Shown in pieces: positions 1-64,000 of a DNA stretch of 64,000 nucleotides. Source of the DNA: an uncultured bacterium. Lineage in GTDB: Bacteria; Abyssobacteria; SURF-5. A model generated the notes under the pieces. The model was not told the DNA's origin, ran no database searches, and saw nothing but the letters and a program-made list of their open reading frames with translations. Location of the stretch: assembly GCA_964607485.1 (NCBI GenBank), contig CAZSKP010000011.1, positions 1 to 64,000 of the forward strand, read 5' to 3'. Positions within the stretch are counted from its first letter, which is position 1. Each line of letters opens with the position of its first letter. Made by a program: the position numbers and the translations under genes.

Positions 1-1
1 G

Positions 2-415
2 TATTGTGGGGTGTGTGGACTCTACGTCGCCTACAAAACCGACAATCAAAGGCTCAAGGAGAAGCTGGGCGGTGTGTACCAGATAGAACCGAAGGATATT
101 GTCTGCGAGGGATGCCTTTCAGACGTTGTGTTCGGCTTCTGCCGGGCCTGCCAGGTGAGGAACTGCGCCTTGGAGAAGCAGATTGCCGGCTGTCACGAAT
201 GCGACGAGTTCCCGTGCGAACGCATCGAAAACTTCCCGTTCGAAGTCGCCAAGGACTTCATGTTGAGCGGCACGAAGAGGCGGCGGGAGATGGGAACGGA
301 GAAATGGATCGAGTGGGAGACCGCCCACTACACCTGCAAGGAATGCGGCGGACTCGCCTTCCGGGGTGCGAGAAGGTGTCCCGATTGCAAGGCCGAGTTG
401 AAGCTTGAGGGATAG
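2..415 (+). CDS. DUF3795-like Cys-rich protein, 5' end outside window
   Basis: Frame is open from base 2 (YCGVCG...); motifs CEGC, CRAC..RNC, CHECDEFPC and a C-terminal CKEC/CPDC zinc ribbon. Confidence 0.75.
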   Translation, partial: YCGVCGLYVAYKTDNQRLKEKLGGVYQIEPKDIVCEGCLSDVVFGFCRACQVRNCALEKQIAGCHECDEFPCERIENFPFEVAKDFMLSGTKRRREMGTEKWIEWETAHYTCKECGGLAFRGARRCPDCKAELKLEG

Positions 416-487
416 GTCTTTCGAGGACGAACGCGGGCTTGTGATAATCCTGCGAAACGATTCTCCACCGGCGTTTGATCCTGCTTC

Positions 488-2020
488 TCAGTCGCTGCCG
501 GAGCGCAGGATCCTATCGCGGATATACCCGCTCTGCAGGCCGGCGAAGATGCCGCAGTCCTCGCACGAGGGGTCCTCACTGCACCAGTCGGCGAACATCT
601 GGAGCAGCCCCTGCTGCGTGCGAGCCGAGCGCGCGACTCGCTGTTTGCGTGAACTGCCAAACATCCGGTACTCCATCAGGCGGGTGACGTTGTTGGCCAG
701 CGGCGAGGGTAGGCCGCAGTAGAATCGATGTACGACTTCCTCTTCCTCTCCATGGCTTTTCATGCGGGCATCAAGCAAGCCCAGCGGCACACACGAGTTC
801 ACCACAATCGTCAGTGCCCTGTCACGGCCGACGAGGCTCACGGGCTTCGGCAACCTCTTCCCGCCCGGGCTGTAGCGGTACGACCAGTAATCGTCTTCGG
901 CGTCCGTCAAATACGCGACGCACTTCTTTCTCGCCTCACGCGCGTCACCTTTCGAGATGCAGGCCAAGAGCGACTCGAAAAGGCCGCCCTCGTATGAACG
1001 CGCGAGCACGTGGCTGACGCCTGCGATACGCCTTTGAGGCAAGTTGGCAGGCCGGACAGCGGACGCCTTCCATGCGATGTCGCCGCCTATATCGTCGAAG
1101 CCGTGGCCGCCCCACATTTCTTGCAGCGCTGAGAAATATTGCCGCGACTCAAGAGGTTCATCATCGTTCGCGCGATGGAGCAGCCCGGCGGCTCCCAGGA
1201 GGAGCGCCTGCGTCAGGCGCGTCACGTCTCCCGCGGCGTGTGCCGAGTCGGCCGATAGAGCCCGCTCGCGCAGCTTCGCATAGGGAAGCCTCTGCGCGAG
1301 TTGGCTGAACTGTTCCCTGTAAGCCTTGTACCCCATGCCTTCGAGCACGGCCGCGTACGCGACCTGATCGAGCTCATTTCGTTCCGCCTCGTATGCGAGC
1401 CGGCGCTGTTTCGCGATTATGCGGGCGTCGCCCGCGACGCCGAGCAGGCGCTGGGCGCTCTCGGGCGGCATCTCCTCGAGCAATCCCCGGCATCGCCCAA
1501 AGTTTCGCATGCTCCGGTACGGATACTCCTCGGGCCGGAGTGCACACTTGAGCACCCTCAGGTCGTCGGTGAGGCAGTCCCACAGGCCGACTTCGGGAAT
1601 CTCGACGCCGTGGCGGCTTACCGGCGGGCTTCCTGCGCCGCGTGACGTGAGGGTGACATGAAGGACGACGTTATCGTAGCGCGGGTCGAGCGAATGTTTG
1701 TGAAGTCGCCAGCCGGCGGGGTCGATGTGGAGCTCGACGTCGCCTTTGAGCCGTCTGCCACCGATGGTCAGGTCGGCATTCTTGAAATCGGGGCCGCTCT
1801 CGAGGTTCCAGGTGCCGGGCGAGTGGACCGATACCTTGCTTCCGTCGCGAGTGGCAAGCCGCTCTTCGTCAAAAAGCCGGTCGTACCAGATGCACCGCAG
1901 GAGCCTCTCGCTGATCTGTCCGCCGCTCGAGGCGAGCACATATTTCTGGGCGACCCTGTCGTGAAACGCGGGCGTGTTCTCGAACAGCCGGAAATATTCA
2001 TCGGAGAAAGGCACGTTCAC
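488..2020 (-). CDS. DUF2851 family protein
   Basis: PGTWN..GPDF, GDVELH, W..HKH..DPRYDNVVLHV, RPANLP.RRIA, QQGLLQ, C-terminal C..C..C. Confidence 0.85.
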   Translation of the reverse strand: MNVPFSDEYFRLFENTPAFHDRVAQKYVLASSGGQISERLLRCIWYDRLFDEERLATRDGSKVSVHSPGTWNLESGPDFKNADLTIGGRRLKGDVELHIDPAGWRLHKHSLDPRYDNVVLHVTLTSRGAGSPPVSRHGVEIPEVGLWDCLTDDLRVLKCALRPEEYPYRSMRNFGRCRGLLEEMPPESAQRLLGVAGDARIIAKQRRLAYEAERNELDQVAYAAVLEGMGYKAYREQFSQLAQRLPYAKLRERALSADSAHAAGDVTRLTQALLLGAAGLLHRANDDEPLESRQYFSALQEMWGGHGFDDIGGDIAWKASAVRPANLPQRRIAGVSHVLARSYEGGLFESLLACISKGDAREARKKCVAYLTDAEDDYWSYRYSPGGKRLPKPVSLVGRDRALTIVVNSCVPLGLLDARMKSHGEEEEVVHRFYCGLPSPLANNVTRLMEYRMFGSSRKQRVARSARTQQGLLQMFADWCSEDPSCEDCGIFAGLQSGYIRDRILRSGSD

Positions 2021-2112
2021 CCCTTTAGTCCGTTAAGCAAGTATTTCTTTGGAACCCACACGAACTCTCGCAGGAGACGCTTCGCTCGGCATGACACACG
2101 GGGCAGCGAGCG

Positions 2113-2334
2113 TCATTCGTGTATCGGAAAATCGTCTGCCAGGAGGAACGAGATCGTCATGTGGACGCGGTACTCAGTAATCTTGCCGTCCTCGATCTTC
2201 GCCTTCAGGCGCGTGACCTCTACTTCCCTAAGTCCGACGAGGGTGCGATTCGCCCTCTCGACCGCCTCGCACAGGGCGTCCTCCCATCCGTTCGGAGAAG
2301 AGGCGATTACGTCGGATGTCTTGATATTGGGCAC
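2113..2334 (-). CDS. Dodecin family protein
   Basis: 73 aa; SSPNGWEDA...RANRTL...IEDGKITEYRV..TISF; GGAGG upstream. Confidence 0.85.
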   Translation of the reverse strand: MPNIKTSDVIASSPNGWEDALCEAVERANRTLVGLREVEVTRLKAKIEDGKITEYRVHMTISFLLADDFPIHE

Positions 2335-2370
2335 GGTGCCACCTCCTGGACGTCTCCCGGAAATCCAGCC

Positions 2371-3366
2371 TCAGCGCTTGCCGCGTGCTTTCGAGATATA
2401 GTGAATTTTCCCGTCTATTTCCTCCGTCTCGACCGCTCCCTCCATCTCCAGCAGGTCGAGATGACCGATTGCCTCGGACATTCCCAGGTAGGTCTGGTAC
2501 GCGTCGATTCCGGGGAACAGATGGTTGCAGACGTCGTACGCCGTCCTCGGGGAACCGTCGAGGAACTTCAGCACCTTATGTTTGCGGACCTCGTGATGCA
2601 CGACCATGCTGTCTATGACATCGCCGATGTCGTGGATGATATCGCCGTGGCCGGTGAGGACAATGCTGATGTCGAACGCTTTCAGCCGCTGGATTGTGGC
2701 GACGTAGTCGGCGAGGCTGCGTGCACGCGGTTTGGAGGAGTCGCGCGGAAAATAAATGAGGGGCACGGGGCTTATGTGTTTCAAGAGGTTGTCGCCGGAA
2801 AACAGAACGCCAGCAGTGTGGTCGTAAAGGTTAATCATGCCCGGAGAGTGACCGGGGCAGTGGATGACTTGAAGCTCCTTATGTTTCAGACCGATTCTGT
2901 CCCCCTCGCCGACAGTGTGGGTGACCCTTATGGGGTCGCGCAATTGGTCGAATATGGGATGGCGCACGAGAATGGTCTTCAGCGAGCCCTCGGGCAGTCC
3001 CGACTTCAAGAGAAAGCTCTCGGTGCGCTTATACTGTTCGTCATCCTCCGACACATACCCGCGCGGGTTTTGCAGGTCGTGCGTCTCGAGCGGATGAGCA
3101 TACACGCGGGGATTGCCCTCAGCGGCGACGGTCGCCATCAGTCCGTAGTGGTCGAGGTGCGCGTGAGTGACGATCAATTGCTCGACGTCGCCGAAACAGA
3201 AGCCCAGCTTGGCCAAGCCGGAGCGGAGCGCTTCTTCGGCTTCGTCGGTCTTCAGGCCGGAATCGATAAGAGTGAGCGGCTCGTCCTCGATGAGGTATGA
3301 ATTTATGGCGCCGACATAAAAGGGCGTCGGCGTCGGAATCTGGTGAATACGTTCGGCTACCTTCAA
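2371..3366 (-). CDS. Metallo-beta-lactamase-fold hydrolase
   Basis: THAHLDH, PGHSPG, FSGD, TGHG metal-ligand motifs. Confidence 0.9.
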   Translation of the reverse strand: MKVAERIHQIPTPTPFYVGAINSYLIEDEPLTLIDSGLKTDEAEEALRSGLAKLGFCFGDVEQLIVTHAHLDHYGLMATVAAEGNPRVYAHPLETHDLQNPRGYVSEDDEQYKRTESFLLKSGLPEGSLKTILVRHPIFDQLRDPIRVTHTVGEGDRIGLKHKELQVIHCPGHSPGMINLYDHTAGVLFSGDNLLKHISPVPLIYFPRDSSKPRARSLADYVATIQRLKAFDISIVLTGHGDIIHDIGDVIDSMVVHHEVRKHKVLKFLDGSPRTAYDVCNHLFPGIDAYQTYLGMSEAIGHLDLLEMEGAVETEEIDGKIHYISKARGKR

Positions 3367-3438
3367 TGTAGAAAATCCGGTGTCAATCTTGCTTGCAGTC
3401 AGAACCGCGAGGGAAAGCCCAATGCGGAGGGCATGCTC

Positions 3439-3903
3439 TCAGGGTGTGACGTAGCCCGTACCGTCGCAATAGCCGCAGGGATACTCCGGCCGGAGCTTCG
3501 CCCTGCCCGTTCCCTTGCAACGGGGACACACTTCTGTCCTCGTGACCTCATGCGTCGGCCTTGTGAAATGCTTGAAATAGAACGTTCCGGCGAGCAATAT
3601 CCCCGCAAGAAGAAGCAGCAGTATGAAATACGTCTGCCGGCGCTGGACATTTTCGGCGGCCGCCGGCTCGCGCAGCATGCCCCACAGTGCGATTGAGGCC
3701 ATCACAAAAGCGAACACGAAGGCGACGTTGACCGGGTCGGGGACGAATCTCTTCAACATAAGCTTCAGGGTTGCCCTGTCGAGCCCCAGCCCGATATACA
3801 GAGTGAACACGAAAAGAGCGGCAACCAGCAACACCACGCCCGCGACGATAAGGTAGCGCTTCAGTACGTCTTCTTCCTCGCCCGGTCTGTAATCGTATGC
3901 CAT
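3439..3903 (-). CDS. Membrane protein with C-terminal DnaJ-type zinc finger
   Basis: Three hydrophobic segments, then CPRCKGTG and CGYCDGTG; start at MAYDY is my choice. Confidence 0.7.
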   Translation of the reverse strand: MAYDYRPGEEEDVLKRYLIVAGVVLLVAALFVFTLYIGLGLDRATLKLMLKRFVPDPVNVAFVFAFVMASIALWGMLREPAAAENVQRRQTYFILLLLLAGILLAGTFYFKHFTRPTHEVTRTEVCPRCKGTGRAKLRPEYPCGYCDGTGYVTP

Positions 3904-4070
3904 TGCGCAGTTGGCCTTTCTGTCCGTCAGCATGAATTTTATCACAACAACTCGCCCGTTTGCAAGGAGCAACGCCGACGGTCCGAGCCCTCGACAAGCG
4001 ACGGACGTTTGTGCTATATTAAGAGATGATTCGGTCCTCATCGAGCCCATGCATAAAGAGGTGAAAACGC

Positions 4071-5192
4071 TTGGCAGCCAAGGACTACTACAAGACGTTG
4101 GGGGTCTCAAAAACGGCGTCGGCCGATGAAATAAGGAATGCTTACCGCAAGCTGGCCAAGAAATACCACCCCGACAGGAACCCGAACGACAAGTCGGCGG
4201 AGGAGAAGTTCAAGCAGGTACAAGAGGCATATGATGTGCTCGGGGATGGCAGCAAGAGGAACCAATACGACCAGATGCGCGACGGCGGCTTCTACGGGTT
4301 TGCACCAGGCGGATTCGAGGGCTTCGGAGCACGGCCGGGCGCGGGAGGCCAGCAATTCAGGTACGAGGACCTTTCCGGATTCGGCGACATTGGAGACCTG
4401 TTCAGCTCGATCTTCGGGTTCGGCGGCGCGGGCCCTCGCGCTGGCCGGGGCGCTCATTTCGGGCCGATGAAGGGCGAGGACACCCACGCAGAGATAGAGA
4501 TACCGTTCGAGCTGGCCATAGCGGGCGGCAAGACGACGTTTCAGATAAGCCGTGAAGAGGATTGCGCCCAATGCGGAGGCTCGGGAATGGAGCCGGGCTC
4601 TGGCACACAGACGTGCCCCACCTGTCAGGGGCGGGGCAACGTCGCCACAAGCCAGGGCGCGTTCTCGATCAGCCGCCCGTGCCCCGGTTGCCTCGGTCGG
4701 GGCGTGGTGGGGGGCAAATCCTGCACGAAGTGCGGCGGAGCCGGCTCGACCATGCATGCGCGCTCCATCTCGGTCAAGATACCCGCCGGTGTCGGGAACG
4801 GCTCGAAGATACGCATCGCAGGACAGGGACAAAAAGGAGTTCAGGGCGGTCCGCCGGGCGACCTGATCCTGACGGTCCACGTGCGCGAGCACTCCAGGTT
4901 CAGGCGCAAGGGGAGCGACATCCACTCCGACGTGACGCTCAACCTGGCTCAGGCGGTGCTCGGAACTACCGTCGAGGTGGAAACAATCGACGGTCTCGTG
5001 AATCTTCGCATCCCGGCCGGCATTCAACCGGGCAAGAAGCTCCGGCTCAAGGGCAAAGGGGTAAAGAAGATGCACGGTAATGGCAGGGGCGACCATATCG
5101 TTCAGGTAAACGTCAAATTTCCTGAAAAGCTGAACGAATCCGAGAAGGAGGCGTTCACTCGTTTCGCCGAAGAGGCAAAGTTGGCTCACTAG
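4071..5192 (+). CDS. dnaJ: Chaperone DnaJ
   Basis: J domain with HPD, G/F-rich linker, four CxxCxGxG repeats, C-terminal domain; TTG start after GAGGTG. Confidence 0.95.
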
Positions 5193-5337
5193 CGGCTTGT
5201 CAACGTTGTTCTCAGAGGTATTTGCGGGATACAGGGCGGTACGCTCCACAGGAATTATGGGTCCATATCCACAACGACGATGGTGACCGTCCGCGAGGCT
5301 GGGCGGTGCGATTCGCAGGACGAGCGCGGGAGAAGGC

Positions 5338-5985
5338 ATGCAGATAGAGAATCTGATCGTACTCTACGTTGTGCTTCTGTTTTCCTGCTGCGTCCATGAG
5401 TTCGCACATGCGTGGACGGCGAACATGTGCGGCGACGACACGGCGCGGCTCTCTGGCCGGATGACGCTGAATCCCGTCGTGCATATAGATCCCATTGGTA
5501 CCATCGTGTTCCCGCTGATGGCCATCATATCGGGAATACCCTTCCTCTTCGGCTGGGCGAAGCCGGTGCCGGTAAACCCAAGCCGATTCCACAATTATCG
5601 CCGAGATGACATCATCGTTTCGATGTCCGGCATCGTCAGCAACCTCCTGCTCGCGTTCTTGGCGGCCACGATGCTCAGGTCCATCTACGTTTTTTGGGGG
5701 GGGCAGTTTGCCAGCCCGGTGATTTTTATCCTCCGTTACCTGATGTTGATAAACGTGGTGCTGGCAGTATTCAATCTGATTCCCATCCCTCCGCTCGACG
5801 GCTCGCGGGTGCTGTATCACTATCTGCCGCTGCGCACCGCATGGCAGTTCCGAAAGCTGGAACAGTTTGGATTCATTATACTTATCCTCGTACTCTTCTT
5901 CCTTATGTGGACCGGCGTTTTGGATGCGATTATTTTCTTGCCGCTGCACATATTCAGCTTCATCGCTGGTCCGCTGGGATTTTAG
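5338..5985 (+). CDS. Site-2 protease (peptidase M50)
   Basis: HEFAH and FNLIPIPPLDG motifs, several TM segments. Confidence 0.92.
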   Translation: MQIENLIVLYVVLLFSCCVHEFAHAWTANMCGDDTARLSGRMTLNPVVHIDPIGTIVFPLMAIISGIPFLFGWAKPVPVNPSRFHNYRRDDIIVSMSGIVSNLLLAFLAATMLRSIYVFWGGQFASPVIFILRYLMLINVVLAVFNLIPIPPLDGSRVLYHYLPLRTAWQFRKLEQFGFIILILVLFFLMWTGVLDAIIFLPLHIFSFIAGPLGF

Positions 5986-6079
5986 GAAGATGCGGTATTG
6001 CGTGCGGAACCCGTTTTACATCTCCGCTTTTTGCTGTCATAATAAAGTGTTGCAAGATTAGCCACAAGGAGGAATATGT

Positions 6080-6529
6080 ATGCAGATCACGCGCGCCGCA
6101 GAGTACGCGATACGTGGAGTATTATATCTCTGCTCGCAGCCGGAAGGCTCTGTATGTCTGTTGAACGAAATCTCTGAGCGCCAACAGATACCGGCCAGCT
6201 TTCTTTCCAAGATATTCCAGAACCTCTCGAGGGCCGGCATCGTCAGCTCTTCCAGAGGCACCGGAGGCGGGTTCACGCTCACCAAGGACCCACACGAGAT
6301 CACCCTTTTGGATGTACTGGAGGCAATAGAAGGGCAGATTTCGCTGAACGTATGCCTGACAAACGGAAGCGCCTGCGACAATCGGCCTACCTGCGCCGTG
6401 CATCATGTCTGGCGCGAGGCCCAGGAGCACCTGTTCGAGCTGTTGAGAAAGCACAATTTCGCGGAACTCGCAGAGTCTTCCCGCAAACTCGGCGAGGAAG
6501 CCGCCAGAGAACCCCATCCGAGCGATTAA
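6080..6529 (+). CDS. Rrf2 family transcriptional regulator, probably Fe-S binding
   Basis: ITRAAEYAIR, S.RGTGGGF, three C-terminal Cys (C-x6-C-x5-C). Confidence 0.92.
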   Translation: MQITRAAEYAIRGVLYLCSQPEGSVCLLNEISERQQIPASFLSKIFQNLSRAGIVSSSRGTGGGFTLTKDPHEITLLDVLEAIEGQISLNVCLTNGSACDNRPTCAVHHVWREAQEHLFELLRKHNFAELAESSRKLGEEAAREPHPSD

Positions 6530-6635
6530 CGGAACTCCCTCTCCGCGCTTCTCGAATCCTCAAAGGCATCTCTCTCTGTGTCCGTTCGCGAACAATTCAT
6601 GTAAATCTCCCCCGCTCCGCCTTCACCGACGCGGC

Positions 6636-6664
6636 TTGACAAGGGCGTACCCCTTTGCTAGTAT
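6636..6664 (+). promoter_or_regulatory. sigma70-type promoter of the crotonase gene
   Basis: TTGACA-17 bp-TAGTAT; the spacer holds an imperfect palindrome AAGGGCGTACCCCTT. Confidence 0.55.
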
Positions 6665-6739
6665 TCCCCCAGTTTTCCTGTAATTCGGACCCATAACCGC
6701 GCTGGCACTGGTTGAGGTAAGCCTTTGGGGGAAACCGAA

Positions 6740-7525
6740 ATGCAATTTGAAGACATCATTTGCGAGAAGAAAGACCGAATCGCACGCATCACAATCAACA
6801 GGCCGAAGGTGTTCAACGCCTTCCGCTCGAAGACGCTTGATGAACTCGCATTCGCGTTCGATGACGCGAGCAACGACGATTCGGTGGGCGTCGTGGTGCT
6901 GACGGGCGCGGGCGAGAAGGCGTTCTGCGCGGGCGGCGACATCTCCGAGATGGGGGAGCTCAGCCCTTCGGCGGGACGTGTGTTTCTGGGCAAATGCCTG
7001 AAGGTGTCCACCGCGATTCGCAATTGCAGCAAGCCGGTCATCGCGATGGTGCGCGGCTACTGCCTCGGCGGCGGCCACGAGATTCACCTGATGTGCGACA
7101 TCACGCTCGCGGCCGAAAGCGCGAAGTTCGGCCAGACCGGCCCGAGCGTCGGGAGCGTGCCCATCTGGGGCGGCACACAGATGCTCCCGCGCGTGGTCGG
7201 CGAAAAGAAAGCGCGCGAAATCGTCTTCCTGTGCAAGCGCTATTCCGCGAAAGAAGCCGAGGAGATGGGCCTCATCAACAAGGCCGTCCCCGACGACAAG
7301 CTCGAGGAGGAGACAGCGGCGTGGTGCGAGCGCATACTCGAGATGAGTCCGCAGGCGCTGAGCGTGGCGAAGGTGTCACTGAACTTCGAGACCGACCTGA
7401 TGTACGCCTCGTTCGTGCATGGCGCCGAGATGCTCCGGATCGTGTACGGGACCGACGAAATAAAGGAAGGCATGCACGCCTTCCTCGAAAAACGCAAACC
7501 CGACTTCAACAAGTTCCGGAAGTAA
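6740..7525 (+). CDS. Crotonase-family enzyme, MenB/BadI-like
   Basis: INRP..FNAF, AFCAGGD, GGGHE, FGQTGPSVGS, VGEKKAREI. Confidence 0.85.
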   Translation: MQFEDIICEKKDRIARITINRPKVFNAFRSKTLDELAFAFDDASNDDSVGVVVLTGAGEKAFCAGGDISEMGELSPSAGRVFLGKCLKVSTAIRNCSKPVIAMVRGYCLGGGHEIHLMCDITLAAESAKFGQTGPSVGSVPIWGGTQMLPRVVGEKKAREIVFLCKRYSAKEAEEMGLINKAVPDDKLEEETAAWCERILEMSPQALSVAKVSLNFETDLMYASFVHGAEMLRIVYGTDEIKEGMHAFLEKRKPDFNKFRK

Positions 7526-7529
7526 TGGG

Positions 7530-8630
7530 TTAGCTGCAGAGCTTTGTCACGGCAGGTTTCTTGCGGGCGCCGTGGATGGTGCGCGCCTTCTTGGCGCGTT
7601 CGATCCTGCGCTCGGCCATTCGGTCGGCGGCCAGATGGGTGTGTATCTTCTCTTCTTTCGCGATCCTGATGACGCGCGCGACCGAGTTGTAAATCCTCGC
7701 GGCCTTGTGAAGCGCGCGTGAGCGGTCGTATCCCTTGAGCTCCTCGGCCACGTTGATGAGCCCGCCCGCGTTTATCACGTAATCGGGGGCATACAGAATG
7801 CCGCGTTCTTCGAGCTTGTCGCCGTGTCGGTCAGCCTTGAGTTGGTTGTTGGCCGAGCCGGCGACAATCTTGCACTTGAGTTTGCGAATGTTCTTGTCGT
7901 CCAGGATTCCGCCCAGCGCGCACGGGGAGAAGATGTCGCACTCCACCGAATAAATCTTGTCGGGCGCCACGTATTCGGCACCGAACTCATTCACCACCTG
8001 CCTGGCCCTCTTCTTGTAAACGTCAGTGATGATGATGCGCGCGCCTTCTTTCGAGAGATACTTGGCAAGATTGTAGCCGACGTGGCCCGCCCCCTGGATG
8101 GCGACGGTGAGCCCGTCGAGGTCCTGCGTCTTGAAAACCGCCTTAGTACATGCTTTTATGCCGTGGAGCACTCCGTACGCTGTTACGGGAGACGGGTCGC
8201 CGCTCCCCCCTCGTCCGGTTTCCACGCCGACCACGCAGTTGGTCTCTCTCTGGATGACCGCCATGTCCTCGATGCTTGTGCCGACGTCTTCGGCGACGAT
8301 GTATCTGCCTCGAAGCGTGTTGACGAACCGGCCGAACGCGAGCAGCAGCGCCTCGGTCTTGTGCGTTTTCGGATTGCCGATGATGACGCTTTTCCCCCCG
8401 CCGAGGTTGAGGCCCGCGACCGACGCCTTGTATGTCATGCCCCGCGCGAGTCGGAGCGCGTCGTCGATGGCGGCGCGCTCGGAACTGTAATGCCAGAAAC
8501 GGCAGCCGCCCAAAGCGGGCCCGAGGACGGTACTGTGAATCGCGACAATGGCCTGAAGGCGGCTAGCCCGGTCCTGGAAGATAACCAGTTCCTCGTAGTC
8601 GTACTCCTCCATCCGCTGGAAAATTATCAT
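7530..8630 (-). CDS. ldh: Leucine (Glu/Leu/Phe/Val) dehydrogenase
   Basis: GPALGGCR, GMTYK, GGGKSV, AEDVGT, QGAGHVG, GSANNQL, APDYVINAGG. Confidence 0.92.
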   Translation of the reverse strand: MIIFQRMEEYDYEELVIFQDRASRLQAIVAIHSTVLGPALGGCRFWHYSSERAAIDDALRLARGMTYKASVAGLNLGGGKSVIIGNPKTHKTEALLLAFGRFVNTLRGRYIVAEDVGTSIEDMAVIQRETNCVVGVETGRGGSGDPSPVTAYGVLHGIKACTKAVFKTQDLDGLTVAIQGAGHVGYNLAKYLSKEGARIIITDVYKKRARQVVNEFGAEYVAPDKIYSVECDIFSPCALGGILDDKNIRKLKCKIVAGSANNQLKADRHGDKLEERGILYAPDYVINAGGLINVAEELKGYDRSRALHKAARIYNSVARVIRIAKEEKIHTHLAADRMAERRIERAKKARTIHGARKKPAVTKLCS

Positions 8631-8856
8631 GCAAACCTCCCGTTTCCTACCGGCTACTTCCAGAGGCGATCGGGCAGCTCTTCCATCTCGAATCGTTCCT
8701 TGACTTAAGACTCCGACCGATTAAAAAGGTTGGTTACATCCTAACACGATCGGCATGAGCATGCTATATGGGAGATTGCTTGCAGAACCACCGGGCCTCC
8801 GGCTGGAGCGAGGAACGCCTTGGCGCTGATTAGGGCTGTGGTCGTCTTGGCGACGG

Positions 8857-9507
8857 TTATTTCTTCCCTTGCAATCTCTTGAGGCCCTTCTGCTCGAGCT
8901 TTTTCGTGTACGCCGACCAGTTGTCCTCCTCGCCTGCTTTCTTCCGCCAAATGCGAAACTTGCACGTGGGAGCGCCCGCCGGGATGATGCTCTCGAACGC
9001 GACGTTGAAATCGTCGAGACCCAGCTTCTCGCGGCAGTGGTCGAGTATGCCCTGCACGAAATAGCGTTGCACGCGACAGTCGAAGGGCAGGTAGGTATCC
9101 TGAAGCGGACACCATAGGATGTCGAACCCGCACTCGTTCTCGCTGACAATCCACGGGTCTTCGAGCGAGGCCCAGAGGATGGTGTTCGCATACGTCGCGA
9201 TGAAGCTCATCAGCTCCACCTGCGGGAGATCGGGCGGAATGTTCGCCCCCTCGAGCATCTGGCGCGCGGCGTCGCGGCCGACCTTCCTAATCGCCTCTCC
9301 GCACACATTCTGGCCCTCTTCGCCGAACTTTTCCTCGACATCCTTCAGAATCTGGAGGACACCCAGCGACATCATGGTCCCCCACTGGTAGATGACGGCA
9401 GGGTCGAAATCGGGCCGCGAGAGCACGTCCTCCCTGAGCTTCTCGACCGCCTTCTTATAAGCAACCCCGAACTCAACGCGCTTCCGGTTCTTTTCGTCTC
9501 TCGGCAT
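8857..9507 (-). CDS. Hypothetical protein, possibly ATC-hydrolase/V4R-like
   Basis: Operon position, GGAGG before ATG 9507, WCP...C...G.PTCKF pattern. Confidence 0.6.
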   Translation of the reverse strand: MPRDEKNRKRVEFGVAYKKAVEKLREDVLSRPDFDPAVIYQWGTMMSLGVLQILKDVEEKFGEEGQNVCGEAIRKVGRDAARQMLEGANIPPDLPQVELMSFIATYANTILWASLEDPWIVSENECGFDILWCPLQDTYLPFDCRVQRYFVQGILDHCREKLGLDDFNVAFESIIPAGAPTCKFRIWRKKAGEEDNWSAYTKKLEQKGLKRLQGKK

Positions 9508-9530
9508 GATCAGCGCCTCCATTCCACAAA

Positions 9531-10424
9531 TCAGGACCCGAGCCCCGCGTCGGCGAGGACTCGCGAGACCAGTTGCCTGTTTTCGTCCGTGAGCGGCGGC
9601 AGCGGGTCTTTTGCGGTCGGTGTGATGGGGTGGCCCAACTGCCGAAGCGCCTCCTTCATTATCGCATGCGGAGCGGATGAGGCGGTCATGAGCGGCATGA
9701 ACTTGAAGATGAACGACTGAAGCTCGCCTGCCTTCTCAGTGTCTCCGCTCTTTATCGCGTTGTAGAATTCGACACACTGTTTTGGCACGAGATTGGCAAT
9801 AACGCCGATGGCGCCGCATCCGCCGCGTTCCATCACCGCCGTCAGGTTGAGAACCGTGCCGGAGAAGACGGAGAACGGCTTCTTCCCTTTCATGAGCCTC
9901 ACAAGCTCGCCCACCTCGTCGATGTCGAGGATGGTTTCCTTCACGCCGACGATCTGTTCCATCCCGGCAAGTTCGGCGATTTCTGCGGGAGAAAGCGTCA
10001 GCCGGGTCGCGTCGGGAAAGTTGTAGTACAGTATCGGGAAAGCAGCCTCGTTGGAGATACGCTCGTAGTGTCTCCTAACATCCTCGAATCCGAGTCGATA
10101 GTAGATGGGCAGGGCGATCATCGCCGCGTCGGCGCCCGCGTCGCGCGCATATTTTGTGAGAGCGATCGTCTGGTCGGTGCCCATGTAGCCCGTGCCGATA
10201 ACGACGGGCACTCTTCCTTTCGCCTGCTCGACCACGATGTCGATGAGCTGTCTTTTCTCCTCGTCGGACAGGTACGGATATTCGCCATTGCTCCCCAGAA
10301 CGACAAGTCCGTGTACTCCTTCGCCGATGAAATGGTCCACCATGTGACGCATCGCGCGTTCGTCAATAACATCGTCCTCGAACGGCGACATCATGACAAC
10401 AAATATTCCTTCGAGTTTTTTCAT
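9531..10424 (-). CDS. DapA/class I aldolase family protein
   Basis: GSNGE, YYNFP, GVKET (Schiff-base Lys); ATGA overlap with the upstream gene. Confidence 0.9.
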   Translation of the reverse strand: MKKLEGIFVVMMSPFEDDVIDERAMRHMVDHFIGEGVHGLVVLGSNGEYPYLSDEEKRQLIDIVVEQAKGRVPVVIGTGYMGTDQTIALTKYARDAGADAAMIALPIYYRLGFEDVRRHYERISNEAAFPILYYNFPDATRLTLSPAEIAELAGMEQIVGVKETILDIDEVGELVRLMKGKKPFSVFSGTVLNLTAVMERGGCGAIGVIANLVPKQCVEFYNAIKSGDTEKAGELQSFIFKFMPLMTASSAPHAIMKEALRQLGHPITPTAKDPLPPLTDENRQLVSRVLADAGLGS

Positions 10425-11245
10425 TTTTCCCTCCACCGATCGAGCTTTCCCTCACGGTATGCCGTGATATACCGCATGCAGAATTCGTCCTTCCCCAACA
10501 GCGCCTCGGCTGCGGCGAGCGTCGCCATCAGGGCGCTATCACACGGGTCCATGATCGCGCTGTCGATTCCGGCGGCCATCGCCATTGTCAGGAACACCGC
10601 ATTCAAGAGCGAGCGATCCGGCAGTTTGAACGACACATTGGCCAGCCCGCAGAGTAGATGGACGTCGGGCAGGTGCGCGCGAATTCTGGAGTATGCAGCG
10701 AGGGTCTCCGCCCCTGCGTCGCCCGCCACGCCCACGGGCTGCACCACGGGGTCGACGTATATGTCTTCGGCTTTGATGCCCGCGCCGGTGAGCGCTTCGA
10801 CCAGTCGAACGGCGATGTCGAACTTCTTTCCCGCATCGGCGGGAACCTGCATCGAATCGACCGTCATCGCCACGACCCCGCATGAGTATTCCTTCACCAA
10901 GGGCACGACAGCGTCGAGTCGCCGGGGCTCAAGCGTGACGGAATTGATGACGGGCGTTCCACGATGTTCCCGGAGCGCCGCCTTGAGCGCCTCGGGATTA
11001 GGGCTATCCAGACATAGCGGAGTGTCTACGGCGGCCTGCACGGTTCGGACGAGCCAGGGAAGATATTCCGCCTCCTTGCCCACAAACGTGCCTGCGTTCA
11101 CATCGATGTAGGCCGCTCCCCCCTCATGCTGCATGCGGGCTTCCTCCTGGATGAACGCTTCTTCCTTATTCTCTATTGCCCGGGCGACCCTCTTCCGAGA
11201 GGAATTTATGCGTTCTCCGATTATCGTCAGGCCGGAAAAGTCCAC
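10421..11245 (-). CDS. Methyltetrahydrofolate:corrinoid methyltransferase (AcsE-like pterin-binding barrel)
   Basis: IIGERIN, YIDVNAG, PLCLDS, INSV, YVDP, GLANVSF. Confidence 0.9.
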   Translation of the reverse strand: MDFSGLTIIGERINSSRKRVARAIENKEEAFIQEEARMQHEGGAAYIDVNAGTFVGKEAEYLPWLVRTVQAAVDTPLCLDSPNPEALKAALREHRGTPVINSVTLEPRRLDAVVPLVKEYSCGVVAMTVDSMQVPADAGKKFDIAVRLVEALTGAGIKAEDIYVDPVVQPVGVAGDAGAETLAAYSRIRAHLPDVHLLCGLANVSFKLPDRSLLNAVFLTMAMAAGIDSAIMDPCDSALMATLAAAEALLGKDEFCMRYITAYREGKLDRWREK

Positions 11246-11325
11246 ATCGAATCCCCCATTTCGAAGGTGGGGCTCCTGGCGGGTTCACCGCGTGCTGTTT
11301 CTTAGGATTGGTCCCCAAAGTATTC

Positions 11326-11349
11326 GGGGCAGACCGAAATGTCTGCCCC
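11326..11349. repeat. Intergenic GC-rich palindrome (REP-like or RNA hairpin)
   Basis: GGGGCAGAC-cgaaat-GTCTGCCCC, perfect 9-bp stem. Confidence 0.6.
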
Positions 11350-11389
11350 TCAGTTGCCGCTATTCGTTCTAGAGCGGAGTTCGCTCGGC

Positions 11390-12025
11390 TCACAGCCCGA
11401 TGAGCGCCTTCGCCTTGTCCACGGCTGAGGCGGCGTCGGGCGCGTAGCCGTCGGCTCCGATTTCGTCTGCGTAGCGTTGAGTGACCGGCGCTCCTCCGAT
11501 TATGACTTTCACTTTTCCCAGAAGGCCGGCCTCTTGGATTTCACGAATGGTGGCTTGCATTGAGGGCATCGTCGTCGTCAGCAGAGCGGACATTCCGATG
11601 AGCTTCACGTCTTCAGCCTTCGCAGCTTCGACAAATTGCTCGGGAGAGACACTGATACCCAGATCGACCACCTTGAAGCCGTTTCCGCGCAGCATCATCA
11701 CCACGAGGTTCTTGCCGATGTCGTGCAGGTCTCCCTGGACGGTGCCTATGGCCATGGTGGCCACGGGTTTGACTCCCGCCTTTGCGAGCAGCGGCTCGAG
11801 CACCTTCATTCCGGCGTGCATCGCGCGGGCCGCCATGAAGACCTCGGGCATGTATATCTTATTGTTCTTGAAGCGTTCGCCCACCACCTGCATTCCGGCA
11901 ACGAGACCGCCGTCAAGTATTTCCCCCGGCGCGGCTCCCTCATCGACCGCCCCCTGGGTGAGCCTCTCGACGGCTGAAGCATCGCCTCTTATCAAGGCAG
12001 ACGCGAGCTCTTTCAAGTCGGCCAT
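11390..12025 (-). CDS. Corrinoid (B12-binding) methyltransferase cognate protein
   Basis: B12 cap domain plus GDLHDIGKNLV, SALLTTT, IIGGAP. Confidence 0.95.
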   Translation of the reverse strand: MADLKELASALIRGDASAVERLTQGAVDEGAAPGEILDGGLVAGMQVVGERFKNNKIYMPEVFMAARAMHAGMKVLEPLLAKAGVKPVATMAIGTVQGDLHDIGKNLVVMMLRGNGFKVVDLGISVSPEQFVEAAKAEDVKLIGMSALLTTTMPSMQATIREIQEAGLLGKVKVIIGGAPVTQRYADEIGADGYAPDAASAVDKAKALIGL

Positions 12026-12257
12026 TAACTACCCCCTTCCCGATGATCGGACCGAGCACTTCCTGTTCGCTCGCTCTTCCGTGCGAGTCTGAAGCCCATG
12101 GGTCGGTCGATCCGTGTGGATGAACTCATTCGGTCCTGTTTGGAGACACATCCCAATTACTTTTACTTCTGATCATGCTGGGAAACCGAAAGAAGACGCC
12201 TCACTGCCTCACCTTGTGCTGACAGCGCCAGACTATATCACAGCAGGTGGATTGCAG

Positions 12258-12722
12258 TCAAGCGAGTTGGGGGAGCCGAATGATGATTTTCTCCTCGTCC
12301 GAATCCGTGACCGTTGATGAAATGTTCAGGCCGATTTCGCTGTCTTTCAGGCCGACGACAAGTTTGCCCGTCCTCTTGGTTTCATCCAAGCCGGCCATCT
12401 CTTCGATTTCGTCAAACAAGGCCGTCACCACCTCTTCCTTGGGCACGGGCACGTCGTAGAACTTTTCGCCGGCCATCCTGCATAGAGCCACATCGGGCTG
12501 CTTGCGAACGAAGGATATGTCTTTCGCCTTCTCATCGATCGCAAAAAGCAGCGTCAGGGCGAGGTAGCGGAGGGCTTCATCGGGCACTTCCTCGCGGGTG
12601 GACTTCGTCAATTTCGGGTCCGAAAACGTTTCGAGTTCTTTCCTGTGATCGGTATTGAGAAAACAGTCAACAAACTCCTGCAACTTGACATGGGAGCTTC
12701 TGGTTCTATCGGTCGTGCTCAT
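12258..12722 (-). CDS. Conserved hypothetical protein
   Basis: GGAGG before ATG 12722; protein-like composition. Confidence 0.7.
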   Translation of the reverse strand: MSTTDRTRSSHVKLQEFVDCFLNTDHRKELETFSDPKLTKSTREEVPDEALRYLALTLLFAIDEKAKDISFVRKQPDVALCRMAGEKFYDVPVPKEEVVTALFDEIEEMAGLDETKRTGKLVVGLKDSEIGLNISSTVTDSDEEKIIIRLPQLA

Positions 12723-12980
12723 TCTCGCACCTCCGTATTCTGCCGGGTCACGTCGAAAAATCGACACATTCTATTCATAATGCAGCTCCTTACAAAATTC
12801 TGTCACGATTGAAGATTTTCGCTATGGAAAGGCGTGTGTCAAAGGGAAGGGACAAGACAACAAGGCTGAAGCTCTCAAGCCTCCTTCCAGACGAGGATTG
12901 CATCAACAGGCTTCTTTCCAACACGACCATGACACGTCACCCTTTCCTTCCGACAGGGGCTGAGCGTCTTGAAGCTCCGG

Positions 12981-13009
12981 TTGACAAATTAATTAGGTCA
13001 CCATATAAT
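12981..13009 (+). promoter_or_regulatory. Consensus sigma70 promoter of marR
   Basis: Exact TTGACA-17 bp-TATAAT. Confidence 0.8.
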
Positions 13010-13018
13010 GTTCACATC

Positions 13019-13480
13019 ATGCGTGAGCGAGACAAAATTCTGGATGAGACGGTGAGCATATTCGAGAAAGTCGTCAACAAGATACATATGATGGAACGAA
13101 TCCCGAAAGATTTCGGGACGGGTGAGCTGCTGCACTTGGGGCAGATAAACACGATTGTTGCCGTGGGAGAGAATCCTCGCATCAGTGTTACGGAACTGTC
13201 AAATCAGCTTGGCATTACCAAAGCAAGTGCCTCGGAAATGGCTAGGAAGCTGGAAAAGAAAGGGTATTTGAAACGAACAAGAGATCTGAGCGACGGAAGA
13301 AGCGTATTGCTGGAGGTGACAAGCAAAGGTCAGGGCATCTGCGAACGACATGAGAAGCTTCACAGGGAGAACCTCTCAAAGTATTTTGAAGACATAACGT
13401 TTGGCCAAGCTGCCATCTTCAAAGAAATTCTTGCCAAGATAGACGCCTATGCGGATATGAAGACGAGGAAAGACGCATAG
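13019..13480 (+). CDS. MarR family regulator
   Basis: Winged helix SVTELS..LGITKASASEMARKLEKKGY, DGRS..L..T.KG; start placed after the promoter. Confidence 0.9.
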   Translation: MRERDKILDETVSIFEKVVNKIHMMERIPKDFGTGELLHLGQINTIVAVGENPRISVTELSNQLGITKASASEMARKLEKKGYLKRTRDLSDGRSVLLEVTSKGQGICERHEKLHRENLSKYFEDITFGQAAIFKEILAKIDAYADMKTRKDA

Positions 13481-13497
13481 CTTCTCTCATAATATAG

Positions 13498-13515
13498 TAT
13501 GGTACCCGTACCATA
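13498..13515. promoter_or_regulatory. Perfect inverted repeat, candidate MarR operator
   Basis: TATGGTAC-cc-GTACCATA between marR and the hydrolase gene. Confidence 0.55.
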
Positions 13516-13578
13516 ATGGGTGCGTTCAATAAGCATTTTGAAAAGGAAAATCCGTCGACTCAACGCGGAGGTGTGAAG

Positions 13579-15384
13579 ATGCCCGGAAGATACAACAGAA
13601 AGATTCTCCTGCTCCTTTCTCTCTTACTCGCCGCAGCTTGCATTTACTGTTCCGCTCCGGAGGTGAAGGACCCCCGAACCCACTATGGGGACGCGAGAAC
13701 TCCGGAGGCTGTCAAAGCCAACACCGAAGCGCGCAAGCTCATTGACGAATACCGCGCGAATTTCGGCCCGCAGGAGAAATACGGGCTCATCGTCGAAACG
13801 AACGTCGATATCCCCATGCGCGACGGCACGACCCTGAAGGCCAACATCTTCAGGCCCGACGCGGAGGGTGCATTCCCGATTATCGTGTCGATGACCGCTT
13901 ATATGAAGGACAGGCCTTGGCTGGTTCCCGAAGGTCACGAAGCCCGGCCTGGGAAGTATCAGGTCTGGGAGTTGCCGAACCCCGAACGATGGGTGCCGTG
14001 GGGCTATGCCCTCGTCCGGATCGACACGCGCGGTTTCGGCCAGTCAACGGGAAAGCCTTCCGGCCTGAACGACCAGGAGGCAAACGACTATTACGACACT
14101 ATCGAATGGGCGGCCCGCCAACCCTGGAGCAACGGCAACGTCGGCCTGTCCGGCGTGTCCTACATCGCCATCAACCAATGGTACGTCGCCGCCAAGCGGC
14201 CACCCTCGCTCAAGGCGATCATTCCGTGGGAGGGCCTGGCCGACCAGTACCGCGACAGCTTCTTCCGGGGCGGGATATACAGCTTCACCTTCTCGACATT
14301 CTATCTGGCGGAATTTTATCGCGACTATACGGTGCGCGGCTGGCCTCATGCGCAGACGTTCGAAGAAGGCCCTCCGCCGAGCATCTGGGAGTTCATCTCG
14401 CATCGTCTCGACGACGAATTCTGGGCGGACAGGCGGCCGGACTGGAGCAAGGTCGAAGTCCCGCTCTACAGCGCCGGCAACTGGAACGGCTGGCTGGGCG
14501 CAGGACACCTGCGCGGCAACCTGGAGGGGTTCAAACGCGCGGCGTCGAAGAACAAGAAGCTTCGCGTCCACACGGGCGACCATCAGGATGCCTACTATTC
14601 CGAGGAGGGATTCTTCGACCAGTTGAGGTTCTTCGACCACTGGCTCAAGGGCATCGACAACGGCATCATGGGCGAGCCGCCCGTCAAGCTTGCCATCAGG
14701 AACAGCACCAACCGGTTCGACTTTACCTGGCGGTATGAGAATGAATGGCCGATTGCGCGCACCCAGTACAGAAAGCTGTATCTCCGGGCCGCCGGAGACG
14801 GCAAGGTCGGCAGCCTCGTGAGCGAACTGCCCGAGGCGGAAACTTCAATCACCTACGACGCGCCGGGAGGCTACAAAGACAAGGACAATGTTGCGATGTT
14901 TGTTTCGGAGCCGTTCAAGAAGGATACGGAAATCACGGGCGAGATCAAGCTCAATATCTGGGTTTCCTCAACCATAGACGATATGAACGTGCACGCAAGC
15001 ATGCTGATTGTGCATCCGACGCTGCATCCGCTGCTGCACAAATGGTTTGGCGAGAGAGAGGTCGTCACGGTCGGCTGGCTCTCGGCGCAACACCGCGAAC
15101 TCGACCCCGAACTGACGACGGACTCGCGCCCATACCACCGCCACAAGAGGCTCCTGCCGCTCGTGCCCGGCGAGCCGACCGAAATACAGGTCGAGATATG
15201 GCCCACGAGCATGGTATATAAGAAGGGGTCGCGTCTTGTGCTGGTAGTTTCGGCGGACCACCCGCTGACCATGCAGGGCTCGATGGTGGGGCTCTACCGC
15301 GCGCGCCATGCAAAGGACACGCTCCACACCGGCGGCAGATACAATTCCTATTTGCAGATACCGGTCATCCCGCCGAAGGGGTGA
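13579..15384 (+). CDS. CocE/NonD family hydrolase (peptidase S15), exported or lipoprotein
   Basis: MRDG..L.A, DTRGFGQS.G, GVSYIA nucleophile elbow, N-terminal hydrophobic leader ending in Cys. Confidence 0.9.
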   Translation: MPGRYNRKILLLLSLLLAAACIYCSAPEVKDPRTHYGDARTPEAVKANTEARKLIDEYRANFGPQEKYGLIVETNVDIPMRDGTTLKANIFRPDAEGAFPIIVSMTAYMKDRPWLVPEGHEARPGKYQVWELPNPERWVPWGYALVRIDTRGFGQSTGKPSGLNDQEANDYYDTIEWAARQPWSNGNVGLSGVSYIAINQWYVAAKRPPSLKAIIPWEGLADQYRDSFFRGGIYSFTFSTFYLAEFYRDYTVRGWPHAQTFEEGPPPSIWEFISHRLDDEFWADRRPDWSKVEVPLYSAGNWNGWLGAGHLRGNLEGFKRAASKNKKLRVHTGDHQDAYYSEEGFFDQLRFFDHWLKGIDNGIMGEPPVKLAIRNSTNRFDFTWRYENEWPIARTQYRKLYLRAAGDGKVGSLVSELPEAETSITYDAPGGYKDKDNVAMFVSEPFKKDTEITGEIKLNIWVSSTIDDMNVHASMLIVHPTLHPLLHKWFGEREVVTVGWLSAQHRELDPELTTDSRPYHRHKRLLPLVPGEPTEIQVEIWPTSMVYKKGSRLVLVVSADHPLTMQGSMVGLYRARHAKDTLHTGGRYNSYLQIPVIPPKG

Positions 15385-15608
15385 TCCGGGCAGAGAGGAA
15401 GATTTGTCCACGAAGATTCACGAAGGAAGCGGTCGTTCCTCCGTTGATGTTCTTGGTGTCGCTTCGTGCCTTGCTGGTTCAAACCCTCGTCCCGATTGAG
15501 AAATTCTGCTGCTCAACCCGCACGCTGCCCGCATGCCATTGACTATTCACCAAGAAGAGAGTTCTCCCTGGGAGTAGTGACTCAAGAATGCTCTCCCACC
15601 ATTGATGA

Positions 15609-15650
15609 TACTTATAGTCTGTAGAAAACGGGCGCGAATCCTGCTACTTT
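15609..15650 (+). promoter_or_regulatory. C-box operator and -10 element of the controller gene
   Basis: TACTTATAGTC-TGTA resembles the GACTTATAGTC box of AhdI/Esp1396I-type controllers; TGcTACTTT follows. Confidence 0.6.
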
Positions 15651-15658
15651 TGAATATC

Positions 15659-15910
15659 ATGCCAAAACGCTCTGGCGACAGAAACTATCTAATTGCGATT
15701 GGCGCAGCCGTCCGCGAACTCCGTACAACGGCAAAGCTGAGTCAAGAAGAGCTTGCGGAAAAAGCCGACCTTCATCGCACATATGTTGGAGGAGTGGAAC
15801 GTGGCGAAAGAAACGTGACAGCACAAAGCTTACTCCGTATATCGAAAGCTTTGTCCACTACACCTGCAGTCATCATGTCGAGAGCAGAACAGATACTCAA
15901 AAAGAAATGA
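15659..15910 (+). CDS. XRE-family restriction-modification controller (C) protein
   Basis: LSQEELAEKADLHRTYVGGVERGERNV; stops 1 bp before the endonuclease. Confidence 0.85.
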   Translation: MPKRSGDRNYLIAIGAAVRELRTTAKLSQEELAEKADLHRTYVGGVERGERNVTAQSLLRISKALSTTPAVIMSRAEQILKKK

Positions 15911-15911
15911 A

Positions 15912-16826
15912 ATGTCTAAATATCTTGAACAAATCAACCAACTATACTCTGCAGCTTGCACGCCCCTTCGGTCAAGCGGTGTTTCTGAGAGAGCGCTTGA
16001 CTTTAGAGCTCCGCACATAAGAGGCAGGCGACCCGGTGATGCCCGGTCGGAGTTTCTTGCCAACAGAGCTATGGGCGACTGGGCAGAGAATGCCCTAGCT
16101 GCTTCTCTCAACGAAGCCTTAAGACCGTTGAAAATAGTCAAATATGGAAATGCAGATGACATTGTTGCGGGAGACCCGGCATTCCCAGATTTTTTTGACA
16201 ATTATCATGCCGAACTGGCAGCTTCGGGCAAACGCCCCGATCTACTGGCATTCTCCCACAATATGGAGGGGTTAGGTCCGTCTTTGGATATCAGTGCCCG
16301 CCCATGGAAAGACCTTCCCCGCCTTGCGAGAAAGGCGCTTGTCGCAATAGAAACTCGCTCGAGCAAGTACTTCGCGCTTGAATATTCTGAGATTAGAAAA
16401 CGACAAGCAAGGCTGAATCCCAAATTTAAAGGAAGGATGTCTCAGAGTTTCACTCCGAAGGTAGAAGACCTCAAACTGGTAATGCGCTGGATTAACGTGC
16501 ACGAAGTTAGACATTACTACGCCCAAGTCTTCTTCGACAGTGTCTTCCTCATCAGTTTCAAGAGGATTTTGGAAATTCTGGCCACAGGTGATGCCTCACA
16601 TGAAATTGAAAGAAACAGAAACAACCAAGACAAACCAACCATTCACATACCTGTAACCGAAGGTGCCCATATTGGCGTGTTTGCTGAAGCGCCAACATTC
16701 GAAGCCGAAATCCGAAAAACTGATTTGGCCAGGTTGGACGCCTATGTTGTTCCTAAGGGGGGTCGGTTGGTTTTGAAGGAAGAAAAAGTCAGGGAAACCC
16801 TTCAGCTTGGCCAGGATACTACTTAA
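15912..16826 (+). CDS. Type II restriction endonuclease, AccI family
   Basis: SEFLANR..GDWAE, YG..DDIVAGD, GKRPDLL, E.RSS, SFTPKVEDL, QVFFD; lies between C and M genes. Confidence 0.8.
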   Translation: MSKYLEQINQLYSAACTPLRSSGVSERALDFRAPHIRGRRPGDARSEFLANRAMGDWAENALAASLNEALRPLKIVKYGNADDIVAGDPAFPDFFDNYHAELAASGKRPDLLAFSHNMEGLGPSLDISARPWKDLPRLARKALVAIETRSSKYFALEYSEIRKRQARLNPKFKGRMSQSFTPKVEDLKLVMRWINVHEVRHYYAQVFFDSVFLISFKRILEILATGDASHEIERNRNNQDKPTIHIPVTEGAHIGVFAEAPTFEAEIRKTDLARLDAYVVPKGGRLVLKEEKVRETLQLGQDTT

Positions 16827-18499
16827 ATCCCGCATATTTTTGCGACAACTTCGTCTAACTTTTTTAGGGCAACCTCTCGTCGGGAGTACCTGCGAAAATG
16901 CTCTTTGAGTTCTTGAACCAATGACTCTGACAGTTTGTCAAATTTGGGCACTGGTATTCTCATAACATCCTTCGGCTCGAGCTTCTTCAATCCGCCACCA
17001 TATACCCGCATTTGTTCTAAGAGAACCTCCTTGCAGTACGATGAGGTGAGATAGGCCATCATGGCGTCGATAAGATCCGGATTGAACTTCGGTCTTGCAT
17101 ACAGGCAGTGAAATGTGGTTAAGTTAAGAGCCTTTGTATAGTTTCGGATAAACCTGAATTCCTTTCTTCCAAACACTGTTACCCAGATTGGAGCCGGTTT
17201 TCTTTTTTCCATCGAATACCATGGGTCACGATGCCTAGTTAGAAATCTCTTGTGAAATTCCAGACTCTCTCCATACCGCAAATATGAAGAGACGGCCGGT
17301 TCTCTTTCGAAGCCTCTGACCACATCCAACAAGAATATTTTCTTATCCGTATCGATCAGCCTTGAAAGCTTTTCATCGTCGAACGTTACCCCGTCTATAT
17401 GCGCACTCTTTGTTACACATGTTCTAATGCATTCCCGTGGTAATTTATATTGTTCCACTTCGCGCCTAGACAAGGTAAAGTAAATATTTGCACCTGTCGC
17501 GATTCCCCTGCAAGACCTGAGGTAATCACCCAAAACTGCGCCGGGTGAACCAGAGTTTTCCCTTCCCACAGAATGCCATTTCCTCTCCACATCCAACTCT
17601 GTTAGAGGAATTTTGACGAACGCTTCTGTGTTACCTCTCTTGACGGATTCTGTTATGCGTTGCACATCTTTCATCTCATTCACATGAAAAACTTCAAGAC
17701 TCCTCCGTTTCCGTGCGCTCTTCTCTATCAGTGTAATACATGCAGTACTGAGTGACTCTCCGAAAACGTCCGTTGAGTGATCAAAAATCACCAGCGACCT
17801 AAGATATCCTTCATTTAACAAGAACCTCTTCAAAGCTACGCCGAAATCCGCATTCAGGAATTCGGCGGGAACTAAAATCGCGGCACGGCCGTCCTCCTTG
17901 AGTCGTTTGCATATCTCGATCATAAATAGACCGTATATGTTTGTCAGGCCAGAAAGGCGCTGCCCAATTAGCCGCGAGTAATGATTGAGCACTTCCTTAT
18001 CTAATTTTGCCACGTGATGACGTATGTATGGGGGATTGGCAATAACCGCGTCGAAACTCTTATTCTCTCTCCAGCAAAGAAAATCTCCGACTTCGAGATG
18101 AATGCTGATATTACCCCCCGTCTCACTTAATAGGTGCTTGGCCGCACTTATCATGGTAGGATCAATATCGATTCCTATCACTTCAAGAGAATATTTGTCC
18201 AAAGCCTCACGAGAGATCGCCCAAGGGAAGATCCCCAGACCGACAGAAGGATCCAAAATCTGCTTCGGTCTTCCCTTGAGGACCCATGCTGCCATGAGTA
18301 TCGCCACCTCAGGCGGTGTCAGAAACTGCCCAAGTCTTTTCCTCTTGCCAATATCCGACATCTTATTAAAAAGAGTAAGCGGTTTAGTCCAAGAGCCCTG
18401 AGCAGAGTTCGCTGGCGAAGCTTCTTCCGCCAAAATCCGTCCCCATTCTGCAGGCTTTGGAGATGTCTTCTTCTTACTGTCAAACAATTCCATTTGCAT
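16823..18499 (-). CDS. N6-adenine DNA methyltransferase (gamma class)
   Basis: GQFLTP, ILDPSVGLGIF, ANPPYIR, RGIATGAN, YGGGL.KLEP; start placed after the promoter. Confidence 0.9.
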   Translation of the reverse strand: MQMELFDSKKKTSPKPAEWGRILAEEASPANSAQGSWTKPLTLFNKMSDIGKRKRLGQFLTPPEVAILMAAWVLKGRPKQILDPSVGLGIFPWAISREALDKYSLEVIGIDIDPTMISAAKHLLSETGGNISIHLEVGDFLCWRENKSFDAVIANPPYIRHHVAKLDKEVLNHYSRLIGQRLSGLTNIYGLFMIEICKRLKEDGRAAILVPAEFLNADFGVALKRFLLNEGYLRSLVIFDHSTDVFGESLSTACITLIEKSARKRRSLEVFHVNEMKDVQRITESVKRGNTEAFVKIPLTELDVERKWHSVGRENSGSPGAVLGDYLRSCRGIATGANIYFTLSRREVEQYKLPRECIRTCVTKSAHIDGVTFDDEKLSRLIDTDKKIFLLDVVRGFEREPAVSSYLRYGESLEFHKRFLTRHRDPWYSMEKRKPAPIWVTVFGRKEFRFIRNYTKALNLTTFHCLYARPKFNPDLIDAMMAYLTSSYCKEVLLEQMRVYGGGLKKLEPKDVMRIPVPKFDKLSESLVQELKEHFRRYSRREVALKKLDEVVAKICGI

Positions 18500-18507
18500 G
18501 ATGCTTA

Positions 18508-18537
18508 AAAGTATCATATTCTGCCTATCATTGTCAA
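18508..18537 (-). promoter_or_regulatory. sigma70 promoter of the methylase
   Basis: Minus strand TTGACA-18 bp-TACTTT with extended TG. Confidence 0.55.
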
Positions 18538-18674
18538 GTACTTTTCTCACATCATCATTTCCGAGAGATTTTAAAAGGGAAATGTGCCGACTCGTTTGGC
18601 ACTGCTGTTGCCTTCGGGACAAGAGTGCCTCGCAGATTCGTCAAGGGACGAGCGACGTTCCGTACTCGCTTCCC

Positions 18675-18703
18675 TTGAAAAGCCCGTCGAAATTTAATAC
18701 AAT
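18675..18703 (+). promoter_or_regulatory. sigma70 promoter of the acyl-CoA ligase gene
   Basis: TTGAAA-17 bp-TACAAT. Confidence 0.5.
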
Positions 18704-18758
18704 CCTGCCGATGTGTTCCCTCTAAGTGAGTTCCTGAGTCTCCTAATGAGAAAATGCC

Positions 18759-20243
18759 ATGTCGGTTGACAAGGGGTTGGACGCGCTTTTCAAGCCACGC
18801 TCGGTTGCAATAATCGGCGCATCGACAAATCCCGCCAAGTGGGGCTTCAATTTCATGCTTCACCTGCTGCACGGCGGCTACAAGGGCGCGTGCTATCCGA
18901 TAAACCCCGGCGGCGGCGAGATTCTGGGCCTGAAGGCCTACGCGAGCATTCTCGACGTGCCCGACGACGTGGACCTCGCCTTCATCCTGATTCCGCCCGA
19001 GGCCGCCATAGAGGCCCTGCGCCAATGCTGCGAGAAAGGCGTGCGCGCGTGCGTGGTGGTGACAGCGGGCTTCGGCGAGCTCGGCGAAGAGGGCGAGCGG
19101 CTGCAGCGGTCGCTCTCGTCGCTGGCGCGCGAGGCGGGCATCGCGATGGTCGGCCCCAACTGCGCGGGCATCGCGAGCCCCGAGCCGACGAGCATCTATT
19201 GCACGATGCAGCCCAATTTCCCGCCGCCGGGACACATCGCCATCTTTTCGCAGAGCGGCAACATCGGCGGCTCGATGGAGCGGATTTGCGAGAAGCACGA
19301 CGTCGGCATCAGCCGGTTCGTGAGCACCGGCAACGAGTCGGTCCTCACGAGCTCGGACTACCTGGAATATTTCGCCGATGACGAGCAGACGAAGGTCGTG
19401 GTCGGCTACATCGAAGGCGTCTCGGACGGACGCCGATTCTTCGAGACGGCCAGGCGGCTGACGCTCAAGAAGCCGCTCGTGCTGATAAAAGGGGGCCGCA
19501 CCGCCGTCGGGTCAAGAGCCGCGAGGTCGCACACGGGCGCGCTCTCGGGCTCCGACGCCGTTTTCGACGGCTTCTGCCGACAATGCGGCGTCACGCGCGT
19601 CTTTAGCATCGACGAGATGTTCGACGTGGCCACGGCATTCGTGGCGCAGCCGCTGCCGCGCGGCAACCGGGTCGGCATCGTCGCCAACGGGGGCGGATGG
19701 GGGGTGGTCGCCGCCGACGCCTGCATTGCGGCAGGCCTGAACGTGGCCCCTCTGCCTGAGGAGACGCTGTGGGCGCTGGACAAACGCCTTCCCCCATGGT
19801 GGAACCGGCAGAACCCGGTGGACACGGTGGGCGGAATCAGCCGGGGCGCGTTCTTCAAGACAGTCGAGGCGCTGGCAAAGTCGCCTGCTCTGGACGGCGT
19901 GATAGCGCTGGGGTTCGGTTACGCGGCGAGCATCGCCTCCGTCTTCAGGAACGCTCACGACCTTGGCGTCAGCGGCGACCGAATCGCCGACGACATGCTC
20001 GCCTCCGACATGCGCGGCCTGAACTTCATCATGGACCTCATCGCCGAACATGGGAAGTCCGTAATCCTTTCCTCCGAAAACGCTTACGGCGCCGATCGCG
20101 ACGAAAACCAGGCCATCCTCGAGTTCCGGAAGAAGGGGATAATCGTGTATCCGTCGCCCGACCGCGCCGCCAACGTGTTCGCGAAGATGTGCGAATACCG
20201 GCGCCACCTCTCATCGCAAGCGGGAACATCCTCCCTTCTATGA
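18759..20243 (+). CDS. ADP-forming acetate/acyl-CoA ligase, alpha subunit
   Basis: FKPRSVAIIGAS, GPNCAG, SQSG, STGNE, ARSHTGALSG phospho-His, NPVD. Confidence 0.9.
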   Translation: MSVDKGLDALFKPRSVAIIGASTNPAKWGFNFMLHLLHGGYKGACYPINPGGGEILGLKAYASILDVPDDVDLAFILIPPEAAIEALRQCCEKGVRACVVVTAGFGELGEEGERLQRSLSSLAREAGIAMVGPNCAGIASPEPTSIYCTMQPNFPPPGHIAIFSQSGNIGGSMERICEKHDVGISRFVSTGNESVLTSSDYLEYFADDEQTKVVVGYIEGVSDGRRFFETARRLTLKKPLVLIKGGRTAVGSRAARSHTGALSGSDAVFDGFCRQCGVTRVFSIDEMFDVATAFVAQPLPRGNRVGIVANGGGWGVVAADACIAAGLNVAPLPEETLWALDKRLPPWWNRQNPVDTVGGISRGAFFKTVEALAKSPALDGVIALGFGYAASIASVFRNAHDLGVSGDRIADDMLASDMRGLNFIMDLIAEHGKSVILSSENAYGADRDENQAILEFRKKGIIVYPSPDRAANVFAKMCEYRRHLSSQAGTSSLL

Positions 20244-20398
20244 CGCTTCTTTCGCAGCCCCCGCGTGAAACCACGAGGGGAAATTCTTTAGCCCGAACGA
20301 TAGCGCCCCTCGAATACGAGTGATATGTTTGAAACAGGTTTTGTCTGCGGACGCGGCGGCCGGAGGCGAGGCTTCGGCCCGTTAAGAGGGGGTTCCGA

Positions 20399-21118
20399 AT
20401 GGAATCAAGCGAGGGCAGACTGTCGTTGTCGAGGCGCGGGTTTCTGAAGGCCTCGGCCGGGGGCGCGTTGGTTCTTGTATCGTCGTTTTCAGCGTTTTCC
20501 TGCGCGGAAGCAACAGAGGTAGGATCGAGAGAGGAGGCCAAAATGGCATACGAAGCGAAAGACTTCAGCGGCTTATTGGGAATGGAAGGGTTCAGCGATA
20601 CCCTGCTGAACAACCACTTCACGCTGTACAAGGGCTACGTCACGAACACGAACAAGAACCTCGAAATACTCGACGGTTTGCTCAAGGGCGACAAGACGGG
20701 CTACGAGTACGGCGAGGTGAAGCGCAGGCTCGGCTGGGAATTCGACGGCATGCGGCTGCACGAGCTCTACTTTGGCAATCTCGGCGGAAAGACAGCGCTT
20801 GACAAGAAAGGCAAGCTGGCCAAGAAGATGGCCGATGATTTCGGAAGCTGCGAGGCGTGGGAGAAAGATTTCAAGGCCGTCGGCGGGATGCGGGGAATCG
20901 GCTGGGTCGCGCTGTATCAGGATAACACAAACGGCAGGCTCATCAACTTCTGGATCAACGAGCACGACGTGGGACATCCCTCGGGATGCATACCCATCCT
21001 CATAATGGACGTGTTCGAGCACGCCTTCATGACCGACTACGGCCTGAAGAAAGCGGACTACATCGCGGCCTTCTTCAAGAACATCAACTGGGACGTGGTC
21101 GAGAAGAGGCTGAAATAG
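20399..21118 (+). CDS. sod: Fe/Mn superoxide dismutase with Tat leader; alternative start at 20543
   Basis: HFTLY, LHELYF, DVFEHAF ligand motifs; SRRGFLK leader. Confidence 0.88.
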   Translation: MESSEGRLSLSRRGFLKASAGGALVLVSSFSAFSCAEATEVGSREEAKMAYEAKDFSGLLGMEGFSDTLLNNHFTLYKGYVTNTNKNLEILDGLLKGDKTGYEYGEVKRRLGWEFDGMRLHELYFGNLGGKTALDKKGKLAKKMADDFGSCEAWEKDFKAVGGMRGIGWVALYQDNTNGRLINFWINEHDVGHPSGCIPILIMDVFEHAFMTDYGLKKADYIAAFFKNINWDVVEKRLK

Positions 21119-21191
21119 GCCAGGGAATTTGAGACAGGCGCCGTTTTGGAGTGCAACCCCTATAGGCGCAAAGGTGCGGACAAAGAACGGA

Positions 21192-21232
21192 CGGGGCGCG
21201 AGCCCGGCAACGGATGCGCGCCCCCTTTTTTT
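21192..21232 (+). terminator. Rho-independent terminator after sod
   Basis: GGGGCGCG...CGCGCCCC stem followed by a T run. Confidence 0.65.
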
Positions 21233-21250
21233 GATCGACTGGAGGCCCTT

Positions 21251-22030
21251 GTGAAAAAGACACTAACAATATTTTGTGTGATTCTTGTTTCCTCCTTCTG
21301 GATTCTCGTTGCCAGTGCGGCGGCGACGCCGACCAACATCATAGTGAGGGTATTGGGCAAGGGATCGAAGTTCGTGGGCACGAGCATGGGCGGCGCGCTG
21401 GTTACTCTGAAAGACGCGAACACCGGAGAGGTGCTGGCGAAAGGTATCACCGAGGGCACTACCGGAAATACGGACCTCATCATGAAGACTCCACGAATTC
21501 CCGGAAGACAACCGATCTCAGACAACACGTCGGCCAAGTTCACCGCAGAAATTGATATCGACGCGCCCACCTATGTCGAGATATCCGCGTACGGTCCTCT
21601 GGCCGAAGAACAATCCGCGACGAAGGCGTCGGTCACGCAGTGGATTCTGCCGGGAAAAGACATAACGCTGGGTGACGCCATTCTGCTGGAGCTGCCTGGA
21701 TTCGCCGTCAAGATACTGTCGCCCTCTGCAGACCTCACGCTCGGCGGAGTTCCCCAATCCGTTGAGATAAGAGCCAGTGTGAGCATGATGTGCGGATGCC
21801 CTATTGAGCCCGGCGGCTTGTGGGACGCAGACAAGATCGAAATCGAGGCGGCGGTGAAAAGGAACGGCGGTGAAGCGGAGGCCATCGACATGAACTATGC
21901 CGGTGAGAGGAGCCAGTTCGAGGCCGCCTACAAAGTAACGGAACCGGGAACCTACGAAGTGACCGTATCTGCCTTTGACCCATCCAACGGAAACACAGGT
22001 CTGGACAAGACGACGTTTACGGTCGAATAA
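21251..22030 (+). CDS. Secreted hypothetical protein with MMCGCP motif
   Basis: GGAGG then GTG; Sec-type leader MKKTLTIF...ASAAA. Confidence 0.75.
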   Translation: MKKTLTIFCVILVSSFWILVASAAATPTNIIVRVLGKGSKFVGTSMGGALVTLKDANTGEVLAKGITEGTTGNTDLIMKTPRIPGRQPISDNTSAKFTAEIDIDAPTYVEISAYGPLAEEQSATKASVTQWILPGKDITLGDAILLELPGFAVKILSPSADLTLGGVPQSVEIRASVSMMCGCPIEPGGLWDADKIEIEAAVKRNGGEAEAIDMNYAGERSQFEAAYKVTEPGTYEVTVSAFDPSNGNTGLDKTTFTVE

Positions 22031-22081
22031 CATACGTACTTCACCATCAGATGTGAGAAATCCGGGGTGCGTATTTCGTTC

Positions 22082-23581
22082 TTATGAAGGCTGGCTCTCA
22101 ATTGCAGTGAAATCCGGCACCGCCTTATGATAGTCTGTGTTTTGCTCGAAGGTGTAGGCGGCGCGAAACAGGCTCTGCTCGTCGAAGGGTTTGCCTATCA
22201 TCTGCAGGCCGATAGGCAGACGCTCAGATGAAAAGCCGCAGGGCAGGACTATCGCGGGCAGTCCCGTCAGGTTGACAGGAAGGGTGAACACGTCGGAGAG
22301 ATACATCTGAAGGGGGTCGTCAACCTTCTCCCCGATCTTGAATGGCGGCGTTGGCGTGGCCGGCATGATGACAACGTCGCACTTCTTGAACGCTTCCTCG
22401 AAATCCTGCTTGATCAGGGTTCTCACCTTCTGCGCCTTGAGATAATAGGCGTCGTAGTAGCCCGAGCTGAGCGCGAATGTGCCCAACATTATCCTCCTCT
22501 TGACCTCCGGGCCGAACCCCTCACTCTTGGTCTTGTGGTACATTTCTATAAGGTTGTCCCGCTCGGGATAGCGGAAGCCATACTTGACGCCGTCGTAGCG
22601 GGCAAGGTTCGAGCTCGCCTCGGCCGGAGCCACTATGTAGTAAGCAGCGAGACCATAGTCGCTGTGAGGCAGCGAGACCTCTAAGCTCTCGGCTCCCAAT
22701 TCCTTGAGCCGCTCGATGGCGGCCTCGGCGGATTTTACCACCTCCGGGTCGATGCCCTCCAGTGAATAACGGGCCACCCCTATTTTCAATCCCCTGACAT
22801 CGTTCAGCAAGCTTTGAGTGAAATCAGGGCACTCGACCTCGGCCGAAGTCGAGTCGCGGGGGTCGTGGCCAGCAATAACGTTCATCAAGAGGGCCGCGTC
22901 GGCGACATCTTTCGTAAGCGGACCTATCTGGTCGAGCGAGGAGGCGAACGCGACCAACCCGTACCGCGACACGCGGCCATACGTCGGCTTCAACCCAACG
23001 ATGCCGCAGAAAGCGGCCGGCTGCCGGATTGAGCCGCCTGTGTCTGAGCCCAACGCAACAATCGTCTCTCCGGCCACCACCGCCGCGGCCGAACCTCCGC
23101 TCGAGCCGCCCGGAGCGCGGGAGACATCCCACGGGTTATGGGTCGGTCCGAAGGCCGAGTTTTCTGTCGAGGAACCCATGGCGAATTCATCCAAGTTAGT
23201 TTTGCCGACGACCACAGGTTCCACCGCCCGAAGCCTCTTTACCACCGTCGCATCATACGGCGAGATGAAGCCTTTCAATATCTTCGAGCCGCACGTGGTC
23301 TCGGTCCCGGTCATGCAGAAGTTGTCCTTGAGCGCCAGGGGTATTCCCGCCAGTTCGTGAACACGTTTGCCGGCCTTGACCTTCTTGTCGACTGCCTCGG
23401 CGCTTCGAAGCGCATCATCCCTGAACACCTGCAGGTAGGCCCTGATGTGCGGGTCGCGTCGCTCGATGTTTTCCAACACCCGAGTGGTTATCTCCGCTGA
23501 CGTCACTTCGCGCGACACAAGCATTTCATGGAGCACGTGTGCCGGGAGAAGCGTTGGGTCTTGGTTGCTCTTTCCCTGCAT
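22082..23581 (-). CDS. gatA: Asp/Glu-tRNA amidotransferase subunit A
   Basis: [45 protein letters not shown]. Confidence 0.97.
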
Positions 23582-23592
23582 CGTGAAGGTTC

Positions 23593-23883
23593 CTATTCGA
23601 TCACCCGAGGGACAACGAAAAAGCTGTCCTTGCGCTGAGGCGCGTTCCGCCGAATTTCTTCGGTAGGCGACGGTTCCGCTCTCACTTTGTCCTCGCGCAT
23701 TGGCGTTCTTGTGAAAAACATGTGGGATGTCGGCGGGACACCGGTGGTGTCGAGTTCGTTCAGCTTTTCGACATATTGGAGTATTTCATTCAACCGGGAG
23801 ATGAATGCTTCGAGCTCCTCTTCGCCAAAGCTCAGCCTGGCAAGTTTCGCCACATGCTCGATCATCTCACGGGTTACTTTCAT
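23593..23883 (-). CDS. gatC: Asp/Glu-tRNA amidotransferase subunit C
   Basis: [32 protein letters not shown]. Confidence 0.95.
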
Positions 23884-23909
23884 CCTCGATTCTCCATGGC
23901 CGCGCCGCT

Positions 23910-24317
23910 CTATTTCACGTCTTTTTTTCTTATGTTCTCAAGGGCGCGATGTACCAGGTCATAGATATGACTTATCTCAAAGGGCTTCTTAACATCCGCG
24001 AACGCCCCGAGCGCGAGAGCTTCACTAATCATTTCCTCGAGCCCGTAACCGGTCATCACGATGACCTGACTCTCGGCGGAGATTTGCCTCAGCTTCTTGT
24101 AAACCTCCAACCCGTTGATGCCGGGCATCCGGATGTCGGTAAATATCACGTCGTATCGGGTCGTCTTGGCTTTTTCCAACCCTTGGAACCCGTCTTCGGC
24201 GGTATCCACGACGTAGCCCTTGCGCGACAGGACGTCGAACAAGAGTTCTCTTATCACTGTCTCGTCGTCGATGACGAGTATCCGAACAACATCACTCTTC
24301 TCGCTGGGAGGAGTCAT
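23910..24317 (-). CDS. Single-domain response regulator
   Basis: ILVIDDE, TDIRMPG, MTGY, KKPF; start uncertain. Confidence 0.9.
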   Translation of the reverse strand: MTPPSEKSDVVRILVIDDETVIRELLFDVLSRKGYVVDTAEDGFQGLEKAKTTRYDVIFTDIRMPGINGLEVYKKLRQISAESQVIVMTGYGLEEMISEALALGAFADVKKPFEISHIYDLVHRALENIRKKDVK

Positions 24318-24400
24318 TTGCGGGAAATTATACAGGATGAGGGTCTTGGCATCAAGCCTTTTTCGGCGGTGGGAGGAGAATGGCGAGCTCAGATCCCGCT

Positions 24401-24429
24401 TTGACAACCCATATATGCTGTGTTACGAT
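24401..24429 (+). promoter_or_regulatory. sigma70 promoter of the radical SAM gene
   Basis: TTGACA-17 bp-TACGAT with extended TG. Confidence 0.65.
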
Positions 24430-24438
24430 TGGCCCGAA

Positions 24439-25809
24439 ATGAGCAAACGAGTGCTTCTGATCGCTCCTTACATTCACGATTTCGCCGCATACGACCTCTG
24501 GCTCAAACCCCTCGGTCTCCTCTATCTTGCGGCGGCCGTCCAGAGGGCGGGGTATGAGGTCCGGCTGGTGAACTGTCTTGACCGACTCCACCCCGCGGCC
24601 TTATCCGTCGACGGCGCACATCGCTCGCGGACCGACGGCTGCGGCAAAGGAAAGTTCAGCTATGAACCTATCGCTGTCCCGAAATGCCTGAGGGACGTTC
24701 CGCGCAGATACAAGCGTTACGGAATTCCGCTCGAGGCCTTTCGGCGTCGGCTCTTCGAGGGGCCGCCACCCGATGCTATTGGTGTGGGCTCGATGATGAC
24801 GTACTGGTACGGCGGAGTGGCCGAGTCTGTCGAGGTCGTGCGGGAGATCTTTCCCGATGTACCGGTTATTCTCGGCGGGGTATACGCGACCCTCTGTCCC
24901 GAGCACGCGCGCGAGCACATCGGGGCGGACACCGTAGTCGAAGGGCCGGGAGAGACGAAGTTCATCGAAATCCTGTGCCGTCAGGTTGGGGGAAACGACG
25001 GCGAGGAGGTGCGGTCGGATTCGCTCAGGCCGGCATATCACCTGCTCGGGAAGGTGGATTCCGTCAGCATGCTCACCTCGTTCGGTTGTCCCTTCTCGTG
25101 CGCTTACTGCGCTTCGAAGCTTCTCCGGCGAGGATTTCTTCAGAGACCGGTAAAGGACGTTGTCGAAGAGATCGTCTGGTATGCTCGGGATATGAGGATG
25201 AACGACATCGCTTTCTATGACGACGCGCTCCTTGCGAATCCCGACGAGCATATCAAACCCATTCTTCGCGAAATCATCAGGAGAGGATTGCAGCTTCGCC
25301 TTCACACCCCCAACGGCCTCCACGCGAACATGATAGACACAGAATTGGCGGCTCTCATGAAAGCCGCAGGATTCGCGACGGTCCGACTCAGCGTCGAGAG
25401 CGTCCACGAAGTCCGCCTCAAGGACTCCTGCGCGAAGGTTACTCCAGAGGGTTTCGGGGCGGCGATGTCCGGCCTTTTTTCCGCCGGCTACGCCCCCGGC
25501 TCCATCGAGGCATACGTACTTATGGGAGCCCCCGGCCAGCGGCCCGAAGAGGTGGAGGAAACGATGCGTTTCGTGCACGAAAACGGCGGGGTGATACGGC
25601 TGGCCGATTTCTCGCCCATTCCAGGCACTGAATACTTCAACGCCGCCGTCAAGACGTACGGCCTGGACCCTATGGAACCGCTTCTGCAGAACAGTTCCGT
25701 CCTCCCCCACATCGTGCCGGGCCTGCTGGACCAGTATCAAGAGCTGAAAGCGCTCGCAAGGTCGCTGAACTCGGGGCTGGCTACACGCTCCCCGGCCGAA
25801 CGGGCCTGA
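24439..25809 (+). CDS. B12-binding radical SAM protein
   Basis: KPLGLLY, VILGGVYAT, GCPFSCAYC (CxxxCxxC), FYDD. Confidence 0.9.
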   Translation: MSKRVLLIAPYIHDFAAYDLWLKPLGLLYLAAAVQRAGYEVRLVNCLDRLHPAALSVDGAHRSRTDGCGKGKFSYEPIAVPKCLRDVPRRYKRYGIPLEAFRRRLFEGPPPDAIGVGSMMTYWYGGVAESVEVVREIFPDVPVILGGVYATLCPEHAREHIGADTVVEGPGETKFIEILCRQVGGNDGEEVRSDSLRPAYHLLGKVDSVSMLTSFGCPFSCAYCASKLLRRGFLQRPVKDVVEEIVWYARDMRMNDIAFYDDALLANPDEHIKPILREIIRRGLQLRLHTPNGLHANMIDTELAALMKAAGFATVRLSVESVHEVRLKDSCAKVTPEGFGAAMSGLFSAGYAPGSIEAYVLMGAPGQRPEEVEETMRFVHENGGVIRLADFSPIPGTEYFNAAVKTYGLDPMEPLLQNSSVLPHIVPGLLDQYQELKALARSLNSGLATRSPAERA

Positions 25810-25973
25810 TTCGCAATGGCGTGCAGCGAGCCATGCCGGTCCACCCGACGGAAGACTTGCATGCCCGAGGTGTTTTTGGTATATTCATTTATTATCGGCT
25901 AAGACCACCCCTTTGGATGTTCACTCCGGTTTTACAGCCGACGCGTCTCGACTAATCTCCTGAAAGGATTCTT

Positions 25974-27032
25974 ATGTCGCAAGAACAGAAGGCGGAGGAA
26001 CCGAACCGCAAGACGGGCAACCGCAGGAGAATCGCCGCAGTGGTCCTCCTGTCGCTCGCGGTCGTGGGCATTGCCGTGGCGTACTATTTCTGGCGACATG
26101 CTCAAATTTATGTTTCGACCGACGACGCATACGTTGAAGGACGTATCCACACAATAAGCGCGCGCGTGTACGGCACGGTGGAGGGAGTCGCAGTGGACGA
26201 CAACCAACCAGTCAAGAAGGGCCAGCTCCTCGTGAGGCTGGACGCGGTTCCTTTCGAGGTGTCCGTCAAGGACGCTGAGGCCGCGCTGGAGCAGGCAAAG
26301 TACGATGTGGCTCAAATGAGAGCCGCCGTCAAGGCCGCAGAAGCGCACGTTTCGCTCGCCAAGGCGACTCTGGAGCAGGCGGAGCTGGACCTGAGCAGGA
26401 CCGAAGATTTGGTAAAGGGCGGGGTGGTTTCGAAAGAGGCTCTCGACAAAGCCGTTACCAACCGCGATGTCGCCGCTGCCAGTCTGAAAGCAGCCAAGGA
26501 GGAACTCCAGAGGGCGCAGGCGGCGCTTGGCAGCGGGTCGGAAGGAGAGACACATCCCCTGATAAAAAAGAGACGGGCCGAACTGGAGCAGGCCCAACTG
26601 AATCTGAGTTACACAGAGATTTACTCGCCCGCCGAGGGCAATGTCACCCAAAAATCGGTCGAGGTCGGCAACCGGATTCAGCCGGGCCAGCCGTTGATGA
26701 CGGTGGTTCCGCTCGACGACATCTGGGTCGTGGCCAACTACAAGGAGACCCAACTGGAAAGGGTCAGGGTCGGCCAGCCGGTCAAGATTGAGGTTGACAC
26801 GTACCCCCACCTCAGGCTCGAGGGAAGGGTCGAGAGCATCATGGCCGGCACGGGCGCTGTGTTCTCACTGTTTCCTCCCGAGAATGCCACCGGTAACTAT
26901 GTGAAGGTCGTCCAGCGCATTCCCGTGAAAATCGTGCTGGACGAAAGAACAAACCCGACGCATGTCCTACGGGTTGGCATGTCCGTAGTGCCCACGATTG
27001 ACACGACCGTTATTCCCGAGAGCGTGAAATGA
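25974..27032 (+). CDS. emrA: EmrA/HlyD membrane fusion protein
   Basis: STDDAYV, ANYKETQL, FSLFPPENATGNYVKVVQRIPV. Confidence 0.92.
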   Translation: MSQEQKAEEPNRKTGNRRRIAAVVLLSLAVVGIAVAYYFWRHAQIYVSTDDAYVEGRIHTISARVYGTVEGVAVDDNQPVKKGQLLVRLDAVPFEVSVKDAEAALEQAKYDVAQMRAAVKAAEAHVSLAKATLEQAELDLSRTEDLVKGGVVSKEALDKAVTNRDVAAASLKAAKEELQRAQAALGSGSEGETHPLIKKRRAELEQAQLNLSYTEIYSPAEGNVTQKSVEVGNRIQPGQPLMTVVPLDDIWVVANYKETQLERVRVGQPVKIEVDTYPHLRLEGRVESIMAGTGAVFSLFPPENATGNYVKVVQRIPVKIVLDERTNPTHVLRVGMSVVPTIDTTVIPESVK

Positions 27033-27201
27033 GAGCGTGAAACACCTTGCGCCCTTGCCATCTTTTCGCTTCCGCCGTCCCGAATAAAGCGAAAGCTCCC
27101 ATGTGCAGCTCGACAACGCCGAAACCGTCGAGTTTCCTCGCGGAGTTTACCCCGAGCATGTCCGAAGGACTCGGAAGACGGCTGACGCTGCGAAATGAGC
27201 G

Positions 27202-28749
27202 ATGACCGAGCGATTCCACGTCAATAAATGGATCATCGCGGCCACGGTGATGATCCCGACCATCATGGAGATAGTGGACACGAGCGTGGCCAACGTCGCG
27301 CTCGCGCACATACAGGGCAGTCTGAGCGCGGGCGTCGATGAAGTGACGTGGGTTCTCACATCCTACCTCGTATCGAATGCAATAGTAATTCCAATCACCG
27401 GCTGGCTGTCCCGAACGTTCGGACGGAAAAGGTACCTGAGTTTCAGCATAGCGCTGTTCACCCTGAGTTCTCTCATGTGCGGCAGCGCACCAAATCTCAG
27501 CATGCTCGTTTTCTTCAGGGTCCTGCAGGGAATCGGGGGAGGCGCGCTGCAGCCGCTCTCGCAAGCAATCCTCCTGGAGTCGTTCCCCCCGCAGGAACAC
27601 GGCGTGGCCATGGCGGTGTTCGGGGTGGGAATCATGTTTGGGCCGATCGTCGGGCCTTTCATGGGCGGCTGGTTGACCGACCACCTGAGCTGGCGCTGGA
27701 TTTTCTACGTCAACATGCCTATCGGAATCCTGGCGCTGACGATGGTTTATTTCTTCATATACGATCCCTCGTATCTCAAGCGTGCGAGAGAAAGGGTGGA
27801 CTACTGGGGGCTGGCCCTGCTCGTGGTGGGCATCGGTTGTCTCCAGATCATGCTCGACAAGGGCGAAAGGGAGGACTGGTTCAATTCAAATCTCATCATC
27901 ATCCTGGCGGCCACATCGGCTATCGCCCTGGCGCTGTTCGTGTTGGTGGAACTGACGACGGAGAAGCCGGTAGTAAACTTGAGGGCATTCAAGGATATAT
28001 CGTTTACCGCCGGAAACACGGTGATGTTCGTCTCATTCTTCTGTTTCTTCGGAAGCATAGTTCTGCTTCCGCTGTATTTGCAGCTCCTGATGGGCTATAC
28101 TCCGACGCTGGCCGGCATGGCCCTGTCGCCGGGCGGAATCGCCAGCCTCATCTCGATGGCCCTCGTGGGAAGGCTCATTGGCAAAGTGGACGCGAGATTC
28201 ATTCTGGCATTCGGAATCGTGGTCACGAGCTATTCATTCCATATGATGACTCTGTACAATCTTTACGCCGACTACCAATACGTACTCATGCCACGAATCG
28301 TACAGGGGTTCGGCGTGGGATGTCTGTTCGTCCCGCTGACCACCCTCACTCTTACGCATATTCCAAAGGAAGAGATGGGAAATGCAACGGGAATCTTCAA
28401 TCTGCTCCGGAACCTCGGCGGCAGCTTCGGAATCGCTTTTTCGGCCACGATGCTGTCGCGTCATGGTCAGATAAATCACAGTCGCCTGGCAGAACACATC
28501 ACGCCCACAGGACTGATCTTTCAGCAGGCGCTCAATTCGCTCAGGTTCAGGCTTCCCCAGATCGGGGCCAACCCGGCTCTTCTGGATGAGACCGCCCTCG
28601 GAACGATTTACCGTGAACTGCAGAGACAGGCGATGATGCTCTCTTTCAACGATTCCTTCACATACCTGTTCTTCATCTTCTTCGTGGTCTTTCCATTCCT
28701 CTTCCTCCTCAGACGGCCTCGATACGACGGGCATATAGCGGTTCACTGA
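27202..28749 (+). CDS. emrB: EmrB/QacA DHA2 MFS efflux permease
   Basis: DTSVANVAL, WVLTSY, WRWIFYVNMPIG, RNLGGSFG; many TM segments. Confidence 0.92.
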   Translation: MTERFHVNKWIIAATVMIPTIMEIVDTSVANVALAHIQGSLSAGVDEVTWVLTSYLVSNAIVIPITGWLSRTFGRKRYLSFSIALFTLSSLMCGSAPNLSMLVFFRVLQGIGGGALQPLSQAILLESFPPQEHGVAMAVFGVGIMFGPIVGPFMGGWLTDHLSWRWIFYVNMPIGILALTMVYFFIYDPSYLKRARERVDYWGLALLVVGIGCLQIMLDKGEREDWFNSNLIIILAATSAIALALFVLVELTTEKPVVNLRAFKDISFTAGNTVMFVSFFCFFGSIVLLPLYLQLLMGYTPTLAGMALSPGGIASLISMALVGRLIGKVDARFILAFGIVVTSYSFHMMTLYNLYADYQYVLMPRIVQGFGVGCLFVPLTTLTLTHIPKEEMGNATGIFNLLRNLGGSFGIAFSATMLSRHGQINHSRLAEHITPTGLIFQQALNSLRFRLPQIGANPALLDETALGTIYRELQRQAMMLSFNDSFTYLFFIFFVVFPFLFLLRRPRYDGHIAVH

Positions 28750-28928
28750 CAGCCTCCGAGCACCATTCAACCATCAGGGCAGTTCGCTCCCGAGAGAGCC
28801 GCCCGCCTCAATTGCGGTTCTTTTGTGCCCCTTTTCAGGAAATTTTTTCTATCGTTTGCCGGGTTGAAACCGGGGGGAGATTATCTAACAGGCTAATCTC
28901 AAAGGCCTTCTGTCGCTTTCTGACTCAA

Positions 28929-28977
28929 TGGCATCGAGTTTGCTTTGTTGTCACCGTATTTGTGTGGCTGCTATACT
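28929..28977 (+). promoter_or_regulatory. Candidate sigma54 (28929-28943) and sigma70 (28948-28977) promoters of the Bat operon
   Basis: TGGCATCGAGTTTGC (GG-N10-GC); TTGTCA-18 bp-TATACT with extended TG. Confidence 0.5.
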
Positions 28978-28983
28978 GAAATC

Positions 28984-29853
28984 GTGCAAAGAACTGCCAT
29001 AAGTAAGAGTCATTTTCGCGGCCACGTGGGCGTCGGGCTCCGGCGGGCAAGGAAAATCGCCCTCACAGTAGTTATCTTGTTTCTTGCCTGCCGAGCCTCC
29101 GCGCAACCGCAGGCGACGTTAAAACCTCGCACGAAGGCGCTTCCTCTTAACCGCACGCTGACCGTGACTCTAGAACTGGTGTGGGCCGGGGAAGCCGACG
29201 TGTACGATGTCCCTCAGCCCGACCTTTCCGGGTTGCCGGAATTCGAAACCGTCGACCGGCAGCTATCCGCCATGCGACGAGGCGACGAGAATCTTTTGCG
29301 GTATGAGTTCGTGATGAAACCCTTGAAAGAAGGTGAGTTCGATCTGAGCCGGATGCGGGTCGAATACTTCGAGAAAGGCCGGGACGTTCCAACCGCGATT
29401 TACCTGCCTCGAACCCCTGTGAAGGTGGTTTCGCCCGAGGCGCTGGGGCCCAGAGCCAAGACTGCCGTGGGCATCGGCATGGTCGCCGCCGCCTGTGCCT
29501 TCGTAATCGCTCTGGTCACCCGTTCGAGGAGGATGTCTCGTGAGAAGAGGCTGAGCGAACTTGAAACCGCTGTGCAGACGCGGGCCTGCCTGCTGGCAAG
29601 ACTCGATGATGCACGTCCACTCCTGATTGAAGGCAAGATCGGGACATATCTGGAGAAATTGCTCAATCTCGTCGACTCGGATGCGCTTCGGCCCCATGCG
29701 GAGAAAACGGACGAACTGCGCGAGCTGGCGGAAGACGTGAAGTTCGGAGGACACATAGCTTCGCCCGACCAATTGAACTGGGCGGAGAAACTTGTGAGAA
29801 ACGCGATTCGAAAAGCGTTCCCGGACGAGGACGAACGCGAAGAAGAGAAATAG
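28984..29853 (+). CDS. BatD-like membrane-anchored protein
   Basis: Leader, Ig-like beta region, one TM, helical tail; start uncertain. Confidence 0.65.
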   Translation: MQRTAISKSHFRGHVGVGLRRARKIALTVVILFLACRASAQPQATLKPRTKALPLNRTLTVTLELVWAGEADVYDVPQPDLSGLPEFETVDRQLSAMRRGDENLLRYEFVMKPLKEGEFDLSRMRVEYFEKGRDVPTAIYLPRTPVKVVSPEALGPRAKTAVGIGMVAAACAFVIALVTRSRRMSREKRLSELETAVQTRACLLARLDDARPLLIEGKIGTYLEKLLNLVDSDALRPHAEKTDELRELAEDVKFGGHIASPDQLNWAEKLVRNAIRKAFPDEDEREEEK

Positions 29854-29877
29854 AGGACATATGGAGGAGTCCGGAAC

Positions 29878-30867
29878 ATGAGCGAAGATATTCAAGTGAT
29901 AACCCAGCGCGTAAAGGAACAGAGCAAGTTCGTCCGTATACTGATGACGGAGCTCGCCAAGGTAATAGTCGGGCAGAGATACATGATCGAGCGCCTTCTT
30001 GTCGGGCTTCTCTCCGACGGCCACATCCTGCTCGAGGGAGTTCCGGGACTCGCGAAGACGACCGCCGTCCGGGTTCTCAGCGAATGCATCGACACGAAAT
30101 TTCAGCGGATCCAGTTCACGCCCGATCTGCTCCCGGCCGACCTCTTGGGCACGCAGGTGTACAATCCAAAAGACGGAGGATTCACCGTAAAGAAGGGCCC
30201 GATATTTGCCAATCTCATATTGGCCGACGAGATAAACCGGGCGCCCGCGAAAGTGCAGAGTGCGCTTCTCGAGGCCATGCAGGAACGCCAGGTGACGATA
30301 GGCGAAGAGACATTCAAGCTCAACGAGCCATTTCTCGTTCTGGCCACCCAGAATCCCATCGAACAGGAGGGTACCTATCCGCTTCCCGAGGCCCAGGTTG
30401 ACAGGTTCATGCTCAAACTGAGGATCACGTATCCGAACAAGCAGGAGGAGAGGGAGATAATGGACCGCGTAGTGGTAGGAACAGACTTTCACCTCGAACC
30501 GGTCGTCACGCCAAACGATATACTCGAAGCAAGAACCGCCGTGAACTCGGTGTACATCGACGACAAGATCAAGGACTACATCGTGAACGTCGTCTTTGCC
30601 ACGCGCGAGCCCGCGAGCTTCGGCATGCCTCAACTAGAGGGTCTGATCGAATACGGCGCGTCGCCGCGCGCTTCGATATACCTCAGTCAGACGGCAAAGG
30701 CCTACGCGTTCATGCAGGGACGCGGCTATGTGACGCCTCAGGATGTGAAGTCGATAGGCATGGACGTTCTGCGCCACAGGGTGATCGTATCGTACGAGGC
30801 CGAGGCCGAGGAGATGTCCTCGGAAGATATCGTACAGAAGATCTTCGACCACGTCGAGGTTCCATGA
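29878..30867 (+). CDS. moxR: MoxR family AAA+ ATPase
   Basis: EGVPGLAKT, RIQFTPDLLPAD, ADEINRAPAKVQSALLEAM, ATQNPIEQEGTYPLPEAQ. Confidence 0.96.
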   Translation: MSEDIQVITQRVKEQSKFVRILMTELAKVIVGQRYMIERLLVGLLSDGHILLEGVPGLAKTTAVRVLSECIDTKFQRIQFTPDLLPADLLGTQVYNPKDGGFTVKKGPIFANLILADEINRAPAKVQSALLEAMQERQVTIGEETFKLNEPFLVLATQNPIEQEGTYPLPEAQVDRFMLKLRITYPNKQEEREIMDRVVVGTDFHLEPVVTPNDILEARTAVNSVYIDDKIKDYIVNVVFATREPASFGMPQLEGLIEYGASPRASIYLSQTAKAYAFMQGRGYVTPQDVKSIGMDVLRHRVIVSYEAEAEEMSSEDIVQKIFDHVEVP

Positions 30868-30883
30868 GGATATCCGGACAGCA

Positions 30884-31771
30884 ATGCTTCCAAAAGAACT
30901 CATAAGAAAGATACGCAGAATCCAGATTTACTCGACACGCACGGTGAACGACATGCTTGCCGGTCAGTACCGGAGCGTGTTCAAGGGAAGGGGCATGGAG
31001 TTCGCCGAGGTGCGCGAGTATCAAGTGGGCGACGAGGTGCGGCTGATCGACTGGAACGTCACCGCCCGGATGGGACGCCCCTACGTGAAACAGTTCGCGG
31101 AGGAGCGCGAGCTGACCGTGATGCTGCTTGTGGATGCCTCCGGCTCAGGACGTTTCGGCTCGGTCGCGCAGACAAAAAACGAGATAGCCGCCGAGATGGC
31201 GGCGCTCATAGCCTACTCGGCCATTCGAAACAACGACAAGGTCGGCCTGATAATGTTCACCGACCGCATCGAGAAATTTGTCGCGCCGAAAAAGGGCCGC
31301 TCGCACGTGCTGCGCGTGATCCGGGAGGTCTTGTTCTTCCGGCCCGAGGGGAAAGGAACGGACGTCTCCGCGGCGATCGAATACCTCATGCGGGTCACGA
31401 CGCGGCGGACGGTCGCATTCCTCATTTCCGACTTCATCGCCACCGGCTACGAAAAAAGGCTCCGCGTTGCCAACCAGCGTCATGACGTTATCGCACTGAG
31501 GATAACAGACCCGCGCGAGGTCGAGCTCCCGGCGGTGGGCCTCATCCAGCTCGAAGACCCCGAGACCGGCCGCATGATGCTTGTGAACACCCGCAATGCG
31601 AAGCTCAGAAAGAAGTATGAGCAATTGAGGAGGAAACACCTGGCCGAACAGGCGCACGCGTTCCGCTCGATGAACGTTGACCGTGTGGAAATCCGGACCG
31701 ACTCTTCTTACGTCGAGCCGCTGGTCAAGTTCTTCAAAATGCGCGAGCGAAGGCTGGCCGCCGGTAAATAG
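30884..31771 (+). CDS. DUF58 protein
   Basis: G.GMEFAEVREY..GD..R.IDWNVTAR, DASGS, ISDF. Confidence 0.93.
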   Translation: MLPKELIRKIRRIQIYSTRTVNDMLAGQYRSVFKGRGMEFAEVREYQVGDEVRLIDWNVTARMGRPYVKQFAEERELTVMLLVDASGSGRFGSVAQTKNEIAAEMAALIAYSAIRNNDKVGLIMFTDRIEKFVAPKKGRSHVLRVIREVLFFRPEGKGTDVSAAIEYLMRVTTRRTVAFLISDFIATGYEKRLRVANQRHDVIALRITDPREVELPAVGLIQLEDPETGRMMLVNTRNAKLRKKYEQLRRKHLAEQAHAFRSMNVDRVEIRTDSSYVEPLVKFFKMRERRLAAGK

Positions 31772-31780
31772 ACAAAGACT

Positions 31781-32797
31781 ATGGTTACCCTTTTCACAAA
31801 GAAACGTGCGGCTCTGGCGGTCCTCCTCGGGGGACTGTTTCTCCTGCTGAGCGCATGCGGAGGCGACAAAGAGCCCCCAACCGCGCTCAGGCCTGAACAG
31901 GGGTCGGTCGAATTGACCGCGACGGTTGACAGGGCCGTTGTGAATCCGGGCGACGTCATAACATTTACCCTTAAGGCCGACTATCGGCCCGACATATCGC
32001 TGGAGCTCCCGGAGATCGCCGATAAATTCTCGGATTTCCGCATTGTCAACTCGGGGATCTCACAGCCGGTGCGAAAGGGAGACCGCGTCGTTGCCGAGCG
32101 CTGGTACAAACTGCAGGCCGATGTCGCGGGCTCATATGTCATAGAACCCATCGAGGTCGCCTACAACCTCCAGCATGGCAAACAGAGAACGGCAAAGACG
32201 CCCAAGATCTTCCTGGAGGTCGAATCCCTGTTGGCGAAGCGGGGAGAGGCACATGACATCAGGGACATCAAGCCGCCGGTCTCGGTACCTCCCTCTTATG
32301 GAGTGTTCCTCCTGGTATTGGCGATTCTGGCGGGAACAATCGCATTGCTGCTGCTCTCTCGAAAACTGTTCAACCGGCTCAGGAGCAGAGCGCAGGCCAA
32401 GAGGTTCGCGCCGAAGCCGGCGCACGAAGAGGCGCTCGAGGCCCTCGAAAGATTATTGAAGAAGAGGCTCATCGAAAAGGGACACACGCGCCTGTTCTGC
32501 TTCGAGATTTCCGAAATATTCAGGCGATACATGCAGGCCCGCTTTGGCATCCCCGCCCTCGACCTGACCACAGACGAGATACTTCCCCGCGTCGAGGGAA
32601 ACGGCATCATCGGGGAGCGCCTCAAGCCGATCGTGAGAGAATTCCTCTCGGACACCGACTTCGTTAAATTTGCAAAATATCAGCCGACCCGAAATGAAAT
32701 AAAGAGGATAATCGAAAATACCAAGACGTTCATCAACACAAGCAAGGTGGCGCCGGCGGCCGAAGCCGCCTCCGCAGCGGGCGGTGAGGCGCAGTGA
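31781..32797 (+). CDS. Bat-operon lipoprotein/membrane protein
   Basis: Lipobox LSAC, IRDIKPP then TM, A..LTT.EI, D.VKFAK. Confidence 0.8.
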   Translation: MVTLFTKKRAALAVLLGGLFLLLSACGGDKEPPTALRPEQGSVELTATVDRAVVNPGDVITFTLKADYRPDISLELPEIADKFSDFRIVNSGISQPVRKGDRVVAERWYKLQADVAGSYVIEPIEVAYNLQHGKQRTAKTPKIFLEVESLLAKRGEAHDIRDIKPPVSVPPSYGVFLLVLAILAGTIALLLLSRKLFNRLRSRAQAKRFAPKPAHEEALEALERLLKKRLIEKGHTRLFCFEISEIFRRYMQARFGIPALDLTTDEILPRVEGNGIIGERLKPIVREFLSDTDFVKFAKYQPTRNEIKRIIENTKTFINTSKVAPAAEAASAAGGEAQ

Positions 32798-33795
32798 GTT
32801 CGTTTCGGTTCGAGGACCCATGGGCGATTCTGCTCGCAATCGGATTTGTGCCTCTCCTGTTTTTCAGCCTCGGGCTGCGGAGGTCGGGGAGCGTCAAGTA
32901 TCCCACGATGGGCCTTCTCCAACGATTGACCGGCATCTCGCCACTCCGCACGCACTACGTGCCGTTAGCGCTCCGCTCATTGGCTTTCCTGCTGCTCGTC
33001 GGGGCTCTCGCGCGGCCCCAGCTCGGCAACAGGAGCACCGAGATATTGAGCGAAGGGGTCGACATAATGCTCGCCATCGACACCTCGGGAACCATGCAGG
33101 CCCTGGACTTCGTCGCTGACGGCAGGAGGGTCACTCGGCTCGACGCGGTCAAACGAGTAGTCAAGAATTTCGTTCAAGGCCGCCCAAACGACAGAATCGG
33201 GATGATAGTCTTCGGGACGCACGCGTTCCTGCAGTGTCCGTTGACGCTCGACCACGGAGTGCTGCTCAGCTTCCTCGACAGGGCCGAGGTAGGCATGGCC
33301 GGGGAATACACGGCCATCGGCTCGGCCATCGCGCTCAGTGCCAGCAGATTGAAAGACCTGCCTGGCAAGGAGAAGGTCGTTATTCTGCTGACCGACGGTA
33401 TCAACAACACGGGCAAAATCTCGCCCGAAACCGCCGCGGAGATAGCAAGAACTTTGCGAATCAAAGTGTACACAATAGGCGTCGGCACGAAGGGTAAGGC
33501 GCCGTTTCGCGTGAGCACGATACTGGGCGATCAGTTGCGCTACGAGTATGTTCCGCTCGACGAGGGCACCCTGCAAAACGTCGCAAAGACGACTGGGGCC
33601 GAGTATTTCCGTGCCACCGATACCGAGGCGCTCGGAAGCATTTACAAACAGATCGACAAGATGGAAAAGACCGAGGTGAAGGTGAAGGAATATACCGAGT
33701 ATTTTGAGCTGTATCCCTGGCTGGTGTTTCCGGCATTCGCGCTCGTCGTAGTCGAACTCCTGCTCAAGAACACGGCTCTGAGGCAGATTCCGTGA
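32794..33795 (+). CDS. batA: BatA-like VWA protein
   Basis: ALARPQ, MIDAS DTSGT, DRIG.IVFG, LLTDG.NN. Confidence 0.88.
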   Translation: MSSFRFEDPWAILLAIGFVPLLFFSLGLRRSGSVKYPTMGLLQRLTGISPLRTHYVPLALRSLAFLLLVGALARPQLGNRSTEILSEGVDIMLAIDTSGTMQALDFVADGRRVTRLDAVKRVVKNFVQGRPNDRIGMIVFGTHAFLQCPLTLDHGVLLSFLDRAEVGMAGEYTAIGSAIALSASRLKDLPGKEKVVILLTDGINNTGKISPETAAEIARTLRIKVYTIGVGTKGKAPFRVSTILGDQLRYEYVPLDEGTLQNVAKTTGAEYFRATDTEALGSIYKQIDKMEKTEVKVKEYTEYFELYPWLVFPAFALVVVELLLKNTALRQIP

Positions 33796-33805
33796 GGCGA
33801 TCCCA

Positions 33806-34807
33806 GTGAAATTCGCCAATCCTCAAAACATGTACCTGTTTCTGCTCCTGCCCGTGCTCGCTCTACTCATTATCTATGGAGTGAGGAGGAAGAAGGCCGA
33901 GCTGAGCCGTTTTGCCAGTGAAGTGGTCCTCCCTCAAATCATTCTCGGGAGCAGCCCCCGCAGACGCAACCTGAGAATCGGGCTGTTTATGGCGGGGACG
34001 CTCTTCCTTGTGCTCTGCCTGTTGGGCCCACGGTGGGGCTTCCACTGGGAGGAAGTCAGGCGGAAGGGAGTTGACATTATCATCGCCCTGGACACATCCG
34101 ACAGCATGCTGAGCGAGGACGTGAAGCCCAGCCGGCTCGAACGCTCGAAACGGGAGGTATATGACCTCATAAAGATGCTCCACGGAGACAGACTGGGCCT
34201 CGTCGTGTTCGCGGGCGACGCGTTCGTTCAATGCCCCCTCACGCTCGACCACGGCGCGTGCATGATGTTTCTTGATTATATCGATACAACGGTCGTGCCC
34301 CAGAAAGGAACAAACCTGGAGGCGGCAATAAGGAAGGCGGTGGGAGCGTTCGATGATGTGGAACGCGGCTCGAAGGCCATAATCCTCATATCCGACGGCG
34401 GCAACCTGCAGGGCAACCCCATGGCGGCAGCCGAAGAGGCGAAACAGAAGGGAATCAAGATATACACAATCGGCATCGGACGAGAGGACGAGGAAGTGCC
34501 CATCCCCCTGAGCGACGGAGGACTCAAGTACAAAGGGGGCAAAATGGTGACAACGAAGCTGGAGGACAAGGTTCTGCGCGACGTTGCGCTTGCCACAGGG
34601 GGGATATATGTGCGCTCAGTCACGGGCGACCTCGATCTCGAGAAGATATACTATGAGGAGATACACAAGAAGATGGAAAAGAGGGAACTGGAGAGCACTC
34701 GCCGCAAGCGCTGGGAAGAACGCTTCCAGTGGCCCCTGCTCGGGGCGGTGGCGTTGCTCTTTGCGGAAGCGATCATAGGGGAGAGACAAAGAAATGCTAC
34801 GGACTAG
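33806..34807 (+). CDS. batB: BatB-like VWA protein
   Basis: DTSDSM..EDVKPSRL, FAGDAFVQCPLT.D, LISDG. Confidence 0.88.
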   Translation: MKFANPQNMYLFLLLPVLALLIIYGVRRKKAELSRFASEVVLPQIILGSSPRRRNLRIGLFMAGTLFLVLCLLGPRWGFHWEEVRRKGVDIIIALDTSDSMLSEDVKPSRLERSKREVYDLIKMLHGDRLGLVVFAGDAFVQCPLTLDHGACMMFLDYIDTTVVPQKGTNLEAAIRKAVGAFDDVERGSKAIILISDGGNLQGNPMAAAEEAKQKGIKIYTIGIGREDEEVPIPLSDGGLKYKGGKMVTTKLEDKVLRDVALATGGIYVRSVTGDLDLEKIYYEEIHKKMEKRELESTRRKRWEERFQWPLLGAVALLFAEAIIGERQRNATD

Positions 34808-35657
34808 CCTCCTCGCGATAATCGGTCTCGCGCTGCTTTCGCCCGTCGCCCTCGCGCAAACCGTCTCGGGCTCCATCGGGGCCGGCAACGCGCTGTACTC
34901 GGAAGGCAAATACGACGAGGCCCTGAAGCAATACAAGGCGGCGCAAGTGGAATCGCCCACCGATGAGCGGATAACGTTCAACCTCGGCAATGCCCAGTAC
35001 AAGCTGGGCCAGCACGATGAAGCGCTGTCGGAATACCTGACCTCGGCTCAGAGCGCCGACCCAAAGATTCGAGCTCAGAGTTATTACAACAGCGGCAACG
35101 CGCTTTATCGGACGGGCAAGCTCGAAGAAGCCGTCGAACAATATCTCAAAGCCCTCCAGATCAACCCCGACGATGAAGACGCCAAGTTCAATCTCGAGTT
35201 CGTCCGTCAGGAAATCCGGCGGCGGATGAACGAGCAACAACAACGGCGTGAGCAACAGCAGAAGGAAAAGGAAAAGCAGAAAAAAGAGCAGGAAGAAAAG
35301 AAATCAAACGATCAGAACTCGGCCAAGCAGGCCGGACAACAGCCGGAGGAGAAGACGAAACCTTCTCAACAGGAAAGCGAACAGCAGAAGAAACAAGAAC
35401 AAACGAAAGGCAAAGAGGAAGAAAAGCCGCAACCCGAGAGTTCTCCCGAGCAAGAGAAGGCCCGCCCGCCCGAAGGCATGGGCCGGGAAAGACAAGGGCA
35501 GGAGCGAAAGCCACAGACGACTCCCGAACCGAGCGGGGTCGACGGAAACTCACAGCGATGGCTTGATGCGATAGAGGCCGAATCGGCGGAGAACATGAAA
35601 GAATTCCTCAGAAAGCAACAGCCGGGCGGCTCCATCGTTTACCCGCAGGATTGGTGA
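34794..35657 (+). CDS. batC: BatC-like TPR protein with Q/E/K-rich tail
   Basis: FNLGNAQY, YYNSGNALY, DAKFNLE; ends in DW. Confidence 0.85.
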   Translation: MLRTSLLAIIGLALLSPVALAQTVSGSIGAGNALYSEGKYDEALKQYKAAQVESPTDERITFNLGNAQYKLGQHDEALSEYLTSAQSADPKIRAQSYYNSGNALYRTGKLEEAVEQYLKALQINPDDEDAKFNLEFVRQEIRRRMNEQQQRREQQQKEKEKQKKEQEEKKSNDQNSAKQAGQQPEEKTKPSQQESEQQKKQEQTKGKEEEKPQPESSPEQEKARPPEGMGRERQGQERKPQTTPEPSGVDGNSQRWLDAIEAESAENMKEFLRKQQPGGSIVYPQDW

Positions 35658-35734
35658 CAACGCGAGGGCCAGGGAACAGACTGCAGAAAGGGCCTGTTTA
35701 TTTTCGACCGACGATTTGATAAAGTTGGATAGAG

Positions 35735-37651
35735 ATGGCGATGAAAAACTTTTTGGATTTTTCAAACAGAGTTGAACCTCCCAAGGGGCGCGTGACAAAC
35801 AGATACCTTGCCGTCGCGTTGCTCCTTGTGGTGGCGCTCTTGGCGTTCGGTGCCCCGGCGGCAGGAGCGGATTCAAAGCTAAGCGTTGATCTCGCCCTCA
35901 GCAAATCGAAGGTCGCGGTTGGCGAACATGCGTTGCTCACAGTCACCGTGAACGGACCGAGCGGTTTCTCCGAGCCCGTCCTGCCCGAGGTCGACGGCCT
36001 CGACATAACGTTTCGAGGCCGGTCGCAGAGCATAGAGATAATCAACGCTCAAGTAAAGTCGTCGAAGAAATTCACATACGTGGTTGTGCCTCGTAGGACC
36101 GGTGAATTCGCCATCGGGCCCGCTCAGATCAAGCGCTCCGGACAGACGTATGAGAGCAACGCCGTCAACTTGTCGGCGAAAGAGGCCGGAGAGGCTCAAG
36201 CGGCCGGAGAGACTCAAGCGGCCGGCCCGCAGCAGAGTAACGTCATTGTCGAGGCCAGCGTCAACAATGCCAACCCATACGTTGGCCAGCAGGTAACCCT
36301 GCTTTTCCGTTTCGCCCGACAGACTGACGCGCGCATAAGAAACGCCGGCTACAAGATGCCCGACCTCCCCGACTTCTGGAGTGAGGGGATGGAGAACAGG
36401 CAAGAGTACACACAGAAGATTGGCGACAAGGAGTACGTGATCACCGAGATAGGCGTTCCGCTATTCCCCATAACCGAAGGAGACATCACCATAGGTGCGA
36501 TTACGCTCAATTACGACGAGCTGATTCCCTCGGACCGTTCCCGCTTCGAGTCACCTTTCTTCAAGGACCCATTCGGCAGAAGCCCTTTCGACGACGAGTT
36601 CTTCAAATTCTTCCGCGCGGATGAAGTGCAGAAGCGAACCATGTACACCAAACCGATACACATTCATGTCCATCCCCTGCCGCCAGAAGGTCGGCCCAAG
36701 GGGTTCAAGGGGGGCGTGGGAAGCTTCAGCATGACCGCACGCCTCAGCAACGACGAAGTAAAAGCCGGCGAATCCGTGACTCTCACACTTGCTCTCAGCG
36801 GTGAGGGCAACATCAGGGACGTGCCTGATCCGGAACTGGACATTGATGGAGTCAAGACATATTCAGACACGCCCTCGATAGATGTGAAAAACTACAACGA
36901 CACTGTTGTGGGTGAGAAAACATACAAGATTGCGCTGGTACCCCAGCGAGCGGGTCAGATCAGTATTCCCAGAGTGTCGGTTTCCTACTTCGACCCCAAG
37001 GACGGACGGTACGAGGCCGCCTCATCGGAATCGCTGAGCCTGAAGGTCCTCCCTTCGGAAAAGGAAACGCTGGTGATGGCCAAATCGACCGAAGAGGAGC
37101 GCGAAAGCGAGCGGGCGGGAGCGGCCAAACACGACATTCTTCCCATCCATGAAAGGATAGGCCCCGTCGAGGGCAGCCGACTTCAGGTATGGCTGCGCTG
37201 GCTGAGACCAGTGGCATATCCGCTCCCGATAGTGGTCTACGCCCTCTGCTTCGTGCTGGTCAAACACAGAGAAAAGCTCAGGACCGACGCGGCATACAGG
37301 CGTCAGAGATTTGCTTCCAGAATGGCGGATGCCCATATCGAAAAGGCCGCACAAGCGATGAAACAGAGGAGATGGGACGAGGTCTTCACCCAATGCTCGC
37401 GAGCCGTGACCGAATACCTCGCCGATAAACTCAACATTCCAGCCGGAGGGTTGACCCCTTCCGACATCGAGTCCGCACTGTCGTCGCGAGCCGTGACCGA
37501 AGGCTTACTGAGGGAACTGATAAAGTTCCTGGAGGCCTGCGACTACGGCCGTTTCGCGTCGTCGGGCAGGAGCCCGGAGGCGGCTCGCGAATACATTGAA
37601 AGAACGCGGCGTATAATCGACCGCCTGGAGAAAGAGGCTATTAAACGATGA
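35735..37651 (+). CDS. batD: BatD family protein
   Basis: Leader, repeated beta domains, PYVGQQ, F.GGVG.F, C-terminal TM; start may be GTG 35792. Confidence 0.88.
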   Translation: MAMKNFLDFSNRVEPPKGRVTNRYLAVALLLVVALLAFGAPAAGADSKLSVDLALSKSKVAVGEHALLTVTVNGPSGFSEPVLPEVDGLDITFRGRSQSIEIINAQVKSSKKFTYVVVPRRTGEFAIGPAQIKRSGQTYESNAVNLSAKEAGEAQAAGETQAAGPQQSNVIVEASVNNANPYVGQQVTLLFRFARQTDARIRNAGYKMPDLPDFWSEGMENRQEYTQKIGDKEYVITEIGVPLFPITEGDITIGAITLNYDELIPSDRSRFESPFFKDPFGRSPFDDEFFKFFRADEVQKRTMYTKPIHIHVHPLPPEGRPKGFKGGVGSFSMTARLSNDEVKAGESVTLTLALSGEGNIRDVPDPELDIDGVKTYSDTPSIDVKNYNDTVVGEKTYKIALVPQRAGQISIPRVSVSYFDPKDGRYEAASSESLSLKVLPSEKETLVMAKSTEEERESERAGAAKHDILPIHERIGPVEGSRLQVWLRWLRPVAYPLPIVVYALCFVLVKHREKLRTDAAYRRQRFASRMADAHIEKAAQAMKQRRWDEVFTQCSRAVTEYLADKLNIPAGGLTPSDIESALSSRAVTEGLLRELIKFLEACDYGRFASSGRSPEAAREYIERTRRIIDRLEKEAIKR

Positions 37652-38466
37652 GCAGGGCAACCGGCGCCCCATTTAAAGCTGCGCTCTGCGCGCTTGTCAT
37701 CATTCCATTTTTGGCGGCATCGCCCCGCGATGCCCGCGGCCAATCTGAAGATAAGTCGCCCACCGTGCCTGCCCAACACGTGAACAATGTGTTCGATATA
37801 GCCAACGAAGAATACAAGGCGGGCAATCTCGAAGACGCGGTCAGGCTCTACGACGGGCTTCTTTCCGGGCCGGGGCTGAAGACGGCAGACATCTACTATA
37901 ACCTTGGCAATGCTTATTTCAGGCTGAACAAATACGGGAAAGCGATCGCCTCGTACCGGCGCGCTCTGGGAATCGCCCCCAGGGATCAGGACATCCTTGC
38001 GAACCTGCGGTACGTTCGCAGCATGGTGAAGGACAAGATAGACCAGCCGAAAAGCACGGAAATGTTCCGGGAGATGTTCTTCTTCCATTATGACTTCAAC
38101 CCGGCTGAGTCGGAGATGATATTCATGTGCGCCTACCTTGTGGCGGCCCTGCTGGCGACTCTCTATCTGTTCGTGAAGCCGAAGGCGCTCCGCTGGCTGG
38201 CCGTCGCGGCCTTGGCGGTGGCGCTCATATTCGGCGCCTCGACGCTCGTTCACGCCTATCGCGCGGCAAATCCAGACGAGGGTGTCGTTGTGGTGGAGGA
38301 GGCCGACATACGCACCGGCCCGGGCGATAATTACATGGTATCATTTAATCTGCACGACGGCGCGGAGCTGGAGATCCGCAAGCGGGGAGAGGATTGGTCA
38401 CAAATCGAGCTCCCCGACGGCAGGCGCGGATGGGCGAGAAACGCTCAGATTGAGGTAATATCGTAG
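37648..38466 (+). CDS. batE: BatE-like TPR + SH3b protein
   Basis: YYNLGNAYF, TM pair, RTGPG..Y...LHDG...W..I...GW. Confidence 0.85.
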   Translation: MSRATGAPFKAALCALVIIPFLAASPRDARGQSEDKSPTVPAQHVNNVFDIANEEYKAGNLEDAVRLYDGLLSGPGLKTADIYYNLGNAYFRLNKYGKAIASYRRALGIAPRDQDILANLRYVRSMVKDKIDQPKSTEMFREMFFFHYDFNPAESEMIFMCAYLVAALLATLYLFVKPKALRWLAVAALAVALIFGASTLVHAYRAANPDEGVVVVEEADIRTGPGDNYMVSFNLHDGAELEIRKRGEDWSQIELPDGRRGWARNAQIEVIS

Positions 38467-38475
38467 AAGAAGACA

Positions 38476-41220
38476 ATGGACTACCTCGATGAACTGAAAC
38501 AGAAGTTTTCAGAGACCCTCTCCTCGGTGCCCGCAGATGCCGGACGCGCCCGCCTTCTGGACGCCGCGAAAAGTTTCGTAGGGGATAAGAGAGAAGAGCT
38601 GTACAAGATGCATTTTGACGGGGCGGGCGGGGCGGCCGTCGTGGGTCGATACACGTCCCTGGTCGATTCGCTCGTGCAGGCGATATATCGCGTCGCAATC
38701 GAGGAAAAGGACGTGCGCTCTCCCCATTCGCTGGTCGCCTTGGGCGGATATGGACGCAGAGAGCTGTGCTTTTGCTCCGACCTGGACATCATGTTTCTCC
38801 ACGAGGGGCGCTTGAGCAAGGGGCTCGAAGCGGCAAACGATTATCTCCTGTATTTCCTTTGGGACCTCGGCTTCGAGGTCGGCCACAGCATCCGTTCGAT
38901 GCGGGAATCCCTAAAGCTCGCCAGGCTGGACAACACTGCCCTCACTTCCATGCTCGAATCCCGGTTACTCGTGGGCAAAGCTTCGACGTTCGAGAAGTTC
39001 ATCGGCAAGTTGGCGGCTCAGATAAAGTCGGCGGGCATCAAACGGTTCATCCGACGCCGGGAAAGGGAGCGGAAGCGCAACTACTCCGAGGCCGGCGACG
39101 ATGTGTACCACAGCGAGCCGAATATCAAGCAAACAGCCGGTGGTCTGCGGGACTATCACACGGGCATCTGGATAGCCCTTGCTCGGTTTAGGTTGAAGTC
39201 GCCGCGAGAGTTCTTCAATGCGGGTTTGCTCACCGAGGAACAGTTCCTCAAGCTCGAGCGGGCTCTGGATTTCCTGTGGCGTGTGCGCAATCAAATGCAT
39301 CTCGACAACGGCCCGCCGCAGGATGTGCTCACCCTCAGCCGGCAGGAGCGGGTCGCACACGCGTTCGGATACCGCGCCTCTCGGGGTGCGCTCGCCGTGG
39401 AGCTGTTCATGCAGGATTACTATACCCACGCCGTGGAGCTGCATCGATTCTACAGAGAAATGCTCCGGCTCGGAGGACTGTCCGAGAAGCGCCGCCGGGA
39501 GGACATCATCACGCGGGGCGGCAAGATCGAGCGCGGCCTGAGGATAGCGCGGCGCCTGGTTTATCTGCCCGCCAGAGACTCTAATTGGTTCCGCGAGAAT
39601 CCGGCGCGACTGCTCGAGGTCGTCTGGTACTCTCAGAAGCACGGGTTCATGCTAAGCGAAAGCGCCGAGGCAGAAATGAGCGCGAACCTTAACCTCATAG
39701 ATGAACAGTTTCGGGCATCTCCCGTCGCAAGGGACTACTTCATGGCGATCCTCTCCGATATCTCGCGCGTCGGCTCGACGGTGAGAAAGATGAGCGACAT
39801 CGGCATTTTGGACCGCTACCTTCCCGAGTTCTCGTCCATCAGACACGTGGTCAGATACGACCCGTTCCACCAGTATCCGGTTGACGAACACACCCTACGC
39901 GCCCTCGAAAACCTGGCGGCGATACCGCATCTGAGCGAACTGGGAACCGATGTCCTCAAGCAGATTCTTTCCGAGATACGGGCTCCCGAAATTTTGTCGC
40001 TGGCAATCCTCCTCCACGACCTGGGCAAGACCGAAGAGGGCTCCCACGTGAGCAGAGGTGTCCGGACGGCAGAGGTGGTGGGTCAACGCCTCGCGCTCAA
40101 TGAACAACAGATGGAAACTCTGAGATTTCTCGTCCGCAACCATCTCAAAATGACTCATCTGAGTCAATATCGCGACCTCGACGACTGGGAAATCATACGC
40201 TCGTTCGCGTCCGAGGTCGGCTCGGAAGAAAGACTCAACATGCTCTACCTGCTTACCTTCGCCGACCTGTACGCCGTGAGGCAGGGAGCATGGAACGATT
40301 GGAAATCAGCGCTCCTGTTCCGTCTCTACAGCCGGACCAAACAGACGCTGGCGCAGCCGCTTCACCCCGAGGGGGAAGAGGCCGAGTACTGGAATACCCC
40401 CAAGGCGAGTGCAATCTGCGAATATCTGCCCAAGCCCGACTTCCACGCCGTCAAGAGACACCTTTCGCTCATGTCTCCGCGCTACCTCGCGTGTTTCGCC
40501 CCAAAAGAGATCGCAGCGCATATGCGCATGGCATCCTCCCTGGAGCATAAGACGGCGGCCTTCAAGTGCGTCGGGCTTCCTAATTATTCTCTCTCGCAGA
40601 TAACGGTCTGCGCAAAGGACAGGATGGGGCTCTTTGCCGAGATGGCGGGCGCGTTTGCCGCCCAGCAGGTGAGCGTGTTGAGCGCGGCGGTGTTCACCCG
40701 TTCCGATGGGATTGCCATCGACAGTTTCCACGTGGTGGACGGGGAAACCGACGGGCCGCTGTCATCGACAAAATGGGCCGTGGTAAAGGAGAATCTCCGA
40801 AAAGCGCTCCGGGGCGAACGCGATGTGGCGCAGATGATTCGCACCGTCGAGCGCAGCCCTCGCGTCGCCCGGCGGACGATGTCGTCGCTGCGCCGAGGCG
40901 TGTATTTTGACAATCGGGTATCCGCAACACATACTGTCATAGACATTGAGGCTCCCGACAGAATCGGTTTGCTCTATGACATCGCCTCCACCTTTTCCGA
41001 GTTGGGCCTGGATCTTTCGGTCGCGAGGGTGGCGACCGAAGTGCGTCAGGCCCGCGACGCGTTTTACGTAACCGACAGCGCGGGAAAAAAGATAGCGGAC
41101 CCATTGCGGATACAGGAGATCCGCGAAAGACTTGAAGAGGCGCTCGAACCCCGCCGGGAATCTCTGGCGGTCGAGAATAATGGCTCAAGGAAGACTAAAA
41201 GGAGAGTGAAGGCAACATGA
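38476..41220 (+). CDS. glnD: PII uridylyltransferase/uridylyl-removing enzyme
   Basis: GGYGRREL..SDLD, EPNIK..GGLRD, HQYPVDEH, LLHDLGK, two ACT domains. Confidence 0.95.
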   Translation: MDYLDELKQKFSETLSSVPADAGRARLLDAAKSFVGDKREELYKMHFDGAGGAAVVGRYTSLVDSLVQAIYRVAIEEKDVRSPHSLVALGGYGRRELCFCSDLDIMFLHEGRLSKGLEAANDYLLYFLWDLGFEVGHSIRSMRESLKLARLDNTALTSMLESRLLVGKASTFEKFIGKLAAQIKSAGIKRFIRRRERERKRNYSEAGDDVYHSEPNIKQTAGGLRDYHTGIWIALARFRLKSPREFFNAGLLTEEQFLKLERALDFLWRVRNQMHLDNGPPQDVLTLSRQERVAHAFGYRASRGALAVELFMQDYYTHAVELHRFYREMLRLGGLSEKRRREDIITRGGKIERGLRIARRLVYLPARDSNWFRENPARLLEVVWYSQKHGFMLSESAEAEMSANLNLIDEQFRASPVARDYFMAILSDISRVGSTVRKMSDIGILDRYLPEFSSIRHVVRYDPFHQYPVDEHTLRALENLAAIPHLSELGTDVLKQILSEIRAPEILSLAILLHDLGKTEEGSHVSRGVRTAEVVGQRLALNEQQMETLRFLVRNHLKMTHLSQYRDLDDWEIIRSFASEVGSEERLNMLYLLTFADLYAVRQGAWNDWKSALLFRLYSRTKQTLAQPLHPEGEEAEYWNTPKASAICEYLPKPDFHAVKRHLSLMSPRYLACFAPKEIAAHMRMASSLEHKTAAFKCVGLPNYSLSQITVCAKDRMGLFAEMAGAFAAQQVSVLSAAVFTRSDGIAIDSFHVVDGETDGPLSSTKWAVVKENLRKALRGERDVAQMIRTVERSPRVARRTMSSLRRGVYFDNRVSATHTVIDIEAPDRIGLLYDIASTFSELGLDLSVARVATEVRQARDAFYVTDSAGKKIADPLRIQEIRERLEEALEPRRESLAVENNGSRKTKRRVKAT

Positions 41221-42638
41221 AAACGAAAAGACTCGCCGCAACCGTTGTATCCCTCGTGTGTTGTGCGCTTATTCTCACACTGGCGGCTCAGAGCTGGGCG
41301 GCCTCGGAGAAGGCGCTGAGGACCATCGAAAACTCGTTCGTCGATATCGCGGAGAAGGTAAAGCCCTCCGTCGTTCATTTGACCGCAGAGAAACGGCCGC
41401 TTAAAGGGCTGAAAGAACAGATGAACGAGGAAGATTTTTTCAAGATGTTCCCATTCCCGCACTTTAATCCCGAAGATTTCCGGGCCAATGCGGTGGGTAC
41501 CGGCGTGATCGTTGACAAGAGCGGGTACATTCTCACCAACAATCATCTCGTCGAGGATTCCGAAGATATAAAGGTCAAAATAAGCGACGGCGACAAGGGA
41601 AAGGTGTACGAAGGACGCGTGATAGGCCGTGATCCCGCCACCGACCTGGCCGTTATCAAGATCGAGCCCGACGCCCCCCTGCCCGAGGCCAAGCTGGGCG
41701 ATTCTTACAAGCTCAAGGTCGGCCAGTGGGCGATCGCCATCGGCGACCCGTTCGGGTTGGAGAAGACGGTCACGGTAGGTGTCGTCAGCGGATTGGGCCG
41801 CTCCCGCTTCGGCGGCCTGCTCGAAAGCGTCAGGTATCAGGACTTTATCCAGACCGACGCCTCCATCAATCCCGGCAACTCCGGCGGGCCACTCCTCAAT
41901 ATCGATGGTGAGGTAATAGGCATCAACACCTTCATCCAGAGCGCCGGTTCCGGAATAGGCTTTGCCATTCCCATCAACATGGCGAAGGAGGTCTACGAGC
42001 AGCTTGTCGAACACGGCGAGGTTGTCCGCGGGTTCCTCGGGGTTAAGATAGATGACCTCGATGAAGGCCTTGCGGCCGCCCTGAGTGTGCCCGACCTGAG
42101 CGGCGCACTTGTGATGGAAGTGATACCCGACACGCCGGCCGAGAAAGCCGGACTACGTCACGGCGACGTGATACGTAGTGTGGACGGCCAGGACATCGAA
42201 GACTCAAAGGCGCTTCAGCAAATCGTCTCACACAAGAGTCCCGGGGATAAGGTGCTCGTGAAGTTGCTGCGCAACGGCGAGCCGCAAGAACTCACGATTG
42301 AACTGAGCAAGTTTCCAACGAAACTCGCAGTCGCCGAAATTCCAGAGAAAAAGAAGAGCGTCCTGGGCCTGGCTGTCGAAGAGGTTCCGGAACAGTTGGC
42401 GCAACCGGGTGAAAAGGGAGTGTTTATCACCGAAGTCGAACCCGACGGGCCCGCGGATAAGGGTGGGCTTGCCAAGGGTGATATAATCCTTGAAGTGAAC
42501 ATGCAACAGATCAATGACGTAAGCGGCTTCGAGAAGATCACTGGTGACCTCAAGGCGGGTCAATGGGTGAGCCTCTATATCAGACGAGGCAACCAGACGA
42601 TTTACAGGGCGGTTAAGATTCCTTCGGACCAAGAGTAG
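41217..42638 (+). CDS. degP: Do/DegP serine protease with two PDZ domains
   Basis: LTNNH, TDLAV, QTDASINPGNSGG; signal peptide; ATGA overlap with glnD. Confidence 0.93.
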   Translation: MKTKRLAATVVSLVCCALILTLAAQSWAASEKALRTIENSFVDIAEKVKPSVVHLTAEKRPLKGLKEQMNEEDFFKMFPFPHFNPEDFRANAVGTGVIVDKSGYILTNNHLVEDSEDIKVKISDGDKGKVYEGRVIGRDPATDLAVIKIEPDAPLPEAKLGDSYKLKVGQWAIAIGDPFGLEKTVTVGVVSGLGRSRFGGLLESVRYQDFIQTDASINPGNSGGPLLNIDGEVIGINTFIQSAGSGIGFAIPINMAKEVYEQLVEHGEVVRGFLGVKIDDLDEGLAAALSVPDLSGALVMEVIPDTPAEKAGLRHGDVIRSVDGQDIEDSKALQQIVSHKSPGDKVLVKLLRNGEPQELTIELSKFPTKLAVAEIPEKKKSVLGLAVEEVPEQLAQPGEKGVFITEVEPDGPADKGGLAKGDIILEVNMQQINDVSGFEKITGDLKAGQWVSLYIRRGNQTIYRAVKIPSDQE

Positions 42639-42835
42639 CCGTGATTCATATCGGGCATCCGTCGGCCGGCCAATCTCTGATGTTGAGAGGGCTGGCCGTG
42701 GATCCCCGAAACGAGGGCCGAAGACCACTATAATGACTTGACAGATATGAAGTTAGGCACAAACATGAAACTCTCGGGCGAGGCCGGAATCGATGGGCCG
42801 GCCCCGGGCCGATTTGACGAAATTGAAATTGTTTT

Positions 42836-42863
42836 TTGTCTTTTCGGGAAAATGTGGTATAAT
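42836..42863 (+). promoter_or_regulatory. sigma70 promoter of the XRE gene
   Basis: TTGTCT-16 bp-TATAAT with extended TG and an AT-rich upstream tract. Confidence 0.65.
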
Positions 42864-42885
42864 GGACTGGACTGGAGGGGCTAAT

Positions 42886-43290
42886 ATGTCTATCGGTAAA
42901 ACGATCAGGAAGCGGCGCCAGGAAATTGGCATGAAAGCCAACGAATTGGCAAAGCGTATAGGTGTGAGTCAAAGCTTTCTGAGTAATATCGAGAACGACC
43001 TCAAGATACCCCGTTTCCTGCTCCTTCACAAAATCGCTCGCGAACTCAAGATGAGCCTGGCAGCTTTCGACGACATCGAGGGAGAAGGCAAGGGCTTCTC
43101 GGCAAAAGGAATAAAAGCCTCCGGACGCGAGCTCGCCATCCTTCGCGACAATGCGTTTGCACCCATGTTCGAGAAAGAGAGTCTGGGCAACCTTTCGGCT
43201 CTGGCAAAGAAAGAGCTCGCCGAATTCTACAGGGAAGTAAAGTCGATCGACAAGGAGAGAAGGAATCCGGACGGGACGCTGAAGGATTAG
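42886..43290 (+). CDS. XRE/Cro-CI HTH repressor (ImmR-like)
   Basis: IGKTIRKRR...ELAKRIGVSQSFLSNIEN; GGAGG RBS. Confidence 0.88.
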   Translation: MSIGKTIRKRRQEIGMKANELAKRIGVSQSFLSNIENDLKIPRFLLLHKIARELKMSLAAFDDIEGEGKGFSAKGIKASGRELAILRDNAFAPMFEKESLGNLSALAKKELAEFYREVKSIDKERRNPDGTLKD

Positions 43291-43314
43291 AGGAGACAGG
43301 CCGGAGGAGAGACA

Positions 43315-43857
43315 ATGCTCTACGACACCCTGGAGAAGCTGGAAAAGGAGACGGACTTCGGTTTCAACCAGCGACCGCTTGGTTACGGCGACTTCAAGCG
43401 TATCTGTAAGAAATATGAGATTTGCGTCAGAGAAAAACCGCTGTTGGGAGAACTCAAAGGAATCTTCACCTGGTACGAGACCAACCCTTATATTTGCATC
43501 AACTCACGGCTGCCGGAACGCGAGCGGACTTTTGTCTCGTTTTGCGAGCTCGGGCATTTTTTTCTGCATGACAAGAGCAACCACTTCTTCACCAAGATGC
43601 AGGACAAGTGGCAGCTGGGAGAGATGGAGTATCAGACGCGCGTATTCGCTTACCTGTGTATCGTTCCCACGTCCGACCTCGTGGAGATATTCACCGGGCG
43701 GAGAGGGTCGGGTAAGCCGATGAATTTTCGCTACCTCAGTGAACTGGCCGAGCTATACCATACGACCTTCCAGATTATCGATTCGCGGCTGCGTATTTTT
43801 TACGACTACATCTTTGTTCGCCCCGAGATCGTCGGCCGCAATGTGCCGTTGATGTAA
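43315..43857 (+). CDS. ImmA/IrrE (DUF955) metallopeptidase-like protein
   Basis: ICINSRL...R.FVSFCELGHFFLH...EYQT.VFA; follows the XRE gene. Confidence 0.8.
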   Translation: MLYDTLEKLEKETDFGFNQRPLGYGDFKRICKKYEICVREKPLLGELKGIFTWYETNPYICINSRLPERERTFVSFCELGHFFLHDKSNHFFTKMQDKWQLGEMEYQTRVFAYLCIVPTSDLVEIFTGRRGSGKPMNFRYLSELAELYHTTFQIIDSRLRIFYDYIFVRPEIVGRNVPLM

Positions 43858-43865
43858 ACGCGATC

Positions 43866-45602
43866 TCAGAATTTGCCCATCCACTCCGAGATGAGTGCAG
43901 CCTCCACTTCCATCACTTGCTTGTCGCTACCCGTAAGCGCGTAGTATGAATCTTCCCCTGGCGTCTTCTTCCCGATGAGCAGTCTCATGGGGCTACCCGC
44001 CTTGTTGCTCCAGAGCGTGACGATCAAGCTGGGAGAGTCGAACCCATAGGCCTTATCATCTTTTTCTTTCGGCCCGACGGTCTTGTATTTCAGTTCGCTC
44101 AAATCCCACAGAAATTGGTCTATCTCGTACGATTCCATCCCCAGCTTGTCGGGCACGTCCCATTGCACATCCTTGCGGGATATCTCGAATGACTTTCCTC
44201 CTGCGGCGAAGTCGATCTTTTCGATGTCGGCGGCGTTGAACCGAAGGACCGACTTATCCTTTATCTCATTCGGGCTCACGGTCAACGCGCTCAAAAGCCT
44301 CTCGCCGACCACGAGAATTTCTCCGCCCTCCCCTGTACGCGCATATATGTCGGGCCTTTCGTCGGTCCTGGAGAGGAGAAGCGTCGCTTGTGGTTTACCA
44401 TCTTCTTGCCATAGGCTCAATCTTATGAGAGGCCTCTCGAACGCCGGCTCGGCCGCCTTCGCTTCTTCCGGCCCCGGAAAACGCGACACCTTCGCGTCCT
44501 GCAATTCGGAAAGGAGAGATGCGATCCTGTCTTTATCGGCCACGGCTTGTTCCGGTTCGGTCAGCGTCCATTTCTGCGCATCTTCGGGGGAGCGCTCGGC
44601 CACGATACGGCCCTCCGGCGAGTCGGTCTCAAGCTTCTCGACTTTGGCGCGGTCGAATCTCACGAGACGCCTGTCCCGCCAGTCCTCGACGCCGGCCGGA
44701 AGGCTGTTGAGTATCCCAGCATCGAGTTCCAGCACTTGTGGTTGGTCGTCCCTGCGCGCATAAACGCTCTTCGAATCGGGCCCGGTCTGTTTGCCGAGTG
44801 AAAGGACCTTTGTTTCGCCGTCGAGAACAACCTCCACTCTCGCCGCGGGGGTTGCGAGACCATATTTCTCAAAGTCGGACGCCGCTTCCTCGACGAATTT
44901 CTTTACCCTGGCATACTTGATGGAGTCGAGCACGCGCGTAATCTTTCCGGCGTCGGCGCTGTGCCGCTCGGGCGAGGTCATCAACCACTCGCCTTCCGGA
45001 CGGCTCTCGAATGTGAAGGTCTGACCCTTGGGAGAAACGGTCAGCGCGCGGACGTCGGGCACCGAGAAATCGAACACTGTTTTGTCGCGCATGTCAAACA
45101 GGCTTCGGTCGATCTTGCTCTTCGCCGATTTTGAGACGGTAAAGACCTGCCCATCGCCGGTCCGCTTGACGTAGAAGTTGGCGCCGTCGGGAGTGAGCGT
45201 TCCGAGAAGCAGCCCGCCGATGTCTCCCTTCGATCCCTTGAGCTCGACCTCGGCCTCCGGCTCGCTCAAGCCGAAAGGCCCGAGGTCGGCCTGCTCGCCG
45301 ATGTCGCGCTCATACTTGAGGCCCGCCAACGTCTCCAGCATTTGATCGAGCGTCTTTCCTTCCGCAGGTGCGTTCACCGGTTCCGTTATAGTCCACTTGC
45401 CGTTCGCACACTGCGCCACGATGCGTTGTTCCGGTCTGCGCAGGGCTATCGTGGTCACATCTTTGCCATTGAAGTGAAGGAGGAGTTTCGCCGTTTGTTC
45501 TGCCTGCTTCCGCGCCTCTCCGCCCCTGAATTCGTAGAAGTAGAAGAATATCAGGAGCGCCGCAAAGATTATGAAGAAGACGAGCGTGCGCTTGTAACTC
45601 AC
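43866..45602 (-). CDS. DUF4340 domain protein
   Basis: N-terminal TM; repeated W...P...A, (F/Y)GL..P and RDK units. Confidence 0.85.
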   Translation of the reverse strand: MSYKRTLVFFIIFAALLIFFYFYEFRGGEARKQAEQTAKLLLHFNGKDVTTIALRRPEQRIVAQCANGKWTITEPVNAPAEGKTLDQMLETLAGLKYERDIGEQADLGPFGLSEPEAEVELKGSKGDIGGLLLGTLTPDGANFYVKRTGDGQVFTVSKSAKSKIDRSLFDMRDKTVFDFSVPDVRALTVSPKGQTFTFESRPEGEWLMTSPERHSADAGKITRVLDSIKYARVKKFVEEAASDFEKYGLATPAARVEVVLDGETKVLSLGKQTGPDSKSVYARRDDQPQVLELDAGILNSLPAGVEDWRDRRLVRFDRAKVEKLETDSPEGRIVAERSPEDAQKWTLTEPEQAVADKDRIASLLSELQDAKVSRFPGPEEAKAAEPAFERPLIRLSLWQEDGKPQATLLLSRTDERPDIYARTGEGGEILVVGERLLSALTVSPNEIKDKSVLRFNAADIEKIDFAAGGKSFEISRKDVQWDVPDKLGMESYEIDQFLWDLSELKYKTVGPKEKDDKAYGFDSPSLIVTLWSNKAGSPMRLLIGKKTPGEDSYYALTGSDKQVMEVEAALISEWMGKF

Positions 45603-46987
45603 GGGTGCCTGCTCCTCCTCACAAACACGTAGATGCCCCCGATGAGCGCGATGCCGGGGAGCACGATGACCGGCAACACGAACAGAAGCCTCGCGTCGGC
45701 CGGCGTCAGGATGACGGGCGAAAACTTTGTCTCCTTCGGCCGAATCGCGATCAACGTCTCCTCTTCGCCCAGCCAGTTGACGGCATTCATGAACAGGTCG
45801 GAGTTTCCCGAAAGACTGATTCTCGCGTTGGTAACGAAATCGGAATCGCCGAACACCACCATCGCGCCTCGCCTCGCCTGGGCGGGCTTTTCTCCTTTGC
45901 CTTCGGGCGGCTCTATCTCCGAGACGGCAGCAAGCGAGATCGGCCCCTGCGTATCTTTGGCGGCGTCAAATGAGGCGCTGCCTTGTTCCAGGGCTTCGAG
46001 GTCCGTCTCCGCCCAACTGCCTTCTCCGGTCCTGGCAAGCCACATCGTGTGTACTCCCGGCGCCTTGCTCGCGGAGACCGACCGGGCGACCACAAAGAAC
46101 GAGGCCACGTTGAAATTCTTTGTAATCGGATGGGTGGCGGAGTAAGTGGTCAGCACGGGCGTCAGATAGTCTCCACCGAACAGCCTGCTCAGGCGGTCGA
46201 TTACGATGTCGTCGCCCAGTTTCAGCCCGTATCGCTCGAGGAACGGCTTAAGCGAGGGCGCTGTCTGTGGGTCGATGAGGAAAAGCGCTCTTCCTCCGCC
46301 TTTCAAGTACTCTTCGATTGCGTTCAGTTCCGGTTCCGTCAGGTCCTCCTGCGGTCCGCATACCACGAGCAACGCACAGTCGTCAGGCACCTTTTCCATC
46401 CGCATCAGGACCAGCGTTTTGGGGTCATAGTTCTTGTCCTCGAGCAGTTTCTTCGCGGTGCTCAGGCCGGAGTCGTCCGTGCCGTCGAGCGCTCGCTCGC
46501 CGTGGCCCGTAAGGAAATAGACAGCTTTCTTCTTGCCACGGGTAACCTTGATGAGCGCATTGGTGACCTGTTCCTCGTCCATCTGCGTTATCGTCTCGCG
46601 CCCCTTTTCCCCCTCGAAGAAAGCCACGGGCACGCCATACCGGCGAACGTCCGCCTCATTGGCAAGGGTGGGGTTGAGGTCGGGATCGACCAGAGAGACA
46701 TCGACCATATTAGATTCATATCGGTACAGATCGAACAGATCCTTCACGTCCATGTACGCGGGGCTGGCTTTTGGAACGAAAGCAGTGACCTTTATGTGCT
46801 CATTCAGGTCACGGAGCACGTTGAGAGTCTGCTCGGAAAGGCTGTGGCGTTTGTTCGCGGTGAAGTCCTTGCGCCAGTTATGCCGGTAGGATAGCGTCCC
46901 GATGATACCGACGATGGCCACCGCCAGGGTGATGAGTATGGCAGTGTTAATTCCGTACCGGGTCGAGAGCCTAAGTCGCGGGTCCAT
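45599..46987 (-). CDS. GldG-like ABC auxiliary component
   Basis: DFT.NK.HSLS, YFLTGHGE, VFGDSDF, N..LFMNAVNWL. Confidence 0.88.
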   Translation of the reverse strand: MDPRLRLSTRYGINTAILITLAVAIVGIIGTLSYRHNWRKDFTANKRHSLSEQTLNVLRDLNEHIKVTAFVPKASPAYMDVKDLFDLYRYESNMVDVSLVDPDLNPTLANEADVRRYGVPVAFFEGEKGRETITQMDEEQVTNALIKVTRGKKKAVYFLTGHGERALDGTDDSGLSTAKKLLEDKNYDPKTLVLMRMEKVPDDCALLVVCGPQEDLTEPELNAIEEYLKGGGRALFLIDPQTAPSLKPFLERYGLKLGDDIVIDRLSRLFGGDYLTPVLTTYSATHPITKNFNVASFFVVARSVSASKAPGVHTMWLARTGEGSWAETDLEALEQGSASFDAAKDTQGPISLAAVSEIEPPEGKGEKPAQARRGAMVVFGDSDFVTNARISLSGNSDLFMNAVNWLGEEETLIAIRPKETKFSPVILTPADARLLFVLPVIVLPGIALIGGIYVFVRRSRHP

Positions 46988-46990
46988 GGG

Positions 46991-47772
46991 TCATGCCTTC
47001 CCTTTCCACTTGGCGATTTCCAACGACCGCAGCGTCAGAAACATAAACAGCGCAGCGAAACACACATAGTAGACAAGATCGTGTGTATCCAGCACCCCGC
47101 GTGCGAAGTCTTCCATGTGCTTGAAGAGCGACAGGTCGGCGAGCACGATGTTGTATGGCTGCGGCACGAGGTTCTCGGCCGCGCCAAACAGCCAGAACAG
47201 AAGCAGGAGGCCGTAGCTGACCGACACGGCGATAATCTGGTTTTCCGTCAGCGAGGAGACGAAGATGCCAAGCGCAACAAACGCCGCCCCGCTCAACAGC
47301 AGGCCGACGTAGCCCATCGTCACGCTGCCGAATTCCGGGTTCGCCACCTTTGCGCTGAGTGCGGGATAAACGAGCGTCAGCCCGAGCATGCAGGCATACA
47401 CCAGGAAGCAGGCGAGAAACTTCGACACAGCCACCTCGATGTCGCGTACCGGATAGGTGAGGAGCAGCTCTATCGTGCCCGTCTTTCTGTCTTCGGCAAG
47501 CGAGCGCATCGTGAGCATGGGAATCATCAGAAGCGACAGGAAGTTGAGCGTAAAGAACATCGGTTCCAGCACGTGTTCGGTCACGTTCAGACCGTACTGC
47601 TGCATCAGATACGGGTTTCTCGATATTTCGAGCGAGTCGTGGTAGAACAATGAGAACCGGAGAGAAAAAATGATGCCCGCCACCAGAAGAAACATGGCGA
47701 TGACGACGTATGCTATCGGCGACTGGAAATAGGAACGCAATTCCTTGCGGGTCAGCGTCAGGATATTTTTCA

Positions 47773-47776
<4 letters not shown>
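46991..47776 (-). CDS. ABC-2 permease (GldF-like)
   Basis: KELRSYF.SPIAY, TMRSLAED.K.GTIELLLT. Confidence 0.9.
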
Positions 47777-48711
<935 letters not shown>

Positions 48712-48747
48712 GGTGTGTCTCCCCGTTCCGCCCCTTTTTCGGTGACA

Positions 48748-48798
48748 CAAAATAAGGAGTCCTGCCTTCACCCGAAACTCCTGCGGGTGGAGGCAGGA
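48748..48798 (-). terminator. Terminator hairpin after groEL
   Basis: About 15-bp stem TCCTGCCTTCACCCG/CGGGTGGAGGCAGGA, then TTATTTT on the minus strand. Confidence 0.65.
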
Positions 48799-48834
48799 TC
48801 CGTGCGTGAGCTTCTCTTACGGGCGGAATGTCTT

Positions 48835-50782
<1,948 letters not shown>

Positions 50783-50961
50783 TCCTAACTCCTTTCGCTC
50801 ACCTATTGGTGAAGCCTACGAAACAAACTCCTTTCAATGGCTGGGACGTAACTGAGACACAAGTGAAGTTCTCCCGCGTGTTTGTCTTTCTTGCCTCCCT
50901 TCCAAGATACACCATCGAATCATTACTCGTGCTGTGATGACATATTGATTTTGTAACGAAG

Positions 50962-50977
50962 GCAATTGTGGTGCCAA
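50962..50977 (-). promoter_or_regulatory. sigma54 promoter candidate for groESL
   Basis: Minus strand TTGGCACCACAATTGC = TGGCAC-N5-TTGC. Confidence 0.6.
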
Positions 50978-51309
50978 CATGAACCGACCTTTCACAACTC
51001 TTTTTCAGGCAAGAAGTTGCAGATTCAGCGGCTTTCGGTCTCTGGTAGGATGATTCCAGCTCGCTTGCCCAAATGGCATGCTCAGGAGCGCCCCGTCGGG
51101 GCAAGGGTCATGCGAGATCGTCGGGGATTCTATCTCAAATTGAAACGTCTTCTGCGAGACGAGCGCGAAGGACTGAGTGCTCAACCCGGAGACCGGGCTA
51201 GCCTATCCCAATGTGAAACAGCGCGGCTGAAACGGACCACACAAGATCGCCTGCCCATTTGGCAGTGAGCCGTCCTTGTGCGCCTGCGCACGGGACGGCC
51301 GTGCTCAGG

Positions 51310-51969
51310 CTATTGCGGGGCTTGCTCCAGAAACCTCTCTATCTTTGCTTTCTCTTTGAGTTTTCCGAGGTACTTGTTCACTTCTTCATGAACCTTCTCC
51401 TGCTTCAGTTGCTGCTCAATCTTGTCCTTTATGTATTTCTCATAGTATTCTTTGACTTCCTCTTCGGGCACGGTAGTCTTCTGAACGAATTGCTTGTCGA
51501 TGAACTGCTGAATGGCCATCTCTTTCCTGAATTGAGATTCTACTTCGGCCTCGGAGAGATTCATCTTGCTCAGCCAATTCTTGAATTCGTCCTCGCTGGA
51601 AAATCGCTTCTTCAGCGTGCTCATTTGCTCATCGACCGCCGCCTGGTCGACTTTGATGCCCTCCTTCTCGCACTGCTGGTAGAGCACTTCCATGTCGACG
51701 AGATTCTCGAGGGCTTCCTTCTTGACTTCCGCCAACTGGTCGTCGCTGATGGGCTTTCCCATCATCAAAAACTGTCGCTGTACACGGTTCATCTCCCTGT
51801 CGAGGTCCGCCTGAGTGATTGCCGTTCCGTTAACCTTCGCCACCACATCCTCTGATGGCTGCTTGTTCTCTGAAGGCTGCTCGTCCGCCGCAAACGTCGG
51901 CGAAGCGGCCACTGCGAGGGCTAGAACCGCGACCAGCGTCCAGAACCAACGTCCAAAGTTTGTCCGCAT
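51310..51969 (-). CDS. SurA/PrsA-like chaperone, N/C core only
   Basis: Signal peptide, VVAKVNG..IT, LENLVD..VLYQ, C-terminal LKEKAKIE. Confidence 0.8.
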   Translation of the reverse strand: MRTNFGRWFWTLVAVLALAVAASPTFAADEQPSENKQPSEDVVAKVNGTAITQADLDREMNRVQRQFLMMGKPISDDQLAEVKKEALENLVDMEVLYQQCEKEGIKVDQAAVDEQMSTLKKRFSSEDEFKNWLSKMNLSEAEVESQFRKEMAIQQFIDKQFVQKTTVPEEEVKEYYEKYIKDKIEQQLKQEKVHEEVNKYLGKLKEKAKIERFLEQAPQ

Positions 51970-52107
51970 ATAATTTCTCCCTTCCGAATTTTTGCAAAAA
52001 ATAATAAGGGCGCTCGCCCTTTCTTTCAACGAGTATAAGCGAAATGGGGCCACGTGTCAAGGAAATCGCTGTCGCGACAGGCAAGGGAAAGTGGCGCACC
52101 CCGCCGC

Positions 52108-53523
52108 TCACCTTATGTAATAAAAATACTCGCAGGTGACTTCCTTCGTCTCGCCGGCGCCCAGCACGAGGTTCCAGCGGATGACGCTGTGCCCGGTGAG
52201 AGCGCGACTACCGCGGAAGTCGCTCCAATCCTCGCCCACGAAATCACTCACCACGATGTTGCCCTCGTCCGACGCCTCGGTCGCATTCCCGCCAAGCTCG
52301 CAGGTGATCATCAACGGAACTGACTCGCTTTTATGATTGGTCACCTGCAACGTGCCCTTCTTCGCAATGCGGACATAGTCGTTCCCGTCGAAATGAATTG
52401 CCCCCGGCTCCCGAGCGACTTCTTCCTCTGTGTAAGTCCCGCGCACGTCAACGGCGACCGTCAGGGGTAACTGGCATTTGGCCCCGACCGAGGTGTACGT
52501 AAGGAGTTCCTGGGCGACTGGCAGATAGCCGTCCATCACCATAGCGGCGCCCGTCGTCCAGGGGACATCTGTCCTGTTGGTCAACTCGATCTGGTGCCAG
52601 ACCTCGTTCTTGAGCAGTCTGATGGGAGATGCATGCTTGCCCCTGCCGGGTATCGCCTCGGTCCCGGACCGACTCAACCGGACATCCCACGTGTAAATAT
52701 GGCGAAAAGGAACTCTGGTCGATACCAGAGGAATCGCCGCCCTCTCGCCCGCCCGGAGTGTGAGCCGGGGAACGTGGTAGAGGAAGAGGTCCTGAGAGCC
52801 TTCGCCGACCAGTTCCGGCGGCAGGGAGGGCACTCCCGGCGCGGGAGCCTCCGTTTCGGCCGGCTGTCCGCGAAACTCTCCCACGCGCTGAGATAACAGC
52901 ACGTTCGACATGGATTGGCTCATGAGCTGTGGCGCAGCCTGTTGAAGCGCATTCCTCAGCGTTGCCTCGAGACTCATGGGCGACACGACGTCCTTGAAGC
53001 GGAAATTCGGGACGCCGACGACGAGGTCTGCCGCGACGCCAGTTAGATCCTCCGCCTCGTTCAGGATTTCCGCCTGCATCGCCATATCGGCCTCGCCGCT
53101 CTCGTGCAGGGAAATCCGATAGGTGGGAATCCAGCGAACGCCCGGACCGAAGTGGAGCAGCGTGAGCTTCACCTCCCGGTCCGCTGCATCCGGGCCGAAC
53201 TCCAGCAGCAGACTCTTCTCGGTCTCCTGGCGGGCCTGTCTCGGAATAATCCGCTGCTTCGCGGTGATGCTGTTCAACTTCCCCGTTTCCGGTATGGCCC
53301 AAAAGGAGCCGAGCACCATCGAATCGGGAATGCCTTCAACGAGAGCATCTCCACCCTGGTCGGCTTTGCCGGAAGCCCGCTTGACGAACATACAATAACC
53401 GTCCTTGAAAACGATGACCCGGACAGTCTCCACATCCAGCGTTCCCGAGGGATACGCCTCTGCAAAAACAGTCGCCGTGAACAGAACCAGCGCCGTGACG
53501 ACAGAAGCCGTAAAGCGAACCAT
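52108..53523 (-). CDS. DUF4139-like secreted protein
   Basis: Signal peptide, V.VFKDG, RWIPTY.I, LVVGVPNF, W...L..GE. Confidence 0.65.
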   Translation of the reverse strand: MVRFTASVVTALVLFTATVFAEAYPSGTLDVETVRVIVFKDGYCMFVKRASGKADQGGDALVEGIPDSMVLGSFWAIPETGKLNSITAKQRIIPRQARQETEKSLLLEFGPDAADREVKLTLLHFGPGVRWIPTYRISLHESGEADMAMQAEILNEAEDLTGVAADLVVGVPNFRFKDVVSPMSLEATLRNALQQAAPQLMSQSMSNVLLSQRVGEFRGQPAETEAPAPGVPSLPPELVGEGSQDLFLYHVPRLTLRAGERAAIPLVSTRVPFRHIYTWDVRLSRSGTEAIPGRGKHASPIRLLKNEVWHQIELTNRTDVPWTTGAAMVMDGYLPVAQELLTYTSVGAKCQLPLTVAVDVRGTYTEEEVAREPGAIHFDGNDYVRIAKKGTLQVTNHKSESVPLMITCELGGNATEASDEGNIVVSDFVGEDWSDFRGSRALTGHSVIRWNLVLGAGETKEVTCEYFYYIR

Positions 53524-53797
53524 CTCTTGCCCCCCTGTTCAAGAACCGTCTGCTTCCCCGTTCGGACTCTCGCCTCCGTCCTTGGCAGATACACGTTACC
53601 ACCTTTCAGTCAATCAAGTCAATTGCACATCCGAAGGTGAAACCCCAATAAGCTCCACTCCACCAATTCCTTGCGCGGCTCGCTCGGACGATTAACAAAT
53701 AGTTCGTTGCTCGGGTATTTCGGCGCGTGGTATTCCATTCAACAGAGAATCGGGACAAACAAATCTCGCAGTCGATGTTGGTCAATAGGAGGAGCAG

Positions 53798-54595
53798 ATG
53801 GAAACGGTGAACAAGCCTCACGACAAGGTGGTTGAAAAATCGAATCATCCCGCGACGAGTCACACATTGGCGGACGATGGGACGCGCGAATCATTTCGTC
53901 AGACCGTCTTGACACCCGAGCAGGCGGCCAACATCAAGAGCTCGGTCGCAAGCGCAAGGCCGAGGCGCACGTTCAGGTTCCACATGAAGCTGGTCGAGTC
54001 GGACAAGTCCCGGCGTCAGATCGAGGGCTATGCCTCGACGCGCGACATCGACCGCACGGGCGAGATCGTCGAACCGGGCGCATTCGCGGACAGCCTCAAG
54101 TACTTCATGGCGAATCCGGTGCTTACCTACATGCACGACTGGAGCAACCCCATCGGCAAGGTGACCGACGTCCGTATCGACGATGTCGGCCTTTTCATCC
54201 GTGCCGAGATTTCCGAGACCGCGGAGAAAGTATGGAAGCTCATCGAAGAAGGCATCCTCCGCGCCTTCAGCATCGGCTACGAGGTCGTTGAGGAAAAGGT
54301 CTTCGCCGGAGTAAATCACATCTTGAAGCTCAGGCTCTATGAGGTCGCTGTCGTGAGCATACCCGCCAACCGGCGGGCGCTCTTTTCAGTGAGCAAGGCT
54401 CTCGAGACGGGAAACGACCTAGTGTATGAGCCTCTTGCCGACGTCACCCGTTCGGAGAAGCTCCAGCCAATACCGACCGGAGAGTATTCGTCGGTTTCCT
54501 CATTCTCCGAGACCGCGTTGAACGAAGCGCACGCCATCCTCAAGGAGGTGATGGAGAACTTGGGCGCCGATGGCGCCGCCAGCGGAAACTCCTGA
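53798..54595 (+). CDS. HK97-family prohead protease
   Basis: IEGYAST..IDR.GE, YMHD...PIGK, FSIGY, LYEVAVVSIPAN; AGGAGG RBS. Confidence 0.92.
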   Translation: METVNKPHDKVVEKSNHPATSHTLADDGTRESFRQTVLTPEQAANIKSSVASARPRRTFRFHMKLVESDKSRRQIEGYASTRDIDRTGEIVEPGAFADSLKYFMANPVLTYMHDWSNPIGKVTDVRIDDVGLFIRAEISETAEKVWKLIEEGILRAFSIGYEVVEEKVFAGVNHILKLRLYEVAVVSIPANRRALFSVSKALETGNDLVYEPLADVTRSEKLQPIPTGEYSSVSSFSETALNEAHAILKEVMENLGADGAASGNS

Positions 54596-54639
54596 CGGAA
54601 CAAACTTGTTGAAAGCTCGAATTGGACAGGGAGGAAACA

Positions 54640-55935
54640 ATGACAGACGTGAGAATGAAACCAGACAGAGAACTGCTTTCCCTCGTGCATGCCATCAAGG
54701 AAAAGGTGGACTCGGGCGCGCAGAGGGAACTCATCAGCTCGATGATACAGGATGCGCTCAAGCAGCAGAGACGCTCCTTCGGCGAGCGCATCTCGCGCAA
54801 GGGAGAGTACAGCCTGGATGCCGAGAGAGACCTGTTCGCGCGCCCGCGGCTTCCCGCCGAACTGCAGCGACGCTCCGATGACATCTACCTTGCCTCCAAA
54901 CTCCTTCGCCGCGACCCCCGCAGCCTGAAGATGTGGAGCGAGTTCGCGCGCGAGGCGTCGGCACTCCGCAAAGCGATGGACACCGCCACGTCCGAGGAAG
55001 GGCTTGAATGGATACCGACGGGATTCTCCGCCGAGCTCATCCAGAAGGTCAAGCTGGCTCTTAAGGTCGCCGCGCTTCATCAGCGAATCGCGATGCCGAC
55101 CAACCCGTTCAAGCTGCCCATCGACGGCGCCGACGCCACCGCCTATCTGTTCGGCGAATCGACCAGCGACACGGCCACCAAGATAACCGCCTCGACGCCC
55201 GGCACGAACAACGTCACTTTCGACGCTGTGAAGCTCGCCTGCCGCGTGCTCGCATCGACTGAGATGGAGGAAGACAGCGTCGTGGCCATCCTGCCGTTAT
55301 TGCGCGACAAGATCGTCCGCGCGCTGGCCGAGGCGCAAGAAAACGCGACCATAAACGGCGATACCGACGCCAACCACATGGACGGCGATGTCACATCCGC
55401 GACCGACGTCCGCAAAGCATGGGACGGTTACCGCAAGCTCGCCCTCAGCGCCGCCAAGGTGGACTGCAGCACGTTCGACAAGGCGAGCCTTCGCGCCATC
55501 CGCACCGCGATGGGCAAGTACGGCGTGAACCCGAACAACCTGGCGTGGGTCGCGGGCGTCAGCGTGTACAACAAGATGCTCGGCCTCGACGAGGTGATGA
55601 CGCTCGATAAGTACGGTCCGAACGCCACTATTCTCACGGGCGAGCTCGCGAAATTCGACGGCATTCCTGTCATAGTGAGCGAGTTTGTTCGCGAAGACCT
55701 CAACGCGAGCGGCGTGTACGACGGAATTACCACCGACGAGACCGTGCTGCCGCTGGTGTACCGGCCGGCGTTCCTGTACGGCGACCGCAGAAACATCACG
55801 CTGCGCGTGAGCCAGGAGTTGTACATGGAGACCGACCAGGACGTCGCGATTGCGACCCAGCGGCTGGATTTCCAGCCGGTGCAGGATGCGACCACCGAGA
55901 CGATAGTCGGTCTCGGATACAACATCGCATCGTAG
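54640..55935 (+). CDS. HK97-fold major capsid protein
   Basis: Helical N-terminal region, WIPTGFS, KLA....STEMEEDS, INGD, GIPVIVSEF; follows the protease. Confidence 0.9.
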   Translation: MTDVRMKPDRELLSLVHAIKEKVDSGAQRELISSMIQDALKQQRRSFGERISRKGEYSLDAERDLFARPRLPAELQRRSDDIYLASKLLRRDPRSLKMWSEFAREASALRKAMDTATSEEGLEWIPTGFSAELIQKVKLALKVAALHQRIAMPTNPFKLPIDGADATAYLFGESTSDTATKITASTPGTNNVTFDAVKLACRVLASTEMEEDSVVAILPLLRDKIVRALAEAQENATINGDTDANHMDGDVTSATDVRKAWDGYRKLALSAAKVDCSTFDKASLRAIRTAMGKYGVNPNNLAWVAGVSVYNKMLGLDEVMTLDKYGPNATILTGELAKFDGIPVIVSEFVREDLNASGVYDGITTDETVLPLVYRPAFLYGDRRNITLRVSQELYMETDQDVAIATQRLDFQPVQDATTETIVGLGYNIAS

Positions 55936-55945
55936 GAACCTGTCA

Positions 55946-55974
55946 GCGGGGGCGCGGGATGCCTGCGCCCCCGC
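55946..55974 (+). terminator. GC-rich hairpin after the capsid gene (attenuator or mRNA stabiliser)
   Basis: GCGGGGGCGCGGG-atg-CCTGCGCCCCCGC; no U tract. Confidence 0.5.
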
Positions 55975-56223
55975 AACCACCGCAGGCGTGAGTCCATTCG
56001 CAATCTGGTGCAAGGATGAAGCTGCAAACGACCTCTTACAGACGGCGGAGCAAACACGCGCCTTTGATATGCATGGAAATGGATAACTCAAACTAGGCCG
56101 ACGGCCCCACCCTCAAGGCACGCCTGCTCCGGGCGCGCAACAAGATAGCGCCACGAGGCAGAGAGAAAGACGCGCTGTCTTGAAGGAGCCGGACGCCGCC
56201 GGAGAGAGAAAGAGTGAACGCGC

Positions 56224-56781
56224 ATGGTTGACCTGACGACATTAGCAAAAGCGAAGGAGTATCTGGACATCGAATCCGACGACACCGAGTTCGATTCTCT
56301 TCTTGAAAGATTGATAACCGCATCGAGCCGTCAGATCGAAGCATACTGCAATAGAACGTTCGAGATACAGAGCTACTCCGAGGAGTACGACGGCAACGCG
56401 AGCGACATCCTGTTTCTCGACAACTCTCCCGTCATATCTGTCGCGACGCTTTCGATAGACGACGAAAGCATTCCAGCCGGGGATTTCAAGGTGTACGACG
56501 ATTACGTGAGGCTCGTCTCGCGGCTGTTCACTCCCGGAGAGCTCAATGTCTCCATCGAATACTCGGCCGGCTACTTCGACGCTCAAGCCGACTCGCCTCC
56601 CGCAGACATCGAGGACGCCTGCATACAACTCGTTGCGTTCAAATACAACCTGCGCGGAGCCGACGGCCTCTCGGAGAAACGCGTGAATCAGGTCACGGAC
56701 TCCTTCGCGGGAGTCGCCATATCGCTTTCGGTCGCGATCATCCTCGACAAGTACCGCCGGGCCAAACTGGGCGCAGTATAA
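56224..56781 (+). CDS. Head-tail connector / head completion protein (gp6-like)
   Basis: LTTLAKAKEYL, LITASS..IE.YCNR, EYSAGY, P.DIEDAC, LDKYRR. Confidence 0.85.
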   Translation: MVDLTTLAKAKEYLDIESDDTEFDSLLERLITASSRQIEAYCNRTFEIQSYSEEYDGNASDILFLDNSPVISVATLSIDDESIPAGDFKVYDDYVRLVSRLFTPGELNVSIEYSAGYFDAQADSPPADIEDACIQLVAFKYNLRGADGLSEKRVNQVTDSFAGVAISLSVAIILDKYRRAKLGAV

Positions 56782-56791
56782 CGACGGAGTC

Positions 56792-57172
56792 ATGCAGATG
56801 CCACACGTTCACTTGATATCGGGAACGAACTCGATGAGGCTCAGGGGCCTCGTGCATCCGAGCAAGGACGAGCTGGACCTCGGCCTTGCAACAGACGTGT
56901 CGGGAGGCGGCGAGGTCTATGTCAGCCAGAAGAGCGTGCCCTCTCTCACGCTTGTGCGTTCATTCGCCGGTGTACGAAACGAGGACTATGAATCTCTGAG
57001 GAGCTGGTACACGAACATATGCCAGGGCGCGCGCAATGCATTCATATTCATCGATGCCGACGGCTCGACATACACCGTCCGATGGACAAATAGTCCGCTG
57101 GACTGGCAGAGGGACGCGGAGAATCTATGGTCGGGGTCGATAACGCTACGCGTCGAAGATTTTGAACCCTAG
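56792..57172 (+). CDS. Small phage protein, possible distal-tail type
   Basis: L.SWY....G..NAFIFID.DG.TYTVRW...WSGSITL; sits just before the hub gene. Confidence 0.55.
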   Translation: MQMPHVHLISGTNSMRLRGLVHPSKDELDLGLATDVSGGGEVYVSQKSVPSLTLVRSFAGVRNEDYESLRSWYTNICQGARNAFIFIDADGSTYTVRWTNSPLDWQRDAENLWSGSITLRVEDFEP

Positions 57173-57196
57173 CGCTTCCAACAACGAGGAGAAGGA

Positions 57197-60100
57197 ATGA
57201 AGTCGCTCACAACCACAGCCGCAACGCAGTGCGCAAGCCGGTATAACGAGCCCGTCCTGCTGTTCGAGGTCGATTGGTCCGACACCGAAACGGGGCGCTA
57301 CGCCGATCGAACCGTGTCGGTCGAGGGAGTCGCATACACGGGCGTTGTCCTGCGGGTCGGTCCTATAGCGTGTTCCTTCGGTGAACCCGCGTCCGAGTTC
57401 CGCCCCGTCACGGTCACGCTCCTATTCGACGACGCGTTGCGCAGCAGGATTGCGGAGACGGTTCCGGAAGGAAAGTCCGCGCGCATAAAGCTCTTCTTCG
57501 TAGGCGGCACGGCCGCAGACGCGATCGAACTGTTCACCGGACACGTGGAGAAGCTGACCGCCGCGGGGCCGGACGCGGTCGAACTGACGCTCGCGGGATT
57601 CTTCAAGAGATACGACCGGATGCTGCCGGGCGACATCGTATCCTTGTCCGAATTTCCCAAGGCTCAGGCGGACGATGTCGGCAGGCCCATGCCGGTGGTG
57701 TTCGGCGACGTGCCCGAACTGCCGGCGCTGAAGGTGAAGACCGGTCGGAGCACCCGCCTGCGGGGCAGCATCTTGTCATCCGACACAACTATCGAAGCCG
57801 ACGAAACGGCCGGCTTCCCCGCTTCCGGCACCCTTCTGATCGAGGAGGAACAGGTCACCTACAGCGGCGTGAGCGAGAACGTCTTCACGGGCTGCACGCG
57901 GGGCGCGAACGACACCGAGGCGGTAGACCACTTGAACCGTCGCGAAGTGATCGAGTACATGACGGAACACATCTATCTCGTGGCGGGGCACGCGTGTAAG
58001 GCGGCGGACGACGTCAGGGTGGCCGGCGTGCCTGTGGAACAGGGCGCATGTGCGATCAACCGGAACAACACGGCGTTGGTTCCGGGCAAATCTCTCACGA
58101 CCATCACGTTCGTGAACCGTCCCAAGGTGCGCAGCTACTCGCGCGGGTCGCGTTTCTTGGAAGTCCAGTTCGACGAGACGGCGGCGGGCAACGAAGCGAT
58201 CAACCCCGATTATTGTTACGACGCCTCGCTTGAAGGATTTGCGACACTTGTCTCCAAAATCTCCGGAGCATCCAATAATGACACCCTTCGGATCAAGCAG
58301 ACAACCGATGTCTCGGGATACGAGACCAAGTACGGCGAGATTCTGAAGGCTTTCCTCATGGTTGAGCACTTCGAGAGCACGACCTTCACCGACGACTATC
58401 TGAGCGTGCAAATCGCAGGGCAGAGTTGCAACCTCGCGAAGCCGAGCGAGGAGGACACCGCCGGCGGTGAGGGTGAGGTGGACATCGACCACGGACACAC
58501 ACACTCGATCACGGGCGAACACAGTCACACGATGACCGTCAAGAAGGAAGCCGTTTTCACGAATAACATAGTCCAAACCGGCGGCTCCACGGGCGGCTGG
58601 GCAGAGCTGAACGACATCGCCGGGACCAACCTCAATCGCAGCGGCTTCACCACAAGCGCGGATACAGACAAGAGTCTGCAGTGTTTCGTTGCGGCCACAA
58701 CCTCAAAGGGAAGCGTTCAGAAAATCCAATTCTGCTGTCGGCGGGGCGAAACCAATATGGCGGGCTCATTCTACTTGCGATTCTACCGCAATGGCTCGCT
58801 GGAGAAGACGTACTATGTCAGCGGCACTTCCACTCCTCAGACTTTCAAGTCGGGCTGGGAAACGATCAGCGGATTGACCTGGGAGGACCTGGACAATGCG
58901 AACACCTATGTTCTGATAACGCCTGCCTCCGGAAATTCTCAGGTAATTCGGTTGTTCGGGGTATGGTACGAACTGGAATACCTGGAGCAGCCCGACACCT
59001 ATGAGGGCTCGGGCGTGAAGGATTCCGCCGACGTGAACGACCACTCGGGCACAAACGCCCATGTCATCAACGAAGAGCCGATAAGCTCGACCTCCGTTGT
59101 GGAAGGCATCGACATAACCGACCTCGTGGCCAAAGATTGGATCTGGTTTAACAACCGCGAGGTTTGGGTCGATTACAACATCGCCGGCTCCGACGACGGC
59201 GTCACAGGGTACGTTCTCCATGTCTTTTTCGAGGTCGAGTATGCGCCGTTCGAGGAGATAGTGAGCGATGAGGTCACGTGCAGGGTCGAAGGAATCGAAA
59301 CCAGCGGCAACGGCGATGGTGACCTAATCGAAAATCCAGCCGACGTCGTCAGGCACACAATGGTAAGCCTCCTCGGGTTCGACGAAGATGCACATATCGA
59401 CGCGGACTCGTTTGCGGCGACGCGAGAGAGTCTTGAGACTACCGGAGCACGTTTTGCGTTTGCGCTTTTCGACCAGGAGAAAGCTTCGGACCTCATCAGC
59501 ACGCTGTCAGAGCAGAGCCGAAGCCGGCTGAGCTTCGATTCGGGGAGATTTCGGCTGGTCTATCGGCCGGATTCACTCGGCGAACCCGCGCGTGTGATCT
59601 CACCGAGTTCCCTCCTTGCCGGTTCGCCGAGAGTTCAGCACATGGGACTCGAAAGTGTGTTCAACGAGGTTATCGGCTACCACTCCCGCGATTACTCGAA
59701 GCGCGGGAGCATTCCCGACAGATACTCCGATTTTTCGCTCGCCGAAAACGCGCAGAGCCAGGCCGCATATGGGATGCGGGAGTCGAGGCTCGAGCTTTTT
59801 GCCATCAGCGACGCCGAATACGTCCAGGAGCTTCTGGATTTTCTGGCTGCTCGTTATGCCGATCCGGTGCGCAGATATGTGTGGAAGTCGCTGTTGCGCG
59901 ATGTTGACCTCGAGAGGGGCGACATCGCCGAAATATGTGACTTGGAAATGAACCTCTTCAAGGTCAAGGGAGAAATTGTGGAATCGACGTTTCTCGGCGG
60001 CAGCGGCATCAACCGTGAGTTCGACACCATCGCTTTCGCAGCTGAGCTGGAACCATATGCCCTGTACTGGTCGGTTCCGGCTGGCGCGTTCATCCGGTTG

Positions 60101-60505
60101 ATCGAAGACACGTTCTTCTTCATAGTCCAGCGCGAGCTCGTGGCGCGCCTCACATCGGACGGGGTGTTCTACATCAAGGGTTTCGTGATAAGCGACCAGG
60201 CGTTTCCGGCGGCGACGGCGCATCCGCTCTCCTACGATTCCGACCGCGAGAGCATAGCCTTCGCGCTTTCGGACAATACGCGCGTCATGGAGCTCGACAA
60301 CGATGGCAACATTCTGCTCCCCTTGACCCAGGAGGGCGACCAGGAGCTGACGTTTTCGGGCTCGGCTGATGAGATCGATTCAGATGGCTCAACACTCTGG
60401 TTCAATGTTGGCTCCGAACGCGCGGCCGAAGTTACATCGGCAGGACTCCTGATGCTCCCGAAATACATCGTCGAAAATTGCTCATGGGAAGGCCTCTACG
60501 GATAA
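57197..60505 (+). CDS. Phage tail-tip/hub protein with fibre-like insert
   Basis: N-terminal P.LLFEV..RYAD, PVVFG, IENPAD, SQAAYG.RE, LERGD; HxH motifs. Confidence 0.7.
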   Translation: MKSLTTTAATQCASRYNEPVLLFEVDWSDTETGRYADRTVSVEGVAYTGVVLRVGPIACSFGEPASEFRPVTVTLLFDDALRSRIAETVPEGKSARIKLFFVGGTAADAIELFTGHVEKLTAAGPDAVELTLAGFFKRYDRMLPGDIVSLSEFPKAQADDVGRPMPVVFGDVPELPALKVKTGRSTRLRGSILSSDTTIEADETAGFPASGTLLIEEEQVTYSGVSENVFTGCTRGANDTEAVDHLNRREVIEYMTEHIYLVAGHACKAADDVRVAGVPVEQGACAINRNNTALVPGKSLTTITFVNRPKVRSYSRGSRFLEVQFDETAAGNEAINPDYCYDASLEGFATLVSKISGASNNDTLRIKQTTDVSGYETKYGEILKAFLMVEHFESTTFTDDYLSVQIAGQSCNLAKPSEEDTAGGEGEVDIDHGHTHSITGEHSHTMTVKKEAVFTNNIVQTGGSTGGWAELNDIAGTNLNRSGFTTSADTDKSLQCFVAATTSKGSVQKIQFCCRRGETNMAGSFYLRFYRNGSLEKTYYVSGTSTPQTFKSGWETISGLTWEDLDNANTYVLITPASGNSQVIRLFGVWYELEYLEQPDTYEGSGVKDSADVNDHSGTNAHVINEEPISSTSVVEGIDITDLVAKDWIWFNNREVWVDYNIAGSDDGVTGYVLHVFFEVEYAPFEEIVSDEVTCRVEGIETSGNGDGDLIENPADVVRHTMVSLLGFDEDAHIDADSFAATRESLETTGARFAFALFDQEKASDLISTLSEQSRSRLSFDSGRFRLVYRPDSLGEPARVISPSSLLAGSPRVQHMGLESVFNEVIGYHSRDYSKRGSIPDRYSDFSLAENAQSQAAYGMRESRLELFAISDAEYVQELLDFLAARYADPVRRYVWKSLLRDVDLERGDIAEICDLEMNLFKVKGEIVESTFLGGSGINREFDTIAFAAELEPYALYWSVPAGAFIRLIEDTFFFIVQRELVARLTSDGVFYIKGFVISDQAFPAATAHPLSYDSDRESIAFALSDNTRVMELDNDGNILLPLTQEGDQELTFSGSADEIDSDGSTLWFNVGSERAAEVTSAGLLMLPKYIVENCSWEGLYG

Positions 60506-60515
60506 GGGGGAAAAG

Positions 60516-62564
60516 GTGAAAAGGATAAAAGGGAAAAATGGAACTATTCGCGTTTCTGCATGGACGGCGCTCCTCGTCATCCTCTGTGTCCTCTGTGGCT
60601 CTTTGATTCTCTCGGGCACAACCGACCTCGCCAATATGGCCGCGATCGCAGCGGCTTACAACTTCTACGCCACAACCGATGTGAGCGCGGGCGACGTGGT
60701 CGTATGGGATTCCACCACCGCCTATGGCGTCAAAACGACTATCGTCGAGGGAGCGAATACGGTCGCGGGCGTCGCCACGGAAACGGTCAGTGCGGGCAAT
60801 GACTGCACGATCAGGCAAGACGGCGGCCGGGTGGCCGTCAATATCACGGGCACGGTCACGAAGGGTCAGTGGCTTATCACTTCGACTACGACGGGAAAAG
60901 CGAAGGGCGTGGACACCCTTCAGGCTGGGATATTCGCCCGGGCGATCGCTGATGCAGGCACGCCCGCCGCCGGGCAGGTCTATGCCAGCGTGGATATGGG
61001 CTACCTCGGCTACATCACGGGGGGTACGGGCGAGGCAAATACCGCTTCGAATCAGGGTGCGGGCGGCGTCGGCCCGTTCGACACAAAATCGGGCGTGGAC
61101 CTCCAGTTCCGCAACCTGAACGCCGGGAGCAGCAGGGTTTCGGTCACGCTCGATTCGGGCAACAAGGAAATCGATGTCGATGTCAACGAGGGAAACATCG
61201 CTCACAACAATCTCTCCGGCGCGGGCACGAATAGCCATGCGCAGATAGACTCCCACATCGCCGACGCCGGCAAGCATCGCGAGATAAACGATTCCGGCAC
61301 CGGCACGACCGACCTCTGGAGCGCCGACAAGATCAATGCGGAGCTCGCGGGCAAGAGCGACACCGGGCATTCCCACACCGAGAGCGACATCACCGACCTT
61401 GACCACGACGCGCAGAAGGTCAAGGGCAAGTCGTTCGACGATACGGGCCTGGCCGACGGAAAGATTTGGAAGTACGACTCAGCCTCTCAGACATGGAAGA
61501 TAGCAGACGATGCCGGCGCCGCCAGCGGCGAGGCCAACACCGCCTCAAACCTCGGAGCGGGCGTTGGCGTGTTTGAGCAGAAATCCGGCGTGGACCTCCA
61601 GTTCAACAGCCTCGTCGCCGGAAGCACAAAGCTGTCCATCTCCGAAGATGACCCCAACGACGAGATTGACATAGACGTCGTTGAGGGCAACATCGCTCAC
61701 CAGAACCTCTCGGGAGCGGGCACGAATACGCACGCGCAGATAGACACCCACATCGCCGACGCCGGGAAGCACCGCGAGATAAACGATTCCGGCACGGGGT
61801 CAACGGAACTCTGGAGCGCGAATAAAATAAGCACCGAGCTTGCGGGTAAGCTCGGCACAGTCGAAGAAGAGGACGGCAGCCCGTCAGACTCCGCCGTCAC
61901 AGTCATCAAGGTCCCCAACAATTCCCTCGACAACCCGAGCGCGGGGACGGTCAGCATCAATCCGTGGGATATCGCGGAAGGAGTTCGCTTCTACGATGAC
62001 TTCCTGGGCGGCAACAACGTCTATTGGACGACCTCTACTACCGGCACGGGCGCAGCCGTGGCGCTCGAAGCGGACACTCCAAACGGCGTCTGCTCCCTGG
62101 CCTCCGGCACAGACGCCGGGGCGAAGGCGTCCATTAAGCTCGGGGATGGCAAAAATAATCTGAGGGGCTCTCAGAACGCCGTCGTCGAATTCTACGCGAA
62201 GGCGGATAGTCTCACCGACAATAACGAGGTGGAGATGGGCGGATGGAATTCGACGGACGGAGACTATTTCTTCTTCTGGGCCTCGGCTACCACAAACAGC
62301 GGTAAATGGGTAGCCCTCACCGCCAACAATTCTTCCTATGAAACCACAAACATCGACAGCACAATAAACACATGGCGGCACTTCAAAATCGAGCTGACCT
62401 CTTCATCCGTGAAGTACTACATAGACGGGTCGCTCGTGGCGACGCATACGACCTATGTGCCCGATGCGGGAATGGACTTATTTTGTCAATCAAGCCAGAG
62501 CACAGGCGCGGGCACGAGTTACAAACTATACATCGACAGTGTTCTGTTCACTCAAGACAGATAG
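60516..62564 (+). CDS. Fibre-like protein: export leader, DUF2190-like domain, repeats, ConA/LamG-like tip
   Basis: Basic + hydrophobic N-terminus; AGDVV..GVA.E..AG; duplicated repeat; WRHFKIE....VKYYIDGSLV. Confidence 0.7.
   Translation: MKRIKGKNGTIRVSAWTALLVILCVLCGSLILSGTTDLANMAAIAAAYNFYATTDVSAGDVVVWDSTTAYGVKTTIVEGANTVAGVATETVSAGNDCTIRQDGGRVAVNITGTVTKGQWLITSTTTGKAKGVDTLQAGIFARAIADAGTPAAGQVYASVDMGYLGYITGGTGEANTASNQGAGGVGPFDTKSGVDLQFRNLNAGSSRVSVTLDSGNKEIDVDVNEGNIAHNNLSGAGTNSHAQIDSHIADAGKHREINDSGTGTTDLWSADKINAELAGKSDTGHSHTESDITDLDHDAQKVKGKSFDDTGLADGKIWKYDSASQTWKIADDAGAASGEANTASNLGAGVGVFEQKSGVDLQFNSLVAGSTKLSISEDDPNDEIDIDVVEGNIAHQNLSGAGTNTHAQIDTHIADAGKHREINDSGTGSTELWSANKISTELAGKLGTVEEEDGSPSDSAVTVIKVPNNSLDNPSAGTVSINPWDIAEGVRFYDDFLGGNNVYWTTSTTGTGAAVALEADTPNGVCSLASGTDAGAKASIKLGDGKNNLRGSQNAVVEFYAKADSLTDNNEVEMGGWNSTDGDYFFFWASATTNSGKWVALTANNSSYETTNIDSTINTWRHFKIELTSSSVKYYIDGSLVATHTTYVPDAGMDLFCQSSQSTGAGTSYKLYIDSVLFTQDR
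61029..61850 (+). repeat. Intragenic duplication: 61029-61355 and 61527-61850
   Basis: Both copies read GEANTASN...KSGVDLQF...EGNIAH.NLSGAGTN.HAQID.HIADAGKHREINDSGTG...LWSA.KI..ELAGK. Confidence 0.95.
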
Positions 62565-62576
62565 GAGGTATCAGCG

Positions 62577-63050
62577 ATGAAAAGGAGAATCCTTGCTATA
62601 GCGCTTGCTTTCAGCATGGCGGCAGTTGGCCCGGCATGGGCGGCCTTAGAAATATTGAGCGTCTCGAAGCCGGTTCCGAACGCGGAGTGTCAGACGGCGA
62701 CAGGTAAGGTGACCGCAGTAGGAATAGAGCTTCGGCTCTCAAAAGGCGCGGGCGATACCTACACTCTCACGATCCCCGCGTGGAATCCCGATACCCTCGA
62801 ACCATGGACAAAGGGGGAGCTGAACATCTATATCACCGCCCACTCCGTGCATTACGAAGAGGTGGCCGTCCCAGAACCCGAACCTGACCTCACACTGTTT
62901 GATGGCTACACCATGGACACACCCACGATGAAGGCTTTTGTGAAGCTGCTCATCAAGGAGATAAACATCCTCCGCGCAAGCCACGGCCTGCCTGACCGCA
63001 CATGGGAGCAGTTCATGACCGCCCTGCGCGTTGAACTCGAAGAGGAATGA
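62577..63050 (+). CDS. Hypothetical protein with Sec signal peptide
   Basis: GGAGGT RBS; MKRRILAIALAFSMAAVGPAWA-A. Confidence 0.75.
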   Translation: MKRRILAIALAFSMAAVGPAWAALEILSVSKPVPNAECQTATGKVTAVGIELRLSKGAGDTYTLTIPAWNPDTLEPWTKGELNIYITAHSVHYEEVAVPEPEPDLTLFDGYTMDTPTMKAFVKLLIKEINILRASHGLPDRTWEQFMTALRVELEEE

Positions 63051-63089
63051 GCAATACTACGAGTAAGGAAGGACAGGATTGAAGCGAAT

Positions 63090-63320
63090 ATGCCAAACGG
63101 CGACTGTCCAATAGGAGCGGCTCATGCACAACAGATACGTTTGCTCGAGGACAGCATCGAGCGCCACGACCGCTGTCTGTCGCAAAAGGCGGAGGCCGCG
63201 AGCCTCGAAAGGATAGAAGCCAAGGTGGACAAGATAAGCAACATGTTCTGGGCGTTGATCATGCTCATTGTCGCAAATCTCGTCGGGATCATCCTGATGC
63301 TCTTGAGAGCACGGCTATGA
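63090..63320 (+). CDS. Small coiled-coil + C-terminal TM protein (XhlA/holin-like)
   Basis: Heptad region then MFWALIMLIVANLVGIILMLL. Confidence 0.6.
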   Translation: MPNGDCPIGAAHAQQIRLLEDSIERHDRCLSQKAEAASLERIEAKVDKISNMFWALIMLIVANLVGIILMLLRARL

Positions 63321-63493
63321 AGGGCGAGAGATTCTACGACGTCATCAATCGATTGTGGTACAGGCTGCTCTGGTGCGAGGAGCTCGGCTGTTACGTGTGG
63401 ACTCTCGAGGAAGGGCAGCGTTCGCTCTTGATAAATACGGATTCCGAGAAGGAGGTGGGACACGATGGGATTCAACACGAAGAAGGCGGTTGA
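63317..63493 (+). CDS. 58-aa hypothetical protein (not in the ORF track)
   Basis: ATGA overlap with the previous stop; MKGERFYDVINRLWYRLLWCEELGCYVW... Confidence 0.45.
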   Translation: MKGERFYDVINRLWYRLLWCEELGCYVWTLEEGQRSLLINTDSEKEVGHDGIQHEEGG

Positions 63494-63695
63494 GAAAGGC
63501 TTTCAGGCATTGGAGACGACCGGCCCGGCTTCGGCCGTAGGGGCGATAGTAGGGTACGGGCTACCCGGCTCGGTGAAGGAGTTGCAGGGCCAGGAGGAAG
63601 TCGTCGCAGCGGTGACGACGACCCTTTTTTCCATAATCTTCAACATGGTTCGCAACTGGTGGAAGCATCGTCACGAACTGCAGGTGAGCAAGTGA
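63465..63695 (+). CDS. Holin-like small membrane protein
   Basis: AAGGAGGT RBS; two hydrophobic stretches, basic tail RNWWKHR; precedes the lysin. Confidence 0.55.
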   Translation: MGFNTKKAVEKGFQALETTGPASAVGAIVGYGLPGSVKELQGQEEVVAAVTTTLFSIIFNMVRNWWKHRHELQVSK

Positions 63696-63749
63696 GCGGG
63701 TGACTCCTTCGGAGCTGTACCCCTCTCTTGAACGGAAAGGTCCACAGGG

Positions 63750-64000
63750 ATGCTGAAAGCGAGACTCAGCGCGCTGCCGTTGAGATTCAAGACCGCGAGG
63801 CAGCGCCGAGAATTCGATTCCACAAACGTTCGTCCGGAGCTGGTGTGGATGGTGAGCTTCCTCGCCCTCTGGATTTTCTGGAGGCACAGACGTATTCCGG
63901 AGATAACCGAGATCTACCGGACCGACGAGGAACAGCGCGCGTTGTACCCCGACGAGCCCGGGAGGAAATCGGTTCATCAATTCTGGCGCGGCTGCGACAT
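63750..64000 (+). CDS. Peptidase M15-type endolysin, runs off the window (not in the ORF track)
   Basis: My translation: MLKARL...ITEIYRTDEEQRALYPDEPGRKSVHQFWRGCD; R..EEQ..LY and SxHxxxxxxD zinc motif. Confidence 0.7.
   Translation, partial: MLKARLSALPLRFKTARQRREFDSTNVRPELVWMVSFLALWIFWRHRRIPEITEIYRTDEEQRALYPDEPGRKSVHQFWRGCD

Follow-up and report, generated by a model that had tools for sequence, protein, structure and literature searches.

The window (the whole stretch of 64,000 nucleotides analysed here) carries a compact phage-derived cluster of about 11 kb, which encodes on the forward strand a protease, an HK97 capsid protein, an adaptor, a 1102-aa tail protein, a fibre, a 157-aa protein and a lysis cassette. 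Host genes (GroES/EL, a SurA-like protein and a secreted 471-aa protein) extend to about 150 nt upstream of the module. A homologous module in a second locus, L001, spans about 11.5 kb and has host-type genes at both ends. The profile used for locus scanning was built from a 12-sequence alignment; the loci described are those among the matches listed in the contig scan, and more may exist. Homology between the window and L001 has its left limit at a conserved non-coding block 5' of the protease gene (53645-53797), in which DNA identity climbs from about 0.3 to 0.6-0.73 at window positions ~53670-53730 (L001 ~2927-2990); the host genes farther upstream differ between the two loci. This block may contain the promoter or regulatory region of the module.

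The first structural gene encodes a prohead serine protease of the S78/HK97 type (53798-54595; PF04586 5.6e-19, TIGR01543 4.4e-21, phrog_80), followed by an HK97-fold major capsid protein (54622-55935; PF05065 3.1e-17, TIGR01554 2.5e-23) that is 83% identical to its L001 copy (dN/dS 0.12) and whose best tblastn matches among 50,697 phage records were T5-like phages at ~25% identity. A gp6-like head-tail adaptor (56224-56781; PF05135 3.3e-10, phrog_442 3.1e-35) precedes a conserved 126-aa protein (56792-57172) with same-position counterparts in L001 and a further locus, L002 (58% identity, dN/dS 0.19), for which Pfam (also at E <= 10), PHROGs, NCBIfam and PADLOC gave no usable family match. The adjacent 1102-aa protein (57197-60505; 70% identical to that of L001, dN/dS 0.11) is a putative nozzle- or hub-like tail protein, named for a ~60-aa domain (residues 183-253) that is its sole part common to phage 'tail tube B'/baseplate proteins; beyond this domain nothing matched by tblastn among the same phage records, and Pfam (also at E <= 10), NCBIfam and PADLOC yielded no usable family. 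Its Atlas neighbours are viral and unnamed, one cluster having Phage-tail_3 in 27% of its members, which is a lead only.

The two genes under study come next: a 682-aa fibre with a GTG start (60516-62564) and a 157-aa protein (62577-63050), both predicted to be exported. Searches of ORFs, Pfam and PHROGs revealed no second fibre gene in the module. The lysis cassette begins with a 76-aa protein that combines an N-terminal coiled-coil-like part with a C-terminal membrane helix (63090-63320; 76% identical to L001 12940-13170, dN/dS 0.09) and continues with another 76-aa small membrane protein, holin-like by position (63465-63695; 76% identical to L001 13247-13459). Neither has a usable family match in Pfam, PHROGs, NCBIfam or PADLOC. 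The last ORF (63750-64000) runs past the window end and encodes the N-terminal part of a putative peptidoglycan peptidase; it matched nothing in Pfam or NCBIfam, and we take it to be of the LAS type (M15-like) from the H-x6-D stretch within the window and the H-x-H motif to which the L001 homologue extends, a motif assignment that is unscored. An N-terminal SAR domain on this endolysin was considered and rejected, its hydrophobic run beginning only at residue 31 and being weaker in L001. Gene spacing throughout the module is tight, and a scan for promoters and terminators between genes gave hits at chance level.

The original prediction assigned both genes to a phage virion module. The structural and lysis genes around them bear this out, but the module differs from an ordinary late region of a prophage: host genes lie around it, and the portal, terminase and integrase expected of a functional tailed prophage were found in neither the window nor the L001 module. 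Flanking direct repeats or tRNA genes marking integration were likewise not found around it. Since both loci lack portal and terminase, production of DNA-filled particles from the module is in doubt. Comparison of the module genes with L001 gave dN/dS values of 0.05-0.24 with saturated dS, and by this measure the module appears to be under purifying selection.

Whether the fibre has a leader depends on its start codon, and a start at ATG 60636 together with leaderless homologues had been named in advance as the finding that would overturn the prediction. What we found was a start at GTG 60516, which lies 11 nt past the upstream stop, has a Shine-Dalgarno site (AAGGGGG) 5 nt upstream, and in a DNA alignment shares its column with the ATG start of the L001 homologue, itself preceded by GAGGTGA. 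No purine-rich site was seen ahead of ATG 60636. In the public annotation this protein (P0001) starts at ATG 60636 and is 642 aa long; because the Shine-Dalgarno site and the L001-aligned start both sit at GTG 60516 and neither at ATG 60636, we read that gene call as truncated at its N-terminus. The annotation is nevertheless an argument for a protein that is never exported, made from ATG 60636 alone or from dual starts with a leaderless isoform supplying the virion. The residue in question, Met41, does adjoin the base domain, and an in-frame Met occurs at that place in L001/P0025, P0039 and P0125. Most relatives lack it, however, and this start would leave 130 nt of open frame idle in a tightly packed operon. 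The leader is in frame in all 27 closest relatives, and such an explanation does not extend to the 157-aa protein, which has a single plausible start, located ahead of its leader. We consider an absence of export very improbable.

The fibre leader (residues 1-45; 60516-60650) has the predicted basic stretch and hydrophobic helix, with an n-region charge of +5 and an uncharged run over residues 13-36, which includes the string quoted in the original prediction, followed by a short helix; the AlphaFold2 (AF2) model places helices at residues 15-32 and 38-48. Leaders were scored by a crude rule (n-region charge, uncharged hydrophobic run, small-x-small site), which is not a trained-predictor score. 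Applied to 12 module ORFs, the rule was positive only for the fibre and the 157-aa protein; it recognized 5/5 host envelope proteins of the window (SurA-like, the 471-aa protein, HtrA, PepX and BatD) and 0/5 cytoplasmic proteins (GroEL, GroES, GlnD, amidase and MoxR). The fibre offers two small-x-small sites: LSG|TTD, following residue 34, and AIA|AAY, following residue 45. With 9-11 residues separating AIA|AAY from the hydrophobic run, a long c-region would result. LSG|TTD is an alternative site.

Fibre homologues keep the leader. It is present in 27/27 of the closest relatives (base domain E <= 4e-27), 25 of which exceed the hydrophobicity threshold; the two others are P0124, in which it is weaker, and P0049, which is cut within the leader. 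In the next tier (base domain E 4e-26 to 3e-22), five proteins are leaderless (P0133-P0136, P0138) and three carry a leader (P0132, P0128, P0137). Altogether the sample contains at least 35 leader-bearing, putative capsid-anchor fibres besides the window's own. The leaders vary freely in sequence while charge, hydrophobicity and a small-x-small site directly before the domain stay, and the base domain that follows is conserved at 55-80% identity within the leader-bearing clade.

Between the hydrophobic run and the base domain lies a conserved stretch, DLANxxAIAAAY, often with GPC ahead of it, and in P0143, P0177 and P0131 this place is taken by a longer, charged linker. Given this conserved linker and the charged variants, an uncleaved membrane anchor fits as well as a cleaved leader. 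In that case the fibre, as a type II membrane protein, would be held by residues ~13-36 on the outer face of the cytoplasmic membrane, with DLANxxAIAAAY as a juxtamembrane element and a membrane-side base that would capture capsids or vesicles at lysis. The long c-region and the second AF2 helix at residues 38-48 agree with such an arrangement, as does the lack of a good membrane-near cleavage site in the three relatives with charged linkers. Set against it, nearly all members have a small-x-small site directly ahead of the domain, and many have short leaders of the cleavable type (textbook examples are P0047, P0036, P0005, P0132, P0137, P0139 and P0141). The leaderless P0133-P0136 and P0138 begin exactly at the domain, which argues that a tether is dispensable. 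We regard a permanent anchor as improbable.

Other signal types were considered and rejected. A lipoprotein signal would place a lipobox, [LVI][ASTVI][GAS]C, where the h-region ends; this is absent from both window proteins, and the G-P-C often seen in the relatives puts Pro at position -1. Among the fibre relatives, P0047 (IVAC) may be an exception. A Tat signal is likewise not indicated, as the fibre leader has no twin arginine and the RR in the KRRILA of the 157-aa protein is missing from its relatives P0122, P0216 and P0217. No prepilin-type motif was found by eye. An explanation by disulfide formation was also set aside: Cys97 is conserved in the close clade, yet without a consistent partner.

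The 157-aa protein has the Sec leader described in the original prediction, which runs from MKRR through a hydrophobic core to AWA|A. In the analysis the site falls after residue 22 (leader 62577-62642), with an n-region charge of +3 and an uncharged run over residues 5-24, features of a Sec-type signal peptide. Its gene has GGAGGT 7 nt ahead of an ATG located 12 nt beyond the fibre stop. All 4 family members found, namely the window protein, P0122, P0216 and P0217, retain the leader with PAWA|A or its equivalent. In an AF2 model that is poor overall (pLDDT 56.4 from a 4-sequence alignment, above 80 only at residues ~120-150), the mature part combines a small beta unit with a helical hairpin at the C-terminus. 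Pfam (also at E <= 10), PHROGs, NCBIfam and PADLOC gave no usable family match and a PDB sequence search gave chance rows only. In the Atlas it falls among unnamed viral clusters with XkdW at 0.76, again a lead only.

The gene downstream of the fibre has a Sec leader in both loci in which it is readable, the window and L001, although the two sequences are unrelated. Leader and base of the fibre are 62% identical between these loci, and the remaining fibre is as unrelated as the downstream gene, so that tip and downstream gene co-vary as a cassette. P0216, of the 157-aa family, and P0003, a fibre with a LamG tip, each come from a 4,949-nt contig, which we infer to be one and the same. The original prediction treated the 157-aa protein as a virion part, for which we found no evidence; its co-variation with the tip suggests that it may be an accessory or partner of the fibre.

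The base domain of the fibre (residues 46-165; 60651-61010) is beta-rich and was modeled by AF2 with a pLDDT of 87.3 (97-98 over residues 51-160). Foldseek against the PDB returned 8qsy (3.8e-6) and 6qyy (1.9e-5, TMt 0.71) as well as 8hdt and 5wk1; the nine matches at E <= 0.001 were all capsid decoration, cement or head-fibre chains. Structural neighbours in BFVD numbered 79 at E <= 0.001 and included DUF2190 and head fibre proteins. At the sequence level, Pfam (residues 1-170, even at E <= 10), PHROGs and NCBIfam gave no match for the domain, and the fibre N-terminus had no tblastn match among the 50,697 phage records and only chance rows in a PDB sequence search. The label of tail fibre is not established, the anchoring domain having in its predicted model the fold of capsid decoration proteins and head-fibre bases, and the 682-aa protein is better called a putative head fibre. 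The same fold also anchors tail appendages and occurs in BFVD proteins with no assigned role, so that the fold does not prove attachment to the capsid.

Two tandem repeats of ~150 aa follow the base (residues 171-323 and 337-487; 61026-61976), with 92/151 residues identical between the copies by self-alignment. This repeat motif is common to hundreds of fibre-like proteins, some with tailspike beta-helix domains; a Pfam match to a PTR repeat is weak (18.5 bits against a cut-off of 27). The C-terminal domain (residues 536-675; 62121-62540) is a putative ConA/LamG-like lectin domain by Laminin_G_3 (E 4.2e-6, 27.4 bits against a cut-off of 27.6) and carries the precomputed label PF13385 in P0001. 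LamG-like tips also occur in P0002, P0003, P0005, P0006 and P0009, and in other relatives this leader and base are joined to beta-helix/pectate-lyase tips (PF12708, PF13229). A constant anchor combined with a variable tip is the modular logic typical of virion receptor-binding proteins.

The leaders suggest that both proteins are very probably exported. As the best explanation we propose, with a probability of roughly 0.4, that they reach the periplasm through Sec and dock on finished capsids at lysis. The fibre would be a modular head-fibre-type adhesin made of a leader (1-45), a capsid-seating base (46-165), two repeats and a lectin-like tip; the 157-aa product would be a small protein with a cleavable leader that varies in step with the fibre tip, behaviour expected of a cognate partner or an assembly factor. 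After translation from the module's late operon, both would pass the cytoplasmic membrane unfolded and probably be freed by signal peptidase I, the 157-aa protein at AWA|A and the fibre at AIA|AAY or, less likely, LSG|TTD. They would then fold in the periplasm while capsid construction stays cytoplasmic, and the two pools would mix only once the downstream-encoded holin and peptidase open the envelope, allowing the base domain finally to dock on the mature capsid. Docking on capsids after lysis is, as a step, put forward tentatively. The distance of AIA|AAY from the hydrophobic run and the leaderless cousins P0133-P0136 and P0138 speak against this proposal, as do the conserved linker, which suits a membrane anchor equally well, the absence of portal and terminase from both loci, the occurrence of the base fold in tail appendages and the existence of an exported tailspike of the WceF type that stays off the virion.

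Several of the same observations lead to the main rival of docking, namely that the fibre and the 157-aa protein are exported and never enter a particle, acting instead on the envelope or surface glycans of the producer. They could serve there as an adhesin, as a receptor-masking or -destroying factor that spares progeny from debris, or as a release aid, and would belong to an envelope/lysis block. All genes from 60516 to 63695 have products predicted to be envelope-targeted (two with Sec leaders, two or three that are small membrane proteins) and are followed by the peptidase. The beta-helix tips (PF12708, PF13229) of relatives with the same leader and base are of the depolymerase type, and the repeat module seems often to be extracellular, because 12/119 of the fibre-repeat relatives among the matches listed have a leader without the base domain. 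Exported proteins encoded beside receptor-binding genes are also known from T5 (Llp) and from phages of the phi80 type (Cor), and the absence of portal and terminase from the module fits a role outside particles. The tailspike WceF, exported and non-virion with a head-binding-like domain, is a solved precedent in the available text of its report (PMC7949094). Against an envelope role stand the conserved base of the leader-bearing clade (55-80% identity), whose nearest structural relatives all sit on capsids, and the constant-anchor/variable-tip pattern of virion receptor-binding proteins. This is moreover the sole fibre gene of the module, and its translational packing makes it part of the structural operon; morons, by contrast, are set apart. 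We judge a purely envelope-acting pair somewhat unlikely.

Docking at lysis, if it occurs, has consequences for particle assembly. To our knowledge, tailed-phage virions assemble entirely in the cytoplasm. Known exported phage products include lysis proteins, morons, exclusion proteins and the coat proteins of filamentous phages. The finding here is a whole clade of putative capsid-anchor fibres with predicted Sec leaders, at least 35 besides that of the window. Leaders on such proteins had been predicted to be unusual, and in the literature, as far as its accessible portions go, we found no report in which Sec exports a decoration, head-fibre or tail-fibre protein of a tailed phage; the docking mechanism is for this reason novel and has no precedent to support it. 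Should the fibres reach the virion, a virion component would take an extracytoplasmic route, decoration of capsids could be deferred to lysis, and phage adhesins might exploit periplasmic folding. Should they stay off it, genes of a phage module would act on the producer envelope and yet keep a capsid-type anchor. Because automatic gene calling clipped the leader in P0001, viromes may contain more signals of this kind than are counted. The ~11-kb module, which has no portal and is under apparent selection, is also a candidate particle system of a new sort, either domesticated or dependent on a helper. A particle completed outside the cytoplasm, in which the Sec-secreted sole fibre and its partner join capsids at lysis in an undescribed GTA-like domesticated or helper-dependent system, is a speculative extension that we consider unlikely.

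Known systems share single features with the locus. T5 Llp, Cor of the phi80/N15 type and lambda Lom are exported, and their genes neighbour those for phage receptor-binding proteins; the 157-aa gene resembles theirs, by position only, in specifying a signal-bearing product next to a fibre gene. Llp and Cor are lipoproteins, whereas the 157-aa protein has no lipobox; its gene, unlike those of the Llp/Cor type, is packed in the late operon with its own Shine-Dalgarno site and is not set apart as a moron. Tail-fibre assembly or chaperone genes of the lambda Tfa and T4 gp38 type likewise lie directly downstream of fibre genes, and the 157-aa gene has in common with them this position and the co-variation with the tip. 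Their products are cytoplasmic, in contrast to a protein with a predicted cleavable leader, and no family match links the two (Pfam, PHROGs, NCBIfam, PDB).

The gene transfer agent RcGTA and the window module are both host-flanked structural and lysis clusters without replication or integration genes and under apparent purifying selection. The main RcGTA cluster includes terminase and portal; these are missing from the window locus, whose capsid, as a further difference, is at most ~25% identical to those of isolated phages (T5-like). RcGTA has head spikes and keeps some of its genes at other loci, according to the available parts of two reports (PMC5026251, PMC10218006).

WceF of Pantoea stewartii is, in the accessible part of its description, an exported tailspike-like glycanase with a virion-anchor-like N-terminal domain that never joins a virion (PMC7949094). 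It shares with the window fibre a whole phage receptor-binding-protein architecture behind an export signal and shows that such architectures can fold after export. The two differ in that WceF has a Tat signal, a P22-tailspike-like anchor and a beta-helix body and belongs to an exopolysaccharide biosynthesis cluster, while the window fibre has a predicted Sec-type leader and belongs to a capsid/tail/lysis module.

The closest structural parallels are phi29 gp8.5, HFTV1 CSP, TW1 CSP and the Pam3 cement protein, which have an N-terminal base of the same fold (Foldseek E 4e-6 to 4e-3, TM 0.5-0.7). In phi29 gp8.5 and the beta-tulip decoration proteins, as in the window fibre, the base is followed by an elongated distal part, although this is a helical supercoil in place of repeats and a lectin-like tip and the bases share no sequence-level family match. 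A signal peptide is predicted for the window fibre and none is described for known beta-tulip decoration proteins in the available text of PMC7602432, where 'signal' occurs 0 times. The same text has decoration proteins bind late, several of them helping attachment to carbohydrates (PMC7602432). Since decoration proteins dock late and can do so in vitro, late docking of the window fibre is plausible.

The 682-aa fibre (ORF 60516-62564, GTG start) and the 157-aa protein encoded directly downstream (62577-63050) both begin with an export-type leader, as stated in the original prediction. At the fibre N-terminus, a basic stretch (net charge +5) precedes an uncharged hydrophobic run at residues 13-36, which is followed by a short helix and an AIA-AAY site after residue 45. 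The leader of the 157-aa protein consists of MKRR, a hydrophobic core and AWA-A after residue 22. We applied a crude leader rule that combined a positively charged n-region with an uncharged run, hydrophobicity and a small-x-small site to the phage-derived structural and lysis module that holds both genes. Only these two of the 12 module ORFs had an N-terminal leader under this rule, which in a control on window proteins was positive for all five host envelope proteins and for none of five cytoplasmic ones. We place the probability that the fibre and the 157-aa protein are exported at about 0.85.

The fibre leader could instead be an artefact of start-codon assignment, or the gene could have dual starts. 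The public gene call for this fibre (P0001, 642 aa) begins at ATG 60636 and hence is leaderless, and the original prediction had named this ATG as a possible true start. GTG 60516 is located 11 nt past the upstream stop codon with AAGGGGG 5 nt before it, while no AAGGGGG-like site precedes ATG 60636. In a DNA alignment, GTG 60516 shares its column with the ATG start of the fibre homologue in L001, a related locus on another genome contig, and the L001 start has its own ribosome-binding site. Because of the Shine-Dalgarno position, the L001 alignment and the leaders kept in relatives, a true start at ATG 60636 is disfavoured and either form of this alternative is unlikely. Automatic start calling is thus able to mask leaders; the P0001 record misses window positions 60516-60635.

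When the full-length fibre was the query of a word-indexed search, 7,999 candidates were scored and 407 of them reached E <= 0.001, the best 120 of the 407 being listed; an exhaustive search with residues 1-170 identified 108 representatives at the same threshold. The two sets were pooled and the base domain (residues 47-165) was placed by phmmer, yielding 115 sequences with the window protein counted twice. A basic-plus-hydrophobic stretch lies immediately ahead of the base domain in 36 of the 115, the window protein and 35 relatives. The domain is at the extreme N-terminus in nine (P0001 and eight others). In 66 it is preceded by an extension that contains no hydrophobic stretch at the threshold used, and the remaining four have such a stretch somewhere within a long N-terminal region. 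The expectation that homologues keep the fibre leader held for all 27 relatives at a domain E <= 4e-27, a cut chosen post hoc with the data in view; 25 of them pass the leader threshold, P0124 is weaker and P0049 is truncated within the leader. In the tier just below (E 4e-26 to 3e-22), five proteins are leaderless (P0133-P0136 and P0138) and three have a leader (P0132, P0128 and P0137). Within one base-domain subfamily, five members begin at the domain itself (MA or MS and then the first strand) and P0137 is preceded by a textbook signal peptide. The leader seems to be readily gained or lost. Its sequence and length vary freely, with charge, hydrophobicity and the small-x-small site ahead of the domain being retained, and many of the relatives' leaders are short textbook signal peptides. 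A stricter rule found N-terminal leaders in 29 of 119 listed fibre relatives (17 with and 12 without the base domain); it was failed by three base-domain proteins, namely P0006 (long upstream extension), P0043 (n-region net charge of 0) and the truncated P0049. P0005, one of the relatives, bears the label Candidatus Abyssobacteria. The family of the 157-aa protein has few members, with two proteins among 48 candidates and four among 1,060 when a profile was used, the weakest being P0217 (E 7.6e-4 across 24% of the query). All four members keep a leader of the cleavable type, again as anticipated.

Fibre residues ~34-47 (60615-60656) form a conserved stretch, DLANxxAIAAAY, ahead of the domain. 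The relatives concerned are P0025, P0026, P0027, P0034, P0043, P0077, P0124, P0125, P0127 and P0128; G-P-C precedes the stretch in many relatives and is absent from the window protein. To judge from the sequences, c-regions of cleaved signal peptides would not usually show so conserved a linker. The fibre N-terminus might then be an uncleaved signal-anchor; this linker between hydrophobic run and domain, the 9-11 residues that separate the run from AIA-AAY and the long charged linkers in some relatives all point that way. We nevertheless regard retention by a signal-anchor as improbable, and most likely the fibre and the 157-aa protein would enter the Sec pathway, be translocated across the membrane and be freed by signal peptidase I.

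Fibre residues 1-175, modeled by AlphaFold2 from an alignment of 31 sequences, had a mean pLDDT of 87.3, reaching 97-98 at residues 51-160; the model of the 157-aa protein, at a pLDDT of 56, is too poor for use. The base domain was matched by no sequence profile, and it could not be assigned to a sequence family. A Foldseek search of the PDB with the modeled domain returned nine matches at E <= 0.001, every one a capsid-surface protein. These include HFTV1 chains (8qsy; E 3.8e-6, TM 0.71 on the target), the base of the phi29 head-fibre gp8.5 (6qyy; E 1.9e-5, TM 0.71), the cyanophage Pam3 capsid unit (8hdt) and the phi29 prohead (6qvk). In BFVD, 79 matches at E <= 0.001 were obtained; DUF2190 proteins and one head fibre protein are among them, as are tail proteins and a pre-neck appendage. 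Because of the Foldseek and BFVD matches, the modeled base domain is assigned as a virion anchor of the decoration or head-fibre type, and our best guess from the model is that the fibre would be attached to the capsid. Past the base domain, two repeats of ~150 aa (61026-61976; residues 171-323 and 337-487) are identical at 92 of 151 positions (61%), a tandem duplication, and are followed by a ConA/LamG-like tip that scores 0.2 bits below the Pfam cut-off.

The tip and the downstream gene behave as a cassette. Between the window (60516-63050) and L001 (9970-12868), the fibres are 62% identical across residues 1-184 (leader and base) and unrelated past that point; the genes downstream of the fibre are also unrelated (E 1.4), yet each product carries a Sec-type leader, that of the 416-aa L001 protein being textbook with VWA-Q. 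Other relatives that share leader and base bear different tips, including beta-helix or pectate-lyase-type domains. P0216 of the 157-aa family and the LamG-tipped fibre P0003 each come from a 4,949-nt contig, which we infer to be one and the same. A constant anchor with a variable tip plus accessory, as read from these sequences, is the logic of phage receptor-binding modules.

The module genes form a closely packed series on the plus strand (53798-64000). Family searches recognised four of them: a prohead protease (53798-54595), an HK97-type major capsid protein (54622-55935), a gp6-like head-tail adaptor (56224-56781) and a 1102-aa protein (57197-60505), whose only recognised part is a ~60-aa domain known from phage tail and baseplate proteins. 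A conserved 126-aa protein without a family match is encoded between the last two (56792-57172). Downstream of the 157-aa gene are, all on the plus strand, genes for a 76-aa protein with a C-terminal membrane helix, a 58-aa ORF (63317-63493), a 76-aa small membrane protein and, from 63750, the N-terminal part of a putative wall peptidase. In L001 the genes for the two small membrane proteins are only ~77 nt apart, and nothing there corresponds to the 58-aa ORF that lies between them in the window; this ORF may be spurious or particular to the window. The peptidase matched no profile; its H-x6-D stretch, together with the H-x-H motif to which the L001 homologue extends, is presumably that of a LAS/M15-type enzyme.

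A scan of genome contigs confirmed at least two related loci among the 600 pattern matches listed. L001, an entire 18-kb contig, has the same module gene order: protease, capsid, 124-aa ORF, adaptor, 126-aa protein, 1103-aa protein, leader-bearing fibre, 416-aa protein, 76-aa membrane protein, holin-like protein, peptidase and 174-aa protein. L002 (8 kb) contains adaptor, 126-aa protein, large protein and leader-bearing fibre; its large protein appears as two ORFs (1658-3109 and 3232-4983; 483 and 583 aa), which may reflect a frameshift, a true split or an assembly fault, and a run of N falls within its fibre. From the gene content of the window and L001, the module therefore spans ~11-11.5 kb (window 53645-64000; L001 ~2900-14683), and within it no portal, terminase, integrase or replication gene was found in the window or L001. 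Neither flanking repeats nor tRNA genes were found at its edges. The hosts' flanking genes are unrelated: GroES/EL, a SurA-like chaperone and a secreted 471-aa protein upstream of the protease in the window, a region also devoid of portal and terminase genes, and in L001 an alkyl-sulfatase on one side and DUF4013, M48 peptidase, nitroreductase and AP-endonuclease-2-type genes on the other. The 471-aa protein (52108-53523, minus strand), encoded immediately upstream of the module, has a signal peptide and matches no family. Its gene is missing from the corresponding place in L001 and so probably belongs to the host. Homology between window and L001 starts in a conserved non-coding block ~150 nt 5' of the protease gene (window 53645-53797, best 53670-53730; L001 2897-2990). 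The block, whose L001 copy holds a TTGACA-like hexamer, was not detected by a consensus promoter scan and may be a candidate module promoter or operator. Across all eight gene pairs compared, dN/dS was 0.05-0.24, values that are only qualitative because synonymous sites are near saturation; the module is maintained under purifying selection and is not decaying. It may represent a system that is either domesticated (GTA-like, multilocus) or helper-dependent. Elsewhere in the window, at 42793-43857, an HTH_3 regulator is paired with an ImmA/IrrE-type M78 peptidase, a combination common in mobile elements; the pair lies ~10 kb upstream of the module, with genes for host transporters and chaperonins in between. 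A segment of low GC at 16001-18622 (0.46 vs ~0.58), which carries the gene of an Eco57I-type restriction-modification methylase (16823-18622, minus strand), is probably an island gained by horizontal transfer.

SurA-like, HtrA and BatD genes in the window indicate that the host is probably diderm. The exported fibre would fold in the periplasm, possibly aided by the co-exported 157-aa protein, and heads would form in the cytoplasm because the capsid proteins have no leader. The two pools would meet only once the envelope is breached by the holin-like protein and the peptidase encoded downstream, and the base domain would then be able to dock onto finished capsids. Such post-lysis docking is our tentative proposal, which we put at somewhat under even odds. 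In a review, decoration proteins are reported to bind as a rule late in assembly or once it is complete, Dec to bind expanded heads in vitro and several decoration proteins to mediate carbohydrate attachment (PMC7602432). Alternatively, and only slightly less probably, the exported proteins may never enter a virion and act as an adhesin or as a receptor-masking, receptor-destroying or release factor. Every product of 60516-63695 is predicted to be envelope-targeted, as this alternative would have it, and a precedent exists in WceF of Pantoea, solved as an exported tailspike-like protein that retains a head-binding-like domain (PMC7949094).

In the text portions returned by a full-text literature search, no tailed-phage decoration, head-fibre or tail-fibre protein is described with a Sec signal, an absence that is not proof; the word 'signal' is likewise absent from the decoration-protein review (PMC7602432). 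WceF differs from the window fibre in having a Tat signal and belonging to an EPS gene cluster (PMC7949094). Compared with phi29 gp8.5-like head fibres and decoration proteins, the window fibre is alike in fold and architecture and not in sequence family, and we class it as a putative decoration or head-fibre-type protein that gained a conserved export signal and is encoded in an unusual portal-less module.
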